DNA of 64,000 bases from an uncultured Acidimicrobiia bacterium (GTDB lineage Bacteria; Actinomycetota; Acidimicrobiia; Spongiisociales; Spongiisociaceae). This document shows, piece by piece, positions 1 through 64,000 of this stretch; the first letter of the stretch is position 1; every line of letters begins with the position of its first letter. The stretch is taken from positions 2,441,058-2,505,057 of the forward strand of contig OY282370.1 of assembly GCA_958295745.1 (NCBI GenBank). Reading direction: 5' to 3'. The notes beneath the pieces were generated by a model. That model had not been told where the DNA came from. It was given only the letters and a program-made list of their open reading frames with translations, and made no database searches. The position numbers and the translations under genes were made by a program.

Positions 1-30
1 CCCGCCTTCACATGACCATTTGGTTCCACG

Positions 31-822
31 TCAAGAGACCACCACCGCGGACGAGAACACTTTCTTGTTGTACCGGAGCATTCGTTCGAGACGCTCGGGA
101 TCCTCTAGGGCGCGTTGGTGGAGTCCGTCGTCGTGGTCTTCGTAGACTTCCAGGTGGACATACAATTCTCTCCCCGCGGCGGCGAGGATCCGCTGCACCT
201 CTCCCATCGGAGGGCGAACCTCGCCGGACTCGATTTCGGCTAGGGCGGCCTCGCTGATGCCGACAACGGAAGAGAACTCCGCCTCCGGTTCCCGCTCCCA
301 ACCCGGTTCCCGGCCCCGACCCCCGCGCTGGAACCGCGCCGAACTGACGAGGAGCGCGGCCCATCCCCCCTCGTGGCGGCGGCCTCGCCCGGCTCCGTAC
401 AGGTGGGGCGGCGCCGGGGGGATTCCGTCCCATTCGGTCTGGTGGCTCGGCGTGGGTGATTGGCATCCGAACTGTCCCCAGAACTCGCGGGACTTGGCTA
501 TCTCTTTGGCTACGCGGGCCACTTCGCCGGGGTCCACCCGCAGGTAGCCGGGGTTAGGGGCGTCCTTGGCGCCGCAGCGCAGCTCCAGCCCTACGGTGCT
601 GACCAGCCTGCCTACGGTGTCCATCACGGGGTCGTGCTCGCCGGACTCGATCCGCTCCACCAGTGAAACGTCGCAGCCCGCCGCTTCGGCCATCTCTTCG
701 GCGGTGATCTCCAACGCGGCGCGGGCGGTGAGCAACAAGACGGCGGAGGTAGGAAGCCCGGTTTCAAGTCCGGTTTCGGATGGGCGCAGGGCAACGGTCG
801 GCATCAACGTCGATCCTACCAT
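31..822 (-). CDS. Protein with two XRE/HTH_3-type helix-turn-helix domains
   Basis: Two HTH-like segments: ARAALEITAEEMAEAAGCDVSLVERIESGEHDP and AEFSSVVGISEAALAEIESGEVRP. Start codon uncertain. Confidence 0.7.
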   Translation of the reverse strand: MVGSTLMPTVALRPSETGLETGLPTSAVLLLTARAALEITAEEMAEAAGCDVSLVERIESGEHDPVMDTVGRLVSTVGLELRCGAKDAPNPGYLRVDPGEVARVAKEIAKSREFWGQFGCQSPTPSHQTEWDGIPPAPPHLYGAGRGRRHEGGWAALLVSSARFQRGGRGREPGWEREPEAEFSSVVGISEAALAEIESGEVRPPMGEVQRILAAAGRELYVHLEVYEDHDDGLHQRALEDPERLERMLRYNKKVFSSAVVVS

Positions 823-1014
823 CGGCGGCGGTAAACAGTCTCGCCTTCTGCGGGCCGCCCTACTCCTCGACCTGCCGGGGGAGAGAGCCTGGAGCAGGTT
901 CGCCGCCTAGTCATGTGCGCAGTTCGGGGAGGTTGTAACACGAGGGCGGCTGTCGGCGAAAGGGGGCGTCGATCAGCTCCACCGAATCCGTCCGGGAATG
1001 CCCGGGACCGGCCT

Positions 1015-1130
1015 AGATCGCGAAAAAACGCCGCCGCCGGCGCCCGCCCCGATGGGCCCTGCCCCCGCCGCCACCACCAGCATCGGATTCTCTGTGCCGG
1101 CGCGTTGGGCCGGCTCCGGCCTTTGGGGGG
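1015..1130. repeat. Dispersed GC-rich intergenic repeat, copy A
   Basis: tagatcgcgaaaaaacgcc...gggccctgcccccgccgccacc matches 63126-63180. The reverse complement gcccaacgcgccggcacagagaa..tggtggtggcggcgggggcagggc matches 25633-25690. Confidence 0.6.
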
Positions 1131-1315
1131 TGGCCGGGTGAGTAGTCCTGCGATGACCGCCGCCCTCTCCAGAACCTCGGCGGCGGTGTTTGTGTCGTCA
1201 TCCATAGTTATACAACATATGTGTGACGGGGCGAAGGGCCTTGTCGGGGATTTCTTTCGCGGACTTGGAGAAAGGGTGGGCGCCGCCCCCGCGCAACGCC
1301 CCCCCGGCGCCGCTT

Positions 1316-2143
1316 CTACAGGGCTTCGGTCAGCTCCTCTACGGTCAGGTCGCCTACGTCGAAGAAGGCGACTATCCGGCAGGGGCATGCCTCTCCGCCC
1401 TCGAACTTCCAGGGGAAGGCGCCGATGATGCACCTCTGGTTGAGCACCTTCTCTATGTCGCCGCCCACGTTCTCGGCGTGGATGCAGCCTTCGGGGAAAG
1501 CCAGATAGTGCATGGGGAACAGGTCCTCGGTGATGACCCGCCCGCTCTTGTGGTGGGTGTAGGTGTATTCGCCGAAGTATTCCTTCACCGGCATGCCCAC
1601 CTGTTCCTCGAATCTCTTGGTCAGGTCGGGCCGCATATGCCGGATGGTGGTGTTGAGAGGATGGTCGCCGGAGCCGGCGTCCACGCCCCACCAGGAGATC
1701 TCCATGTCGAGCATCCACTCCGCCAGGACGTGGGTGCCGCCCGGATGCATGCAGAAGTAACGGGTCAGGTCCTGCTCGGGTTTGCCCTCGTAGTACCGGT
1801 GGTAGCCGGTGTGGAGGATGAGGATGTCCCCCTTCTTCACCTCCATCTTGGAGGTGATCATCTCGGGCGTGATGATGCTCCAGTCGCTGACCTCGTCCGA
1901 TATGTCCACGATCACGCCTTCGTTCACCAGCTTGGTGATGGGCAGGGAAGCCATGTCCCCGGCCCCGTCGGCCATGTGCATGGGGCCGTCGAGGTGGGTT
2001 CCCACGTGGAGGGAGCTCTCGATCCTCTGGGACACCACCCGGTTGGTCTGCAGGGTCTGGGTGTAGTAGAACTTGGAACCGGGGTATCCGACCCAGCCCG
2101 GCGTGTGCAGGTTGATCGGGTGTGAAAGGTCTACGATTTTCAT
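1316..2143 (-). CDS. Cyclase-family metal-dependent hydrolase (kynurenine formamidase/isatin hydrolase-like)
   Basis: Begins MKIVDLSHP; HVGTHLDGPMH matches HxGTHxDxPxH; C-terminal PWKFEGGEACPCR; GGAGG RBS before ATG 2143. Confidence 0.9.
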   Translation of the reverse strand: MKIVDLSHPINLHTPGWVGYPGSKFYYTQTLQTNRVVSQRIESSLHVGTHLDGPMHMADGAGDMASLPITKLVNEGVIVDISDEVSDWSIITPEMITSKMEVKKGDILILHTGYHRYYEGKPEQDLTRYFCMHPGGTHVLAEWMLDMEISWWGVDAGSGDHPLNTTIRHMRPDLTKRFEEQVGMPVKEYFGEYTYTHHKSGRVITEDLFPMHYLAFPEGCIHAENVGGDIEKVLNQRCIIGAFPWKFEGGEACPCRIVAFFDVGDLTVEELTEAL

Positions 2144-2293
2144 CAGGTTTCCTCCGATGCTGTTGTTGATGCTGGTGGTGTTGCTGTTGTGCTGGATGGA
2201 CATGGACGGTCGGGGACTGCTGGGCGAATGCCCGGAAGCCGAAGGTTTTCAGGGCGGCCTTCCGAGCGGCCTGCGGGTAGGCGCCGGAGGCAT

Positions 2294-3148
2294 TCAGTAC
2301 CTCCGGCCGTCCGACCAGACGCCGTAGAGGTCCGTGCGGCGGTCCGCCCGCGGGGCTATCAGCTCCCCCCGGAACTGGGCCCGCTTGGATGCGCCGATAT
2401 CGACCTCGGCGATGAAGATCTCGTCATCGGAACCCGACAACGGCCCGGCGGCCAGCTTGCCGTAGGGGTCGGCCAGGATCGACGATCCCAAGAACTCGTG
2501 TTGGCCGTGTCGGCCTGCCTGGGAGGCGCAGGCGATGTACACCTGGGAGAGGTTCGCCTGCAGGACCGCGCCCCTCCCCTGGGGGCACATCCCGTCCTGA
2601 TCCCACCGTTCCTGGTCGTATCCGGGCAGCCAGGCGGTGGGCACGCATATGAGGTCCGCCCCCTTCAACGCCATCAGCCTGACCACCTCCACGAACCGGA
2701 GGTCGTAGCAGACGCACAGGCCGATCGTCCCGAACCGGGTGGCCGCCACCGGGAATCCGAGGTCCCCGTTGCGGAAGGTTGTCTTCTCCTCGGCGAACAG
2801 GTGGGTCTTGCGGTAGTGAAGGATCAGCCCGTCCGGACCCACCGCCACCGCCGTGTTGTAGAGAGATTCGCCGTCCCGCTCGCAGAACCCCCCCACCACG
2901 TAGCCGTCGTATTCGGCCGCGATCTTGGTCCATTGCTCGACCGTGGGTCCGTCCACCGCCTCCGCCGCGTCCGACAGGGCCCGCCAGTCGAACACGTATC
3001 CGTGGACGATCATCTCGGGCAGGATCACGATGTCGGCCCCCAGCTTGAAAGCCGAGCGGGCCGTATACTCGCAGAGGGTGCGGTTGTCGTCGACCTTGAG
3101 GGGCTCCCCCCCGATCTGTACGAGGCCTATCGAAACGTTGTTGGGCAT
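2294..3148 (-). CDS. Carbon-nitrogen hydrolase (nitrilase/amidase family)
   Basis: Catalytic triad motifs LPE, YRKTHL and CVCYD; TGATG overlap with the upstream cupin. Confidence 0.9.
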   Translation of the reverse strand: MPNNVSIGLVQIGGEPLKVDDNRTLCEYTARSAFKLGADIVILPEMIVHGYVFDWRALSDAAEAVDGPTVEQWTKIAAEYDGYVVGGFCERDGESLYNTAVAVGPDGLILHYRKTHLFAEEKTTFRNGDLGFPVAATRFGTIGLCVCYDLRFVEVVRLMALKGADLICVPTAWLPGYDQERWDQDGMCPQGRGAVLQANLSQVYIACASQAGRHGQHEFLGSSILADPYGKLAAGPLSGSDDEIFIAEVDIGASKRAQFRGELIAPRADRRTDLYGVWSDGRRY

Positions 3149-3573
3149 CAGGGCTGCTCCTCGGTTTTGTCCGCCGGGGCGGTTCGGTCGGGTATTTCCG
3201 ATATGAGGCCGGCCGCCAACAGCATGTTCCAATCGGCCGGGGAGGGGCCCCCGACGCTCTCTATGCGGTCGCCCCGGTCTCCGGAGACGGCATGCCACAG
3301 GCCCACCGGCACATGGACCACGTCCCCGGCCTCGAATTCGAGCCGCAGTCCGTTGGTCAGGTCCTCGATGCTGCCCTTCCCGTCGAGCACGTAGATGGTG
3401 TCCTCCGACTCGACGTGAACGTGTTCCACGTTCCGTTCGCCGGGCTGCATGTCCACGTAGTTCATGTTGGCGGTGTAGGCGCCCACCCCGGCCCACACGA
3501 TCAGGCGGGCGTCCTTGGCGATCATCGGAACGATGGCGGTGGGGCGGTCGCGATGGAAGATGCGGATGGCCAT
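3148..3573 (-). CDS. Cupin-domain protein
   Basis: HVHVESEDTIYVLDGKG and GDVVHVPVGLWH cupin motifs; coupled by TGATG overlaps. Confidence 0.85.
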   Translation of the reverse strand: MAIRIFHRDRPTAIVPMIAKDARLIVWAGVGAYTANMNYVDMQPGERNVEHVHVESEDTIYVLDGKGSIEDLTNGLRLEFEAGDVVHVPVGLWHAVSGDRGDRIESVGGPSPADWNMLLAAGLISEIPDRTAPADKTEEQP

Positions 3574-3962
3574 CAGCCGGACTCCAGATGGGTGTACAGA
3601 CGGGGGTCGGCCGGACACGGGCCGCCGATGATCTCGGCCCCGTCCGCCCCCGCCTCGAATACATAGCGGGTGCCGGGGTCGATATGGGCCATCGAGCCTT
3701 TCACGAGGTCGTGGCGGACGCCGCCGGAAACGTCCGCGGCCGCCCCGGTTCCCTCGATCATGTAGTAGACGGCTTCGGAGGGGTGCTCCAGCTCCACGGT
3801 CCGTCCGTGCGGTTCGAGAGATATGCGGTGCATCGAGCGGAGGGCGGCGCCGATTCCGGGCCATATCACCGCCCGGGCGCTCCCGCCCCGCTCGACGATG
3901 GGGAGGTCCGGGCATCTCCCGTCGTCCCGGAATATGGTCACCCGGTCGAGTTCAACAGCCAT
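3573..3962 (-). CDS. Cupin-domain protein
   Basis: HPSEAVYYMIEGTG and GSMAHIDPGTRY cupin motifs. Confidence 0.8.
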   Translation of the reverse strand: MAVELDRVTIFRDDGRCPDLPIVERGGSARAVIWPGIGAALRSMHRISLEPHGRTVELEHPSEAVYYMIEGTGAAADVSGGVRHDLVKGSMAHIDPGTRYVFEAGADGAEIIGGPCPADPRLYTHLESG

Positions 3963-4281
3963 TTTCTGCGGGCGTCCCTTGGAAGTCGGCAGTGCATGGA
4001 CGCCGAGTGTACCCCCGCCGCGCGGATGGAGGAGGCGGCTTGCGGTCGCCTACAGCCGTCTGATGCCGTGAAGTCGGGGATTCGTTGAGGTCGATTCGGG
4101 GGTGGTGGGTTGTTTTTGTGTTCTGGCCTGGGGTTTTGGTATGTGAGGGTGGTGTTGGGTGAGAATAGGTTACAAAGGAGAAAGAGAGTTATTATTACAA
4201 TAGGTTGCCCGGGCTGGTGCGTGTGCTGGGCCGGGTTGTTCGAATGTTGTTCGGGAAGGACAAGGAAAGGGGTTCGGTCTG

Positions 4282-4564
4282 ATGGCTCTGGTGTGTGTGC
4301 GGCGGTCGTGGTTGGCTGTTGTTGTGGTTCCGGCGGCGGCGGTTCCGGGGTTCGGTGCTGGTCTACTCCAAGCCTTCTTCGGGCGGCTGGGTGAGCGACG
4401 ACAGTCCGGACAACGAGTACCTGGGCGTCGCTCCCAACAACCGTCTGGGCCGGCAGGCCACCTACGACAAGTCGAACGGTGATCTCTACTCGGGCATGCG
4501 CCAAGAGATCCCGACCGGCGACGATGACTACAAGCTGATGACCATCTTCCGTATCGGCCGATAG
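4282..4564 (+). pseudogene. Remnant of a secreted FG-GAP-repeat surface protein (signal-like start joined out of frame to a C-terminal piece)
   Basis: RBS then MALVCVRRSWLAVVVVPAAAV. In another frame, GSVLVYSKPSSGGWVSDDSPDNEYLGVAPNNRLGRQ...FRIGR* has normal high-GC codon usage and resembles an FG-GAP repeat. Confidence 0.4.
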
Positions 4565-4855
4565 ATCCTTTTACCGCAACCAACCACACGCCAGGGCGGG
4601 GTTCTCCACTTCGGTGGAGGCCCCCTTCCTGGTTCCCGGGGAAGGGCCGCCCGCCTCCGCCTTCTGTATCCTTTGAGGTTGTGTGCTGTTCCTTCACCCC
4701 GCGGCGCTTCATACCGGGGGCCCGACGCGTCGTTGCGGCCGATGAGTCTCGGGCCATGAGGCTGCTCGACGCCTGTTGCCGCCCCGCCTCGACGACACCG
4801 GGGCAGTGAAGCAGTCAGGGGCTGGGAGCTCTCGACGGGAAGGAGGCGGTTCGGT

Positions 4856-5374
4856 ATGCCGCGGATACATCTGATCGGTGAGAGAGGCGAGCTCGACGGC
4901 GAGGCGGCGGAGCTGTACGACCGGATCGTCGAGAGCCGGGGTTCGATGGTCAGACCGTTCCGGGTGTTCCTCCACGCCCCGCACCTGGCCCGCCACATCG
5001 CCCGCCTCGGACACGAGGTGCGTTTCGAATCGGCCCTGCCCGGGGCGGACCGCGAGCTGGCCATATTGGCCGCCGGGCGCGTCCACGGCTGCGGGTATGT
5101 CTGGGACACCCACATAGACATCGCCCGCCGGGAAGGGGTCCGTCCCGAGGCTCTGTACCATCTCGACGGCGGAGAGTCGGATCTCACGCCGAGGGAGGCC
5201 GCCGTCGTGGGGATGGTGTTCGAGCTGGGTTCTTCGTCCTCGGTTTCGGAAGCCGCCTATACGCGGGCCGCGGAGGAACTCGGCGTCGACGGAGTGCTCG
5301 AGCTCTCCGTGTTGGTGGGGTACTACACGATGCTGAGCTACACCATGGGCGCTTTCGACGTATGCAGCCTGTAG
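4856..5374 (+). CDS. Carboxymuconolactone decarboxylase (AhpD-like) family protein
   Basis: PFRVFLHAP, RELAILAAGRVHGCGYVWDTH and VLVGYYTM motifs; AGGAGG RBS. Confidence 0.85.
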   Translation: MPRIHLIGERGELDGEAAELYDRIVESRGSMVRPFRVFLHAPHLARHIARLGHEVRFESALPGADRELAILAAGRVHGCGYVWDTHIDIARREGVRPEALYHLDGGESDLTPREAAVVGMVFELGSSSSVSEAAYTRAAEELGVDGVLELSVLVGYYTMLSYTMGAFDVCSL

Positions 5375-5498
5375 TTCCGGCTCATCCCCGGTTTGCAAAG
5401 CCGCGGGCGTAATTGGTGTAAGCCCGGTGCGGTTTGATATCCTCCGGCCCTAAATGGTACGGCGCAGGGGCGCCATGTTGGTCAGGAGGACTGATTCA

Positions 5499-6584
5499 AT
5501 GACTAGAAAGACAGCTTTGGGAGGGGGCCGCAAGTGGGCCGCCCTCGCCGTTGTGTTGGCCGTGGCGGCGGCCGCTTGCGGAAGCGAGACCGTAACCGTA
5601 ACCGAGACCGTGGTGGTGACCGAGGAAGTGGTCGTGACCTCGGTAGTGACCGAGGAAGTGGAAGTCACCGTGGTCGAGGAGCGGGTGGTCGAGGTCGAGG
5701 TTACGGCGCCGCAAGAGGAAATCACCATCGGCTACATCTCGCTGGGCGACGCGGTGCCGTTCGTGAAGTTGGTGTCGGACGGAATCAAGGAAGAAGCGGA
5801 GCGCTTGGGCGTGAATCTCATCTTCTGCGACTCGGAGATCGACGCCGCCAAGGCTTTGGCCTGCGCCCAGGACTTCCTGGTGCGGGGTGCGCAGGGTGTG
5901 CTCAACTTCCAGGTGTTCCAGGAGTCCAGCCCGGAGATCTGCGCCGCGCACGGCGATGTGCCGGTGATCGCCATCGACATCATCCAGCCCCCGTGCCAGA
6001 CCGCCTTCATGGGCGCCAACAACCGTTTGGCGGGCCAGCTGGGCGGCCAGGCCATGGGCCGGTACATGCAGGAGAACTTCGACTGCGACTACACCGCCTA
6101 CGTGTCGCTGGAGTCCACGGCCGCCGGCGCCGCCAACCGGGACCGGATGGGTGGCTACCGGGAGGGCTTCCAGGAGTTCTGCCCGATCGTCAACGAGCGG
6201 ATCATGGACGGGGCGGACCGCACCGATCCGGCCTTGGAGCAGGTGACCAACCTGTTGACCGCGCTGCCGGGCGACCGGATCGTGGTGGTGGCCATCAACG
6301 AGGACGGCATTCTGGGCGCCATCGGGGCCGCCAACACCCTGGGGCGGCAGGATGACCTGTACTACTCCGGGCAGGGCACCGACCCCAGCATCTGGTGCGA
6401 GATCAAGAACAACGACAACTACATCGCCTCGGTGGCCTACTTCCCGGAGCGGTACGGGACGATTCTGGTGCCGGCCATCCTGAATGCGGTGGAAGGCAAC
6501 GCCATCGCCGGCCAGCTGTTCACCGATCACCAGCTGATCACACGGGACAACATCGACGACATCTACGACACCTCGGACTGCTGA
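5499..6584 (+). CDS. Sugar-type ABC transporter substrate-binding lipoprotein
   Basis: AAAAC lipobox; Peripla_BP_4-type sequence with YFPERYG; AGGAGG RBS. Confidence 0.9.
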   Translation: MTRKTALGGGRKWAALAVVLAVAAAACGSETVTVTETVVVTEEVVVTSVVTEEVEVTVVEERVVEVEVTAPQEEITIGYISLGDAVPFVKLVSDGIKEEAERLGVNLIFCDSEIDAAKALACAQDFLVRGAQGVLNFQVFQESSPEICAAHGDVPVIAIDIIQPPCQTAFMGANNRLAGQLGGQAMGRYMQENFDCDYTAYVSLESTAAGAANRDRMGGYREGFQEFCPIVNERIMDGADRTDPALEQVTNLLTALPGDRIVVVAINEDGILGAIGAANTLGRQDDLYYSGQGTDPSIWCEIKNNDNYIASVAYFPERYGTILVPAILNAVEGNAIAGQLFTDHQLITRDNIDDIYDTSDC

Positions 6585-6621
6585 GCCAGACCGGGGAAAG
6601 GCCGATTCGGCGGGAATAGAT

Positions 6622-8118
6622 ATGGCGTTCACCTTCCAGGCGCGCCGTATCAGGAAGTCCTTCGGGGGCGTCGAGGTTCTGCATGGCGTAGACCTCGACG
6701 CCTCCGCGGGCGAAGTGCTGGCCCTGCTGGGGGAGAACGGGGCCGGGAAGTCCACGCTGGTCAAGATCATGGCCGGCGACTACCAGGCCGACTCCGGGCG
6801 GCTGATCGTGGACGGGGAGACCCATTCGGTGCTCACCCCCCGCCAGGCCCGGGCCCTGGGGGTGGCCATCATCTCCCAGGAGTTCCAGGACGCCCTCCCG
6901 CTGACCGTGGCCGAAAACATCTCCCTGGGCAGCCTGCCCAGCCGGGGCGGGATGGTCAGATGGCGGACCGTGCGCAGGCGGGCGGTGGACATCCTCGATG
7001 AGCTGGAGGTGGAGATCGACCCCGGCGCCGTGGTCGGGTCGCTGAGGGTAGGGGAGCGGCAGCTGGTGGAGATCGCCCGGGCCCTGTCCTCATCGGCCCG
7101 GCTGCTGATCCTGGACGAACCCACCGCCGCCCTTTCCCACCACGAGGCGGAGGTGCTGTTCGAGTTCATCCGACGCCTGCGCTCGCAGGGGGTGGCCGTC
7201 GTCTACATCACCCACCGGCTGGACGAGGTGGGGCTGATCGCCGACAAGGTCCATGTACTGCGGGACGGTGAAACCGCCCTGCTGGCCGACGTGGCGGAGA
7301 CCGGCAGGCGGGACATGATCGAAGCCATGATCGGGCGCAAGAGCGAAGAGCTGGGCCGCCCGCCGCCCATCGGCCGCGATCTAGGCGCCGAACCCGCCCT
7401 GCGGTGGACGGACGCCGGGGCGTCGGGCCGGTTCGAGGGAGTTTCCCTGAAGGTGATGCCGGGGGAGGTGGTGGCCGTGTACGGCAAGCTGGGATCGGGC
7501 GCCATGGAGCTGGCGGAGACCGCCTTCGGCATCAGGCCCCTGGACTCCGGGCGGCTGGAACTCGACCAGGCGGACATCGTCTACTCCGATCCTGCCGGGG
7601 CGGTCAAAAACGGGGTCGGCTATCTGCCCGCGGACCGCAAGGCGGGGGGTGCGCTGATGGTGCGGTCGGTGGCGGAGAACACCGCCATCGCCTCCTGGCC
7701 GGTGCTGGCCAAGTTCTTCGGGCAGTGGCTGACCGCCCGGGTCGAGAACAAAGCCTACCGCCGATGGCACGACCGGCTGTCCATCCGTTCCCGCAACGAC
7801 CCCCGCCAGATCATGCGCACCCTGTCCGGCGGCAACCAGCAGAAGGTGCTGATTTCCCGCTGGCTGGAGCGCCGCTCGCGGGTTCTGGTGATGGTGGAGC
7901 CCACCCGGGGGGTGGATGTGGGGGCCCGCCGCGATATCTACGAGGCGCTGCGGGAGCTGGCGGAGGAGGGGATCGCGGTGCTGGTGGTCACCTCCGACTA
8001 CGAGGAGGCGGTGCAGGTGGCCGACCGCTGCCTGGTGGTGGCCAAAGGCAGGCCGGTGGAGAAACTGACCGGGGAGGATATTACGATGAGCAGGCTGTTG
8101 GAAGCATCGGGAGGATGA
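6622..8118 (+). CDS. Sugar ABC transporter ATP-binding protein (RbsA-like, two domains)
   Basis: GENGAGKS, ILDEPT, LSGGNQQKV and EPTRGVDVG motifs. Confidence 0.95.
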   Translation: MAFTFQARRIRKSFGGVEVLHGVDLDASAGEVLALLGENGAGKSTLVKIMAGDYQADSGRLIVDGETHSVLTPRQARALGVAIISQEFQDALPLTVAENISLGSLPSRGGMVRWRTVRRRAVDILDELEVEIDPGAVVGSLRVGERQLVEIARALSSSARLLILDEPTAALSHHEAEVLFEFIRRLRSQGVAVVYITHRLDEVGLIADKVHVLRDGETALLADVAETGRRDMIEAMIGRKSEELGRPPPIGRDLGAEPALRWTDAGASGRFEGVSLKVMPGEVVAVYGKLGSGAMELAETAFGIRPLDSGRLELDQADIVYSDPAGAVKNGVGYLPADRKAGGALMVRSVAENTAIASWPVLAKFFGQWLTARVENKAYRRWHDRLSIRSRNDPRQIMRTLSGGNQQKVLISRWLERRSRVLVMVEPTRGVDVGARRDIYEALRELAEEGIAVLVVTSDYEEAVQVADRCLVVAKGRPVEKLTGEDITMSRLLEASGG

Positions 8119-9173
8119 CGAAGTTGAGTGGAAACGACAACGGCGCCGTATCCGGGATGATCGAAGCCCAGGCCAGGGAGGAATTGGAAGCCGCCGCCGG
8201 CCGCCGCGCCCGGATGAGAGTGCCGGAGACGGCGGGGCTGATCGCGGTGCTGATCATCGAGTTCGTTTTCTTCTCCGTCACCTCCGAGTTCTTCCTCAAC
8301 ACCGCCAACCTGATCAACGTCATGCAGAATGTGGCGGTGGTGGGGATCATCGCCTGCCCGGCCACGCTGCTGTTGGTGGCGGGACAGGTGGACTTGGCGG
8401 TCGGCTCCGCGGCGGGCTTCATCGGGATGACCATGGCGGTGGCAGCCACCTCGGTGGGCGCCGCCACCACCCCCTACGGGATGGGGCTGACCCTGGTGGG
8501 GGCGTTCTTGATGGCGCTTCTGGCCGCCGTTCTGATCGGGGGCGTCCACGGTTCGCTGGTAACGGTGGTGGGCCTGAACTCCATCATCACCACCCTGGGC
8601 ACGCTGGCCATCCTGCGCGGGCTGACCAAGGTGGTGGGCGACGGCCAGACCATCCGCATCAACGGTTTCAACAAGCTGGGGGTGGCCCGCCCGCTGTTCA
8701 ACATCCCGTTGCCGGTGTACCTGTTCGCGGCGGTGGTGATCATCTTCTATGTGATCATGCGCTTCACCGTGTACGGGAGATCCATGTACGCTATCGGGGC
8801 CTCCCCGGAGGCGGCCCGGCTGGCCGGGATCCGGGTCAGGATGATGATCTTCATCGGGTTCATGCTGTCGGCGGGGGCGGTGGGGCTGGCCGCCCTGATA
8901 CGGCTCTCGCAGATCGGCGGGGCCTCGGTCAACGCCGGGCTGGGTTTCGAGCTTTCGGTGCTTACCGCGGTGATTCTGGGCGGCGCCAGCCTGTCCGGGG
9001 GCCGGGGCACCATTCTGGGGACGGTGCTGGCGGTGTTCGTGGTGGGGGTGCTGGCCAACGGCCTGATCCAGCTCAATGTGCCGTCCTTCTGGATCGAAGT
9101 GGCGCAGGGGGCGCTGCTGGTGGCGGCGGTCACCTTCGACCGGGTGCGGCTGCGGCTGGCGGGCGCCGATTAG
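8115..9173 (+). CDS. Sugar ABC transporter permease (RbsC-like)
   Basis: Multiple TM segments, YAIGASPEAARLAGI, AVILGGASLSGGRG; ATGA overlap with the ATPase gene. Confidence 0.93.
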   Translation: MTKLSGNDNGAVSGMIEAQAREELEAAAGRRARMRVPETAGLIAVLIIEFVFFSVTSEFFLNTANLINVMQNVAVVGIIACPATLLLVAGQVDLAVGSAAGFIGMTMAVAATSVGAATTPYGMGLTLVGAFLMALLAAVLIGGVHGSLVTVVGLNSIITTLGTLAILRGLTKVVGDGQTIRINGFNKLGVARPLFNIPLPVYLFAAVVIIFYVIMRFTVYGRSMYAIGASPEAARLAGIRVRMMIFIGFMLSAGAVGLAALIRLSQIGGASVNAGLGFELSVLTAVILGGASLSGGRGTILGTVLAVFVVGVLANGLIQLNVPSFWIEVAQGALLVAAVTFDRVRLRLAGAD

Positions 9174-9382
9174 CGCGGGCCCTATTTAGCGCGTCGGGGC
9201 GGCCCGATCAGCGCGTCCATTTCTGCGGCCCCGCCCTTTCTTTCCGGGTTCGAGGCTGACCGCGCCGCTGTTATAGGTGCTATCGGCTATTGGCACCCCG
9301 TTCGATTTTTTGATACTCTCACCGCATTGTCTCCAGGTGCCCAAGCGCCGGGACTCCGGAACTCTTTTGGGAGGGCGAAACG

Positions 9383-10582
9383 ATGAAGAAGATGGTTTTG
9401 GGGCGGCGCAAATGGGTTGCCTTCGCAGTTGTGTCGATGCTGACGGCGGCCGCCTGCGGCGGCGGGGAGACCGCCGACACCGCGGCGCCTGCCACAACCG
9501 CCGCCCCTGCTGCGACCGAGGTCCCTGCTGCGACCGAGGCCCCCGCCGCGACCGAGGCGTCCACCACCGAGGCGCCGACCACCACCGAGGCCATGCCCGA
9601 GACCAGGGCTTACACGGCCGAGGAACTGACCGATGTGGATGCGGCGCCCGGCAGCGGGGATGGGATCAAGATCGGTTACATCTCGCTCGGCGAGTCGATT
9701 CCCTTCGTGAAGCTGGTGTCGGACAGCATAAGAGCCGAGGCGGAGGCCGCCGGAGCGGAGTTCGTCTTCTGCGACTCGGAGGTGGACCCGGCCAAGGCAT
9801 TGGAGTGCGGTCGCATCATGGCCGTCCAGGAAGTGGACGTGCTCATCAACTTCCAGCTCTTCGAGGACGCCGCGGCGCAGATATGTGAAGAGGGTCCGCA
9901 GGTGCCGGTGGTCTCGATCGACATCCACCAGCGTCCGTGTGAGACCACCTTCTTCGGCGCCGACAACCACGCGGCCGGATTCATGACCGGCGGCGCCACC
10001 GCCAAGCACATCGAGGCCAACTTCAACTGCGAATACGACGAGTTCATCCTGCTCAACGCCTTGGCGGCCGGCGAGGTGGTTCAGATTCGCGGCGAAGGCG
10101 CCGTCGCAGGCTTCGAATCCATCTGCGGCGCCATCCCCGAAGACAAGTACAACCTCATCGACGTTCCGTCCATCGCGGTGGATGAGGCGAGGGCGAACAC
10201 CTCCGACTGGTTGATCGCCAACCCGGGCGCCGAAGTAGTGGCGCTGGCTTCGACCAACGACGATATGCTGCTGGGGGCGTTGGCCGCATTCCGCAACGCC
10301 GGGCGGGAGGATGCGTTCTGGGGAACGGCCCAGGGCGCGGACGAGAGTTCCTGGATCGAGCTGGAGTGCAACGAGCACTGGGTGGCCGATACGGCCTACT
10401 TCCCGGAGCGGTACGGACGCACCGCGGTTCCCGCCGCCATCGCCCTGGCGAAGGGGCACACGGTTCCCAACCCGCTGTCGACGGCGCATTACGTGCTCAC
10501 CAACAATCCCGCCATCGCCGGGGCCGACGAGTTCCCCACGGCTTCCTTCACCGACTTCTATCCCGCCCAGGACTGCGGCTAG
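9383..10582 (+). CDS. Sugar-type ABC transporter substrate-binding lipoprotein
   Basis: AAAC lipobox, Ala/Thr/Pro linker, IGYISLG..PFVKLVSD, YFPERYG; paralogue of 5499-6584. Confidence 0.9.
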   Translation: MKKMVLGRRKWVAFAVVSMLTAAACGGGETADTAAPATTAAPAATEVPAATEAPAATEASTTEAPTTTEAMPETRAYTAEELTDVDAAPGSGDGIKIGYISLGESIPFVKLVSDSIRAEAEAAGAEFVFCDSEVDPAKALECGRIMAVQEVDVLINFQLFEDAAAQICEEGPQVPVVSIDIHQRPCETTFFGADNHAAGFMTGGATAKHIEANFNCEYDEFILLNALAAGEVVQIRGEGAVAGFESICGAIPEDKYNLIDVPSIAVDEARANTSDWLIANPGAEVVALASTNDDMLLGALAAFRNAGREDAFWGTAQGADESSWIELECNEHWVADTAYFPERYGRTAVPAAIALAKGHTVPNPLSTAHYVLTNNPAIAGADEFPTASFTDFYPAQDCG

Positions 10583-10693
10583 GAGCGCGCCGGACGCATC
10601 CCCGGGCCGTTCGAATAGGCGCCGGGGGTGCGGATCCGCGCCGGTATCGGAAGCACGACCGTTCATGAGGGAACCGAGAGGAGCCGGATCGCG

Positions 10694-11677
10694 GTGACGG
10701 CCGACCATGACGAAGCGGGCGCGGGCCCCCGGCGGCTGCGCGGTTTGCGGCTCTCCCGGATTCCGGAGGCCGGGGCCCTCGTGGTCGTGCTGCTCGCCTT
10801 GGCCGCCTTCTTCACCTTTCGGTCCGAGTATTTCCTGACCGCCCCCAATCTGGTCAACATCGCCACCAACGTCGCCGTGCTGGGCATCATCGCCGCGCCG
10901 GCCACCATGCTCCTCATCGCCGGGCAGTTCGACCTCTCCGTAGGGTCGGCGGCCGTTTTCGTGGGGATGGTCATGGCGAAGACCGCGCCGGGAGTCGGGA
11001 TATGGGGGGCGGTGCTGCTGGCGCTGGCGGCCGGGCTGGCGGTCGGCCTCATCAACGCGGTGGGCGTGGTGATGTTCCGGGTGAACGCCATCATCACCAC
11101 CCTGGCCACCCTGGCCGCGTTCCGGGGGGCGGCCAAGCTGGTGTCGAACGGGCAGACGCTCATCCTTCCCGGTTTCGGAACCCTCGGAACCCACCGCATA
11201 TTCAGCGTCCCGCTGCCCGCCTACATCTTCGCCTTCGTAGCGGTACTGTCCTTCGTCATCCTCAAATACACGGTGTTCGGGAAGCACATCTACGCCATGG
11301 GGGGCGGGCCGAGAGCCGCACGGCTGGCAGGCATCCCCGTCAAGCGGTACATCTTCATCGCGTTCCTGCTATCGGCGCTCGGCACGGTGCTGGCCGGACT
11401 GATCATCGTCTCCCAGCTCGGCGCCTCCTCTCCGATCGCCGCGCAGGGACTAGAGCTGCAGGTGGTGACCGCGGTGATCCTGGGCGGGGCCAGCCTGAGC
11501 GGAGGCCGGGGTTCGATACTCGGCACGATGGTGGCCGTGTTCATAATCGGCGTGCTCAACAACGGCCTCAACCTGCTCAGCGTCCCGTCGTTCTGGCAGG
11601 AGATCATCCTCGGCGCCCTGTTGCTCGGCGCCGTAGCCTTCGACCAGATGAGAATCAGGCTCGCCAAGTCGTCATGA
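10694..11677 (+). CDS. Sugar ABC transporter permease (RbsC-like)
   Basis: TM-rich, AARLAGI, AVILGGASLSGGRG; GTG start inferred from a GAGGAG RBS. Confidence 0.9.
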   Translation: MTADHDEAGAGPRRLRGLRLSRIPEAGALVVVLLALAAFFTFRSEYFLTAPNLVNIATNVAVLGIIAAPATMLLIAGQFDLSVGSAAVFVGMVMAKTAPGVGIWGAVLLALAAGLAVGLINAVGVVMFRVNAIITTLATLAAFRGAAKLVSNGQTLILPGFGTLGTHRIFSVPLPAYIFAFVAVLSFVILKYTVFGKHIYAMGGGPRAARLAGIPVKRYIFIAFLLSALGTVLAGLIIVSQLGASSPIAAQGLELQVVTAVILGGASLSGGRGSILGTMVAVFIIGVLNNGLNLLSVPSFWQEIILGALLLGAVAFDQMRIRLAKSS

Positions 11678-11734
11678 TCTCCCCCACATGATGACCTGAA
11701 CCCCGGCGCGAGTCTTGTGGTTCGGTATATTTCA

Positions 11735-11873
11735 GCCCCGATTTAAAGGAGGGAATCTGATGCCCGTCCCCGAGTTCCCAACCCCCACAAACACAAGGAC
11801 ATCGGCGCCGGTCTCCTCAACAGGATATTGAATCAGGCCGAACACTTCCCGCAGCGAGTGGTTGGACTGGTGA
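11735..11873 (+). pseudogene. hicA: Degenerate HicA-family toxin remnant
   Basis: Manual translation gives ..VPNPHKHKDIGAGLLNRILNQA.. then, after a frameshift, SRSEWLDW*. This resembles the HicA C-terminus (IPNPHxxDIGxGLLxRILxQAGISREEW). No intact start and no HicB. Confidence 0.55.
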
Positions 11874-11939
11874 GGTAGAGACACACCGCCGCAGCCCCCA
11901 CTTTTAGCGATCTCAGGATCCTTCGCCGCCCGCCCCACC

Positions 11940-12090
11940 CCCGCTTTTCGCGTTCTCGGCCCCAAACCGCCGGCTTCGCCGGGCCCACCCCCACCTCCAC
12001 CGATCCAAGGTTCCGGCTGCGGGGGGCGCGTGGGCCCGGGCCGCACCTGAAGTACCAGCTTTGGCTTGTTTTGCCGCCCCGTCCTGGATC
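11940..12090. repeat. Dispersed GC-rich intergenic repeat, copy B
   Basis: The reverse complement tcaggtgcggcccgggcccacgcgcccc...cccggcgaagccgg...cgcgaaaa is nearly collinear with 25586-25730. Confidence 0.7.
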
Positions 12091-12178
12091 ACCCGCAAGG
12101 GGTGGAGTACGGGTCGGCCGTCCTGATCACCGCCTTCCGGAGCGGCAGTGATGTTTGCACTACTCTATGTTTCAACAG

Positions 12179-12193
12179 CATATCATAGATATG
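12179..12193. promoter_or_regulatory. Palindromic candidate operator CATATC-ata-GATATG
   Basis: Perfect 6-bp inverted repeat in an AT-rich intergenic patch. Confidence 0.3.
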
Positions 12194-12245
12194 TGACAGG
12201 TGCAACCCCCTTGTCGAGGAAGGGGGGCGGGACCGGTGCTGGGCG

Positions 12246-13358
12246 CTAGCTGTGGTGACCGGAGAGCGCAGCACCACGGACCTGCAGTCCGCCCCGCCCG
12301 GCTATCTCCATCACATCGGCGAGCGTGAAGACCGCTTCGACATCGTGGAACCCCGGCGCCGCCCCGGCGCGGGGCGCTTCCAACGTCATCGTCTGGCCGC
12401 GCCGCACGTAGAAGCCCGAGAGCGGACCGAGCCGATCGACCCCGGTGTCGGTGTGCCCCTCGCCGACCGACGGGTTGGACAGCGCCGCCCCGGTGAGGTC
12501 CACCTCGGCGCCGTCGATGGTGAGCGACCGCACCGCGGTGATGTATTTGGATTGCCCGTGCGGATTGTGCAGATCGAACCGCAGCGAGCCGCCCTCGGCG
12601 AACCCCGAGTCGGCAACCACCTCGAGATCGCCGGACTGGAGCCGGTCCACCAGCTCGCGGAGCATCACCCAGCTGTCCGCCCGCTCTCCCGCCGCGAAGC
12701 CCTCGATGATCCCGGCTAGGCGGCGCACCGCATGATCGGCCATGGCGGCGCCCCGCTCGCGGCTGGCGGTGAAGCGCGGGTTGGCGGCGTAGACGCCTAC
12801 GTGTTCGGCTTCCGGGTCGTCCTCCAGGGCGGTCAGGTCCACCGTCTCGGGATGGAACTCCATGATGTAGGAAGTTTCGACCTTGGCGCCGTGGTCGTGG
12901 ATATCGCCCGGCATGCCTGCGTTCAGCTCGTTCCAGACCGTGGTGAGGGCGTTGACGCCGGGAAAGCGGTCCATTACCCGGTCGGTTTCCTCGCGGAGCG
13001 CGTGGAGGTGGTCCAGGGCCCCGTGCCCGGAGAACACGATGATCGTTTTGAATCCCCCCTCGGCCAGCTGTCGGAGGATGGGCCGCACCGCGGCGCGGAG
13101 CACCGTTGCATCGACCGTGATGCTGTGGGGAAGGGGCAGCACCCCCGCCGCCAGCCAGAGGGGAGGGAGCACCAGCCCGCCGGTCAGCTCGGCGGTCCGA
13201 TGGCACATGGCGTCGGCGGTGAGCATGTCCACCCCGAGCGGGAGGTGCGGTCCGTGGTACTCGACGCACCCGATCGGGAGGAAGACTATGGGCGCCTCCT
13301 CCAGCGTCCGGCGCACCCGGGCGGGGCGCACCATCTCGTAGGCGGTGGGATCGGTCAA
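12246..13358 (-). CDS. Creatininase-family amidohydrolase with an extra C-terminal beta-rich domain
   Basis: PIGCVEYHGPHLPLGVD, FSGHG and DHGAKVETS creatininase motifs; ~120-aa C-terminal extension; TTG start with GGAGG RBS. Confidence 0.85.
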   Translation of the reverse strand: MTDPTAYEMVRPARVRRTLEEAPIVFLPIGCVEYHGPHLPLGVDMLTADAMCHRTAELTGGLVLPPLWLAAGVLPLPHSITVDATVLRAAVRPILRQLAEGGFKTIIVFSGHGALDHLHALREETDRVMDRFPGVNALTTVWNELNAGMPGDIHDHGAKVETSYIMEFHPETVDLTALEDDPEAEHVGVYAANPRFTASRERGAAMADHAVRRLAGIIEGFAAGERADSWVMLRELVDRLQSGDLEVVADSGFAEGGSLRFDLHNPHGQSKYITAVRSLTIDGAEVDLTGAALSNPSVGEGHTDTGVDRLGPLSGFYVRRGQTMTLEAPRAGAAPGFHDVEAVFTLADVMEIAGRGGLQVRGAALSGHHS

Positions 13359-13485
13359 GAGGCTTCCTCCCCTGAGTTGTTGCGCTGCGGAAGTCGAGGA
13401 TACGATGGCGCATATACGGTAACCGAAAGCGGGGGCACCGTCCGGATGAGGCCGCGACCGAGGGCACGGCGATGAGAACGAGGAT

Positions 13486-14226
13486 ATGAGCTCGCGGCCG
13501 CGGGCGATGGTGACCGGCGCCGCCAGCGGGATAGGGCAGGCCGCCGCCCTCCGCCTCCTCGACGAGGGTTGCTCCGTCATCGCTGTCGATATCGACGAGG
13601 GCGGACTGGAACCGGTTGCCGCCGCCGGCGCCGAGCCTCTGGCGGCGGACCTGGCGGACCTCGAGGACCGCCGGCGGGTGATCGCCGCCGGAGAGGGGAT
13701 CGACTACCTGGTCAACTCGGCCGGGATCATCCGCCTCAAACCGTTGGCCGCCTTCACCGTCGACGACTGGCGCGATATATTCACGGTCAACGCCGAGGCC
13801 GTCTTCTTCCTCTGCCAGGGCATCGGGCCGACCATGCCTCCGGGCGGCGCCGTCGTCAACCTCTCCTCCAGCTCCGCCAAGCTGGCCAGCACGGTGGAGG
13901 CCGCCGTCTACGCCGCCTCCAAGACCGCCATCCTGTCCATCACCCGCTCCTTCGCCTACGGGCTGGCCGGCATACCCGTGCGGGTCAACGCGGTCTGTCC
14001 GGCCATCATCGATACGCCCATGCAGGACAAGGTGCTCGAGCAGGTGGCGCCGATCCGGGGCATGACCCCGGAGGAGCTGACCGCCGCCCGCAACGCCTCG
14101 GTTCCGCTGGGCCGCCCGGCCGCCCCGGAGGAGCTGGCCGGTTTGATATGGTTCCTCCTGGCAGAGAAACCCGGATACATGACCGGCCAGGCGGTCAACT
14201 ACGGAGGAGGGTACGTGACATGGTGA
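13486..14226 (+). CDS. SDR family oxidoreductase
   Basis: TGAASGIG, NSAG and YAASK motifs. Confidence 0.92.
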   Translation: MSSRPRAMVTGAASGIGQAAALRLLDEGCSVIAVDIDEGGLEPVAAAGAEPLAADLADLEDRRRVIAAGEGIDYLVNSAGIIRLKPLAAFTVDDWRDIFTVNAEAVFFLCQGIGPTMPPGGAVVNLSSSSAKLASTVEAAVYAASKTAILSITRSFAYGLAGIPVRVNAVCPAIIDTPMQDKVLEQVAPIRGMTPEELTAARNASVPLGRPAAPEELAGLIWFLLAEKPGYMTGQAVNYGGGYVTW

Positions 14227-14678
14227 CCGGCGGCCCGCGGCGGGTGCATCACATCGGCATCACGGTTCGGGACGTGGGCCGTTCGCTCGGCTTCTGGCGG
14301 TCATTCCTCGGTGTCGAGCCGCGCTGGCGGCGGGTTCTGGACGCTCCTTACCTCGGTCTGGTGACCGGTTACCCGGGGGTCGAGGTGGATGCGGCGGTCA
14401 TCGACCTGCCCGGCGGGCAGATACTCGAGATACTGAACTACCTGGTAGACGACAAGACCCCCAACCCGCCCGAGACCGCCAACCCCGGAAACGTGCACAT
14501 ATGCGTGGAGACGGAGGACATCGATGCGTCGTGGGAACGGGCCGTGCGGTCCGGCGCCGCCCCGATCAGCCCCGGTCCGGTCGAGATCACCCACGGCCCC
14601 AACAAAGGGGTCAAGGCCTGTTACCTCCGCGACCCCGACGGGATCACGGTGGAGCTGTTCCAGCCGGCCGCCGAATAG
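14220..14678 (+). CDS. VOC/glyoxalase family protein
   Basis: HHIGITVRD, HIC and YLRDPDGITVEL motifs. Confidence 0.9.
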   Translation: MVTGGPRRVHHIGITVRDVGRSLGFWRSFLGVEPRWRRVLDAPYLGLVTGYPGVEVDAAVIDLPGGQILEILNYLVDDKTPNPPETANPGNVHICVETEDIDASWERAVRSGAAPISPGPVEITHGPNKGVKACYLRDPDGITVELFQPAAE

Positions 14679-14698
14679 GTTCCACTAGGATTTCTCCC

Positions 14699-15835
14699 AT
14701 GAAGATCGCCAGAGTCGAAGCCATCCCCGTGAGCTATCCGGAGCCGAACGATTTCGACGCCATCCGGCATCTGTGCCTGGTCAAGCTCACCGCCGAAGAT
14801 GGAACGGTCGGCTGGGGGGAGTCCGTAACCATGTGGCCGGAGTCGAGCTTCGCCACCAAGACCATCATCGAGGGCATGTCCGACCTGGTGGTGGGGCGGA
14901 ACCCGGTGCACAACGACGCCGTATTCCGAGACCTGAAGGACCGGGCCTGGTGGTACGGATACGAGGGGGGTATGGCCGGCTTTGCGATCTCCGCCCTCGA
15001 CATCGCCCTCTGGGATCTGAAAGGCAAGGCCCTCGGGGCCTCCGTGCTCGATCTGCTGGGCGGGCCGGTTCATGACCGTCTGCCGGGCATCGCCTCCTCC
15101 CACGCCCATTTCGAGTCGATCCCGGAGATGGCGGAGGAAGCCCGGGAGTGGCTCTCGACCGGGCTACAGGGTATGAAGGTCGGGTTCGGCAAGCGGGGAA
15201 ACGCCCGTCTGGGGTTCGAGCACGACCGGGATGTCGAATACGTGCGCCGGATGCGGGAGGCGATCGGGCCCGGCAGGGGTCTCATGATCGACTTGGGCTG
15301 GGTCATCAGATGGGATGTCATGACCGCGATCAAGCGGACGCAGGCCTTCGACGAGTACGACGTGGACTGGATCGAGGAACCGCTCGGCGACTGGGATCCG
15401 GAAGGGTACGCCAACCTGCGTTCCAAGACCAAGACCCTGATCGCCTACGGTGAGAAGGAGTGGACCCTGCGGGGGTACGAGCGGGTTCTGGCGACCGGGA
15501 CCGTCGACGTGGTGGGCTGCGACCCGGGCCGGGCCGAGGGGATAACCGGTTTCAAGAAGGTGGCCGACCGGGTGGAGCAGCTCCGGCGCCAGGCCAACGC
15601 CCACGCCTGGTCGTCGGCGATCGTGACCGCGGCCAGCCTGGCGGTCAGCTTCAGCAGCGGCGCCTGCAAACTTTTCGAGTTCAAGCCCCTCGAGAACCCG
15701 ATGCAGCACGAGCTGGTGGCGGAACCCTTCGACCACCGGGAGGGATGGGTGTACCCGCCGACCGGCCCCGGTCTGGGCATCGAGGTGGACGAGTCGGTGG
15801 TCGACCGGTACCGCACCGAACGAGTGCTGGGCTGA
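14699..15835 (+). CDS. Mandelate racemase/muconate lactonizing enzyme family (enolase superfamily)
   Basis: GWGE, LDIALWDLKGK, MKVG, MID, WIEEP, YGE and PTGPGLG motifs. Confidence 0.92.
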   Translation: MKIARVEAIPVSYPEPNDFDAIRHLCLVKLTAEDGTVGWGESVTMWPESSFATKTIIEGMSDLVVGRNPVHNDAVFRDLKDRAWWYGYEGGMAGFAISALDIALWDLKGKALGASVLDLLGGPVHDRLPGIASSHAHFESIPEMAEEAREWLSTGLQGMKVGFGKRGNARLGFEHDRDVEYVRRMREAIGPGRGLMIDLGWVIRWDVMTAIKRTQAFDEYDVDWIEEPLGDWDPEGYANLRSKTKTLIAYGEKEWTLRGYERVLATGTVDVVGCDPGRAEGITGFKKVADRVEQLRRQANAHAWSSAIVTAASLAVSFSSGACKLFEFKPLENPMQHELVAEPFDHREGWVYPPTGPGLGIEVDESVVDRYRTERVLG

Positions 15836-15840
15836 GACGC

Positions 15841-16608
15841 ATGGCTTGGAGCGTATCCGCAGGACTGGAAGGCCAAGGTGTGATCGTCACCGGGGCGGCG
15901 GGGGGGATCGGAAGGGCGGCCGCCGAGGCATTCGCTCAGGCAGGCGCCCGGGTCATGGCCGTCGACCTCCATCAAGAGGCGGCGGAGGAGGTGGCCGCCG
16001 GGCTGGCGGGCGGCGGTCATGCGGCGGCCGGCCTCGACCTGAACGACCTGGACGCCCACGCGGCCCTGGTGGAGAGGGCCGTCGACGAGCTGGGCGGGGT
16101 TCGGGCGCTCGCCCATCTGGCGGCGGTACTGGCCCGGCGAGACTCTGTGGAGGAGGTAACCGAGCAGGATTGGGACTTCCAGCTGGACACCAACCTCAAG
16201 GCCGGTTTCTTCCTGTGCCGGACGGCGGCCGACGCGATGATCGAGGCCGGCGGGGGCGGCAGCATAATCTTGTTCTCCTCCCAGGGATGGTGGACGGGCG
16301 GTTTCGGCGGCTCGGTCGTGTACTGCGCATCCAAAGGCGGGATCGTTTCCATGACCAGGGGTCTGGCCCGCACCTACGGACCCCACGGCATCAGGGTCAA
16401 CGTGGTCGCCCCCGGTATGGTCGACACGCCCATGCTCATGGATGATCTTTCCCCCGAGGTGTTCGAAGCCCTCAAGGCCCAGACTCCGCTGGGGAGGGTG
16501 GCCGCCCCGTCGGAGATCGGGGGGGTGGTGGTCTTCCTGGCCGGCGACCACGCTTCTTACGTGAGTGGCGCCACCATCAACGTGAGCGGCGGCTTCCTGA
16601 TGTATTGA
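15841..16608 (+). CDS. SDR family oxidoreductase
   Basis: TGAAGGIG, YCASKGG and RVNVVAPG motifs. Confidence 0.92.
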   Translation: MAWSVSAGLEGQGVIVTGAAGGIGRAAAEAFAQAGARVMAVDLHQEAAEEVAAGLAGGGHAAAGLDLNDLDAHAALVERAVDELGGVRALAHLAAVLARRDSVEEVTEQDWDFQLDTNLKAGFFLCRTAADAMIEAGGGGSIILFSSQGWWTGGFGGSVVYCASKGGIVSMTRGLARTYGPHGIRVNVVAPGMVDTPMLMDDLSPEVFEALKAQTPLGRVAAPSEIGGVVVFLAGDHASYVSGATINVSGGFLMY

Positions 16609-16729
16609 CCCTGCCTCCGACCCCCCGGCCATGAAATCGTGTCCGGAGGGCGGGTCGGTTCGGGAATGATAAAAAAAGGGGCGGAAGAGGGGTGGAAGGG
16701 TCTTCTCGACGGGGGGTGGTTGCGGTAAG

Positions 16730-17107
16730 ATGATGGGTATGGAGATGGTATCCGAGTGGATCACCCCGGCGGTGGTGATCGGGGCATTCAGTTTTCTCTG
16801 GCGTTACCTGGTGCGGATGGAGCAGCGGTTCGAGCGCCGGTTCGACCGTGCGGATGAGCGGCACGACGCCTTGGCCCGTGAGGTGGCCAAGAACGGTCGT
16901 CTTATTGCCGAGAACGGCCGCGGGATCGCTGAGAATCGTCGGCTCATCGAGGAGAACGGTCGTCGCATCGAGGAGAACGGTCGTCGCATCGAGGAGAACG
17001 GTCGTCGCATCGAGGAGAACGGTCGTCGCATCGAGGAGAACGGTCGTCGTATTGCCCGGCTCGAGGGCCAACATGAGGGCCATCACCCATTGTCTGTCGT
17101 TGAGTGA
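16730..17107 (+). CDS. Small membrane-anchored coiled-coil protein with IxENxRR heptad repeats
   Basis: N-terminal TM (WITPAVVIGAFSFLW) then 21-nt tandem repeats encoding IEENGRR; ends IARLEG. A leaderless start at 16739 after TAAGAT is possible. Confidence 0.8.
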   Translation: MMGMEMVSEWITPAVVIGAFSFLWRYLVRMEQRFERRFDRADERHDALAREVAKNGRLIAENGRGIAENRRLIEENGRRIEENGRRIEENGRRIEENGRRIEENGRRIARLEGQHEGHHPLSVVE

Positions 17108-17276
17108 CCACCACTGTTGAGGGGGTACCGCCGTCCGCATGCGGGACGTCCAGAGGCGGGTGTTGCTGTTTGACCGCCTTGTTGTGATGGCAGGGTCCGC
17201 GTCCCGGCTGGGAATGATAAAAAAAGGGGTGGATGAGGGGTGGAAGGGTCTTCTCGACGGGGGTGGTTGCGGTAAG

Positions 17277-17822
17277 ATGATGGGTATGGAGATGGTATCC
17301 GAGTGGATCACCCCGGCGGTGGTGATCGGGGCATTCAGTTTTCTCTGGCGTTATCTGGTGCGGATGGAGCAGCGGTTCGAGCGCCGGTTCGACCGTATGG
17401 ATGAGCGGTTCGACCGTATGGATGAGCGGTTCGACCGTGCGGATGAGCGGCACGACGGCTTGGCCCGTGAGGTGGCCAAGAACGGTCGTCTTATTGCGGA
17501 GAACGGCCGCGGTATTGCTGAGAATCGTCGGCTCATTGAGGAGAACGGTCGTCTTATTGCGGAGAACGGCCGCGGTATTGCTGAGAATCGTCGGCTCATT
17601 GAGGAGAACGGTCGTCGTATCGAGGAGAACGCCCGCGGTATTGCTGAGAATAGTCGGGGTATTGCTGAGAATGGTCGACTCATTGCTGAGAACGCCCGCG
17701 GTATTGCTGAGAATAGTCGGGGTATTGCTGATAACGGCCGCGGTATCGCCGAGAATGGCCGTCGTATTGCCCGGCTCGAGGGCCGGCATGAGGGCCACCT
17801 CCCGTTGGTTGCCGCCGAGTGA
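17277..17822 (+). CDS. Paralogous membrane-anchored coiled-coil protein with expanded heptad repeats
   Basis: Same N-terminus; extra MDERFDR heptads and more IAEN/IEEN heptads. Confidence 0.8.
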   Translation: MMGMEMVSEWITPAVVIGAFSFLWRYLVRMEQRFERRFDRMDERFDRMDERFDRADERHDGLAREVAKNGRLIAENGRGIAENRRLIEENGRLIAENGRGIAENRRLIEENGRRIEENARGIAENSRGIAENGRLIAENARGIAENSRGIADNGRGIAENGRRIARLEGRHEGHLPLVAAE

Positions 17823-18017
17823 CTCGGCTCTAGAAGGTACCGCCGCCCACATGCGGGCGTCCATAGGCGGGTGTTGCTGTTGGAGTGACCGAAGAGGGAG
17901 TGGGTTATGACAGGCCGAGGGGGAAGGGCGTATTACCGAACACATGTTCCATTGCCGTCCGAGGCCCTGGTATGATGCCTATTCCTGGGACGAGACCTCC
18001 GTGGGCAGGGAGAGGTT

Positions 18018-18614
18018 GTGACGGCAGGCATGGACCTCAAAGAGATCGTGCAGTCGGTGGAGGAGGCTGTTGCGGTCATCGAGGACGAGGAGAGGAAGCG
18101 CATTGCCTTCGAGCGTCTACTCGATCATCTGCTCAAGAATATCGAAAAGGGACAAGCGGCGGCTGGTGAAGACCCAGGGTATTCGTCTTATCCAGAGCAC
18201 GCAACGGCTGACGGCGCCTTCGCCGAGGAGTATCAACGACTGGATGCCATCGCGCATTATTTTGGAATCGAACCCGAGCAGGTGGCAGACATTTTCGATG
18301 TATCGGAGGAGGAACCTCGTTTGATCCTCGATACTGGACAATTGAGCGGGCCGCAGGCAAACGGCACACGCGAGATCGCTTTGCTGATGACAGGTGCACG
18401 AACCGCACTTGGGCGTGAAACAGATACTGGGATTATAAGAAATACAGCAGACGACTACGGGAAGCTGAATAGGCCCCGCTATATGGCAACTTTGACCGGG
18501 ATGTCAAAGCTGTCAGTGTTAGGTAAGCGCCGATCGTCAAACCGTATCGTTCGTATGAAGGTGCGAGGTGCTGAGGAAGCCGCGAGGCTGGCGCAACGGC
18601 TGGTAGGCGAATGA
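18018..18614 (+). CDS. Hypothetical protein (lower GC than flanks)
   Basis: Open 198-aa frame with a GGGAGAGG RBS; helical N-terminus KRIAFERLLDHLL; no recognised family. Confidence 0.7.
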   Translation: MTAGMDLKEIVQSVEEAVAVIEDEERKRIAFERLLDHLLKNIEKGQAAAGEDPGYSSYPEHATADGAFAEEYQRLDAIAHYFGIEPEQVADIFDVSEEEPRLILDTGQLSGPQANGTREIALLMTGARTALGRETDTGIIRNTADDYGKLNRPRYMATLTGMSKLSVLGKRRSSNRIVRMKVRGAEEAARLAQRLVGE

Positions 18615-18744
18615 CGCAGCCGCAAGGGTCGCGGTCCGATCCCGGGGCGCCGCGACTCGCGGGTCTTCGGCGGCCGTGCCCAACATTGACGCGGGCGGAG
18701 GGTGCGGCCTACGATTCCGGACCGACTCGAACTAAGGAGGGCAG

Positions 18745-19701
18745 GTGGCGCTGATCGCGACGCCGGAACAGAAGGAGCGGCTCAACGAGCAGGGTTTCTT
18801 CGTTATCGAGAGCTTGTTGTCACCCGAGGAGGTGGCTGTTGTCTCGTCCGCCATGGATGAGGTGGAGGAGCGGGTGCGCCGGGAGCGGAACATACCTCCC
18901 GAGCAGAACTTCGGCATGCGGAACGGGCTGGTGGAGCACCCTGCCATCCTCGACCTGCTCGACCGCCCCGACATACTGAGCTACATCGTGGATGTGTTCG
19001 GGTGGAACATCCAGAACCGGGACAGCGTGCTGTTGGCCACCGACGCCAATCCCGGCGGCGACCCTGCGAAGCTGTCCCTGGGGTGGCACTTCGACTACGA
19101 GGAGGAGTTCGCCGGGGCCGCGGGGGGCGGCCCGATGCCGTGGATCGACTTCAAGGTGGGCTGGTACCTGTCGGATCTCACCGAACCCGGCCACGCCACC
19201 ATCCTGCTGGTGCCGGGCAGCCACCGCTGGGACGACGCCCGCCGGGCCAACTGGCAGAACGAGATCGACCTCGACCAGATATTCGAGCTGAGGGTGCCGC
19301 CCGGGAGCGCCATGCTGTGGCGGCCCACCCTGCTGCACGCCGTCACGCCCAACCTGTCGAGCACCAAGCGCAAGGCGATCTACGTCAGCTACACGCCCCG
19401 CTGGGTCAGGCCGACCGGACACATCGACCACGATCCGGACCTGCTGGCCGAGAGCAGCCCGATCCGCCGGCAGCTGCTGGGGGCGATGGGGGATCTCTCC
19501 AACCCGATGGGTTCAGACCCCAGGAACAACCCCGAATGCCAGTACTGGTTCACCCAGAACTGGGACAGCGTGCCGCTCCGGCGGTGGGCGGAGGAGCAGC
19601 ACGGGGGCCCTCCGTTCGACTGGGGAACCGGATACGGCGCCAGCACCTCCAAAGGGCCCGACTTCGTGTTCACCCAGGTGACCGATCCGAGGATGAACTG
19701 A
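18745..19701 (+). CDS. Phytanoyl-CoA dioxygenase (PhyH) family Fe(II)/2OG oxygenase
   Basis: GFFVIESLL, WHFD (HxD), VPGSH and LLHAVTPN..R motifs; AAGGAGG RBS. Confidence 0.9.
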   Translation: MALIATPEQKERLNEQGFFVIESLLSPEEVAVVSSAMDEVEERVRRERNIPPEQNFGMRNGLVEHPAILDLLDRPDILSYIVDVFGWNIQNRDSVLLATDANPGGDPAKLSLGWHFDYEEEFAGAAGGGPMPWIDFKVGWYLSDLTEPGHATILLVPGSHRWDDARRANWQNEIDLDQIFELRVPPGSAMLWRPTLLHAVTPNLSSTKRKAIYVSYTPRWVRPTGHIDHDPDLLAESSPIRRQLLGAMGDLSNPMGSDPRNNPECQYWFTQNWDSVPLRRWAEEQHGGPPFDWGTGYGASTSKGPDFVFTQVTDPRMN

Positions 19702-19765
19702 TGCCGCTCTTCCGGGCGCCCTTCTGCGGTGTCCGAGTCGGGTTGGCGCCCGGTGCGGCGGCTCG

Positions 19766-20170
19766 GTGATGACCGCCTCCCCGTGCCCGCCGCTGGCCGT
19801 CACCGACGCCGACGGGGTGGGCTTGACCACTCCCGAGCCCTATGTCCGCCATGTCGAGGTGTTGCTGTCGCCCCTGCTCCAGGGGGAAGGGCTGGGCGAC
19901 TTCGCGGTAGGGTCGTGCGAGGTGCCGCCCGGCCAACAGGGAAGCCTCCACAGCCATCCCGACACGGTGGAGGTGTGGATGTTCTACGAAGGCGAGGGGA
20001 GGGCGGTGGTCGGCGGCGAAGAGTTCGCCACCGGCCCCGGATCCGTGGTGTACACGCCGCCCGGCGCCGCCCACCAGTTCTTCAACACGGGCGCCGCCCC
20101 GGTGAAGCTGTTCTGGTTGTACAGCCCGGCGGGCGCCGAACGGGGCGTGATCGAAGCCGAGTTCATCTAG
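19766..20170 (+). CDS. Cupin-domain protein
   Basis: HSHPDTVEVWMFYEGEG and GSVVYTPPGAAHQF motifs. Confidence 0.85.
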   Translation: MMTASPCPPLAVTDADGVGLTTPEPYVRHVEVLLSPLLQGEGLGDFAVGSCEVPPGQQGSLHSHPDTVEVWMFYEGEGRAVVGGEEFATGPGSVVYTPPGAAHQFFNTGAAPVKLFWLYSPAGAERGVIEAEFI

Positions 20171-20237
20171 CCGGCTAGGTCTGATCATCTGACATTCGGG
20201 GCGGACGGCCCGGAGTTCGGGGGGGGGGTGCCGCGGT

Positions 20238-21290
20238 CTATATCGGCGCGGTCTGTATCGGGTCCAGGGCTCCGGAGCGCCACGCCTTCAGGTAGTTGGC
20301 GCAGAACTCGTCCCGGCCCAACAGGGCGGCCTCGGCGATCCGGTGGGGCTCCGACTCGCGGTCGGCGGCGAACACGGCGCCCGGCGGGTTCATCACCGGG
20401 TCGATGATGCCGCTGTCGGCCCCCGCCTCCACCGCTAGGTTGATGAACGCGGTGTTCATCAGGCGGCGGGCGGGCAGGCCGAACGAGACGTTGCTCAAAC
20501 CTCCGGTGATGTTGATGCCCGATCCGTAACGGCGCCGGAGCTCCCGGATGGCGTCCAGGGTATGCCGGACGAAGGCGCTGTCCACGGAGATGGGGAACAC
20601 CAGCGGATCGACGAATATGTCCCCCTCCCCGATGCCTTTGGAAAGGGCCGCTTCCACCATGCGGGAGGCGTTCTCGATCCGTTCCTCGGCGCCGGAGGGC
20701 ATACCGTCCGCACCGGAGGCGGTGACGATCACCTTCGCTCCGTGTTCGACGGCTAGGTCGAGGGCTTCGACCCGCTCCAGGGAGGCCGAGTTGAGCATAG
20801 GCTGCACCTCCCCGTCCGAGCACGCCTCCATGCCGCTTTCGATGACGGTGATGTCGGAGGAATCCACCGATATCGGGAGGTCGGAAACCGACCGGACGAA
20901 GCCGGCCAGCCACACCATCGCCGCCCGCTGCTCGTTCGTCCGCAGCGAGATCTCGTCCACGTTCACATCCAGGTAGTGGGCGCCGGCCTTCTCCTGTTCC
21001 AGCACCGCCCGCCGGAGGTACTCGCGCCCGATCTCGGCGCCGGGGCCGCCGCCCATCGCCGCCTCGACCGCCAAGGCGATGTGCTTGACCCGGCCCTCGT
21101 CGTAGGCCTTGCTCCTGCGCATCGTTTCGGACACCGCCAGCAGCCGGGGCGCCCCGTCCTCCGCCGTGAAGGGCACCCCCTCGACCCCGTTCTCGCTGGT
21201 GAAGCGCTTGCCCTTCTTGAGGACGATCCGGCTGGTGTGGACGTTCTCGCCGATCACGGTGAAGCGAGGCGCCGGCGCGGGCCGGTTCAT
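20238..21290 (-). CDS. Pterin-binding methyltetrahydrofolate:corrinoid methyltransferase (AcsE/MetH folate-domain-like)
   Basis: VIGENVH, YLDVNVD, ISVDSS, FVDPLVFPIS and GLSNVSFGLP motifs. Confidence 0.88.
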   Translation of the reverse strand: MNRPAPAPRFTVIGENVHTSRIVLKKGKRFTSENGVEGVPFTAEDGAPRLLAVSETMRRSKAYDEGRVKHIALAVEAAMGGGPGAEIGREYLRRAVLEQEKAGAHYLDVNVDEISLRTNEQRAAMVWLAGFVRSVSDLPISVDSSDITVIESGMEACSDGEVQPMLNSASLERVEALDLAVEHGAKVIVTASGADGMPSGAEERIENASRMVEAALSKGIGEGDIFVDPLVFPISVDSAFVRHTLDAIRELRRRYGSGINITGGLSNVSFGLPARRLMNTAFINLAVEAGADSGIIDPVMNPPGAVFAADRESEPHRIAEAALLGRDEFCANYLKAWRSGALDPIQTAPI

Positions 21291-22984
21291 GAAGACCCCA
21301 CCAGGACCGGCTGTGCGGCGGGTGCAGGCGGGAGGACGGAGGGCATCGGTTTGAGCTGGCAGCCCTCCACGAAGATATCGAAGAAGTCGGGGGTGGTTTC
21401 CAGCTCGATGTGGGTGATCCTCTTGGCTTCCTCCTCTGCCCGGCGCCGCCTCGATCTGTCCAGCAGCAGGGACCGGGCGCCGTCGATGGCGGCGTTGCCC
21501 ACCTTCACCACCCTCTCCTCCGGCACCGGGGCGATCAGGCCGATGTCCACGGCGTTGCGCACGTTCAGGTAGGTGGCGAAGCCGCCCGCCAGGTAGAGCC
21601 GCTCGATGTCCGCCGGCGACACCCCGGCCGTCCGCATCACGATCAGCTGGCCGCAGTAGTTGGCCGCCTTGGCCTGGGCGAGGTTTCCGGCGTCTTCCTT
21701 CGAGAAGGTGATGCCCCGCTCCGGGACCACGTCGATGGCGGCCAGCCTGCGGTCGGCGGTGAATATGCCCCGTTCGGTCATGATGTCGCGCCGGCGGAGC
21801 TCGGCCAGTAGGTCGGTGAGGCCGGAGCCGCATATCCCGGCGGCGGGGGCGCCGCCGATGGCGGCGTAGTCGGCCGCCGAGCCGTCCGCGGCCAGCCGGA
21901 TCGACTCGATCGCTCCGTCGTAGGCCCTCATGCCGTAGGTGACCAGCCCCCCCTCGAAGGCCGGACCCGCCGGGCAGGAGGCCGCGTACATCCGGCCTCG
22001 ATGGTGGAGCACCACCTCGGTGTTGGTGCCCATGTCGATCAGCATCTCGGTGCGTCCGGTCTTGCCGAGCCGCAGGGCGTCCAAGCAGGCCGCGGTGTCT
22101 GCGCCCACATGACCGGAGATGAGCGGGAGTCCGTACACCTTGGCGCGGCGGTTGGCCCGGATGCCGAGGGTGCGGGCGTCGGCCAGCAGGGCGGTGTGCC
22201 GCCGCCGTCCGGCCAGGTAGTCGTGTTCGATCAACGACTTGTAGGGCTTCTGGCCGATGCTCTGGACGCTCAACCCGAACAGGATGTCCCGCATGGTGGA
22301 GTTGGCCGCCACCACGATCTCGTACAGGCGGGAGGGGCGCTGTCCGAGGCCGGCGGTCATCTCGCGTATCCCCTGGTTGACGGCGGTCACCGCCGCATTA
22401 CGGAGCTCGCCCGCCACTCCCGGGCGGGCCTCGTAGGAGATGCGGTTCATCACGTCGCTGCCGCCGAACCCCTGAGGGTTCTCGAAGCTGCATACCGCCT
22501 CGCTGCGCCCTGTTTCGAGGTCTACCAGCTCCAGGACCACCGTGGTGGTGCCCAGGTCCACCGCCAGTCCGTAGACGGCGCCCCGGTAGCGGTCGACGAC
22601 GAGGTTGCCGTACCGCACCTCGCCCCCCGCCCGGGTGACCATCGGGTCGAGATCGACGGGCCGCCCGCCGCCCCCGTCCGGCGAGTTCCGGTTCGGCGCC
22701 AGGATCCTCGGACGTCTGCGCAGAGGTGCGAAGCCGATGGGTTGGCCGCCGTTCACTATCCGGGCCTGACAGGCCAGCCGAAAGCCGCCGCGCAGGAACC
22801 CTTCGGCCTCGGTGCGGGGGGTGAGGGAATCCATCCCGCGGGTTATCTCCACCACGCACTCGTGGCACTGGCCGGTCCGTCGGCAGGAGGTGGGTACCTC
22901 GACCGCCAGATCGTCTGCGTAGTCGAAGATGGTCCGGTCGATGACCAGCGGACGGGTCCGGCCGTTGTGGGAAACGGTGCTCAC
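21287..22984 (-). CDS. ATP-dependent reductive activator of corrinoid proteins (RACE/RACo/RamA, ASKHA) with N-terminal 2Fe-2S domain
   Basis: CRRTGQCHEC..RLACQ, DLGTTT, GSDVMNRI, DMGTNTE, PAGPAFEG, GICGSG, AGGF and GNAA motifs. Confidence 0.92.
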   Translation of the reverse strand: MSTVSHNGRTRPLVIDRTIFDYADDLAVEVPTSCRRTGQCHECVVEITRGMDSLTPRTEAEGFLRGGFRLACQARIVNGGQPIGFAPLRRRPRILAPNRNSPDGGGGRPVDLDPMVTRAGGEVRYGNLVVDRYRGAVYGLAVDLGTTTVVLELVDLETGRSEAVCSFENPQGFGGSDVMNRISYEARPGVAGELRNAAVTAVNQGIREMTAGLGQRPSRLYEIVVAANSTMRDILFGLSVQSIGQKPYKSLIEHDYLAGRRRHTALLADARTLGIRANRRAKVYGLPLISGHVGADTAACLDALRLGKTGRTEMLIDMGTNTEVVLHHRGRMYAASCPAGPAFEGGLVTYGMRAYDGAIESIRLAADGSAADYAAIGGAPAAGICGSGLTDLLAELRRRDIMTERGIFTADRRLAAIDVVPERGITFSKEDAGNLAQAKAANYCGQLIVMRTAGVSPADIERLYLAGGFATYLNVRNAVDIGLIAPVPEERVVKVGNAAIDGARSLLLDRSRRRRAEEEAKRITHIELETTPDFFDIFVEGCQLKPMPSVLPPAPAAQPVLVGSS

Positions 22985-23322
22985 CGTCCGGGCGCCTCCC
23001 CGTTGCCGCCCCGGCGGGTTTCCGCCTCGCGGCGGATGGCGGCGATCTTCTGTTGGACCCGGTCACGCGCCCTGGGATGGGTCTCCCAGGCGCTGCGGTA
23101 GTCGAAGGCGCCGTCGTGTCCGCAGGTGAGCCGGTCCTCCGTATCGTCCGGCGGCCTTATCTGGTTGCGGCACCGGAACAGGGCGGTGCATTGATCGAGC
23201 CGGTCCCGGTAGGGGCACCTGGTGCGGGATATCGCCTCGGCGCGGGTTGCCATGTCGGTGAAGATCTCGGCGATCCGGTCGAGCCGCTCCCGGTAGGCCT
23301 GCCCGTCGGCGTTGGCGTCCAT
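22981..23322 (-). CDS. Small Cys-containing hypothetical protein in the corrinoid operon
   Basis: CPYRDRLDQCTALFRCRNQ..C; overlaps the activator start. Confidence 0.75.
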   Translation of the reverse strand: MDANADGQAYRERLDRIAEIFTDMATRAEAISRTRCPYRDRLDQCTALFRCRNQIRPPDDTEDRLTCGHDGAFDYRSAWETHPRARDRVQQKIAAIRREAETRRGGNGEAPGR

Positions 23323-23330
23323 GCCGGTTC

Positions 23331-24083
23331 TCAGGTGCGGAGCTCGGCGGCCAGTTTCTTGGCGAGCTCCACGCAGGCGAGGGCGTCCTTGCCGTAGCCG
23401 TCGGCGCCTACCTCCTCGCCGAACTCGGGGGTTACCGGCGCTCCTCCGACCATGAACCTCACCTGGTCCCGGAGGCCGGCGTCTTTGAAGTGCTCGACGG
23501 TCCTGGCCATGTTCGGCATGGTGGTGGTGAGCAGGGCCGACATGCCGATCAGGTGGGCGTCGTTCTCCCTCACCGCTTCGAGGAACTCGTCGGGGGAGGT
23601 GTTGACCCCGAGGTCGATCGCCGTGAAGCCCCCGCCCCGCAGCATCATGATGCAGAGGTTCTTGCCGATGTCGTGGAGGTCTCCCTGCACGGTGCCCATG
23701 ATCACGGTGCCGATCGGCTCGACCCCGGAGGCGGCCAGGATCGGTTCGATGTGGGCCATACCGGCTTTCATCGCCCGGGCGCTGACCAGCACCTCAGGCA
23801 CGAACACGAACCCCTCCCGGAACTTGATGCCCACGATTCCCATACCGGCGATGAGGCCGTCGTCCATGATCTCGATGGCTTCCACCCCGTCGGCGAGCGC
23901 CTGGACGGTGAGCCGGTCGACCGTGATGTTGTCTCCTTCGATGAGCGCGGCGGCGATGTCCTGCATGGCGGGGGAGGCGCGGCTGAACAGCTCGATGTTG
24001 CGTTCGATCTCTTCGGGCCGGTCGAGGAACTCCTCGATCTCGGCGCGGACGGTTTCGTTGACTATGTCAGATAGTTGGGCCAT
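23331..24083 (-). CDS. Corrinoid (B12-binding) methyl-carrier protein
   Basis: Cap domain (FVPEVLVSARAM) plus GDLHDIGKN, SALLTTT and GGAP motifs. Confidence 0.93.
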   Translation of the reverse strand: MAQLSDIVNETVRAEIEEFLDRPEEIERNIELFSRASPAMQDIAAALIEGDNITVDRLTVQALADGVEAIEIMDDGLIAGMGIVGIKFREGFVFVPEVLVSARAMKAGMAHIEPILAASGVEPIGTVIMGTVQGDLHDIGKNLCIMMLRGGGFTAIDLGVNTSPDEFLEAVRENDAHLIGMSALLTTTMPNMARTVEHFKDAGLRDQVRFMVGGAPVTPEFGEEVGADGYGKDALACVELAKKLAAELRT

Positions 24084-24192
24084 CAGAAGGTCCTGTGTCG
24101 GGGTCTCTCTTGCTCTCCGAGCCGGGCTGGAAACCTTTCCAGCCGCTCAGCGTATACCGGACGGGCGCCGCGCCGCAAAGGTTCATTTCGGA

Positions 24193-25299
24193 TCAGGCTT
24201 CGCCGTTCTCGTCCGACGGGGAGGGCGGGGGGTCGTGGACGACCAGCCGTCCGTCGGGCCTGTGGGCGTTGGAGTAGTCGCGGGCCGAGTCGGCCAGCGC
24301 CTGCAGCACCTCCATCTTGGTGCCGAGCGGCACCGATCCTTCGGGGGCGACCCCGTCGACGCCTGCCTCGAGCACGTTCATGCATGCCTGATAGCAGTCG
24401 TCGTAGGTGCCGCTGAACAGGGTGGTGGGGTTGTTTATGTTCCCCATCAGCGACATGCGGCCGCCCGTGATCTCCTTGGCGACGTGTGGGTCTACCTGCG
24501 ACTCGAAATGGAAGCAGTCCCAGCCGGCCTCGGCGAAGTAGTCGATCCGGTCGGTGGTCTCGCCGCAGCAATGGAGGATGCTCGGCCCTCCCATCTCCTC
24601 GGTCACCTGCTGGTGCATCTCCAGGAGGAAGTCCCGGTAGGTCTGCGGGCTGACCAGCTCCCGGTTGGCGTGATCGGCCCACATCACCGCATCGGCGCCG
24701 GCCTCGAACTGGGCGTGCGCCGACATCATCGAAGCGGGCAGCAGCACCTCCAGATAGCGGCGGATCGCGTCGGGCTCGGTGATGGTCCCCATCAGGAAGT
24801 TCTCGATCCCCACCAGATGGAATCCGACCGACCATGGGCCGTATACCTTGCCGACGATGGCCACTTCCGGATAGCGTTTCCGCAGCAGCCTGATGGCGCC
24901 CAACACCGCCTCGAACGACGGACGTTTCAGATAATCGGACGGGATGCTGAAGTCCTCGGGATCGTGCAGAACATGGGCGCTGGTGGCCGGCCAGTTGTCG
25001 ACCGTGCCCCACCACGTGGCGGCGTCGAGGGCGTCCGCCTCGAGCTGGGAATGGAACACCGGCATCACCGTATCCAGACCCAGATCTTCGTGGGCGGTGG
25101 CGGCCAGCCGGGCCATCTGCTCCGCATCGAGGTGCGCCTCCGGGAAGTACGCATCGGCGATCTCCATCGCCTCCAAGGTGATCACCGAGCTGAGGGTCAT
25201 CGCCGGCACCTTGTCCACCCGCCCGCCGTAGAGGGCCGAGAGGAAACGGCGGCGGGGGGTCATCCACTCACCCGAGAGCCGTTTGAACTGTTCACCCAT
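24193..25299 (-). CDS. MtaA/CmuA-family methyltransferase (UroD-like fold)
   Basis: FPEAHLDAEQMARLA, GPWS, LHCCG (HxC Zn motif), MGNINN, and APEG in place of the usual xPGC. Confidence 0.85.
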   Translation of the reverse strand: MGEQFKRLSGEWMTPRRRFLSALYGGRVDKVPAMTLSSVITLEAMEIADAYFPEAHLDAEQMARLAATAHEDLGLDTVMPVFHSQLEADALDAATWWGTVDNWPATSAHVLHDPEDFSIPSDYLKRPSFEAVLGAIRLLRKRYPEVAIVGKVYGPWSVGFHLVGIENFLMGTITEPDAIRRYLEVLLPASMMSAHAQFEAGADAVMWADHANRELVSPQTYRDFLLEMHQQVTEEMGGPSILHCCGETTDRIDYFAEAGWDCFHFESQVDPHVAKEITGGRMSLMGNINNPTTLFSGTYDDCYQACMNVLEAGVDGVAPEGSVPLGTKMEVLQALADSARDYSNAHRPDGRLVVHDPPPSPSDENGEA

Positions 25300-25470
25300 G
25301 TGTCTCTCCTCGCCCTGGATGGGAGATTCCTGGAAACGTTACCACCAAGGATAACACGAAGGGCGGCAAGGGCGGCACGCGGCCCGAACCGCCGGCAGAA
25401 GGAGAAAGAGAGGGGAGGGAACCGAGTCGGCAAATCTCTTGGAACAAGGGGGTTGTCATCCCACACCGAT

Positions 25471-25488
25471 ACTATATAATTAGATAGT
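25471..25488. promoter_or_regulatory. Near-palindromic candidate operator ACTATATAATTAGATAGT upstream of the corrinoid operon
   Basis: 18-bp inverted repeat with one mismatched pair, in an AT-rich patch ~170 bp upstream of the MtaA-like start. Confidence 0.4.
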
Positions 25489-25585
25489 TGCTTTAGAACA
25501 ACGACAGATATCGTTGCCGATCCGGATGGCAGCGATCAACAGCCCGCTCACGGGGCTTCTGGAACTTTTCCGGCGGCAACCCACA

Positions 25586-25732
25586 GAGGCGGGCAAACTA
25601 GCCGAGCGGCCGAACGAGTCAGGTGCGCCCCGGGCCCACGCGCCCCGCACCGAGAAAGCGTGATTTGGCGGTGGTGGCGGGGGAGGGCTCCCGGCGAAGC
25701 CGGGGAGTGGGCGGCGGAAAGCGCGAAAAATG
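25586..25732. repeat. Dispersed GC-rich intergenic repeat, copy C
   Basis: Similar to the reverse complements of 11940-12090 and 1040-1115. Confidence 0.7.
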
Positions 25733-26203
25733 TTCGCGGTTTCATGGTCGAGCGGTTTCATGACTGGTCTTCCCCGAGGGGGTGTTCGTTGCCGGCCCGT
25801 ACCGCAACATCGACTGCACATCCGACGGGTTGAGTTCATGACCGGTCCTCGGGAGTGTTCGTTGCCGGGGTTTCTTCGGGTGGGCGGTGCAAGTTGGCAT
25901 GGGAACACAACCCCGATGACAGCGGGCGGGGACCGAAGGCAAGGGGAGATGCCGGGGCGGGTATGAACCTCCCTAACCCGAGCAGGCGCGAACTTTCTCG
26001 ACCCTGATCGTTCATGAAGTTCCGGTTTGGGATGGGCCGGGGTGCCGGGTTGCGGGTGTGGGCGTGCCGGGTCCGTCGGGTCTCTGCCGGGTGTTGCTTC
26101 CGACCGGGGGGAGACGCGCCGTTGCGGCCGATGATCCCCGGGTCATGAGGGCTGCTCGACGCTTGCGCCGCCCGCCCGACGCCCCGGCCATGAACGATCG
26201 TGG

Positions 26204-27496
26204 TTATCGGTCGGCCACCTCGATGATCAACTGGGACACCGCGTCAGTCGGTGCCTCTGCGAACGCCGCTCGGGAGGCATCCTCCAATATCCGGCGGTCC
26301 AGGAAGGTGCCCGCCCTCACCACCCGGCGCACTTCTGACAGGACGGTTATGTCCGAGGTGGGGTCGCCCTCGACCGCCAGCAAGTCGGCGGCCAGCCCCG
26401 CCCGGATCCGGCCGGTGACGCCGCCCAGCCCCAAGGCGTCCGCCGCCGAGGAGGTGGCCGTCGCCAGGGCTGCGCGGGGCGGCATCCCGGCGTCCACCAG
26501 CAGGGCGAGCTCGTCGTGGAGGGAGAACCCGGGCGCCAGGCCCGGCCAGGGTGTGTCCGAGCCGGCGATGATCCGGCAGCCCGACTCGAACAACCCGCCC
26601 AACGTTTCTTTCATGGCCACCACGCGGGCCTGCCGCGCCAGCCTCTCGGCGGTGTCGGAGGTGCGGTGCGGGAACCGCCGCCATGCCGCCCGGATGTCCG
26701 GGTGGACCCAGCGGGACCGCCGGTCGTTGGCGAAGACCGCGTCGTTGACCCGGCTCAGCCGGTCCCACACCACCAGGGTGGGGCACAGGACCACGCCGGA
26801 CTCCAGGAACGCCGCCGCCCATCGGGAGGTGCGACCGGGATCCGGGGGCCCTGCTCCCTCCACGTGGTGGACGCAGCCGGAGAGGTGCTCGATCTCCCCG
26901 ACCCCGGCCGCCGCCGCGGTCTCGGCGTCCACCGCCCCCAGATGGGCGATGACCGCCAGACCCAGCCCCCCGGCCCGCCGGACCGCCTCGGTGATCTGGT
27001 CTTCGGTCAGGTTCACGTACAGCTTGACGGCGTCCACCCCGGCCGCCGCCAGCTCCTCCACCGACCGGGCCACCTCGCGGGTGCCCAGGTGTCTCCGTCC
27101 GATGCTCGGCCAGTTGACCGCCTCCCCGTCCAGTACCGGTCCGCAGCACAGGATCCTCGGGCCAGAGGCCGGGTCGGCGGCGGTGCGGGCCCGGCGTTCC
27201 AGTATCCAGTCGAGCCGGTTGCCCGTGTCCCGCACGGTCGTCACCCCCGCCGCCAGGAAGCCGGGCAGCATCCAGTCGGCCAGATGCACGTGGCAGTCGA
27301 TCAGGCCGGGCAGCAGCGTGCATCCGTCCAATCTCGTCACGGCAACCCCGGCCGGTATCCCCGCCGCCGGACACACGCCGACGATCCGCTCTCCCTCTAC
27401 GAGGACGGCGCAGGACTCCAAGAGCCGCTCGCCGTCCCAGACCGCATCCGGGGCGAGCGCCCACACGGAGGGTTCCGATCCGGCGGCGTTTTCCAT
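26204..27496 (-). CDS. Metal-dependent amidohydrolase
   Basis: PGLIDCHVH, GVTTVRD, IEH, AGSD and G..ADLLAVEGDP motifs. Confidence 0.9.
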   Translation of the reverse strand: MENAAGSEPSVWALAPDAVWDGERLLESCAVLVEGERIVGVCPAAGIPAGVAVTRLDGCTLLPGLIDCHVHLADWMLPGFLAAGVTTVRDTGNRLDWILERRARTAADPASGPRILCCGPVLDGEAVNWPSIGRRHLGTREVARSVEELAAAGVDAVKLYVNLTEDQITEAVRRAGGLGLAVIAHLGAVDAETAAAAGVGEIEHLSGCVHHVEGAGPPDPGRTSRWAAAFLESGVVLCPTLVVWDRLSRVNDAVFANDRRSRWVHPDIRAAWRRFPHRTSDTAERLARQARVVAMKETLGGLFESGCRIIAGSDTPWPGLAPGFSLHDELALLVDAGMPPRAALATATSSAADALGLGGVTGRIRAGLAADLLAVEGDPTSDITVLSEVRRVVRAGTFLDRRILEDASRAAFAEAPTDAVSQLIIEVADR

Positions 27497-27503
27497 GGCC
27501 GCC

Positions 27504-28280
27504 TCAGTACATGATCGAGCCGCCGCTCACGTTGATCGTGGCGCCGTTGATGAAGCTCGAATGCCGGGAGGCCAGGAAGACGACCACCGCCGCCAGCTCC
27601 TCGGGTTGGCCCATCCGGCCCAGCGGACACATGTCGATCCCCTTCTGGACTATCTCGGGAGTGTTGTCGATGTGCTGCATGGGGGTGTCGATCTGGCCGG
27701 GAGCGATGGTGTTGACTAGGACGCCGTGCGGGCCGAAGGCCTTGGCGAAGCCGTAGGTCATCGACACCACGCCCGCCTTGGCGGCCACGTAGGCGTCGCT
27801 GCCCAGGAGCGGGCCCACCAGCCAGGCCGTGGAGGAGAAGTTGATGATGCGGCCCCCCTTGCCGCCGGCCGCCATGATGTTTCCCGCCGCCCGGTTGAGG
27901 AAGAACCCCGCCTTCAGGTTGATGTCCAGCTGGTGGTCCCAGTCGTCTTCGGTCACCTCGTCGAGATGCCGGCGGCGCAGGACGGCCGCCGGATTGGCCA
28001 GGGCCCACAGACCGCCGAACCGGGCGGCCACCCCCGACACGAGGTCCGGTATGGCTGCGATGTCGGCTAGGTCGAACGGGGCGGCGAGGTGCCGGTCCCG
28101 GTCGTCGAGCGCCGCCATCGTCTCCGACAGGCCGGCCTCGTTCCGGTCCACCGCCGCCACGCGGGCCCCCGCCGCGGCCATGGCGAGGGCCGAGGCCCTG
28201 CCCACCCCGCGGGCGGCGCCGGTCACGATCACCCCCCGCCCCTCCAACCCGGCGCCCAGGTTCCAGGCCGCCCCGCCCAT
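27504..28280 (-). CDS. SDR family oxidoreductase
   Basis: TGAARGVG and YVAAKAG motifs; close paralogue of 15841-16608. Confidence 0.9.
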   Translation of the reverse strand: MGGAAWNLGAGLEGRGVIVTGAARGVGRASALAMAAAGARVAAVDRNEAGLSETMAALDDRDRHLAAPFDLADIAAIPDLVSGVAARFGGLWALANPAAVLRRRHLDEVTEDDWDHQLDINLKAGFFLNRAAGNIMAAGGKGGRIINFSSTAWLVGPLLGSDAYVAAKAGVVSMTYGFAKAFGPHGVLVNTIAPGQIDTPMQHIDNTPEIVQKGIDMCPLGRMGQPEELAAVVVFLASRHSSFINGATINVSGGSIMY

Positions 28281-29353
28281 CAGGCGCCTCCGGGCGGATC
28301 CCCGGGGATGCTGAGGATGCGGGCCGGGTTGCCGACCATCAGCTGCTCCACCTCGGCGCTTCCCCAGCCCGCGTCGCGGAACAGCGGAACGACATGGGTG
28401 AGGGTGTGGGCGTATCCCCAGCCGCCGTAGGCGAGCAGGCGGGTCTTGACGCCGCCCATGTCCTGGGAGACCAGCAGCTGCTCTATGTAGCCCTGTTCGG
28501 CCAGCCCCGCCAGACCGGCCACGATGTCGAAGTCGCTGGGCGGGTACTTGCCCAGGCCGATCAGGGAATGGTCGAAGCCCATCAAGTCGTAGGCCAGGTT
28601 GGCCCCCCTCCCCAGCAGCTCCATCTGGTAGGGCTCGTCGAATATGGCCGTGTTCATGTGCCCCAGCACCACCCGGCCCGGATCGACCCCTTCCGCTTCG
28701 AGGGCGTCCAGCACCTTCACCCCCTCGAAACCCCACGGGTGGAGATGGATGCTGATGGGAACGCCGGTCTCCAGGTGGGCCCGCGCCGCGGCCCTGACCA
28801 TCCGCATCTCCTCGGGATGCACCGGGTCATAGGTTCCGATCTCGCCGTATACGCCGGGCCGTATCCCGGTGCCGCCCACCCCGTTGCGCCACTCGTCCAC
28901 CAGCTCGCGGACGATATCTTCGGTGGGCCGCTCGGCGGTGCCCGGCGGGTGGCTCGAAGCCAGGTAGTAGCCCCCGCCCATGACGACATGGATCCCGCTC
29001 CGTTCCGAGATGTCTCGCAGGATCAGGGGATCCCGCGACATGTGGCTGGGGGTCACCTCGACGATGGTGCGGCCTCCGGCGGCGTGGAAGGGCGCCAGCT
29101 CCTCCAGCACCTGCTCCACGTCGGTCTGGTGGTAGTTGTCGGGGAACCCTCCCGGATTCCACCGGGCTTCGGCGGCGGTTTGGATGGTGAGGGGCGCATC
29201 GGAGACGACCGGGTAGCCGTGGATGCCGAGGATCGGGCGGCAGTCCACGTACAGGTGCTCGTGGATATGGGTGGGGCCCAGCTCCGACACCGGAACCGGA
29301 CCCCGCACGGTCATCGCCCAGGGGCCGCCGCCGCTTCCGCTTCCCGCCGTCAT
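28280..29353 (-). CDS. Phosphotriesterase-like (PTE family) hydrolase
   Basis: TVRGPV..LGPTHIHEH, GEIG, ISIH, GH and LLVSQD motifs. Confidence 0.9.
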   Translation of the reverse strand: MTAGSGSGGGPWAMTVRGPVPVSELGPTHIHEHLYVDCRPILGIHGYPVVSDAPLTIQTAAEARWNPGGFPDNYHQTDVEQVLEELAPFHAAGGRTIVEVTPSHMSRDPLILRDISERSGIHVVMGGGYYLASSHPPGTAERPTEDIVRELVDEWRNGVGGTGIRPGVYGEIGTYDPVHPEEMRMVRAAARAHLETGVPISIHLHPWGFEGVKVLDALEAEGVDPGRVVLGHMNTAIFDEPYQMELLGRGANLAYDLMGFDHSLIGLGKYPPSDFDIVAGLAGLAEQGYIEQLLVSQDMGGVKTRLLAYGGWGYAHTLTHVVPLFRDAGWGSAEVEQLMVGNPARILSIPGDPPGGA

Positions 29354-29366
29354 CGGCTCTTCCCCG

Positions 29367-31634
29367 TCATGCTCTGGCGCCCGGCATCTCGAAAGGCGCC
29401 GGGTCGAGGAACCGGCGCAGCACGTTGCGGCTGACCGCCGCCGTGTTGTTGTCGTAACCGTTGTAGCTCAGGCTGCCCGACCAGGCGATCGACCCCACCG
29501 AGAACACCGCCCCCCCGCCCGGAGTCTCGAAGAACAGCATGTCGGCCCGGATACGGTCGGGCGCCTCCGGGTCGGTCACCGGCAGGGTGTCCTCCAGCGC
29601 GCCCACCATCAGGTCGTAGAGGTTGGAATGGTTCTCGGACGAAGCCACCACCAGCGCATGGGCCGGGGTGCCGAGGCCGGCGTCGGTCCGGTCGATCTCG
29701 TATCCGGCCGCCCCGTTCTGCAGCAGCCCGAAGCCGCCGATGATCTCGTCGTCCACCCCCTCGAAGATGAACGAGGCCCGCTCATCCCGGCTCGCTTCGG
29801 TCCTCCGGTAGTAGGAGCACTCGTCGAATCCCTGGGTTACGAAGCCCACCCCGGTGATCATCTGCGGGGCGCGGCCCAGGCCGATCCAGGTCCCGCCCGC
29901 CTCGCCGGTGAAGCTGTGATGCCCCTGGCTGACATCGGATATCCAGAGCCGGGGCAGGTCGGTCCGGCGCACCTCGCCCACACCGGGGCGGCGGGGGTGG
30001 TAGGCGAAGCGGTGCCAGAACCCGTTCCCGCCTATGTACATGAGCCGCCCGCCCCCCCGCAGGTAGGACTCCACGGCGTCGAAGATGCCGGTGCTGATGT
30101 ATTCCGGGTGGGAGGAGGTGATCACCGTCCGATAGGGGGCGACGGCCTCCGCCCCGAGCCGGTCCAGGTCATCGTCGGTGATGACGTCGAACGGAACCCC
30201 TTCGGCTTCCAGCCAGGCAACGATCAGCAGGTCCTGGCAGAACTTGTAGATGCGGCCCTTGGGTCGGAAGTTGGTCACCGGCCGGTGCATGGACGAGTAG
30301 ACCACCGTGCTGCCGTCGGTGTGGCTGTCGTAGGTGGACCGTCCGATCTCGGGGAAGCGGAGCATCAGCAGGTCGGTGTCGTCCAGGACCGTCAGCCTCC
30401 CGTGGATCAGCTCGTTCCACTGGCTGGTGAGCCGGATCCGCAGGTTGGCGTAGGCGCAGTAGGTGGCGGTCGGAAGCAGGAACACCACCTCCGCGGTGGG
30501 GCCGTCGGCGGGGGGCAGCACCGCGAACGGGGTGTAGAACTCGGCCCCGCCGGCCCGGAACCGCCCGGCGTAGCAGCCGCTGGGCCAGTCGTCGGGCACT
30601 TCCAAGGTGAGGCTGGTGTCCCATCCGGCGTCCGACAGGTCGTCTTCGTGGAAGTGGATGGCGCCGTACTCCTCGGGTCGCTCCCGCCAGTCCTTGGCGC
30701 CGCCCGACCAGTTGGAACCCCCGACCCCACGGGTGGGCAGGTTCCTGGTCCGTCCGTCCCAGCCGTTGCCGGATGCGTCCGCCGCGTCCTCGCCGTCGAT
30801 GCCGATTGAGAAGTCCCAGTCGGCCAGGGCCCCCTCCGCCGGGGCGGCCGGGCCCCGCCCGAAGAGGTCCGCCGCCTCGGTCCGGTCGAGAACCCGGTCG
30901 AACATCCGGACCCGCTCGATTCGTCCGTTGAAACATGAGGTCGGATGGGCGCGCCCTTCCCCGTCCGTTGCGATCCGGGCGCCCATCGAGATCGGGCCCG
31001 GCCCGAGAACGGGGGCCCGCCCGGCCGCCAGCTCGTCGTGCTCCCGCCGCGGGGCCTCGAGCAGGTTGGAAGGAATCGAGGCGGCGTGGAAGCGCACCGC
31101 CCCGTCGGGGGCGCAGCTCACGGCGACCGAGGTCCAGCGGTTTTCCTCGAGAGCGATCCGGCTGTGGAAGGTTCCGGCGCCGCCGCCCTCGTCCGTTCCC
31201 GCCCCCAGTGTCACACCCAGCCGCCCGTTCCCATCTATGAACAGGGCGATCCCCGACTCCGTGCGGTCGTCGAAGGCGCTGAAGAGGGTCTGGCGCCCCG
31301 ATTCCAGACGGGTGGGGTACACGTTGAGGCAGACGGTGAACCCTCGGGGCAGCTCTGTTCCGCCCCGGCCCGGTATCAGAACGTAGGAGCCGGGATAGAT
31401 CGGTTGGTAGACGGCCGGGTGCTCGCCGCCGACCGGGGTGTCGAGCTCCACCTCGCGGAAGGAGGGAGTGTGAGGCCCCGGCCCCACCGCCGGGCTCAGC
31501 AGGCGCACGATGTCGGCCCGGTAGTCGTCGGCGCCTATGCAGGACACCTTGAAGTCGATGGTCCCGCCCGGCCGGACGCTCTGGCGGTCGGCATAAGCCA
31601 TGACGGCGGCTTCCGAGTTTGCCAGGTTCCACAT
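29367..31634 (-). CDS. dmfA2: N,N-dimethylformamidase large subunit-like protein
   Basis: YGAIHFHEDDL, LPTATYCAYAN, STYDSHTDG, HPEY, YIGGNGF, AAGYEID and GAVFSVGSIAW motifs; LamG-like N-terminal part. Confidence 0.85.
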   Translation of the reverse strand: MWNLANSEAAVMAYADRQSVRPGGTIDFKVSCIGADDYRADIVRLLSPAVGPGPHTPSFREVELDTPVGGEHPAVYQPIYPGSYVLIPGRGGTELPRGFTVCLNVYPTRLESGRQTLFSAFDDRTESGIALFIDGNGRLGVTLGAGTDEGGGAGTFHSRIALEENRWTSVAVSCAPDGAVRFHAASIPSNLLEAPRREHDELAAGRAPVLGPGPISMGARIATDGEGRAHPTSCFNGRIERVRMFDRVLDRTEAADLFGRGPAAPAEGALADWDFSIGIDGEDAADASGNGWDGRTRNLPTRGVGGSNWSGGAKDWRERPEEYGAIHFHEDDLSDAGWDTSLTLEVPDDWPSGCYAGRFRAGGAEFYTPFAVLPPADGPTAEVVFLLPTATYCAYANLRIRLTSQWNELIHGRLTVLDDTDLLMLRFPEIGRSTYDSHTDGSTVVYSSMHRPVTNFRPKGRIYKFCQDLLIVAWLEAEGVPFDVITDDDLDRLGAEAVAPYRTVITSSHPEYISTGIFDAVESYLRGGGRLMYIGGNGFWHRFAYHPRRPGVGEVRRTDLPRLWISDVSQGHHSFTGEAGGTWIGLGRAPQMITGVGFVTQGFDECSYYRRTEASRDERASFIFEGVDDEIIGGFGLLQNGAAGYEIDRTDAGLGTPAHALVVASSENHSNLYDLMVGALEDTLPVTDPEAPDRIRADMLFFETPGGGAVFSVGSIAWSGSLSYNGYDNNTAAVSRNVLRRFLDPAPFEMPGARA

Positions 31635-31635
31635 T

Positions 31636-31986
31636 TCAGGAAGCCTCGGGCTCGGCGCCGAACAGATCGGCCCACCGCCGGTCGAAGACGTACCGTTCCG
31701 CCTCCTCTATATCGTCGAACACCGGCGCATCCGGGATGGCCTGCGGGGTCAAAGGAGGCGAGTCCGAGAACCGGGCCAGCACCCATCTGGAATGATCGTC
31801 GGCCAGCCAGAGGAAGTACTTGCCGTGGATCGGCCCTCCCCGCATGTGATCGAGCAGGGCCTGCAGGTCGGGGGAGTGCCGTCCGAAGGGTCTCTCCCGG
31901 AACTCGGCCGCGAGATCGGTCCGGTGGGCGCCGATGCCGGGGGGCAGCCTCCCGGCGGCGTCGGAGGCGGTGCGTATCTTCGTCAT
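31636..31986 (-). CDS. dmfA1: N,N-dimethylformamidase small subunit-like protein
   Basis: EFRERPFGRHSPDLQALLDHMR..GKY and EEAERYVFDRRW; directly upstream of the large subunit. Confidence 0.75.
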   Translation of the reverse strand: MTKIRTASDAAGRLPPGIGAHRTDLAAEFRERPFGRHSPDLQALLDHMRGGPIHGKYFLWLADDHSRWVLARFSDSPPLTPQAIPDAPVFDDIEEAERYVFDRRWADLFGAEPEAS

Positions 31987-32211
31987 GGCGCGAAGTCTAT
32001 ACAGGGGCGAATCCGTCTGGCTGTTGCGGGCATCCGGGTTGCTCTCCTACAAGGTCGATAGAAGTCGTTTTAGACAGGGCCGATTCCTTCGGCTATTGCG
32101 AGGGCTTGCGCAGGTCGGTAGTATTGGCGGTCACGGCGCTATGGGAACCCTTGGTCTGCGGTCCAGCGGATCGCCGCCGTGGACGTTTTGCAACAAAGAG
32201 GAGGACCTCGA

Positions 32212-33366
32212 ATGAAGACGAGTACCCGTTGGCTGCGCCGGACGTGCCTGATGGCGTTGGCGGCGCTGGTGTTCGCCGCCTGCGGCGGTGATTCGGGCGA
32301 CGACACCACCACTATGGCGCCGGCCACCACCATGGCGCCGACCACCCTGCCCCCCACCACCCAGGCCGCCACGACCATGGCCCCCGATGAGGACATGGAA
32401 ATGGAAGAGGAAATGGACATGGACTACCCCACGGCCGTGTCGCTCGAAGGTTACGAAGCGGTGGCCCGCCCCGCAACGCAGCGGTGGAAGATCGGTTACG
32501 GCGACGGCCTGTCGGGCATCCCCTTCACCGACTCGGTTACCGACAGCATCAACGAAGTGGCCGACGCGATGGGCGTCGATATCGTCTACTGCGACAACGC
32601 GTACGATCAGGAGAAGACGGTCCAGTGCGCCGAGCTGATCGTGTCCCAGGGTTCCGACGGGGTGATCTTCGCCAACTGGATCGCCGGCACAGAGGATCTG
32701 ATCACAAGCATCTTCCTCGACGCGGGCCTGTCTTGCGTGGCCTACGACGGCCCCCATCCGGGTTGTGTGGCGTTCGGCCCCGACAACTACGAGGCTTCCC
32801 GCGAGGCGGGCCGCTTCCTGGGCCGGTTCGCCGTGGAGCAGGGTTGGGATCCGGCCGAGACCGAGCTGATCGTCATCTGGACGCCGGGCGTGCAGGTGAT
32901 GGCGGACCGCAGGGAAGGTTCCATCGCCGGAGTGAAGGAGGTATTCGACATTCCGGATGACAACATCCACATCGACATACCGCACGAGGCGGCGGATGAC
33001 GTATTGCCCAACGTAACCTCTTGGATCACGGCCAATCCGGGCGCCAAGAACGTGCTCTGCTTCGGCCACAGCGACCAGCCGGGCGTGGATTGCGCGGTGG
33101 CGTTGGAAAGCGGGGGGTTCCTGGGCCGGGCGGCGGCGGCCAGCCTGGGCGCTTCCGACGAGGCGCTGGTCGATCTTCGGACCCGCACCGACGAGGAGTC
33201 CGTCTTCAAGGCCACCATCTCGTACTTCCCCGAGCGCTACGGCGAGTACCTGGTTCCGATAGTGGTCGACATGCTGGAAGGCCGCGCGGATGAGATGCCC
33301 GAGAGGATCATTCCGGCCGTGGAGCCGGTTACCCGCGCCAACGTCATGGAGCTCTACCCCGGCTGA
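32212..33366 (+). CDS. Sugar-type ABC transporter substrate-binding lipoprotein
   Basis: FAAC lipobox, Thr/Met-rich linker, YFPERYG; GAGGAGG RBS. Confidence 0.9.
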   Translation: MKTSTRWLRRTCLMALAALVFAACGGDSGDDTTTMAPATTMAPTTLPPTTQAATTMAPDEDMEMEEEMDMDYPTAVSLEGYEAVARPATQRWKIGYGDGLSGIPFTDSVTDSINEVADAMGVDIVYCDNAYDQEKTVQCAELIVSQGSDGVIFANWIAGTEDLITSIFLDAGLSCVAYDGPHPGCVAFGPDNYEASREAGRFLGRFAVEQGWDPAETELIVIWTPGVQVMADRREGSIAGVKEVFDIPDDNIHIDIPHEAADDVLPNVTSWITANPGAKNVLCFGHSDQPGVDCAVALESGGFLGRAAAASLGASDEALVDLRTRTDEESVFKATISYFPERYGEYLVPIVVDMLEGRADEMPERIIPAVEPVTRANVMELYPG

Positions 33367-33468
33367 TCGGCCGGCTCAGGTTCGCACCTTCGGGGTTCGG
33401 AATCGTCCACCGGTTCCGGGCCCCGAAGGAACACTCGGGGTAATATGCCGAATCCCGTTCGGAGGGTG

Positions 33469-34239
33469 ATGACCGAAACCAAGCAGCCGTTGCTCACCAT
33501 GAGGAATGTGTCGAAGGCCTTCGGCCATGTCCAGGCGCTGATCGACGTCGACCTCGACGTGGCGCCCGGCGAGGTCATGGGCCTGCTGGGCGACAACGGG
33601 GCCGGCAAGTCCACCCTCATCAAGATACTCTCCGGCGTCTACCACGCCGACGAGGGGGAGTTCACCCGCGACGGCGCCCCCGCCGCGATCGCCGGCCCGG
33701 GTGACGCCCAAGCCTTGGGCATCGCCACCGTGTATCAGGATCTGGCGCTCGTGGAGACGCGGGCGGTGGCCCACAACATATACCTGGGGCGCGAGCCGCG
33801 CCGGTGGGGGATGCTCAGCCGCCGCAAGATGGAGAAGGACGCCGAGACCCTGCTGAAGAACCTGAACATAAACCTGCCGTCCGTCAAGGTGGATGTCGAG
33901 GTCCTCTCCGGAGGGCAGCGGCAGGCGGTGGCCATCTCGCGCGCCTTGGCCCAGGGCGGGGATATCCTGCTGCTCGACGAACCCACCGCCGCGCTGGGCG
34001 TCGAGCAGACCGAGCAGGTACATCATCTGGTGGGCAGCATGAGGGACCAGGGCAAGTCGATCATCCTGATAACCCACGACCTCAGCGACGTGCTCAAGGT
34101 GGCCGACCGGATCGTGGTGCTGCGCCAGGGCCGCCTGTGGGCCGACGCCCGGGCCGCGGACATCGACATCAACCAGATCATCGGCTGGATAACCGGCGCC
34201 CTGCCCTCCCGGTTCGGGGCGAAGGAGGCGCAGGCATGA
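33469..34239 (+). CDS. Sugar ABC transporter ATP-binding protein (single domain)
   Basis: GDNGAGKS, LSGGQRQ and LLDEPTAALG motifs. Confidence 0.93.
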   Translation: MTETKQPLLTMRNVSKAFGHVQALIDVDLDVAPGEVMGLLGDNGAGKSTLIKILSGVYHADEGEFTRDGAPAAIAGPGDAQALGIATVYQDLALVETRAVAHNIYLGREPRRWGMLSRRKMEKDAETLLKNLNINLPSVKVDVEVLSGGQRQAVAISRALAQGGDILLLDEPTAALGVEQTEQVHHLVGSMRDQGKSIILITHDLSDVLKVADRIVVLRQGRLWADARAADIDINQIIGWITGALPSRFGAKEAQA

Positions 34240-35225
34240 CCACCAGGCCCGCCTTGTTCAGGGACCCAGCAGCCTTCTTGACGGGCTTTTTCAAGAACCG
34301 GGATTGGACCATCCCCGGCCTGATACTGACGCTGATCCTGCTGATGGTCTTCTTCGGCGCCCAGTCCGAGTTCTTCTGGTCGGTCAGCAACTTCCTGAAC
34401 ATCGGACGGTCGATATCTATCAGGGGCGTCATCGCCATCGGGTTGACGATCGTGCTCATAAGCGGCGGGCTCGACCTGTCGATCGCGGCGGTGGCGGCCG
34501 TGGCGGGCATGGTGGCCGCCATGCTCATCGACGCAGGCATGAACGGTATCCCGGCGGGGCTGATCGGCTTGGCCGCCGCCATGGTTCTGGGCGCCGTCAA
34601 CGGTTCGGTCGTCGTCAGGCTCCGCATCAACCCCATCATCGCCACCCTGGCCACCCTGCTGCTCTTCCGGGGGATGGCCTACGTGGTGAGCGGCGGCGAC
34701 AACATCGTCATCGGCGTCAACACCTGGGCGTTTCTCGGGCGGGGGAACCTGTTCGGGGTGCCCGTAGCCCTGCTGGTCATGCTGGGCATCATGGCCGCCG
34801 GCATCCTCTTCATGCGCTACTCGGTCCTCGGCAACTACCTCTATGCCATCGGCGGCAACTCCGAGGCCTGCCGCAACGTGGGGGTGAAGGTCGACCGCAT
34901 CCGCTTCGGCACCTACATGGGGACGGCCCTCCTGTCGGGAATCGCCGGCGTCATCCTCATGTCCCAGGGAGGCACCGCGCAGCCCAGCGCCCTGAACGGC
35001 GCCGAGCTGGACATCTTCACCTCCGTGCTGCTGGGCGGGGTGGCCCTGACCGGCGGGCGGGGCAGCCTGTTCGGCACCCTGCTGGGGCTGTTCATCGTCG
35101 GCGTCATCACCAACGGGTTCATCCTCATCGGCCTCCAGATCTACTGGCAGGACGTCGCCCGGGGCGTGATCCTGATCGTTGCCGTGGCGCTGGACAGTCT
35201 CCGCCGCGGCGGCGGCTATCGCTGA
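34236..35225 (+). CDS. Sugar ABC transporter permease
   Basis: TM-rich, GGLDLS, YAIGGN, LLGGVALTGGRG; ATGA overlap. Confidence 0.92.
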   Translation: MTTRPALFRDPAAFLTGFFKNRDWTIPGLILTLILLMVFFGAQSEFFWSVSNFLNIGRSISIRGVIAIGLTIVLISGGLDLSIAAVAAVAGMVAAMLIDAGMNGIPAGLIGLAAAMVLGAVNGSVVVRLRINPIIATLATLLLFRGMAYVVSGGDNIVIGVNTWAFLGRGNLFGVPVALLVMLGIMAAGILFMRYSVLGNYLYAIGGNSEACRNVGVKVDRIRFGTYMGTALLSGIAGVILMSQGGTAQPSALNGAELDIFTSVLLGGVALTGGRGSLFGTLLGLFIVGVITNGFILIGLQIYWQDVARGVILIVAVALDSLRRGGGYR

Positions 35226-35269
35226 CTTCGCGGGCGCCGGTCGGCGTCCTCGCGCTCGGTGAACGACCC

Positions 35270-36532
35270 TTGCCGGTTGCGGCTGACCGGGCGGGCATCC
35301 CGGAGATCGAGGAGGCCCTCGGAGCGGCGGACTTCCAGGACCGCATGCACGAGATATACGCCGAGCTGCGGGGGCGGGCGCCGGTCTACTGGAGCCCTTC
35401 GCTCGGGTACTGGCTGGTCACCTCCTATACGCTGATCGAGGAGGTGCTGCATAACCCGGGCGGCTTCTCCAGCCACGGGGCCACCGGCGCCTATATCGAA
35501 CGGCTTCCCCGGGAGGTGCTCGACTCCCTGCGGGTCATGCGGCATCACTTTCGACAGCCCGGCCTGATCCACTCCGACGGTGCCCGCCACACCGCCCTGC
35601 GCCGGGCGGTGAACCCCGCTTTCACGCCCGGGGCCTTGGCCCCCCTGGCGGACGACATCCGCCGCCAAGCCGCCCGCCTGCTGGAACCCGCGCAGCGGGC
35701 GGGGGAGAGGTTCGATGTCGTTGCGGTGCTGGCGGAACCCTTGCCCGTCCTGGTGATCGCCGATGTGCTCGGGGTACCTTCGAATGCCCTCGACCGCTTC
35801 CCCCGCTGGTCGATGCAGCTGGCCCGGTTCTTCACCGGCCCCCGCCCCGATCCCGCCGTTGCCCGCGACCTCGACGACGCCCTGGTCGAGTGGCGCGGGT
35901 TCGTCGCCGACCTGATCGATCAGCGCACCTCGGAACCCCGGGACGACTTCGTCAGCCTGGCTGCGGACGCCGTAACCGACGGGAGGATGACCCGCGAGGA
36001 TGCTATAGCGATCATCGTGCACGCCCTCCAGGCGGGGCACGAGACCACTACCAACCTGATCGGCGCCGCCATATATTTGCTGCTCCGCCATCCCGACCAG
36101 CTGGCGTTGGCCAGGTCGTCGCCCGAGATGCTGGCCTGCGCCGTGGAGGAGGCGCTGCGCTGCGAGCCGGTGGCGCTGAACGCCCGCCGCACCGCTATGC
36201 GCGACCTGGTGCTCGGCGGGCAGTCCATCTCGGCCGGCGACACGGTGGTGGTGAACTTCGCCGCCGCCCACCGTGATCCGGCCCGATACTCCGATCCCGA
36301 GCGCTTCGACATCACCCGCGGCGCGGCGCGAGGCGGCCACCTGGGTTTCGGGCGGGGCGTACATTTCTGCCTGGGCGCTCCGCTGGCCCGCCTCGAGGCG
36401 CCGATCGCGCTGGACGAGTTCTTCCGGCGGTTCCCTCATGCCTCCCTCTGCGATCCGGCCCCGCAGTGGAAGGCCCCCCGCGACCAGCGAGGCTTGAAGG
36501 AGCTGTGGATCATCCCGGACGGGCGGCCCTGA
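35270..36532 (+). CDS. Cytochrome P450
   Basis: AGHETT, EALR and FGRGVHFCLG motifs; start codon uncertain. Confidence 0.92.
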   Translation: MPVAADRAGIPEIEEALGAADFQDRMHEIYAELRGRAPVYWSPSLGYWLVTSYTLIEEVLHNPGGFSSHGATGAYIERLPREVLDSLRVMRHHFRQPGLIHSDGARHTALRRAVNPAFTPGALAPLADDIRRQAARLLEPAQRAGERFDVVAVLAEPLPVLVIADVLGVPSNALDRFPRWSMQLARFFTGPRPDPAVARDLDDALVEWRGFVADLIDQRTSEPRDDFVSLAADAVTDGRMTREDAIAIIVHALQAGHETTTNLIGAAIYLLLRHPDQLALARSSPEMLACAVEEALRCEPVALNARRTAMRDLVLGGQSISAGDTVVVNFAAAHRDPARYSDPERFDITRGAARGGHLGFGRGVHFCLGAPLARLEAPIALDEFFRRFPHASLCDPAPQWKAPRDQRGLKELWIIPDGRP

Positions 36533-36533
36533 C

Positions 36534-36767
36534 ATGCCCGCCGAAACCGTCAGCGGCCCCGGCCCGGCGCGTTACAGGCTGTGGATAGACGAGGAGTGCA
36601 TAGGAGTCGCCCAGTGCGTGCTGACCGACCCCGACCTGTTCGCCCTAGACAACGCCGGATACGGCAAAGTCCTAGTGGCCGAGATCGGCCCGGAGAAGCT
36701 CCCGGCGGCCCGAACCGCGGTAGGCAACTGCCCGCTCGGCGCCGTCCACCTAGACGAAGTGGAGTGA
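36534..36767 (+). CDS. Ferredoxin (3Fe-4S type) partnering the P450
   Basis: CIGVAQC...CPLGA; directly downstream of the P450. Confidence 0.88.
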   Translation: MPAETVSGPGPARYRLWIDEECIGVAQCVLTDPDLFALDNAGYGKVLVAEIGPEKLPAARTAVGNCPLGAVHLDEVE

Positions 36768-37083
36768 CTCGGAACCGTTCGTCCTACGCGTGTCCCGCGC
36801 AGACGGTACAGTAGAAAGGCCCCCGGAGCCTCACAGCCGGATTCATGAGCCGACAAGTACCCTCGGATACCCGGTACACTGATGGCGATCCGGACGAAAG
36901 GGGAGAATGACGATACTGATTGCGTTGATGATATTTGGTTTCTCGTTGTATCTGTTAGGAACCGTCTTCGGAGAAGATGATTGAACCCCATCGCATCCAG
37001 ACCTTGACATAGAGAAGAACCGCTTGGGTTCGCTCGGTCTGAGGGTGTACCCAAGCGACTGCCGATTGATGGCTATCCTAAAG

Positions 37084-37542
37084 TTATCTACTACATAAAT
37101 CAGTTCTGTTCAAGAGCCTTTTATGAGCATTACTGTAGCCATCGTGTTTCAGGGTAGAGTAAATATATCCAACAGGGTTTATTAATTCTTTGTCCTTAAA
37201 GTCTTCGCGTAAATCTTCATCGTTGGAGTAGAGTAAACGTGCACCGCTGAGTTGAGCTAGGGCAATAACATGTGGATCGTTTGATCTACATATCCCTCGT
37301 TGTTTGAGAGAATCAGAAAGCTCATTAACTATGCCGTCATTGATAGATATTACCCTTCCGAATGATAGAGCTCTTCGTAACCATATTCGTGCTCTAGTCT
37401 TATAAAGTTCGTCACTAAGCTCACCCCCGATTACTATCTTCAATTTTCCAGTGTTGATCCGGTCAAAGAATTTCTCGCCAGCTTTTGGTCGTCTATCCCC
37501 AAATATCTCAGGGACGACGTTGGTATCTATTATCGCACACAT
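37084..37542 (-). CDS. PIN-domain protein
   Basis: IIDTN, SNDPHVIALA and LYSNDEDL acidic PIN motifs; low GC. Confidence 0.8.
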   Translation of the reverse strand: MCAIIDTNVVPEIFGDRRPKAGEKFFDRINTGKLKIVIGGELSDELYKTRARIWLRRALSFGRVISINDGIVNELSDSLKQRGICRSNDPHVIALAQLSGARLLYSNDEDLREDFKDKELINPVGYIYSTLKHDGYSNAHKRLLNRTDLCSR

Positions 37543-37543
37543 T

Positions 37544-38893
37544 TTAGAGACCTAGAGCCCTTCGAGTTTCTTCCATAAAAAACTCTCCATAGCTAACTGG
37601 TGCCCCTATGATGTTACCTTCGTGGTCGTATCTCAGCGAGTGAATGCGGACATCTAGGTCACCGCGTTCAAAGAACAGAATTGATACATCTTCGGGCTTC
37701 AAAGGAGAAGATTTATCACGTATATCCATACGCACACGGTCCAGTATGTAGTCACTGTGCGTCTCTATGATCAGCTGTTTGTTGTCGCCAGCAACCTGAC
37801 AGAACAAACTGCCGAGAGCAGCTTGGGCACTGGGGTGTAGATGAACTTCTGGTTGCTGTAACAGAAACATGTCAGGTGCGTCTGTTCTAAGCAGTTCAGT
37901 TATCAGCGGTAGTACCTGGCTGACTCCATAACCAACATCTATCAAATTACGTCGCGGGCCCTTTCGATTATCACTGAACTTCCTAATTTGGATTTGGAAA
38001 GGCCCACCGTACCCTCTTCCTAGTTGCTCTAGCGATAATTCATCGAATAGGCCGGAATTGTGTCCAAAGTCCTCTAGCTTTTCCTGAAGTTCCTTCCATT
38101 CCTCTCTATTTTGAGAGTATAGGTCGGCAAGATACATAGGAACATAATCTCCTTCAGGATCCCGTATTGGACGGGATGGATCATAGGTTCGCTTAGGCTT
38201 GGAGCGAACTGGAGCGCTAGCATAATAGTATGGTCTTTGTTGACTTATATAGAGGTAAGGATATATAAAATTTCTTGACATCTTTATTATTTCTTTACAA
38301 TCTTTATCAGTAAGCTTTGGAGAGTTGGGAGAACTTATAAAGTTTTTCTTTCTGTCTAAAGACCAAGGTCGATCCACATGAAAGTGTAGAGGAAATAAGC
38401 GATCTTCCATACTTAAAATGTCAAGATATCTGTCTGCTGTTTGCTTATATTGCCAATTACCTCGTTCGGTTTTGAGCATGACATCTGTCTGTGTTTTTCT
38501 CAAGGTTTCCCTTATAGAGATATTCCCTTGCGAGAGAGATCGTTCTACAGGGATCGGTATATTACTCTGGTTTTTAAACATAGCCTCAAAATAATAAGGG
38601 GGAGAATTATCTGATCTAGATATTGGAGTAGTCTCGAATCCTGCTCTAAAACTCTCAGTGGTAGGGCTGTTGCTTCCATGATAGGATATTTCATCAAAGC
38701 TACCTAGGTCATAGGGTTGTTCTTTGAAGTCAGGAACTCGTTGACCGTAGGCAACGTCCCACAGTGCTCGGATCATGGCCATGAAAGAGGTCTTGCCGGT
38801 GCTGTTCTCACCCACTAGAAGAGTGAGCGGTGCCAATCGGACGGTCTGCCTTTCTCTAAAGCAACGGAAGTTTTCAAGCGTGATGCTATCCAT
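37544..38893 (-). CDS. AAA/ABC-type ATPase with DUF3696-like C-terminus
   Basis: ENFRCF, GENSTGKT, DVGYGVSQVLP, QQPEVHLHP and IETHS motifs; overlaps the helicase stop; low GC. Confidence 0.88.
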   Translation of the reverse strand: MDSITLENFRCFRERQTVRLAPLTLLVGENSTGKTSFMAMIRALWDVAYGQRVPDFKEQPYDLGSFDEISYHGSNSPTTESFRAGFETTPISRSDNSPPYYFEAMFKNQSNIPIPVERSLSQGNISIRETLRKTQTDVMLKTERGNWQYKQTADRYLDILSMEDRLFPLHFHVDRPWSLDRKKNFISSPNSPKLTDKDCKEIIKMSRNFIYPYLYISQQRPYYYASAPVRSKPKRTYDPSRPIRDPEGDYVPMYLADLYSQNREEWKELQEKLEDFGHNSGLFDELSLEQLGRGYGGPFQIQIRKFSDNRKGPRRNLIDVGYGVSQVLPLITELLRTDAPDMFLLQQPEVHLHPSAQAALGSLFCQVAGDNKQLIIETHSDYILDRVRMDIRDKSSPLKPEDVSILFFERGDLDVRIHSLRYDHEGNIIGAPVSYGEFFMEETRRALGL

Positions 38894-41800
38894 TGTTCCT
38901 TCTCTCGTTCTCTCGGGATGGAGTTGGCACTCCGAACAGGTCGGGATATTTCTCTACCTGCTCGGTGAACGGTCGGTCGTGTCTTATGGCCACCACTCGG
39001 TAGCCGTAGTCCTGCAACCGGGCGCGGCGTTGCTCGTCGGTTTCTCGTTGGCGGGGTTCGTCGTGGTGGGGGCCGTCTACGAACACGCATACGCCGGGCC
39101 GCTTTTCGCGATCGTAGTAGAAGTCGGGTTGTACGGGTAGATCCGCAACCGGGCGGTTCTGGGCTTTGTCCGGGAGGCGTAGGCCGTTGTCGTAGAGGAA
39201 GCGCAGGAAGTTCCGCTCCAGCGCCGAGTGGGGATCTACCAAGCCCAGTAGGTGCTGGTAGTGCCGGTCGTTGTCCCTTTCTCCTTCCTGGACGGTTTCC
39301 GCGTGCGCGAGGCGGCGCAGGAAGTCCGGGAGGAGCCGCCGGTCGATGTAGCGGTGGTACGGCTGGTTCGAGTAGGAGAGCAGGCATTCGTAGCAGGCCA
39401 CGGCGCACTTCGCAGGGCCGCCTCCCACCTTGCCGCCGTCTGAGGGGTCGTAATGGCAGAGCCGCAGGGCCCGCTCCGCCACCCGCCCGAGGGCTTCCCG
39501 TTCAACGGCCAGGCGTTCCCACACGCCGATTCCGCCTTCGGCCGCCTCCCAGAACAGCAGTCGACGGTGATCGCCCCGTCCGATCAGCTCTGCTCCGATC
39601 TCCTGTTCCTCCACCTGGTATTCGACCTGGATGGCCCGCTTGAAGGCGTAGAGGAGGGTATGGAGAAACTCCTCCGACGGCTGATCGGCCAGGGGCCTGA
39701 TCATGAGTATGTTCCGCGTGTCCTGCACGTAGGGCATGATTCCCGTGATCGGCCGGGGTGCGTCCGGCTGTTGGCCGGCCTCTCCGCCTTGGTCGGCGGC
39801 GCGGCCCTGCCATCGCCCGGTACGGGGGTCGATGGCGAATCCGGTTTGTTCGCTCCGCCGCCAGCCCTGATTGATCCGCCATAGCTTCGCGGCGGGCGCG
39901 TGTACGACCTCCAGCAGGCAGTCACCCTCCGAGAACACCTCGGCCTGCAGGGGATGGACGCCGAAGCGGAAGTGCGTTGTGGTGAGGTATCCGCTCCGAA
40001 CCCGTTCCTCCTCTTCGGAGGAGATCCGCTCGAAGGGCCTCGCCCTCATCATGGGTTGTTTCAGCAGGCGTTGCGGGAACTGTGCGTTCTCGGCGTCCAG
40101 GCGGGTGCCGCAGTGCTCGCACATGTCCACCCCCAAAGAGGCCCCGGTGTGCGCACGTCCACACACGTTGCAGAGGCGCGCCTGCTCCAGATGCTCCTCG
40201 ACGCCTTCCGTAGGCAGCACCGCGTACTGCACCCGATGCTTCCGACCCTCGTGGTAGATCTGGTTGCTCGGCCCGAACTCCGTGAGCCCCAGAAAGCGGG
40301 GGCGGTCGATGAGCTGCCTGCCGCCCCGCACCGGCACCGAGACCCGCACCGGCAGCCGCGGGAAGTTGTATCCGGGCAGGAACCCCTCCCCGGCCAGGTA
40401 GCGGTAGGGGTAGAAGTCCGACTCGGAATGGTGTTTGGTCCGGTTGAGCAGAAGCCGGATCTCACGGCGGGCTTCCTTTTCCCGGCGCTCCGCTTCCTCA
40501 TGATCCTTCGAGCCGGCGTTGGGGTCGTCGATCAGGTGCCGCGCCTCGTCCCGCAGCCTGCACGTCGAACGGTAGAGATCGCGCCAGTGGTCGAAAGCCC
40601 GGTCGAATTGATCGGGCGCGGTACGCAGCGTTTCTTCGAGCCATCCTTGCGAGAACCACTGCGCCTTGTGGATGTCCTGCGTCCGCTTCGCGATCCGCCG
40701 CCCCCGATGCAAGGCTTCCTCGATGACCCGTTTACCCGCCGCCCCCGTGATGGCGGCCTGCTTGTCCGCCGCTATCGGCAGGCCGGGAGCTCCGAGGTCG
40801 AGTATCTCGGTCATGCTGTTGCCCAGGGACATACCGCTCGTTGCCAGCCAGGTGGAGTGCAGGTGGGCTCGCACCAGATCCTCGTTCTCGAGGTCGATCC
40901 GGGCCGGGGCGACCGCTCCGGCGATCATCTCACCGCGCCTCCCGAAGAAGTATTGATCGTGGGCGTTCCCCTGCGCGGCGAAGGCCACGATCAACGCCGG
41001 TTGACCGCCCCGCCCCGCCCGTCCGCTCCGCTGCGCGTAGTTGGCCGGAGTGGGCGGCACGTTGCGCAGATGGACCGTATGGAGGTCCCGTATGTCAACC
41101 CCCAGCTCCATGGTGGGCGAGCAGAACAGCGCCGGCAGCTCGCCGTTCCTGAACCGGTCTTCCCGTTCGCTCCGGATGTCGGCGGCGATCTGCCCGGTGT
41201 GCTCCGCCGCCGCCATCCCCCGCAGATGCCGCCCCTGGTTCTGGTAGAGGTTGGTGAAGTAGGAGTTGGCCTCCTGTATCCCGGGCAGTTCCCTCCGCAG
41301 GTGGAGCGACCTGCTCCTCACCGGATCGGGCGGGGCCGGGCCGCCGCCGCCCGCCGCCCAGCGCATCGCCCCGGCCAGCACGCGGACGCCCCCGTCCTGG
41401 TTCCTCTGGTCGGCCGCCGCCGCCGCCAGGAGATGGCCCCGCAGCCTTTCGACGACGCCCTCCACCAGGAATTCTGACTCGTCGGCGGCCATGGTCCGGT
41501 CGGTGTTCCATGTGGTGGGGGAGCGCAGATAGCGGGCGACGGCGGAGCGCCGCCCCAGGCTCATCGTCCTGCGCCTCGAATATCGGTTCGCCTGCACCCC
41601 CGGCAGCAGGGCCATGCTCTGCGTCCGCGGGCGGTCCAGGTCCTCCAGACGCCAGGGATCCCGCAGCCACTGATCGGTGTTGCGGATCAGTCGGCGGGCG
41701 GCGGCTTCGGTCAACGGCGGGGCATCGACGGCCAGCCCCATGCGCAGATGGTCGAGAAAGGCGTGCAGCACCCTTCGGCGGGTTGCCGCAGAGGCATCGG

Positions 41801-44033
41801 AGATAGCCGGCAGGGCGTCCCATAAACTGTGATCGGCGGCGAGGTCGTCCAGCCCCGCATACTCGATTCGGAGCAGCCCGGTTTGTTCCAGGTTGGGTTG
41901 GGTGATCCTCCAATCGCGGCTCAGATCCTCCAAGGCGCGGTATTCGAGCAGGTCCACCATGGCCCGCCTGCCCTGCTCGTATCCGGGTCCCCCGGCCACC
42001 GACTCCCGCAGGAAGTCGCCCGGTTCGAGGTCGAGCGCCTCGAACACCGCCGGCCCGAGCCGGTCGAAAGTCAGGGTCCCGTTGCGCCGGACGGCTTCGA
42101 CCAGCCCGGCGCGCAGCTGGGCGACCTGCACAAAGTCGTTCAGATGCCCGGATTGGAGCGAGGCGTCCTGCCGGTTGTCGGTGAAGCTGAGGGACTTCGC
42201 CTCGGTGCGGTCCAGGTCCTGGTTCGCCATGCCCGCCACGGCCGCATTCATGGATATGGTCGTCGCGGTCGATCTTCCCGTCTGGCTGAGGGAGGAGAGC
42301 TTGCGGTAGTCGCCCACCCGAGTGTCGTACACGGCCCGGCAGCGCAGGCAGATCAGGAACTTGTGCGGCAGGAACCAGCCTTCCACTCCCGAACCGTCCG
42401 GCGGGTCGAGGCTTCCGTCGGGGGCGGCGCAGTACTCTTGAGGCCGGTACTGCCCGTAGTTCGGTTTGATGACCCTTCCGGCTTTCCGCTCGTTGAACCA
42501 GAACTCCGGCAGGTCGTTGTCGTCGCCCGCCCAGAGTTCGTCGTGCTCGACGGCGAAGTAGCCCTTTATGTCATCGAGGTCTTCCTCCGAGACGCCCGCC
42601 AGAGGAGAACGGGGTATCAGCCGTTCTGCCCCGTCTTCCTCGGTAAGCGACGCCAGGTAGTACTCCTGGCCGCATTCCCGGCAGAAGGCCAGCGGGTAGA
42701 GCACCCGTTCGCCGTCCGCCTTGTACTGGCCAGACATGCTGAACTCGCGGGCGTCCGGCGCCTCAAGAGTGGCGTAAACGCTGCTCCCCGACGAGAGCCA
42801 CTGGTGGAGGCGAAAGGCGAACAGGGGCCGCCCGGCGCTCCGCCCGGCCTCGTTGCCGGCTTCGAGCACGCTCCGAAGCGGTGTCCGGCACTGCTTGACC
42901 GCCAGGCCGCTCTCCTCAGCCAGCCGCTGGGCCACGTCCTCGAAGGTTTCGGGCCGCCGCCGGACCCACCGACCGTCTTTCTGTTCCAGGCCGAAGGCTT
43001 CCTCGGCCCAGGCCGCCAGGGGATGCCCGCGCACCGCTTCGGCCTCCGGCGCGGGTGCGGGCGCCTCCACCGCCGCCCGGATATCTTCCTTTTCTGTGGG
43101 CGCCGCCGGTATCGAGGTGACCCGTTCGAGGGTTTCGTCCACCACGTTGGCGGCGGGGATGTCCAGCCCGAAGAACTTCGACACGAGCTCGGACACGGCC
43201 TCGTTGCGCTCCGCTCTGGACCCGCCGGTGACCATGGTTGCGCTGGTGGCCACCGCTTGGAGATCGCGCCCGGCTGTCTCCTGGAGCCGGCGGGTGAGCA
43301 TCGCCGTGTCCGCCCCCTGCCGCCCTCGATAGAAGTGCAGCTCGTCCATCACCAAGGTTCGCAGGTCCCGGGTGGCGGTCTCGAGGAGCGGCCTTTCGCC
43401 GGGGCGCAGGAGCATGTACTCGGCCATCACGTAGTTGGTGAGCAGGATGTGCGGCGGGTCGGCGAGGATGCGCTCGCGGTCCTCCTGGCGATCCTGGCCG
43501 GTGAAACGGGCGAAGCGCACGGGCGAACCGGGGAAGTTGTCCCGCTGGTAGTTCTCGAGAGCTTCGATCTGGCTGTTGATGAGGGCGTTCATCGGATAGA
43601 TCAAGAGCGCCCGCACTGTGTGCCGCTCCGGTTCGTTCCTGAGGATGTTGTCGTAGATCGGCGCCAGGTAGGTGAGGCTCTTGCCCGACCCGGTGCCGGT
43701 CGTGACGACGTACGGTTCGCCGCGCAGGGCGAGGTCGATGGCCTGGCGCTGATGCCGGAAGAGCCGCAGACCCTCGCCGAAGAAACGGGCGGTGTTGTGC
43801 ATCAACACTCCGTCGCCGGCCATCTCCCCGAGGGTGCGGTCCATCTCAAAGGCGGGGTTGAGCTGGAGTACGGCCTCCGGCCAGAGGGCGCCCTCTTTCA
43901 GCCGGCGGTCGATGTAGCCGTGGATACGCTCGTCGAACACCCGCACGAAGCTGCGGACGTAGCTTTGATACTCATCGACCACCTGCTTGCGAAGCTCGAA
44001 GACATCCAACGGCATTGGTTGCGGCTCACTCAT
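38886..44033 (-). CDS. DEAD/DEAH helicase fused to DUF1998 and a C-terminal Vsr/DUF559-like nuclease (DrmA+DrmB-like)
   Basis: TGTGSGKS, YPMNAL, DELH, SAT, TMELGVDI, QRSGRAGR, CxxC pairs, CAVACYECLLSY and PDFYY..VFVDGPHHD motifs. Confidence 0.88.
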   Translation of the reverse strand: MSEPQPMPLDVFELRKQVVDEYQSYVRSFVRVFDERIHGYIDRRLKEGALWPEAVLQLNPAFEMDRTLGEMAGDGVLMHNTARFFGEGLRLFRHQRQAIDLALRGEPYVVTTGTGSGKSLTYLAPIYDNILRNEPERHTVRALLIYPMNALINSQIEALENYQRDNFPGSPVRFARFTGQDRQEDRERILADPPHILLTNYVMAEYMLLRPGERPLLETATRDLRTLVMDELHFYRGRQGADTAMLTRRLQETAGRDLQAVATSATMVTGGSRAERNEAVSELVSKFFGLDIPAANVVDETLERVTSIPAAPTEKEDIRAAVEAPAPAPEAEAVRGHPLAAWAEEAFGLEQKDGRWVRRRPETFEDVAQRLAEESGLAVKQCRTPLRSVLEAGNEAGRSAGRPLFAFRLHQWLSSGSSVYATLEAPDAREFSMSGQYKADGERVLYPLAFCRECGQEYYLASLTEEDGAERLIPRSPLAGVSEEDLDDIKGYFAVEHDELWAGDDNDLPEFWFNERKAGRVIKPNYGQYRPQEYCAAPDGSLDPPDGSGVEGWFLPHKFLICLRCRAVYDTRVGDYRKLSSLSQTGRSTATTISMNAAVAGMANQDLDRTEAKSLSFTDNRQDASLQSGHLNDFVQVAQLRAGLVEAVRRNGTLTFDRLGPAVFEALDLEPGDFLRESVAGGPGYEQGRRAMVDLLEYRALEDLSRDWRITQPNLEQTGLLRIEYAGLDDLAADHSLWDALPAISDASAATRRRVLHAFLDHLRMGLAVDAPPLTEAAARRLIRNTDQWLRDPWRLEDLDRPRTQSMALLPGVQANRYSRRRTMSLGRRSAVARYLRSPTTWNTDRTMAADESEFLVEGVVERLRGHLLAAAAADQRNQDGGVRVLAGAMRWAAGGGGPAPPDPVRSRSLHLRRELPGIQEANSYFTNLYQNQGRHLRGMAAAEHTGQIAADIRSEREDRFRNGELPALFCSPTMELGVDIRDLHTVHLRNVPPTPANYAQRSGRAGRGGQPALIVAFAAQGNAHDQYFFGRRGEMIAGAVAPARIDLENEDLVRAHLHSTWLATSGMSLGNSMTEILDLGAPGLPIAADKQAAITGAAGKRVIEEALHRGRRIAKRTQDIHKAQWFSQGWLEETLRTAPDQFDRAFDHWRDLYRSTCRLRDEARHLIDDPNAGSKDHEEAERREKEARREIRLLLNRTKHHSESDFYPYRYLAGEGFLPGYNFPRLPVRVSVPVRGGRQLIDRPRFLGLTEFGPSNQIYHEGRKHRVQYAVLPTEGVEEHLEQARLCNVCGRAHTGASLGVDMCEHCGTRLDAENAQFPQRLLKQPMMRARPFERISSEEEERVRSGYLTTTHFRFGVHPLQAEVFSEGDCLLEVVHAPAAKLWRINQGWRRSEQTGFAIDPRTGRWQGRAADQGGEAGQQPDAPRPITGIMPYVQDTRNILMIRPLADQPSEEFLHTLLYAFKRAIQVEYQVEEQEIGAELIGRGDHRRLLFWEAAEGGIGVWERLAVEREALGRVAERALRLCHYDPSDGGKVGGGPAKCAVACYECLLSYSNQPYHRYIDRRLLPDFLRRLAHAETVQEGERDNDRHYQHLLGLVDPHSALERNFLRFLYDNGLRLPDKAQNRPVADLPVQPDFYYDREKRPGVCVFVDGPHHDEPRQRETDEQRRARLQDYGYRVVAIRHDRPFTEQVEKYPDLFGVPTPSRENERRNNG

Positions 44034-44691
44034 TGCTCAGGTCCGGCAGTTCCCCGCGCGCCATCTGGTCATACGCCGCAAGCACATAGCGCTGGGTCCG
44101 GTACTCGCCGAACTCTTTCATCTCTTTGCGCTTGAGGGTAGGGAAGGACGCACTCGGAGGCGGAGCATCAAGGATCCATTCGAGATCCTCGCGCTCCAGA
44201 CGGTACATATGGGCGTAGATGGCGTCCAATTCACTCTTGAGTTTATGACGCCGTTCATCGTCCCAAATGAAGGGAGGTCCTTCGTAACCCAGATCCCTGG
44301 CGAACGGTTCCAGGTCATGGGCTGTATACGTCAGCTCCAAGACGCGAGGTACGATCAGCTCTACATACTTCAGTCCCAGGCAAGCTTCTTCCAAGTATGT
44401 CTCCGGAGGGAGGATGGGGAGCTGTTTTATGATAAAGAAGTTGAGGTTTGTCCCACCCACCGAGAGGCGAGCTGCCCAGTCCAGGGGAAGGCTGTTCATA
44501 TTGGCTAAAACAAGGGTGGAAGCTACTACTTTAGCTTGTTTATAGTATATCAATGAAGAACTGTGTCCAACGGCACTCAGAGGAATATTTTCAACTAGGG
44601 TAGTACGCTCATTAGTAGCATTTGTGATATTCCTGTAAGCTTGAAGCCAGCGTTCGGAGTCAATATGGAGTAAGGGTGCCTTGTTGCTCAC
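44026..44691 (-). CDS. C-terminal (specificity/helical) part of the N6 methyltransferase, out of frame with the main ORF
   Basis: YRNITNATNERT, NSLPLDW, QLPILPP, ELDAIYAHMY and GEYRTQRYVL motifs; AGGAGG 7 nt upstream of GTG, overlapping the upstream TAG. Confidence 0.85.
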   Translation of the reverse strand: MSNKAPLLHIDSERWLQAYRNITNATNERTTLVENIPLSAVGHSSSLIYYKQAKVVASTLVLANMNSLPLDWAARLSVGGTNLNFFIIKQLPILPPETYLEEACLGLKYVELIVPRVLELTYTAHDLEPFARDLGYEGPPFIWDDERRHKLKSELDAIYAHMYRLEREDLEWILDAPPPSASFPTLKRKEMKEFGEYRTQRYVLAAYDQMARGELPDLSNE

Positions 44692-44876
44692 AGCAGTTCC
44701 TCCTAAGGTCGCGACGATAGTGGTTCGTTGATTGGTTGCATTTGTGATATCTCGGAAGGCAATGAGCCAATTATAATGGTTATTCCCGATTCGCCTATGC
44801 CTAAGAGAGGGATCATTGCTGCTATTCCGGTTCGGAGATTCGTTGAACTGGCGATACGCCTGATATTGAGATGAGC
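44545..44876 (-). repeat. Three tandem diverged 35-codon cassettes of a putative target-recognition segment
   Basis: C1 44876-44772 AHLNIRRIASSTNLRTGIAAMIPLLGIGESGITII; C2 44769-44665 WLIAFRDITNATNQRTTIVATLGGTAVSNKAPLLH; C3 44649-44545 WLQAYRNITNATNERTTLVENIPLSAVGHSSSLIY. They align without gaps. Confidence 0.85.
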
Positions 44877-47800
44877 GCCAGTCGGGTGAGGACTTGTAGC
44901 GTCTGTCCCCTGTCCCCGATCCGATCCGATCCGATCCGATCCGATCCGATCCGATCCGATCCGATCCGATCCGATCCGATCCGATCCGATCCGATCCGAT
45001 CCGATCCGATCCGATCCGATCCGATCCGATCCGATGGTGGTAGTATGACCCGTTACGGCTTTGTTTAGTTTGGTCATCACCTCATTCTCAGGTACCCAGT
45101 AGCGTGGAAGTGGTAAGGTATGAGGGTTGGCCTTTTCATTGGAGGGAATAGTTTGAGCATTACCTTTCAATAAATCCTTGGGAGATGATTCAGCAAAGGT
45201 AGCAAATCTGTGGTCATACTGGTGGAATAGCTTGGCCTCATACAAAGGTAGATATAGTTCTTCACCACGTATAAATATATTGCCTCTTAGTTCCCAACCG
45301 TCTTCAGTTAACTGCTGGTGAGTACGGAATAGATAGGAGGCGGTGTTCATCATGAACATAAGCTGAAATTTAACACCCCAAGGATTTGACTCGGGCTGAT
45401 CATCTGAAAGTTCTCTCCAGAATACTCCAGCATATTGGTACATCTTGCGGGCGATTTCCATGTCCTTTTGGGTTCGGAAGAGGGGACAGGTACGAGTGTT
45501 AGGGTTGAAAAGGGCAAAGTCCTCAGAGGATAGAAAAAATCGTCGCTCGGAGTCCTGTAATTGTTCGGTGTGGTGTAGGAAAAAGGCAAACTCACCTTGT
45601 GCGCTTGGTCTATCAATCCCGCTCAATGTAAGAAGGCAAAACTTCAGTCGGCCATCTATACCAGGAAAAACCTTCCTTTTGTTCTCAAAGTCGTACAGGC
45701 TGACCAAGGCCCTATGATCTATAAGATCAGCAAAAAAATACTGGTTGAATGAATCGGTAGCTATACCTGTAGGTACTATAATCCCAGCTTTGCCTCTTGG
45801 GTGCTGTAGATCTTTGGAGTGTTCGGCAAAGAGAGGTGCATAGTTCAATCGGCCATAGCTGGTCTTTGGGAATCGGCCGGATGAATGGATGAACTTCTGA
45901 GTGGCTTTCATTTCTCTTACTGCAACTTGATACTCGAGATAGAGGCCAGGATTGGTCGAAGCTAAGCGTTGGATTGCACGGTTCCGGGCTGCCATGTTGG
46001 GTTGGTTTGCTACATCGGGGTCGCTGGTCGCGAAGAACTCTCGCGGGTCCAGTTGGACTTGGTCCCACGGCGGGTTGCCCAGTACTACGTCGAACCCGCC
46101 GTCCTTGAAACACACGTCAGGGAACTCAAGAGGCCAATGGAAGTAGGGGTAGTCTCTAGATGCTTGGTGGGCCCTGTCCTCGAGTTGTGATCCTGTATTC
46201 TGCCCATTGCGGGCGCGACGGATATCGTCAGTGGTGGGTACACGATCATGTTCCTCTGTTTCAAAGGATTCACGCGGAGCAAAGAATGCATAGGTCCATA
46301 GATCACAGGCTACCTTAAACCTGCGTAGGACTTCCGAATTTTGTAGCTCCCTGTATTCTTTCTCCATCTTTTTGACATCGGCAGCGCTACGTTCTGCTCT
46401 CCTTCCAAAGTTGGCAAAATCATCTGCCATTTTTTGGGTGTCTAACGGAGGCGGTTCCGAAGTCAGACGCTGTTGGCCGGTGCGCTCCTTCTTGTTGCGC
46501 TTGCGATACCATTTGGCCGCTTCCTTGTCGTCTCCGGTTACCGGCTTGTAGGCGGCGTCGGGAATGCCCTCTTTGAGGACATCGAGGTCCATCACCCCCA
46601 CCAGGCTGTCACCGCACTTGACATGGTGGTCGAGAAAGCCGAGCGGCAGGCCCACCGTGTGACACTCGATCCACAGGGCCACCTTGCACAGGTCCACGGC
46701 CAGTGGGTTCTTGTCCACCGCATAGATGCAGTGCCGTACCACGGTGCGGAGGGCGCGGCGGTAGTCAAGGGGGGAGGGCTCTTCGCCCCCCGCCCGGATC
46801 TTGGCCAGCTCGCGGGCGATGCGGCGGGCGGCGGCCAGCAGGAAGTGGCCGGAGCCGGAGGCGGGGTCGCACACCCGGAGGTCCAAGAGCGCCTGCACTT
46901 TCTTGATCCTTGTATCGGCTGCGGCCAACCGTTCTTCCATGACCGGGACCAGGGCGCTGTCCACCAGCTCGCGCACCAGCTCCGGCGGCGTGTAGTAGGA
47001 GCCGGTCTCCTTGCGCTGGGTGCCGGCGGCTAGGTCGAAGCTGGGCGGGCTGCCGGATACCTCGCCCACATCCAGAACCGGCCGATAGTCCAGCAGGCTC
47101 TCGTAGACCGAGCCGAACTCCTCCACATCCAGCGCGGCGTAGTTCACCCTCCGCCTGACTCCGCCGTCGTGGAACGTCGACAGTGACCGCATTACCGTGA
47201 GCAGCGTCTCGTTGGAGCAGTGCGCGGTTTCGATGCGGCTGCAGGCCTGCTCGCCGAACAGCTCGCCGTTCAGGGGGGACAGGTTCAGGTGTCGGGCGGC
47301 GGCCTCGTCCCGGCAGAGGCGGAAGGTCTCGGCGAGGCCCGCCCAGAGGTCTCCATGATTGTCGCCCGCGAAGTAGTGCTCGGCGCGTTCCCGCAGCCGC
47401 GTGACGCTGTAGTAGCGGTCGTAGATGGTCTGCCCGGTGCTCGGTTCAATGAAGAGGAGCTTGCGTTCCTCCGCCACCATCAGGAACAGCATCCGGTAGA
47501 CGAAGTTGAGCAGCTGCCGGTAGTAGCCGGTCTCGTCGAGGGTTCCGCCGCGGAGGGCGCGGCGCAGGGTCCCGTTGCCGGGATGCGAGACGAGGGCCCT
47601 GCCCAGCACTTCGAGCGCGCTCTTGACGCCGTGGCGGAGCTTCTCCCTGACCCGGCCGCCCTCCTCTATCCCCTGGTTGTAGTAGTTCTCCAGCAGGCAT
47701 TCGTGCGGCTCGATCTCCCCGAGTGGGAACCTGGTCGAGTGCATGAGGCGGTAGAGAACGACGAACTCGCGGTAGTCGTTGCCATCGATCATGGCCCGCA

Positions 47801-48356
47801 GGTCGAACTCCAGGTAGGTGGGCTTGGAAAGCCGGGCGCTGTCCCGCAGCAGGCGTAGATGGGTGCCGTTGGTTGTCACCCCCCACAGGGCCTCGGACCG
47901 GTTGAGGAAGTCCTGAACCTGGGTGTGAGGGCTGCGCCGGTTCCGGGTGCCTCGGTCGTCGAGACCCTGGTCCAGCGTCACGATATGGATAGGGACGGCG
48001 TTCTCGCCGCCGCCGACGCGGTGCGAAATGATGAACTGAGACCCTCCTGCCTCGACGGCCGCCCGCTGGTATTTGAGGGGCGGGAACCCGAGCAGCTCGA
48101 AGAACTTGGCGGCCCAGTCCTGCCGGGTGAGGGTGGTGCGGCTCTCCTGTGATCGGTTTAGCCGCCTGTTGAAAGCGTCCCAGTAGACCCGCGAGTCGGA
48201 GAAGGCTCTTTGGATCTCCTCGGTCAGGCTCCTGTTGCGGGGCAGTCTGAAATCGGCGGCGCGCTGTCCTTCGATATCGGTGTCGCCCTCGCCGATCCGT
48301 TCGATCAGATCGGATGGGAAGAAGCCGCCCTCGATGTCGATGGTCGCGTAGGCCAT
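44703..48356 (-). CDS. N6-adenine DNA methyltransferase (Eco57I/type IIG-like, DrmMI-like), phase-variable and truncated at the current repeat number
   Basis: GSYYTP, DPASGSGHFL (motif I), GNPPW (motif IV), LPLYEAK..QYDHR; (IGSDR)8 tract. Confidence 0.9.
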   Translation of the reverse strand: MAYATIDIEGGFFPSDLIERIGEGDTDIEGQRAADFRLPRNRSLTEEIQRAFSDSRVYWDAFNRRLNRSQESRTTLTRQDWAAKFFELLGFPPLKYQRAAVEAGGSQFIISHRVGGGENAVPIHIVTLDQGLDDRGTRNRRSPHTQVQDFLNRSEALWGVTTNGTHLRLLRDSARLSKPTYLEFDLRAMIDGNDYREFVVLYRLMHSTRFPLGEIEPHECLLENYYNQGIEEGGRVREKLRHGVKSALEVLGRALVSHPGNGTLRRALRGGTLDETGYYRQLLNFVYRMLFLMVAEERKLLFIEPSTGQTIYDRYYSVTRLRERAEHYFAGDNHGDLWAGLAETFRLCRDEAAARHLNLSPLNGELFGEQACSRIETAHCSNETLLTVMRSLSTFHDGGVRRRVNYAALDVEEFGSVYESLLDYRPVLDVGEVSGSPPSFDLAAGTQRKETGSYYTPPELVRELVDSALVPVMEERLAAADTRIKKVQALLDLRVCDPASGSGHFLLAAARRIARELAKIRAGGEEPSPLDYRRALRTVVRHCIYAVDKNPLAVDLCKVALWIECHTVGLPLGFLDHHVKCGDSLVGVMDLDVLKEGIPDAAYKPVTGDDKEAAKWYRKRNKKERTGQQRLTSEPPPLDTQKMADDFANFGRRAERSAADVKKMEKEYRELQNSEVLRRFKVACDLWTYAFFAPRESFETEEHDRVPTTDDIRRARNGQNTGSQLEDRAHQASRDYPYFHWPLEFPDVCFKDGGFDVVLGNPPWDQVQLDPREFFATSDPDVANQPNMAARNRAIQRLASTNPGLYLEYQVAVREMKATQKFIHSSGRFPKTSYGRLNYAPLFAEHSKDLQHPRGKAGIIVPTGIATDSFNQYFFADLIDHRALVSLYDFENKRKVFPGIDGRLKFCLLTLSGIDRPSAQGEFAFFLHHTEQLQDSERRFFLSSEDFALFNPNTRTCPLFRTQKDMEIARKMYQYAGVFWRELSDDQPESNPWGVKFQLMFMMNTASYLFRTHQQLTEDGWELRGNIFIRGEELYLPLYEAKLFHQYDHRFATFAESSPKDLLKGNAQTIPSNEKANPHTLPLPRYWVPENEVMTKLNKAVTGHTTTIGSDRIGSDRIGSDRIGSDRIGSDRIGSDRIGSDRIGSDRGQGTDATSPHPTGAHLNIRRIASSTNLRTGIAAMIPLLGIGESGITIIIGSLPSEISQMQPINEPLSSRP
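44916..45035 (-). repeat. Perfect pentanucleotide microsatellite (ATCGG)24 inside the methyltransferase
   Basis: 24 exact CCGAT units on the + strand (120 bp). Confidence 0.98.
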
Positions 48357-48359
48357 GGT

Positions 48360-51227
48360 TCAGTTTCCCGCCGGAACTAGGACGTAACAGCCGATGATGT
48401 CGGGCGGTCGGTGCGGTTTCACGGCCGCCTCCGCCCCGTCGACGACGCTACGGAGCCGTTCGTGGGCGCCCTGCAAGGCGGCCGCCCGCTCGTTGACGAT
48501 GCCGTCGCACCAGCCGTCTCCCTCGAGCATACCCAGCGCCCACCTGACCTGTTCCTCCCGCTCTCCGGGTGCCATGTTGACAGCCGGTTCGGCCTCCGCC
48601 AGCAGACGCAGGCCGTCTTTTTCGAGCCGGACCAGCCGCCCGATGTCGTAGGGGTGGCGCCGGAACGCCCCGACCACCACTTCCTCGGCGAACTGCCGGC
48701 CGCTCCGATCTTCTATGAGGTAGCGGAGCCGGAGCACTAGGACGATCGTCCGGTAGCCGACCGCATCGGTGACGATCGCGCCCGCCCTGGCGAACCGGTT
48801 GTCGTCGCCTTCCAAGGCCTTGGCGAGCACGGCTTCGGACAGCGCGGCCACCGCCGGATGGTTGCGCCCCAGCGTGGTCGCGCCCCGGCGCGGGATATCG
48901 TCGAAGGCCGCGCTCATGGGGAAGCTGATTTCGGGGGCGCGGGCGGCGATGCGGTCCCGCAGGTCGCCGGCATGCAGCCGGTATACGCCCTCGGTGTTCG
49001 TTCCGCGGAGCTCACCGTTGAAGCGCTGGACGGCGTTGGCGACGAACCGTTTCACGTCCTTGGCGCTCCCCAGCACCGGTTCCATCTCTTCCAGCTCGCG
49101 GGCCACGTCGTCGGGCTCGATCCCGCGCTGGGCGAAGTAGGCCCGCGTCTTGGTCTCCCTTTCCGCCATCTGCTCCCAGGCCTCGTGCAGCCTGCTCACC
49201 GATTCGTCCTCCAAAGCGAGCCGGAACTGCTGGGCTTGGCCGTCCCCCCGCAGCAGGACGCTGTTGATCAAGGTGTTGATTACCTGTTCGGACTCGACCG
49301 GCACCGGCACCGAGATGCCGAGGCTCCGGCGGATGGTCTGCGCCTTCTTGAGGAGCACCTTCAGCACCACGAGGTCCATCTCGTTGTCGGACCCGTAGAG
49401 CAGCACCGTCTTGATCACGTCCCTGTCCTGTCCGAAGCGGTCCACCCGGCCTTCCCGCTGTTCCAACCGGTTGGGGTTCCAGGGGAGGTCGTAATGCAGC
49501 ACCGCGTCGTAGTGTTCCTGGAGGTTCACCCCTTCACTCAGGCAGTCCGTGGCGACCAGCACCCGCACCGGTTCTTGCGCTAGGCCCAGCACGATCTCTC
49601 TGCGCTGCTCGCTGTCGCCTTCATTCCCGGTAACCGCCTTCACCGACAGGCCTGGATGGGTCTTTGCCAGCGTCTTCTGGAGATGCTTGGCTGCGTAGTA
49701 GGCGGTTTGGATGTAGCGGCAGTAGACGATGGGGCGGTAGCCCCCGGTTAGCAGGTCGGAGACTGCGGCGGCGGCCGCGGATATCTTCGCGTCCTGCTCC
49801 GGGCCGTCCAGTTCCTTTGCCCGTTCCAGGAAGTTGTTCAGCTCGCGTATGTCGGTTGCGTCGAGGCCGGCTTCGGGATCGTCCAGGGCCGCGGTGGACA
49901 CGTAGTCGGTGGGATGCTCTTCGTCTGCGGAGTCCAGTATCTGCCGCCCGAAGTCCTCGTCGCTGGCCCCGTCCCCGTTCTGCGCCGCAGTCGAGGTCTC
50001 GGACTGCTTGCGGTTCTCGAGCACCGCCCTCGCCGCGCCGGGGCTGGAGAGCACGCACCGCAGGATCGACAACGCCGCCCAGTAACGAACCCGCCTCCGT
50101 TGGCTGGCCTCCTCCGGGGTGGACACGTATTCCTGGCAGTATTCCAGGATGTTCCTGTAGAGCAGGTGGTATCCCGTGGACATCTGGTAGGTGCGTTCGA
50201 TGGATTCCCGTTCGGGGAAGGGGGTGTCCACTTCCAGCCAGCGCTGTAGGTCGGACCGCTTGCGTTGCACGAAGTGCGGGACCAGCCGGGAGCGGGGCAG
50301 CCTCGACTCACCGGGCGCGTCGAAGGAGGGGTCCAGAAGGCCCAGCAGCGATCTGAAGTTCTCTTCTACGCCGCTGTGAGGGGTGGCAGTCACCAGGAGG
50401 ATGTGCCGGTCGGTTTTCTGGGCGAGCTCCTTCACTAGGGCGTAGCGCTGCTGTTGCCTGCCCTGTTTACCGCCGCGGGGCCGCGAAGAGGTGTGGGCTT
50501 CGTCCACGATGATGAGGTCGGGGGCGTAGTTCAGGAACGGCCCGCGGTTGCGTTCCAGCTTTACGAAGTCGATGCTGACCACGAGATGGCTGTAGTGCTG
50601 GTAGAGGGAGATGTTCTGGAGCGGCAGTCCCCGTTCCAGCCGCCCGATCCGGGACGACTGGACGACCGCCGCTTTTATGTTGAACTTGGTCCGCAGTTCC
50701 TCCTGCCATTGCTCGCACAGGTGGGGGGCGCATAGGACGCCGATGCGGCGCACCACCCCCCGGTCGAGCAGCTCGCGGGCGATCATGGCGGCTTCGATGG
50801 TCTTGCCCACGCCCACGTCGTCGGCGATCAGCAGGCGCACCGGATTCTGCCGCAGGGCCATGATCAGAGGCACGAACTGGTAGGGCCGCGGGGTGACCGA
50901 CAGCCGCCCCATCGAGCGGAACGGGCCCGCGCCGCTCCGAAGCCCGAGCCGCACAGCGTCGCGCAACAACAGCGCCCCGGTGAAGTCGCCGGCCCGCTCC
51001 GGGTCGGGCGGGGAGTACTCGGAGGGTTTGATGGCGTCCGGTTCCAACGGAAGGTATATCCCGATCGCCTCGGCGTCCGGGCCGTCGACAGGACGCAGCC
51101 GGACGGCGGCCTGCTCATCAGGGTCGGGAGGCAGTACCACCCAGTTCCGACCCCGGGCGCTCACCAACGCCCCGGGAGGGAAGTCGATCGTAGAGCCTTG
51201 AGGGTGTCTGAGCCCGATGTATGCCAT
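48360..51227 (-). CDS. SNF2/RapA-like helicase (DISARM DrmD-like)
   Basis: ADDVGVGKT, DEAH, TATPHSG, SEGVNLQ and LPWNPNRLEQREGRVDR motifs. Confidence 0.9.
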   Translation of the reverse strand: MAYIGLRHPQGSTIDFPPGALVSARGRNWVVLPPDPDEQAAVRLRPVDGPDAEAIGIYLPLEPDAIKPSEYSPPDPERAGDFTGALLLRDAVRLGLRSGAGPFRSMGRLSVTPRPYQFVPLIMALRQNPVRLLIADDVGVGKTIEAAMIARELLDRGVVRRIGVLCAPHLCEQWQEELRTKFNIKAAVVQSSRIGRLERGLPLQNISLYQHYSHLVVSIDFVKLERNRGPFLNYAPDLIIVDEAHTSSRPRGGKQGRQQQRYALVKELAQKTDRHILLVTATPHSGVEENFRSLLGLLDPSFDAPGESRLPRSRLVPHFVQRKRSDLQRWLEVDTPFPERESIERTYQMSTGYHLLYRNILEYCQEYVSTPEEASQRRRVRYWAALSILRCVLSSPGAARAVLENRKQSETSTAAQNGDGASDEDFGRQILDSADEEHPTDYVSTAALDDPEAGLDATDIRELNNFLERAKELDGPEQDAKISAAAAAVSDLLTGGYRPIVYCRYIQTAYYAAKHLQKTLAKTHPGLSVKAVTGNEGDSEQRREIVLGLAQEPVRVLVATDCLSEGVNLQEHYDAVLHYDLPWNPNRLEQREGRVDRFGQDRDVIKTVLLYGSDNEMDLVVLKVLLKKAQTIRRSLGISVPVPVESEQVINTLINSVLLRGDGQAQQFRLALEDESVSRLHEAWEQMAERETKTRAYFAQRGIEPDDVARELEEMEPVLGSAKDVKRFVANAVQRFNGELRGTNTEGVYRLHAGDLRDRIAARAPEISFPMSAAFDDIPRRGATTLGRNHPAVAALSEAVLAKALEGDDNRFARAGAIVTDAVGYRTIVLVLRLRYLIEDRSGRQFAEEVVVGAFRRHPYDIGRLVRLEKDGLRLLAEAEPAVNMAPGEREEQVRWALGMLEGDGWCDGIVNERAAALQGAHERLRSVVDGAEAAVKPHRPPDIIGCYVLVPAGN

Positions 51228-51342
51228 CGCCCCCGAAGGTTACCGAACGGAATGCCGATGCCCGCCGCAGGTCTGCCTTCGAGGACGGGTGGATCGCGCC
51301 AGGCGGCGGAGATCGGTCTTCGTTGGGTTCGGAAACGGGGGG

Positions 51343-51999
51343 TTATACCTCGACCGCGGCTATTTCTTGTGGGGCGGACCCGGTTCCGGCGGGCACCGGC
51401 TCGGCGGGTCGGAAAGAGGCAGGTCGGTCATCGGCCAGGATGTTCAGGCGGTCCTTGACTACAGCCATATCGATCTGCAGGTATCGCACCCGATCATCCA
51501 CCACACTGAGACCGTTCTCGATCTTGGTCGTGCGATCTTTGACGGTGGCCATATCCAATTGCAGATTCTGTATTCCATTTTCCCCCACACCGAGGCGGCC
51601 TTCGGCGCTGGTGAGGCGGTTCTCGACTTTGGTGAGGCGGTTCTCGACTTTGGTGAGGCGGTCTTCGACTTTGGTGAGGCGGTCTTCGACTTTGGTGAGG
51701 CGGTCTTCGACTTTGGTGAGGCGGTCTTCGACTTTGGTGAGGCGGTCTTCGACTTTGGTGAGGCGGTTCTCGACTTTGGTGAGGCGGTCCTTGACGATGG
51801 CAAGCTCCGCCTGCAGGTTGCTTACGCCTTCTTCGACTTTGGTGAGGCGGTCCGCCAGCCCCTGTATCTGTAGCTGCAGGAGAGCGATCGACTGCTGTAC
51901 CGCCTTCTGGTTGGCCGCGTTGAGCCGCCACATGACCACGGACAGGGCTGCGAACAGCCCGGCGGTGAGGTAGAGGTTGTTCAGGAAGTCGGGGTTCAC
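51343..51999 (-). CDS. Membrane-anchored coiled-coil protein with LTKVE(D/N)R heptad repeats
   Basis: N-terminal TM (LYLTAGLFAALSVVMW) and 21-nt tandem repeats at ~51609-51790. Confidence 0.8.
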   Translation of the reverse strand: MNPDFLNNLYLTAGLFAALSVVMWRLNAANQKAVQQSIALLQLQIQGLADRLTKVEEGVSNLQAELAIVKDRLTKVENRLTKVEDRLTKVEDRLTKVEDRLTKVEDRLTKVEDRLTKVENRLTKVENRLTSAEGRLGVGENGIQNLQLDMATVKDRTTKIENGLSVVDDRVRYLQIDMAVVKDRLNILADDRPASFRPAEPVPAGTGSAPQEIAAVEV

Positions 52000-52215
52000 G
52001 CGGCCTGCTCCTTCATTGCGGGAGTATACACGGCTCTCGGCTGTGTTTGTCTATAATAGTTAATATATGGCAAATATGGATTGTGGTCAACCCCCTTGTT
52101 CGACATGCCGAGGCTGAACGCGGCCTCCGCCCCATGCCGGAGGGCCCGGTGAGGCATCTGCGGGCCGGGGGGGGCGGACGGGAGGAGGTGGACGATCAGC
52201 CGAGCGGCGGGACTT

Positions 52216-53241
52216 TCACCAACCCTTCCCGAAGGTTATGACCGAACGGGTTACAGCCCCTTCCCGCAGGTCGTCCAAGGCCTCGTTCACCTGGTCGAGG
52301 GGTCTGGGGTGCTGCACCAGGTGCTCGGTGGTTATGGCGCCCTTCCGGTGCAGGGCGACCACCTCCCGGATGTCCTCGGGGGTGTAGCCTCTCGATCCGG
52401 CCAGGGTTGCTTCCCGCCAGATCAGGCCCATGGGGTTCACCGGGAAGGTGTCGAGGGCGGCCCCCACCGCCGCCACCCGGCAGCCGATCCCGGCCGCCTC
52501 GAAAGCCTGCCGGTACACGGCGGCCGACCCTACGGTCTGGATGATCACGTCCGGCCCCCCGGGTCCGGCCGCCTCGGTGATTCCGGCAACAGCGTCGTCC
52601 CCGCCCCTGACGACCGCATCGGCGCCCATCCGCACCGCCAGTTCCAGGTTGGCGTCCGAGCGGCTCACCGCGATCACCCGGCAACCCAGGTAGGCGGCCA
52701 GCTGGACGGCGTTGGACCCGGTGCCCCCGACGCCCATCACCACCACCGTCTCGCCCGCCCGGGCCCGGGCGATGCGCACCAGAGCGTGGTAGGGGGTGGC
52801 CACCGCGTCGGTCAGCACCGCCACCGCGGCCGGGTCGTCGTCCTCGTGGACGGGTATGACGCAGCGGGCGGGGAGCACCACCCTCTCCGCGAACCCGCCG
52901 TCGAACTCGACCCCCATCCGGCGAACCCGCAGACAGATGTTGACCCGACCCGCCCGGCACGGCCCGCACTCCCCGCAGTGGTCTATGTAGTAGAGCGCCG
53001 CCGGGCATCCGACCTCGACCGATTCCACCCCCGGCCCGACCTCCGACACCACTCCCGCCGCCTCGTGGCCGGGCACGATCGGCAGGGTCGATCCGAAACC
53101 GCCCTCCTGGAGGAAAAGATCGCTCCCGCACACCCCGCAGGCCCTGATATCGACCGCCACTTGGCCGGGGCCCGGAGCCGGTTCGGGCAGATCCGCCGGC
53201 TCCAAGGGCCGTCCGTACCCCGTCAGTACGGCTGCGCGCAC
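52216..53241 (-). CDS. Zinc-dependent alcohol dehydrogenase (MDR)
   Basis: GVCGSD, GHEAAG, CGECGPC..C and GVGGTG motifs. Confidence 0.93.
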   Translation of the reverse strand: MRAAVLTGYGRPLEPADLPEPAPGPGQVAVDIRACGVCGSDLFLQEGGFGSTLPIVPGHEAAGVVSEVGPGVESVEVGCPAALYYIDHCGECGPCRAGRVNICLRVRRMGVEFDGGFAERVVLPARCVIPVHEDDDPAAVAVLTDAVATPYHALVRIARARAGETVVVMGVGGTGSNAVQLAAYLGCRVIAVSRSDANLELAVRMGADAVVRGGDDAVAGITEAAGPGGPDVIIQTVGSAAVYRQAFEAAGIGCRVAAVGAALDTFPVNPMGLIWREATLAGSRGYTPEDIREVVALHRKGAITTEHLVQHPRPLDQVNEALDDLREGAVTRSVITFGKGW

Positions 53242-53275
53242 CTTCTCGATCCGTGCCGGCTCGGCCCGGGCCTGC

Positions 53276-54364
53276 TCAACCCGTGCCGGGCAGCCCGAGC
53301 GCCCCCGCTTCGGGCAGCGGCGGCGCCTCGAAGTTGGAGGATCCGAACACCTCCGGCTTCTTCCGCCCCACCCGGGTGTAGTACTCCTCCGGCACCTGGG
53401 TCGGGTCCTTGAACATCTGCCACTGGCACCGCTGGCGTATCTCGGGATCCCGGTTGGTGTCCGGATACACCGGAGGATCGACCACCCGGACGGGATATCC
53501 GAAACGATCCATCGGCATCTCCTCCATGAGGATTATGCAGTGGACGCAGTAGAGGCAGATGCCCTTCTGGAAATGGTTCCAGGAGGCCTCCTCCTGCGTG
53601 ACACCCCAGTTGTAGGGGGGTTCCATCCGGGCCGGGGTCCCCTCTATCCAGTCGCCCCGGAGGGTGCGCTGCCCCGACCCGCACGGATCGAAACGCACGA
53701 TGAACCGGTCGTCGGTCTCGATCAGATCGAAGTCCCCGGTGCGCTCGGGGCCCACCAGGTGGCCGCGCATCGACTCGCACGCCACCAGCATCAGGGTCTC
53801 CAAGCCTTCGTCCCAAGGATGCTGGTCGATGTCGAACTTCTGGTAACGCCAAGCGAACAGGGGCACCAGCACCCCCTCATACATCTCCACTATCCCCTGG
53901 CCGCCGTGGCGTTCCTGGATCTCCGACATGAGGCCGTAGGTGTGGTCGACGTCTCGGTCGTGGGTCTGGCGCCAGGTCTCCTTCATGACGTCCAGCGACT
54001 CCAGAGCGGCCTCGGGTTCCTCGCGGTAGAGGTGGGACAGGAGCTTCCTTTGCTGCTGCTTGAAGAGGTCCCAGTGCTTGTGCGGTATCCAGGGCGATCC
54101 GTCCGGCAGGGCGATCTTGTCGACGATGCCGGCGTTGACGGCGGCCACATCCTCGCCCGACGCGCCCTTTCGCCGCAGGAAGTTGCTGAGGTCGCTGATC
54201 CATTGCCGGTACAGGATGAAGCACACGCTGGCCTCGTCCACGAAGTAGTCGGCTAGGCCGGCGGCGTCGTCCCACCGGTTGTCGGAGACGGCCTCCCGGA
54301 TCTTTCGATAGGTCGAGATCTTCTGGTCCTGCCAGTCGCCGAGCCGCACCCTCCGGCCCAGCAC
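53276..54364 (-). CDS. Hypothetical protein with Cys/His motifs
   Basis: Good codon usage; HD, MRGH, DPCGSG and CLYCVHC motifs; true start may be ATC at 54397. Confidence 0.8.
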   Translation of the reverse strand: MLGRRVRLGDWQDQKISTYRKIREAVSDNRWDDAAGLADYFVDEASVCFILYRQWISDLSNFLRRKGASGEDVAAVNAGIVDKIALPDGSPWIPHKHWDLFKQQQRKLLSHLYREEPEAALESLDVMKETWRQTHDRDVDHTYGLMSEIQERHGGQGIVEMYEGVLVPLFAWRYQKFDIDQHPWDEGLETLMLVACESMRGHLVGPERTGDFDLIETDDRFIVRFDPCGSGQRTLRGDWIEGTPARMEPPYNWGVTQEEASWNHFQKGICLYCVHCIILMEEMPMDRFGYPVRVVDPPVYPDTNRDPEIRQRCQWQMFKDPTQVPEEYYTRVGRKKPEVFGSSNFEAPPLPEAGALGLPGTG

Positions 54365-54558
54365 CTCGGAGAACTCGATTCTGGTTTCGGTTTTGATTTC
54401 AGCCTCCTTGTTCGATCGGACCGGGATCGCCGCGGGCGCACGCCCGGAGGTTCGGTTCCCCGGTTGCCATACCCTAACCTGATGAGCCGACCCTGCCCCG
54501 GATTGCCCCGGAGGTTCAGGGAAACGGTCCGGCGGCGATTCGGGAGGTCAGAGAAGGC

Positions 54559-55995
54559 ATGGAGGGCGCCCTGGACAGCCGGCCCGCCGCGGCGGTGATG
54601 CTGCCTTACTGGGGGTTCTGGGAGTCCGCCGCCGGCGGTCCCGGTTTCCGGCGAGAGCGGCAGGGGATGCTCGACGAGGCGGCGGTCCTTCTCTCCGAGG
54701 CGGGGGTCGATGTGGTGTGGAACGGCTTGCTGGACTCTCCGGAGGCGGGGGAGGAGGCGGCCGCCGGGATCGAGGCCGCCGGGGCGGAGGCCGTGGTGGT
54801 GATCCAGTCGATGGCGGTTCCGCCCGCCTTCGCCATGGCTGCGCTGGACGCTTTGGAGGGGTTGCCGGCGGTGGTGTGGGCGGCCCAGCGGCCCCGCTCC
54901 CTCCGGGCCGGGTTCGACCAGTCCGACATCACCATGCTGGGCGCCACGGTCGGCGCCCCGATGCTCACCAACGTGCTGAGCCGCACCGGGCGTCCCTTCG
55001 AGCTGCTGGTCGGGCGCCCCGGAGACCCTGCGTTCATGGAGGGCCTGGCGGGGGCGGTCAGGGCGGCGGCGGCGGCCCGCCTGCTCGCCCGGGCCCGCAT
55101 CGCCCGTGTGGGCCGGCCCATCCCCGGCTACGACTGCGTGGACGTAGACGGGGGGTTGTTGCGGGCGGCCACCGGGATCGAGCTGGTCCCGGTGGACCCC
55201 GGCGAGATACTCGACCTCTACCAGGCCGCCGACGGCCTCTCCGACGTCTCCGACTTGGAGGCTGAAGCGGATTCCGATTTCGAGAACGCGGCGGCGGACG
55301 ACGAGGGCCGGGTGCGTTCCCTGCGTATGGCGGCGGCGTTGGAGCGCCTGGACCGGGAGCACGGGTTCGACGCCGGGGCCATGAACTGCCATGTCGGCCA
55401 GATCAGGTTCGGAGAGCATCCGGGGGTGGCCCCCTGCTACGGGCTGGGGCGCGAGACCACCCGGGGCGTCCCGTGGACCTGCGCCGGGGATGTGTTGACC
55501 GCCGTCGCCATGCTGGTCGCCAAGCGGCTGGGCGGAGCGGCGCTGTATCACGAGATCGAGGCCATCGACTTCGACACCGACGAGGTGGTGATCGCCAACT
55601 CGGGGGAGCACGATCTGCGATGGTGTCCGGCCGGTGTCCGGCCCCGCCTCCAGTCGAATCCCTGGTACCGGCAGGACCCTTTGTGCGGGCTCAGCGTCTG
55701 GTTCGAGCTGCCGCCGGGCCCGGCCACCCTGGTGGGGTTCACACCCCATCACGAGGAGGCGAGCGGGTTCCGCTTCGTCGCCGCCGAGGGCGAGATCACC
55801 GGACGGTCCTTTCCCGACAGCCCCACGGTGGGCGGTGCGTTTCGTTTCTCCGGGGGCGAGCCGGTGGAGGCGGCCTGGCGGCGCTGGGCCGAATCCGGGG
55901 TGAACCACCACAGCGCCGCCGCCCCCGGACGACTGGCCGGCCAGACGGCGGCGGTAGCCCGCTTCCTGGGGGTCGGTTTCGTCCGCGTCTCCTGA
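54559..55995 (+). CDS. L-fucose/L-arabinose isomerase-like protein
   Basis: GAMNCH, CAGDVLTA, HE, NSGE, GPATL and C-terminal GVNHH motifs. Confidence 0.75.
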   Translation: MEGALDSRPAAAVMLPYWGFWESAAGGPGFRRERQGMLDEAAVLLSEAGVDVVWNGLLDSPEAGEEAAAGIEAAGAEAVVVIQSMAVPPAFAMAALDALEGLPAVVWAAQRPRSLRAGFDQSDITMLGATVGAPMLTNVLSRTGRPFELLVGRPGDPAFMEGLAGAVRAAAAARLLARARIARVGRPIPGYDCVDVDGGLLRAATGIELVPVDPGEILDLYQAADGLSDVSDLEAEADSDFENAAADDEGRVRSLRMAAALERLDREHGFDAGAMNCHVGQIRFGEHPGVAPCYGLGRETTRGVPWTCAGDVLTAVAMLVAKRLGGAALYHEIEAIDFDTDEVVIANSGEHDLRWCPAGVRPRLQSNPWYRQDPLCGLSVWFELPPGPATLVGFTPHHEEASGFRFVAAEGEITGRSFPDSPTVGGAFRFSGGEPVEAAWRRWAESGVNHHSAAAPGRLAGQTAAVARFLGVGFVRVS

Positions 55996-56106
55996 TGAGG
56001 AGCGGATAGTATGGCGGTGGGTTCCTATTGCCCGGCAAAATGTGATCCGCCCCGCCTGGAGTGAAAAGGAGAATGAGGATGCGTTCCCGATGGTAGAGCC
56101 TTTGCC

Positions 56107-57885
56107 ATGACCATAGAGGCAATCATGGTGCTGGCGATTCTCGTCGGAACGGTGGTTCTCTTCGTCTCCGAGAAATACCCGATCGATATCGTGGCGATCC
56201 TCAGCCTCGGGGCGTTGCTCGCCTTCGGTCTGGTCACTCCCCAGGAAGGTTTCTCCGGCTTCAGCAATCCGGCGACCATAACCGTAGCGGCGATGTTCGT
56301 CCTCAGTGCAGGCCTCCAAAAGACCGGCGCCACAGCCGAAGTGGGGCGGTTGATGATACGTTTCAGCCAGAACCATTTCATGGCCTTGGTGGTGGTCATG
56401 GTGACGATCACCGTCCTGTCGGCGTTCATCAACAACACCGCGGCGGTCGCCGTATTCATCCCCCTGGTGACAATCCTCGCCAAGCGGCGCAAGATCTCCG
56501 CTTCCAAGCTGCTGATCCCGCTTTCGTATGCCTCGCAGTTCGGCGGCGTATGCACCCTTATAGGTACGTCGACGAACCTGCTGGTCAGCTCGATCTCCGA
56601 ACAGGCGGGCTACGGCGGGTTCAGTATGTTCGAGTTCAGCCGGATGGGTCTGATCCTCTTCGCGGCCGGCGCCGGCTTCTTCCTGCTGATAGGAAGGTGG
56701 CTGCTTCCCGACCGCCGGGTGAGGACGCTCACGAGCACCTACCAGCTGGGCGAATACGTAACCGAGATGCGGGTCCGCAACAACTCTCCGTTGGTCGGGA
56801 GAACGGTGCTCGAAAGCAAGCTCGGAGAGGATTACGACATAACGGTGCTCCGTATCCTGCACATTGGAGAACCGGGCTGGGCACCCCTCCGACAGGTTCT
56901 CGAAAAGGATCATGTACTGCTCGTCCGCGGCGAGATCGGCGAGCTGATGCGCCTGCGGGACTCGATGCGGCTCGATCTCAACGTCAACTTCGAGCTGCGT
57001 GACGAGACGCTTCAGACCGAGGATCTGCGGCTGGTCCAGGCCCTGGTGGCGCCGGGGTCGGAACTGATCGGACACACCCTCAAGCAGTTGGACTTCCGCA
57101 ACCGCTACAAGGCGCTGGTCTTGGCGATGCAGCGGCGGGGAGAAACGATCAACGAAAAACTCAGCTCGGTCGTTCTCGGGCTGGGGGATACGATGCTGAT
57201 CCAGGCTCACGAGTCGCAGATCGGGGCGCTTCACAGCAACAAGGACTTCATCGTGCTCGACGAGCTGCCGGGGCCTAAACTTCGGCACAGGACCCCCCTC
57301 GTCCTCGGCATCCTGGTGGCTGTTGTAGGGCTGGCGGCCTTCGATATCCTCCCAATCGTGGTCACCGCATTGCTCGGTTGTCTGGCGATGATCTTTACCC
57401 GTTGTCTGCGATTGGAGGAAGCCTATGCCGCCATCAATTGGCAGGTCATCTTCCTCCTTGCCGGCATCCTTCCTCTCGGCATCGCTATGCAGAAGACCGG
57501 CACGGCCGAGGTGCTGGCGGAAAGAGCGGTAGGCTTGGTCGGCGGGCTGGGACCCGTAGCGGTGCTTGCTGTAATCTATCTGATGACAGCGTTGATAACC
57601 GAGACCATGAGCAATGCTGCTGCGGCGGTGTTGCTGGCGCCGATCGCCATCTCGACGGCGGAACAGATAGGCGTAGACCCTCGGCCGTTTCTGATGGCTA
57701 TCACCTTTGCCGCCTCGACCGGATTCTCGACGCCGGTCGGCTACCAGACGAACACTATGATCTACAACCCGGGCGGCTACAAGTATACGGATTTTCTGCG
57801 CACCGGTGTGCCGCTCAATATCCTGTTCTGGATACTTTCCGTGATCTTCATCCCGCTTCTCTGGAGCTTCGATCTGGGCGGGTAG
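56107..57885 (+). CDS. SLC13/CitMHS-family permease with two TrkA-C domains
   Basis: GFSNPA, SAFINNT, TLIGTSTNLLV, SNAAAAVL and TPVGYQTN motifs. Confidence 0.92.
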   Translation: MTIEAIMVLAILVGTVVLFVSEKYPIDIVAILSLGALLAFGLVTPQEGFSGFSNPATITVAAMFVLSAGLQKTGATAEVGRLMIRFSQNHFMALVVVMVTITVLSAFINNTAAVAVFIPLVTILAKRRKISASKLLIPLSYASQFGGVCTLIGTSTNLLVSSISEQAGYGGFSMFEFSRMGLILFAAGAGFFLLIGRWLLPDRRVRTLTSTYQLGEYVTEMRVRNNSPLVGRTVLESKLGEDYDITVLRILHIGEPGWAPLRQVLEKDHVLLVRGEIGELMRLRDSMRLDLNVNFELRDETLQTEDLRLVQALVAPGSELIGHTLKQLDFRNRYKALVLAMQRRGETINEKLSSVVLGLGDTMLIQAHESQIGALHSNKDFIVLDELPGPKLRHRTPLVLGILVAVVGLAAFDILPIVVTALLGCLAMIFTRCLRLEEAYAAINWQVIFLLAGILPLGIAMQKTGTAEVLAERAVGLVGGLGPVAVLAVIYLMTALITETMSNAAAAVLLAPIAISTAEQIGVDPRPFLMAITFAASTGFSTPVGYQTNTMIYNPGGYKYTDFLRTGVPLNILFWILSVIFIPLLWSFDLGG

Positions 57886-57961
57886 ATATACATTCCAAGT
57901 ATTGAAGTTCCGGTTGGGATCGATGGAGTCGGGTGAGCCGGTCTCCTGACCTCCGGAAGGG

Positions 57962-59383
57962 TCAGACGGGCGCGTAGCCGATGCCGAGGATCTCGGCGGT
58001 GCGGCGCAGGACGTCCCCATGGCGGCCCGGCAGCACCCCGGCGTGGTGGGTGGCCCCCGCCTCGCACCATCGGGCGAAGGCGTCGGCCACCTGGCCGGAG
58101 TCGAACCTGAACATGCCGTTCGGCCCTTCCATGGCATGGTGCTTCGAACCGATGATGCGGCCCTCGGCGCCCACCAGCACCCATCCTCCGGTGTGGTGGA
58201 GCGGGGTGAGGCTGATCAGGGTGGCCGGCCCTTCGGGGAGCTCGAAGGCGGTGGCCACGCCCGGACCGCGGTCCCCCATGTAGTGATCCTCGGGGAGGAG
58301 GCGCACCGTGGAGGATGGTGGGCGGATGGAAACATCGCCTTCCCCCCCGTTGGCAACCAGCAGCCAGTTGCCGGGGAAGTCCAGCTGGTAGAGCTCGCAG
58401 TACAGGGCGGATCCGGCCAGCTTCTTTCCCAGCGCCAAGGCGATGGCGGTGGGGATGTCCCCCGTACAGGCGAACGGGCGGCCCGCCTCGGCGCACAGGG
58501 CCGTACCCAGGCAGGCTGTTATACCCACCGCCGGGTTCCAGCGCAGCGCTTCGCCGTGGCAGTTCACCGCCCCGGCGGCGGCGTCGTGCTCTCGGCAGAG
58601 ACTTTCCATGGCGAGCGCCAATCGGGCCGAACGATCGAGGGTCTCGTCATCGACCGCGGCGGCGTCGCACCGGGCGCGCAGGCCGTCGATCAAGGCCCGG
58701 ACGCCGGCGTCGTCTACCGAGGCGAAGGCCGCGCCGATCTCCTCGGCGCCCACGTCCACCACCTCGACGCCCAGCTCCTCCAGCGCCTCGGGGGCCGCTT
58801 CCACGTCTATGTAGCCGGAGATCGGTTTGCCGATAGCCAGCAGCCGGGAGGACCTCACCAGGGCGGCCGCCGCCGCGGCCCGCAGGGACTCGCCGAGGGC
58901 ATCGTCCAGCTCCGGCGACCCGAACCGGTCGATCAGCGTCGTGAACCGCCGACCTTCCCGCACCAGCACGTTGGTGAACATGACCAAGCCCACCGGCAGG
59001 CTGCGGCGGGTGGCCTCCTCGGTGGCGTAGTCGTCAGGGATGTCCTCGTATTCCTGGGCGCCCACCGCCAACACCGGCGCCTCCGGGAGGCTGCGGACCG
59101 CCTCCCACCCGTAGCTGGGCGGCGCCGCCATCGTGGGGGCGAAGACGATCACCTCCACACCGGCGTCAGCGAACGCCCTGCCGGCCTCCCGGCCTGCCTC
59201 GTCGGAGTCCACCACCCCCGGGTAGACCACCGACCCGAACCGCTCCAACCGGTCTCGCACAGCCTCGGCGAAGGAGGTCCGGTCGCGGCGGAATTCGGGA
59301 GGCATGGCCGCGTCGAACAGCCCGAAGTACACCGACAGCAACCCGATCCTGAGCGGACGGTCCCGGTTGTTTTCCCAGGTCAT
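57962..59383 (-). CDS. L-fucose/L-arabinose isomerase-like protein (paralogue)
   Basis: GAVNCH, CTGDIPTA, NGGE, GPATL and GATHH motifs. Confidence 0.75.
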   Translation of the reverse strand: MTWENNRDRPLRIGLLSVYFGLFDAAMPPEFRRDRTSFAEAVRDRLERFGSVVYPGVVDSDEAGREAGRAFADAGVEVIVFAPTMAAPPSYGWEAVRSLPEAPVLAVGAQEYEDIPDDYATEEATRRSLPVGLVMFTNVLVREGRRFTTLIDRFGSPELDDALGESLRAAAAAALVRSSRLLAIGKPISGYIDVEAAPEALEELGVEVVDVGAEEIGAAFASVDDAGVRALIDGLRARCDAAAVDDETLDRSARLALAMESLCREHDAAAGAVNCHGEALRWNPAVGITACLGTALCAEAGRPFACTGDIPTAIALALGKKLAGSALYCELYQLDFPGNWLLVANGGEGDVSIRPPSSTVRLLPEDHYMGDRGPGVATAFELPEGPATLISLTPLHHTGGWVLVGAEGRIIGSKHHAMEGPNGMFRFDSGQVADAFARWCEAGATHHAGVLPGRHGDVLRRTAEILGIGYAPV

Positions 59384-59476
59384 GCCGGTATCCTCTCGAT
59401 TCACCGCGCCGGCCCGGGTCGTCGAGGTTCCATGGGCCGGGGGTGCGCTCCGGCCGTCATGTCTGCTGAACCCAAT

Positions 59477-60571
59477 CTAGATGCCGGGGACGGTTGCCAG
59501 GCCTCCGGTGCGGATGCTCTCGTAGGCGGTGTACACCACCTCGACCGAGCGGGCGCCGACGTCGCCCGGCGAGCGGTTGGGCGCGTCTCCGCCCTTGGTG
59601 AGCTCTATGAGGGTGTTGGGGGGGCCGTCGCACTGGTAGAGCCCGGCGTGCGGCGGCAGGTCGGCCTTGACATCCACCCCGTCCTCGCGGTAGTGCCAGA
59701 GGAAGTCTCGTTCGAGGTCGACGATCAGCTGGCCTTCGGAACCGTAGAGACGCACCTGCAGCTGGTGGCGGGGCCAGGGTTCGTCGGCTATGTCGCCCGC
59801 GCCGGCCTGGCCGGGGCAGCTGGCGCCGCTCACCGCCCCGGTGGCGCCCGACAGGTAGCGGATGGCGATGGCGTCATGCAGGTCGACGCGGGCCCCGGCG
59901 TTGTTCATCAAGGCGAACACGTCCTTGGCGCGCTCCCCGCTCAACCAGAGGGCGAGGCCCATGGCGTGGCTCAGCTGGGCCGGGGCGTAGCCTCCTCCGG
60001 AGACGGCCGGGTCGGTCCATGTGTCCCAGTCGGGCATGAAGTCGGCGGCGGAGCCCTCGTAGGCGCCGGTGGCCTTCAGCAGCTCTCTCGTCCCCGACGC
60101 CATGGTCACCAGGATGTGCTCGATCTCGCCCACGCCGCCGCCTTCGGTCATCATCCGTTTGGCCTCGATGACCGTGGGCCGGTAGTGCCAGCCGAAAGAG
60201 AGGACCAGATGACGGCCCAGGGCCTTAGCGGTGGCGTCGAGATCCCAGGCGTCGGCGGGGTCGATGGTGACCGGTTTCTCGCAGAGCACGTCGGCCCCGG
60301 CTTCAAGGGCGGCCTTGGCGTGTTCGTGGTGGAAAACCACCGGACTCGCCACCACCACCGCGTCCAGGTCCAGCTCCAGGGCTTCCCGGTAGTCCTCGGT
60401 GATGTGCTCGAACCCGAACTGGCTCTGCAGGAGCTCCAGGGCTTCCCGGCCTTTGCGTACCGCCGCCACCAGCTCCACGTCGTCCCGCTGCTTCAAGACG
60501 GGGATGTGGTTGCCGGCCGCCCATGAACCGGCGCCGATGACGCCGACCCTCACCCGATCGTTGGAACCCAT
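59477..60571 (-). CDS. Gfo/Idh/MocA family oxidoreductase
   Basis: VGVIGAG, DAVVVASP and LCEKP motifs; GGAGG RBS. Confidence 0.92.
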   Translation of the reverse strand: MGSNDRVRVGVIGAGSWAAGNHIPVLKQRDDVELVAAVRKGREALELLQSQFGFEHITEDYREALELDLDAVVVASPVVFHHEHAKAALEAGADVLCEKPVTIDPADAWDLDATAKALGRHLVLSFGWHYRPTVIEAKRMMTEGGGVGEIEHILVTMASGTRELLKATGAYEGSAADFMPDWDTWTDPAVSGGGYAPAQLSHAMGLALWLSGERAKDVFALMNNAGARVDLHDAIAIRYLSGATGAVSGASCPGQAGAGDIADEPWPRHQLQVRLYGSEGQLIVDLERDFLWHYREDGVDVKADLPPHAGLYQCDGPPNTLIELTKGGDAPNRSPGDVGARSVEVVYTAYESIRTGGLATVPGI

Positions 60572-60809
60572 GAACCCTCCAAATCGATATCGAAAGACTT
60601 GGGCCTGACAATACGGGGAGGCTCGGCACCATGCAACCGCCGCGCCCCCATGGGCGGCCCGCCCCGGGCGGTGGAACGGGGCCGGCGCCGGATGCACCTC
60701 GCCATGGCACGGCCATGATCGTTGGCCGGGGGTTCGGAGGGCAATGGCGGTTGGATCGGCCCGTTCTCGCTGTTCGTAGGCTGCGGCGGACCGCCCCCCG
60801 CTCCCTTTT

Positions 60810-62735
60810 CTACTCCTGGGAGTCGGGATCCGGCGCTGCGGTGGTTGTGGTGTCCGGATCGTCGGTGTCGTCCGGTGCGGGGTCCGGAGTGTCGTCCGCG
60901 GTGTCGTCCGGTGCGGGGTCCGAGGTGTCGTCCGGGGCGGGTTCGTCCGGTGGTTCGGGGCATTCCTCGCCCGTGTAGTCCTCCGAGTCTTCGGGTAGCA
61001 GGCAGGGGTGAACCTCGACGTGGCGCGGCCAGGGCCGGTAGCGCACCGTCCAGTCCTGGCCGGTTGTGGACCCGTCCGTGAAGGTCAGGGTTCGGGTCAC
61101 CTTGACCGACCATCCGTTTGCGCCTCCCTGGGTTTCCACCTCCCCGTCCCACGGCATCACCTCGGGGTTCGGGAAATAGACGGTGGGGAACTCGGTGGGG
61201 GCGAACCGCCCGGACACCTGGGAGGATATCAGCCGGTCCGAGTTGTTCCCGTACAGCTGCACGGTGATGGAGTCTCGTGTGTAGGAGGTTTTTATCACCA
61301 CCACCGACTCGGTGTCGTTGCGGAACACCAGGTCCGGCATGGGCCAGCTGATGGTGGCTTCGATTCCCTCCGGGTATCGGGAGAAGTAGTAGCTGTGGGG
61401 CCGGTGTTCGATGATCTCCAGCCCAGCCCAGTAGACCGCGTTGTAGAAGGTGGTGGCGAACTGGCTGACCCCGCCCCCCACCGTGTCGACGATCTCGCCC
61501 TTGATGATGGTGGGGGCCGGCGCGTAACCCGCCTCCAGGGTACGCATGCCCACCGTCTCGTTCAGCGACATGGTCTCGCCCGGCATCAGCATCCGGCCGT
61601 CCATATGATCGGCGAACAGCTGGATGTTGTTCACCCGCGGCTGGCCGGCGGGATGCATGGTGGTGAACTCGCTGATCTTGCTTATTCCTCCCAACCCGAC
61701 CAGTTCTTCGGCGGTGATTTCGGGTTCCACCCCCTCCTGGAGAGGGAGGACGGTGGTCCGGTTGGGCCGCCGGGCGGCCTGGATGGCGGCCTGGATGGCC
61801 AGGTCGGTGTCGATGACCGCCCCGGGGAACCCCGGAATGACGGTGACCTTTTCGTTGTCGTCGATGAACAGCCGGGCGCTCTCGGGCGCCGACACGAGCT
61901 CGGTTCTGGCCCGCTCGAGGTATCCATCGAACACGGCGGGGTCGAGGGTGACCGCCAGATGCGGACTAGGCGACCGTTCCACCCTGGTCACCAGGGCCCG
62001 GGCCATCTGATCCTCGTTCAAGACCAGGGTTACGTCGGGATCGGCCCTGGTCAGGGTGATGGGACCGTCGAGCAGGAGGAGTATCTCGTCGAAGGCCCGA
62101 TCGACGGCTGCGACGGACAGCACCGGTTGCTTCTCGATGACATCCAGCGTCACCGTTTCGGGCCTGGGCCGCTCGAACAGGGCCGCAGCGATGCGAGGTC
62201 CGGCGGTGGACCGGTCTATTGCTTGTCCGGAGCGCGGGTACTGGGGTATGGGGAGGGTTCCTTCGAGGGTTATCTTTCCTTCGACGGCGGCGCCGAGCGC
62301 CTGCTCGTAGCCGTCCAGCACCCGGGACAGGGCTTGCTCGTCTACGGTGCCCGAGACCGTGAGTGCAATGGTCGGCCCCGCCGCCGCGAACCAACCCCTG
62401 ACCGCCTCGACGACCGAGGGGGGCGAGCTTCCTGCCAGCGCCGCGTCCAGGAGGGCGTTCTCGTCGAGGTCGAAGCCGACTTCCGAGGGGAGCAGGTCGA
62501 ATCGGGCCCCTCCCGCCTCGATCCCTATCGGGGCGGAGGCCATCCGGCCTTCCAGGTCCTTCAGGGCGGCCAAGGCGTCGTCGCGGTTGAGGCCGGACAG
62601 ATCGAGGCCGTTCACCGAGTAGCCGTCGATGACCTGTTCCTGTCCGGTTCTCACAGCCAACAGCCCGACCGCGATCAGGCCCAGAACGACGATGGACCCG
62701 AGGGTGTAGAGGATTATGCGGAACGCTTTGGACAT
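60810..62735 (-). CDS. VanW-family protein with peptidoglycan-binding repeats and an acidic PAPDDT tail
   Basis: N-terminal TM; NETVG.RT, GGGVSQFATT.YNA, HSYYFSRYPEG.EAT and DLVFRND motifs. Confidence 0.9.
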   Translation of the reverse strand: MSKAFRIILYTLGSIVVLGLIAVGLLAVRTGQEQVIDGYSVNGLDLSGLNRDDALAALKDLEGRMASAPIGIEAGGARFDLLPSEVGFDLDENALLDAALAGSSPPSVVEAVRGWFAAAGPTIALTVSGTVDEQALSRVLDGYEQALGAAVEGKITLEGTLPIPQYPRSGQAIDRSTAGPRIAAALFERPRPETVTLDVIEKQPVLSVAAVDRAFDEILLLLDGPITLTRADPDVTLVLNEDQMARALVTRVERSPSPHLAVTLDPAVFDGYLERARTELVSAPESARLFIDDNEKVTVIPGFPGAVIDTDLAIQAAIQAARRPNRTTVLPLQEGVEPEITAEELVGLGGISKISEFTTMHPAGQPRVNNIQLFADHMDGRMLMPGETMSLNETVGMRTLEAGYAPAPTIIKGEIVDTVGGGVSQFATTFYNAVYWAGLEIIEHRPHSYYFSRYPEGIEATISWPMPDLVFRNDTESVVVIKTSYTRDSITVQLYGNNSDRLISSQVSGRFAPTEFPTVYFPNPEVMPWDGEVETQGGANGWSVKVTRTLTFTDGSTTGQDWTVRYRPWPRHVEVHPCLLPEDSEDYTGEECPEPPDEPAPDDTSDPAPDDTADDTPDPAPDDTDDPDTTTTAAPDPDSQE

Positions 62736-63125
62736 GGGGCTTCGCGGGATGGCCGACAACTGGATCGATCATACCCCCGAGGTAGGACAATTCACCGGTA
62801 ATGGGGCCTCGCGGATCATCCTGATATCGCTCATGAGCCGCCGTCCGCCCCCATGAGAAGCACGCCGCGATCCCTCGGCGCAACGGCCTGTCGGCGCACT
62901 CGGGAACGCCAAAATCCGCCGCCGGGTCTGCTGTAGATGCGGGCGGCCGCTCGCGAAAAACCGGCCGAGCCGCGCCGAGTCACATGCCCGCCCCCGCACA
63001 CGGGGTACACCCCCTTTCGTGAGGCAGGCCGCCGTGATCGGCGCAGAGGCGCTCCGGTTCCTCACACCGGCAAGCCCCGCAAGAACGCGAAGATACGCTG
63101 CTCCTCCCGCCTCTTCATAGGCGGG

Positions 63126-63182
63126 TAGATCGCGAAAAACGGCCCACCCCCCGCCTCCCCGCGGGCCCACCCCCACCGCCAT
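63126..63182. repeat. Dispersed GC-rich repeat, copy D (truncated where the IS110 begins); partial copy at ~62950-63000
   Basis: tagatcgcgaaaaacggccc...gggcccacccccaccgcc matches 1015-1075. Confidence 0.6.
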
Positions 63183-63189
63183 GCGTGTT

Positions 63190-63427
63190 TAACTGCTGGT
63201 GGATAGGCCCCCGGCGGGGAATGGCTCAACGCCGCCTGCCCAGCCATCCCTAGGGATGGCTGTGGCTTTTGAGGTGATCGCCTCCCCGCCGGGCCTTGCT
63301 GGGGTTCGGTAGTTGTCGCTTGATAGGAGCCTGAACGGCCCACACGTGTCGTGTTCCCTACGCATGGTTGCGCAATACCGGACCGGCCTACCGCCGGTAA
63401 GACCAGCAACCGAAAGGATACACCGAG
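63190..63427 (+). ncRNA. Candidate IS110 bridge RNA (non-coding left end)
   Basis: ~240-bp non-coding region before the IS110 ORF; outer stem cggcgggga/tccccgccg encloses the perfect hairpin cagccatccctagggatggctg, with internal loops. Confidence 0.5.
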
Positions 63428-64000
63428 ATGCCAACAGCAGGGATAGACTCCCACAAGGACACCCTGGCAGGCAATCCCCCTCCGGGGAATGGCACATCCA
63501 AGTCCACCGCAGGGATAGATTCTCACAAGGACACCCTGGCGGGATGTGTCATCGATTCGGCGGGACGGAGCATCGAGCGCCGGACCTTCTCGAACACTCC
63601 CGCCGGTTACCGCAGAGCAGCAGCCTGGTTACAGGCTCATGACGTCGGCCGGGTGGGGATCGAGGGGTCGGGCAGCTACGGGCGGCCTCTGGCGTTGTTC
63701 CTGATCAGCGTAGGCTGCGAGGTGGTGGAAGTGCCTCCCCAGATGACCGCCCAGGCCAGAAAACAACAGCGGAACCGCCCCAAGTCCGACCGCATCGATG
63801 CTTTGGCCATAGCCCGGGTAGCAGCCCGAGAGGACGACCTTCCGGTTCCTCGACCCCAAGACGCTCTGGAAGACCTGCGTGCGCTGGTGTTCTACCGGCG
63901 TGAGTTGGTCGAATCCCGCACCGCTGAGATCCGACCGCCTCCACGCCGACCTCACCCTGCTCTGTCCGGGCTACCACAACCTGTTGCGCTCGGGGTTGTT
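63428..64000 (+). mobile_element. IS110-family transposase/recombinase, frameshifted and running off the window
   Basis: Manual translation: MPTAGIDSHKDT..GIEGSGSYG..KSDRIDALAIAR (DEDD RuvC-like); one extra base near 63931 before RLHADL..CPGY. Confidence 0.85.

What the first reader, a model, noticed from the sequence alone, without database searches (positions are those of the whole stretch)
44026..45035. Microsatellite-selected array of alternative specificity cassettes in a defence DNA methyltransferase
Seen: after (ATCGG)24, which has no stop in any frame, come three gaplessly alignable 35-codon variants of one segment, R[RDN]IxxxTNxRT...[GA][IV][GS]. C1 is 107 nt from C2 (different frame). 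C2 is 120 nt from C3, in frame with it and with the C-terminus. With n=24 (0 mod 3), C1 is translated and the ORF stops at 44703. That TAG overlaps an AGGAGG 7 nt before GTG 44691, which could reinitiate a separate C3+C-terminal polypeptide. With n=23 or 26 (2 mod 3), C1 DNA reads as a stop-free hydrophilic linker (TGDRRYKSSPDW...HYN) into C2, C3 and the C-terminus, giving a 1441-aa protein at n=23. With n=25 (1 mod 3), a TAG occurs inside C1. Known: SSRs in mod genes give ON/OFF phasevarions, and specificity switching usually uses invertible hsdS TRDs. Inference: slippage alone gives three states (specificity A, specificity B, OFF) by frame selection of tandem recognition cassettes, with no recombinase. 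The array could also seed deletion-based cassette swapping.
Basis: partly seen in the sequence, partly recalled or inferred. Interest (0 to 1): 0.95.

Follow-up and report, generated by a model that had tools for sequence, protein, structure and literature searches.

The report
Three-frame repeat switch in defence methyltransferase
A perfect 5-base repeat inside a phage-defence DNA methyltransferase gene decides which of three overlapping reading frames is read, and relatives in several phyla keep the same layout, so the enzyme can probably flip between a fused, a split and a truncated form.

Summary
(ATCGG)24 lies on the minus strand at 45035-44916, followed by three homologous 35-codon cassettes. 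C1 is in the frame now read; C2 and C3 are in the -1 frame.

The layout is conserved, not a local accident. In 16 of 16 related loci that have both C1 and C2, C1 lies +1 relative to C2. Seventeen of 19 loci carry a repeat at the same site, with units of 1, 2, 4, 5, 7, 8 or 10 nt and never a multiple of 3.

C1 is under purifying selection in its own frame (pN/pS 0.42, against 1.60 and 0.91 in the other frames). The overprinted linker frame is open in 14 of 14 loci.

C2 carries an in-frame ATGA/GTGA in 11 of 14 loci (C1 0/14, C3 0/12, single-copy relatives 2/98). This is where the C1-frame ORF ends and a ~221-aa C-terminal ORF starts; 98 of 120 database ORFs start exactly there.

Best reading: a contingency locus with three states: fused long enzyme, C1-capped large subunit plus coupled small subunit, or truncation.

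The "alternative specificity cassettes" idea is not supported. The cassette is the most conserved element of the family and occurs once in single-copy relatives. Repeat-length variation and methylation output could not be tested.

The parts
44703..48356 (-). ORF1 as assembled (n=24): 1217-aa large protein. It holds an N-terminal domain, a gamma-class N6-adenine MTase (DPASGSGHF, NPPW), the first half of the beta-rich domain, the repeat-encoded (IGSDR)8, C1 and a 24-residue tail (IGSLPSEISQMQPINEPLSSRP is its last 22).
   Evidence: Translation. Pfam Eco57I 2.1e-17 and N6_Mtase 5.3e-07. PADLOC DrmMI 5.6e-85.
44916..45035 (-). (ATCGG)24 simple sequence repeat, perfect. It is the frame selector.
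   Evidence: It is one of the three longest non-triplet SSRs in the 3.31-Mb genome.
44772..44876 (-). Cassette C1, read in the frame of ORF1 (n = 0 mod 3).
   Evidence: Profile match 30.1 bits. Across 14 loci pN/pS is 0.42 in this frame, against 1.60 and 0.91 in the other two.
44770..44913 (-). Linker frame overprinted on C1 (TGDRRYKSSPDW...NNHYN). It is read when n = 2 mod 3 and leads into C2.
   Evidence: The frame is open in 14 of 14 loci although synonymous resampling gives P 0.05-0.47 per locus.
44822..44824 (-). TAG that ends the third frame (n = 1 mod 3), 30 codons after the repeat.
   Evidence: In the 16 loci the third frame stops about 16-37 codons after the repeat in 15; L089 shows no stop in the stretch printed.
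44665..44769 (-). Cassette C2 (long frame). Its DNA also holds the end of ORF1, the Shine-Dalgarno sequence and the start of the small ORF.
   Evidence: Profile match 51.1 bits. C2-specific [AG]TGA.
44688..44705 (-). Junction: TAG stop of ORF1 (44705-44703), AGGAGG (44704-44699), GTG start (44691-44689), and C1-frame TGA (44690-44688) overlapping the GTG.
   Evidence: Read. Comparison with relatives.
44026..44691 (-). Small ORF (P0002, 221 aa): last strand of C2, then C3, then the helical C-terminal domain.
   Evidence: 1592 database proteins of 121-387 aa match at E<=1e-10. 98 of the best 120 start at the same residue. Weak TIGR02987 (Alw26I family) match, 2.4e-4.
44545..44649 (-). Cassette C3, the copy closest to the single segment of canonical relatives.
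   Evidence: 51.0 bits. (identity to canonical 0.42, against 0.35 for C1 and 0.38 for C2). The equivalent C3 of L004 is modelled as four strands with block pLDDT of 80-96.
48360..51227 (-). Upstream neighbour: 955-aa SNF2 helicase, DrmD/DpdE-like.
   Evidence: Pfam. PADLOC DpdE 1.5e-190 and DrmD 2.5e-91. NCBIfam DrmD 344.5 bits, below its cutoff of 610.
38886..44033 (-). Downstream neighbour: 1715-aa DEAD/Helicase_C + MZB (DUF1998) protein, DruE-like / fused DrmA-DrmB-like. Its start overlaps the end of the small ORF.

Best explanation
This is a contingency (phase-variable) locus in the methyltransferase of a DISARM-like defence operon (SNF2 helicase, MTase, helicase+DUF1998).

The repeat sits in a loop after the PRYWV strand, in front of the four-strand cassette that precedes the helical C-terminal domain. 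Slipped-strand changes in its length move translation among three overlapping frames.
1. n = 2 mod 3: one fused protein of about 1440 aa (linker, C2, C3, helical C-terminal domain).
2. n = 0 mod 3, the assembled state: a 1217-aa large subunit whose beta domain is completed by C1. Its stop lies at or next to the start of a ~221-aa small ORF (end of C2, C3, C-terminal domain), which is made by translational coupling.
3. n = 1 mod 3: a large subunit cut about 30 codons after the repeat, with no cassette.

Shown here: the anatomy, its conservation, selection on both overprinted frames, and the C2-specific stop-start overlap.

Inferred: that the tract length really varies, that the small ORF is translated, and that the states differ in activity. 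The difference could be methylation on, altered or off, or a changed coupling to the restriction helicases. I think a change of enzyme architecture is more likely than a cassette-encoded change of motif.
For: - Frames and signals in the window.
- Same layout in relatives from named Dehalococcoidia, Aestuariivita, Bryobacterales and Arenicellales assemblies and in metagenome contigs. C1 frame = C2 frame +1 in 16 of 16 rows, 14 distinct.
- 17 of 19 rows have an SSR at the site, with unit 1, 2, 4, 5, 7, 8 or 10 and none divisible by 3, with no filter on unit length. L065 adds (TCGGG)28.
- All three states occur among 14 distinct loci: third frame 6, C1 frame 5, long frame 3.
- Among 119 anchored database homologues: 34 C1-short, 26 short ending in another segment, 23 third-frame, 12 other short, 14 long with two segments, 10 with one segment plus C-terminal domain. 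42 of the 119 carry repeat-type peptides of period 5, 7, 8, 4, 10 or 2.
- C1 is coding. pN/pS is 0.42 with pS 0.71, close to C2 (0.44) and C3 (0.38). Codon-position entropy is 0.93/0.50/1.41. Profile hits are 17-46 bits in 14/14 loci.
- The linker frame is open in 14/14 loci; the product of the per-locus probabilities is 1e-10.
- The in-frame [AG]TGA is C2-specific. In 7 of 13 rows listed (12 distinct loci) it is the first C1-frame stop.
- 98 of the 120 best stand-alone C-terminal ORFs start at this residue.
- The genome's other two long non-triplet SSRs, (ACCA)44 and (CCGA)20, also lie in the 3' part of Eco57I-family MTase genes, with the C-terminal domain in another frame.
- Fold: the AF2 model of a natural fused relative has pLDDT 87.3. 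The cassette forms four strands just before an all-helical C-terminal domain. Best PDB matches are BrxX/PglX, CamA, M.BseCI, MmeI and M.TaqI.
Against: - No direct evidence that the tract length varies in this organism. Only Logan contigs exist for the four holder runs (one sample), and they break 30 nt into the repeat.
- Frame states taken from assemblies can be wrong at long repeats.
- AF2 did not place C1 with confidence in the short form (mean pLDDT 63.2; residues 670-788 below 50). It did predict three strands there.
- In the fused model the linker and C2 are below pLDDT 50. So the role of C2 as protein is unexplained, although it is under selection.
- 78 of the 89 alignment rows were single-copy relatives, so modelling C3 in the canonical place was expected and is not independent support.
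- The Shine-Dalgarno sequence before the small ORF is strong in the window (AGGAGG) but only weakly purine-rich in several relatives.
- L079 and L094 end the C1 frame 71-74 nt upstream of the start, so coupling is not universal.
- The gene-caller start positions partly reflect the caller's rules.
- The loci are phylogenetically related, so the product of probabilities overstates independence.
Confidence: 0.7

Rival explanations
1. C1 and C2/C3 are alternative DNA-recognition cassettes, so slippage selects specificity A, specificity B or OFF.
For: - The cassettes lie in the beta-rich stretch downstream of the MTase domain, in a protein whose best fold matches are MTases with a C-terminal recognition domain: BrxX/PglX, CamA, MmeI, M.TaqI.
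- In PglX the region after the MTase domain is the target recognition domain (PMC11341690, passages read).
- The classes differ at fixed positions: C1 RTGv.AMIP, C2 RT.Ifa.ipgtAvSNkaP, C3 RTli.dn.P.sGVGnsAP.
- A truncated-versus-fused switch of specificity by a repeat exists in NgoAV (PMC9577141, passages read).
Against: - The segment is one of the most conserved parts of the family.
- Each class consensus is kept across lineages whose enzymes most probably recognise different motifs.
- The long form holds C2 and C3 together.
- The largest differences between close relatives lie at residues 751-900, not in the cassettes.
- No methylation data exist.
Confidence: 0.12
2. Plain ON/OFF phase variation. 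Only the fused long form works. C1 and the small ORF are relics of old duplications and of gene-caller behaviour.
For: - ON/OFF by SSR is the rule in Type III mod genes and in Cj0031 (PMC5909438 and PMC4889913, search listings only).
- AF2 could not fold C1 with confidence.
Against: - C1 shows purifying selection in its own frame, as strong as C2 and C3.
- The frame offset is conserved in 16/16 rows.
- The ATGA/GTGA overlap is C2-specific.
- Only 24 of 119 database gene calls are fused to the C-terminal domain, which is odd if that were the only useful state.
- A natural protein, P0125, uses C1 in frame ahead of C3 and the C-terminal domain.
Confidence: 0.1
3. Isoforms are made at the level of expression. 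Transcriptional slippage or ribosomal frameshifting on the repeat yields a mixture of frames from one allele, so the DNA state matters little.
For: All three frames carry meaningful continuations. Two loci lack a long repeat but keep both frames: L088 has none and L004 has only C11.
Against: No slippery-site or stimulatory RNA family was found in 36000-52000. Hetero-pentamer tracts are, from my recall, not known sites of efficient transcriptional slippage. Different assemblies sit in different DNA frames.
Confidence: 0.05
4. Artefact or neutral linker. The repeat is an assembly error, or merely encodes a flexible linker peptide, and the frame differences are sequencing noise.
For: Long repeats are error-prone in assemblies. 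The repeat is stop-free and encodes hydrophilic peptides.
Against: - Contigs of four runs (one sample) enter the tract from the flank.
- Repeats lie at the same site in 17 of 19 independent loci. No unit length is divisible by 3, where chance would give about (2/3)^15 = 0.002.
- The overprinted frames are under selection.
Confidence: 0.03

Closest known systems
[quoted passage not shown]
   Same: A repeat near the 3' end of a recognition-related gene decides between a truncated product and a fusion with the downstream ORF. Both forms are reported active, and a further frame gives no active enzyme in many strains.
   Different: NgoAV has a homopolymer in a separate S subunit of a Type I system. 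It has no overprinted extra copy of a conserved segment and no stop-start overlap created inside a duplicated cassette. Here the gene is a single-chain Eco57I-family MTase of a DISARM-like operon, and no change of motif has been shown.
Phase-variable Type IIG Cj0031 and Type III mod phasevarions (PMC4889913 and PMC5909438, search listings and abstract starts only)
   Same: An SSR inside a DNA methyltransferase gene shifts the frame.
   Different: Those are described as ON/OFF switches, usually with the repeat early in the gene or splitting it. Here the repeat lies at residue 1107 of about 1441, and two of the three frames encode selected products.
Programmed inversions in Class 1 DISARM DrmMI-like and PglX genes (Milman et al., PMC9881135, passages incl. 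Table 3 and discussion read)
   Same: [quoted passage not shown]
- Variation is aimed at the MTase coding sequence.
- One BREX locus splits PglX into two proteins at the end of the variable region.
   Different: The mechanism there is recombinase-driven inversion between repeats. Here it is slippage at an SSR with no recombinase, and the choice is among frames rather than among inverted segments. Their supplements, which I could not open, may list further loci.
EcoKI hsdM-hsdS overlap and engineered M-S fusion (PMC3510504, abstract read)
   Same: Two ORFs overlap at stop and start, and translation is coupled. Removing the frameshift gives a functional fused enzyme.
   Different: In EcoKI the fusion was engineered. 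Here the choice between fused and split is written into a hypermutable tract.
C-terminal phase variation in Helicobacter canadensis (PMC2823697, passages read)
   Same: Repeats late in a coding region change the C-terminus rather than abolish the protein.
   Different: There the alternative tails are a few residues long and without shown conservation. Here the alternative tail is a conserved 35-residue structural cassette, or a domain of about 330 residues.

Membership tests
SSR-driven contingency (phase-variable) locus | Repeat of unit length not divisible by 3 inside the reading frame, long and pure enough to slip | tested here: met
   (ATCGG)24 with 100% matches. Relatives have units of 1, 2, 4, 5, 7, 8 or 10 at the same site.
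SSR-driven contingency (phase-variable) locus | Tract length varies within a population or between close isolates | not testable with these tools
   Only Logan contigs are held for the four holder runs, and they stop 30 nt into the tract. Cluster members could not be listed.
SSR-driven contingency (phase-variable) locus | Length change alters the product | tested here: met
   Three frames give 1217 aa plus a 221-aa ORF, about 1441 aa, or truncation 30 codons after the tract.
Gamma-class N6-adenine DNA methyltransferase, Eco57I family | SAM-binding motif I and catalytic motif IV (NPPY/W) in gamma order, with a family profile match | tested here: met
   DPASGSGHF and NPPW in the translation. PF07669 2.1e-17 and PF02384 5.3e-07. 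Fold matches BrxX/PglX, CamA, MmeI and M.TaqI.
Class 1 DISARM | DrmMI methyltransferase | tested here: inconclusive
   PADLOC DrmMI 5.6e-85, but the best stretch covers only residues 440-764. No NCBIfam model reaches its cutoff.
Class 1 DISARM | DrmD SNF2 helicase | tested here: inconclusive
   NCBIfam DISARM_DrmD 344.5 bits against a cutoff of 610. PADLOC DrmD 2.5e-91, but DpdE 1.5e-190 scores higher.
Class 1 DISARM | Separate DrmA helicase and DrmB (DUF1998) | tested here: not met
   One 1715-aa protein holds DEAD, Helicase_C and MZB/DUF1998. Its best PADLOC models are DruE; DrmA reaches only 3.9e-11.
Class 1 DISARM | DrmC phospholipase D nuclease | tested here: not met
   No PLD domain was found in the 16 neighbouring ORFs scanned between 33376 and 60697. 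From my recall, DrmC is dispensable in some systems.
Phasevarion (methylation-controlled regulon) | Switching of the MTase changes genome methylation and gene expression | not testable with these tools
   No methylome or RNA data. No RNA holder was listed.

The most novel reading that the evidence does not exclude
The tract is a three-position selector of enzyme architecture kept by selection across phyla. One DNA stretch encodes, in two frames, either a structural cap (C1) that lets the large subunit stand alone, or a linker that fuses it to the C-terminal module. A duplicated cassette (C2) has been reshaped to hold the stop, the ribosome-binding site and the start of the split form. If the fused, split and truncated forms differ in methylated motif or in coupling to the two helicases, then slippage alone would reprogram a DISARM-like defence among protect-and-restrict, protect-only or altered-motif, and off.
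Probability: 0.3. Interest if true: 0.85.

Novelty: new variant of a known kind. Interest (0 to 1): 0.72.

Why it matters
Phase-variable methyltransferases are known mainly from host-adapted pathogens and mainly as ON/OFF switches.

Here the same principle appears in environmental lineages: named relatives are Dehalococcoidia, Bryobacterales, Arenicellales and Aestuariivita. It sits in a DISARM-like defence operon and has a more elaborate design:
- a dual-coding stretch with both frames under selection;
- three paralogous copies of one structural segment;
- a stop-start overlap built into one copy;
- repeats of unrelated sequence that have arisen again and again at one loop.

It gives a directly testable case of how a defence system can change form without a recombinase. 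It also warns annotators that the many "truncated" Eco57I-family genes and the orphan 221-aa ORFs (1592 clusters at E<=1e-10) are probably states of one switch rather than pseudogenes.

I found no description of this layout in five of my literature searches. These cover only the held library, and supplements were closed.

Tried and rejected
- **Repeat-length heterogeneity.** The four holder runs (one sample, one study) are kept only as contigs. These begin 30 nt inside the tract, so nothing can be said about length. No RNA holder was listed.
- **Solved structures by sequence.** No PDB chain matched the long-frame C-terminal 295 aa at E<=1 or P0001 at E<=0.01.
- **Pfam on the C-terminal module.** Scanning 75 C-terminal modules gave no shared family.
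- **Rfam.** No family at gathering score in 36000-52000.
- **AF2 of the window's short form.** With 36 C1-type sequences it was too weak (pLDDT 63.2) to say where C1 packs.
- **Test of whether the large and small subunits bind.** It could not be run because the tool did not complete.
- **Census of C1-type tails.** The word-indexed search gave 83 proteins at E<=0.001 among 8000 candidates. This is not a full count. The exhaustive representative search was not accepting jobs.
- **Recent-duplication idea, rejected.** I considered that C1-C3 were recent tandem duplications made by the repeat. DNA identity is only 40-54%, third positions of C2/C3 match in 9 of 35 codons, and the three classes are each conserved across loci.
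- **Linker-peptide idea, rejected.** I considered that the repeat merely encodes a linker peptide. Unit lengths are never divisible by 3.
- **Rows dropped before counts.** L084 (same sequence as L083 in this region) and L091 (same as L090) were left out. L065 was analysed by eye only, because an insert of about 420 nt separates its C2 and C3.


Full report
**1. What is there**

The window holds a perfect (CCGAT)24 at 44916-45035. This is (ATCGG)24 on the coding, minus strand. It lies inside a 1217-aa ORF (48356..44703), and a 221-aa GTG ORF follows (44691..44026).

The large protein has Eco57I and N6_Mtase Pfam domains, and its best PADLOC model is DrmMI at 5.6e-85. The gene sits between a 955-aa SNF2 helicase (DrmD/DpdE-like) and a 1715-aa DEAD + Helicase_C + MZB/DUF1998 protein (DruE-like). 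Downstream come an AAA_15 ATPase and a PIN protein. NCBIfam puts the SNF2 protein below the DrmD cutoff (344.5 against 610 bits).

I therefore call the operon DISARM-like, not DISARM. [quoted passage not shown]

**2.

Translating the three frames below the tract shows the following.
- The assembled frame reads C1 (AHLNIRRIASSTNLRTGIAAMIPLLGIGESGITII) and stops at TAG 44705-44703.
- The frame from 44913 is open through a hydrophilic linker, C2, C3 and the C-terminus to 44029.
- The frame from 44914 stops at TAG 44824-44822.

The TAG overlaps AGGAGG, which lies 7 nt before GTG 44691. A second C1-frame stop, TGA 44690-44688, overlaps that GTG (read).

C1, C2 and C3 share 8-17 of 35 residues. At the DNA level they share only 40-54%, and third codon positions of C2/C3 match in 9 of 35. 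The copies are therefore old.

**3. The layout is a family trait**

The best 120 database homologues of residues 700-1217 include many with peptide repeats of period 5, 7, 8 or 10 at exactly this site. Examples are DRTGQ, EPSRA, TRHDT and IQNPESR. These are followed by a C1-type segment, by linker + C2 + C3 + C-terminus, or by a short tail.

A scripted sort of the 119 proteins with the PRYWV anchor gave:
- 34 ending after a C1-type segment;
- 26 short, ending in or after another segment;
- 23 in the third frame;
- 12 other short;
- 14 long with two segments;
- 10 with one segment plus the C-terminal domain.

Of the 119, 42 have repeat-type peptides.

DNA came from genome contigs and metagenome contigs.
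- In 96 loci a single segment follows the anchor in frame and runs into the C-terminal domain. This is the canonical form: about 950-1260 aa for the stretch taken (from at most 690 codons before the anchor to the stop), in cyanobacteria, Streptomyces and many others.
- In 19 rows there are extra cassettes. In all 16 rows with both C1 and C2 (14 distinct), C1 lies in the frame +1 relative to C2.
- With no filter on unit length, 17 of 19 rows carry an SSR in the 520 nt before C2. The longest SSR in each row has a unit of 1 (one row), 2 (two), 4 (two), 5 (nine), 7 (one), 8 (one) or 10 (one) nt, with unrelated sequences and no unit divisible by 3.
- L065 adds (TCGGG)28.

Among 14 distinct loci with the anchor, six sit in the third frame, five in the C1 frame (the window among them) and three in the long frame.

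**4. Both overprinted frames are kept by selection**

In a 25-codon core of C1 from 14 loci, Nei-Gojobori counts give pN/pS 0.42 in the C1 frame, with pS 0.71, near saturation. The linker frame gives 1.60 and the third frame 0.91. C2 and C3 in their own frame give 0.44 and 0.38.

A profile of 123 distinct canonical segments finds C1 (17-46 bits, 14/14), C2 (22-60 bits, 14/14) and C3 (37-69 bits, 12/14 in the long frame). Apart from the shifted C3 of L089, which scores 56.6 bits in the third frame, it finds nothing above 0 bits in wrong frames.

The linker frame has no stop between repeat and C2 in 14 of 14 loci. Synonymous resampling of the C1 codons leaves it open with probability 0.05-0.47 per locus, and the product is 1e-10. 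The loci are related, so this overstates independence.

Identity within a class (0.44-0.52) exceeds identity between classes (0.35-0.39), and C3 is nearest to the canonical segment. So the triplication predates the spread of the clade.

**5. A built-in stop-start overlap**

At residue +21/22 after the motif arginine, C2 has an in-frame ATGA or GTGA in 11 of 14 loci. The counts elsewhere are C1 0/14, C3 0/12 and canonical segments 2/98.

The TGA is in the C1 frame. In 7 of the 13 rows listed (12 distinct loci) it is the first stop of the C1-frame ORF. In three rows, two of them distinct (the window and L083, with its duplicate L084), a stop lies 14-17 nt upstream. In two it lies 71-74 nt upstream.

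The protein database holds 1592 clusters of 121-387 aa matching the small ORF at E<=1e-10. Of the best 120, 98 start at this very residue (MSNK, MNHK, MSHH, MNEG and so on), and 100 of them are 220-229 aa long. Gene callers favour such 4-nt overlaps, so this is supporting evidence rather than proof of initiation.

EcoKI hsdM/hsdS shows that such an overlap couples translation and that the fused form also works (PMC3510504, abstract read).

**6. Structure**

A natural in-frame long relative (L004:1521-4418, 966 aa) was folded with 89 aligned sequences. It gave pLDDT 87.3 and pTM 0.86.
- The PRYWV strand is at 650-652.
- Residues 664-756 (the C-tract-encoded prolines, the linker and C2) are below pLDDT 50.
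- C3 forms four strands (759-794); the 10-residue blocks over it have mean pLDDT 94-96 except one of 80.
- Everything from 798 to 955 is helical.

Foldseek's best PDB matches are BrxX/PglX (9ewz, 8q56, 8c45; E 9e-14 to 3e-11), CamA, M.BseCI, MmeI and M.TaqI.

So the cassette supplies four strands between the PRYWV strand and the helical C-terminal domain, and the repeat sits in the loop before it. I had no model coordinates, so I infer rather than show that these strands pack with the strands just upstream. On that reading, a C1-ended large subunit would have a complete beta domain but no helical C-terminal domain. A third-frame product would lack the strands altogether.

Most alignment rows were single-copy relatives, so the choice of C3 for the canonical place is not independent evidence. 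The short-form model was too weak to place C1. The subunit-binding test could not be run.

**7. Context in the genome**

The 3.31-Mb genome has only 22 SSRs of at least 20 nt and at least 4 copies. Its three longest non-triplet tracts are (ACCA)44, this one, and (CCGA)20. The other two also lie in the 3' part of Eco57I-family MTase genes next to PLD-SNF2 genes. In both, the C-terminal domain sits in another frame, though each has a single segment and no C1. Hypermutable tracts in this organism are thus concentrated at the same joint of the same enzyme family.

**8. What the cassettes are not**

Close relatives of P0001 are 90-100% identical over residues 51-600 but drop to 30% in 801-850 (P0009). 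The more distant P0004 is 82% and 66% identical in 751-800 and 801-850. The window's GC falls from about 0.66 to 0.46-0.49 over 44500-46000, with intermediate values (0.54-0.56) on either side. The 3' part of the gene is therefore a swapped module, and the most variable block lies just after NPPW, not in C1-C3. This, together with the conservation in section 4, is why I do not accept "alternative specificity cassettes".

**9. Verdict**

On specificity it is unsupported.

The nearest known systems are NgoAV hsdS (PMC9577141), Cj0031 and mod phasevarions, inversion-switched DrmMI-like genes (PMC9881135), and C-terminal phase variation (PMC2823697).

Against all of these, the new elements are:
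- the conserved dual-coding stretch;
- the paralogous cap, C1;
- the start signals engineered into C2;
- the repeated birth of repeats at one loop across phyla.

The two unknowns that matter most are whether the tract length varies in vivo and what each state does.

Noticed in passing
G000 contig C1:2283995 (locus L161 4171-8080) and C1:2688622 (locus L162 3317-7601), outside the window: Two further Eco57I-family MTase genes of the same genome carry (ACCA)44 (plus ACCGACCA and ACCA tracts) and (CCGA)20 in their 3' part. Each lies next to a PLD + SNF2 gene. In both, the C-terminal domain of about 300 aa is in a different frame from the large ORF as assembled.
   Followed up: partly
window 44300-46400 and 37000-39000: GC drops from about 0.66 to 0.46-0.56 over the 3' 2 kb of the MTase gene, and to 0.40-0.48 over the AAA_15 ATPase and PIN genes. 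Identity profiles show that the 3' part of the MTase has a different history from its 5' part (mosaic gene).
   Followed up: partly
L065 9680-10098: In the Bryobacterales relative about 420 nt are inserted between C2 and C3, and C3 plus the C-terminal domain lie in another frame than C2. The nature of the insert was not examined.
   Followed up: no
protein P0125 (1424 aa, metagenome): A natural relative reads C1 in frame, passes through a degenerate C2 and continues into C3 and the C-terminal domain. So C1 can serve inside a full-length protein. P0127 shows C1 joined in frame to C2.
   Followed up: partly
L090/L091 5109-5330: In this metagenome relative the second cassette has C1-like residues (RTGITSMIPAFGAGHT) and is followed by a stop. 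C3 lies about 220 nt further on, in another frame.
   Followed up: no
window 54253-58137 (minus strand): A 1294-aa ORF two genes upstream of the SNF2 gene has no match in Pfam, PADLOC or NCBIfam.
   Followed up: no
window 16890-17770 and 51592-51789: Arrays of 21-nt (and 63-nt) tandem repeats. The second lies in a 218-aa coiled-coil ORF (51343-51999) just upstream of the defence operon.
   Followed up: no
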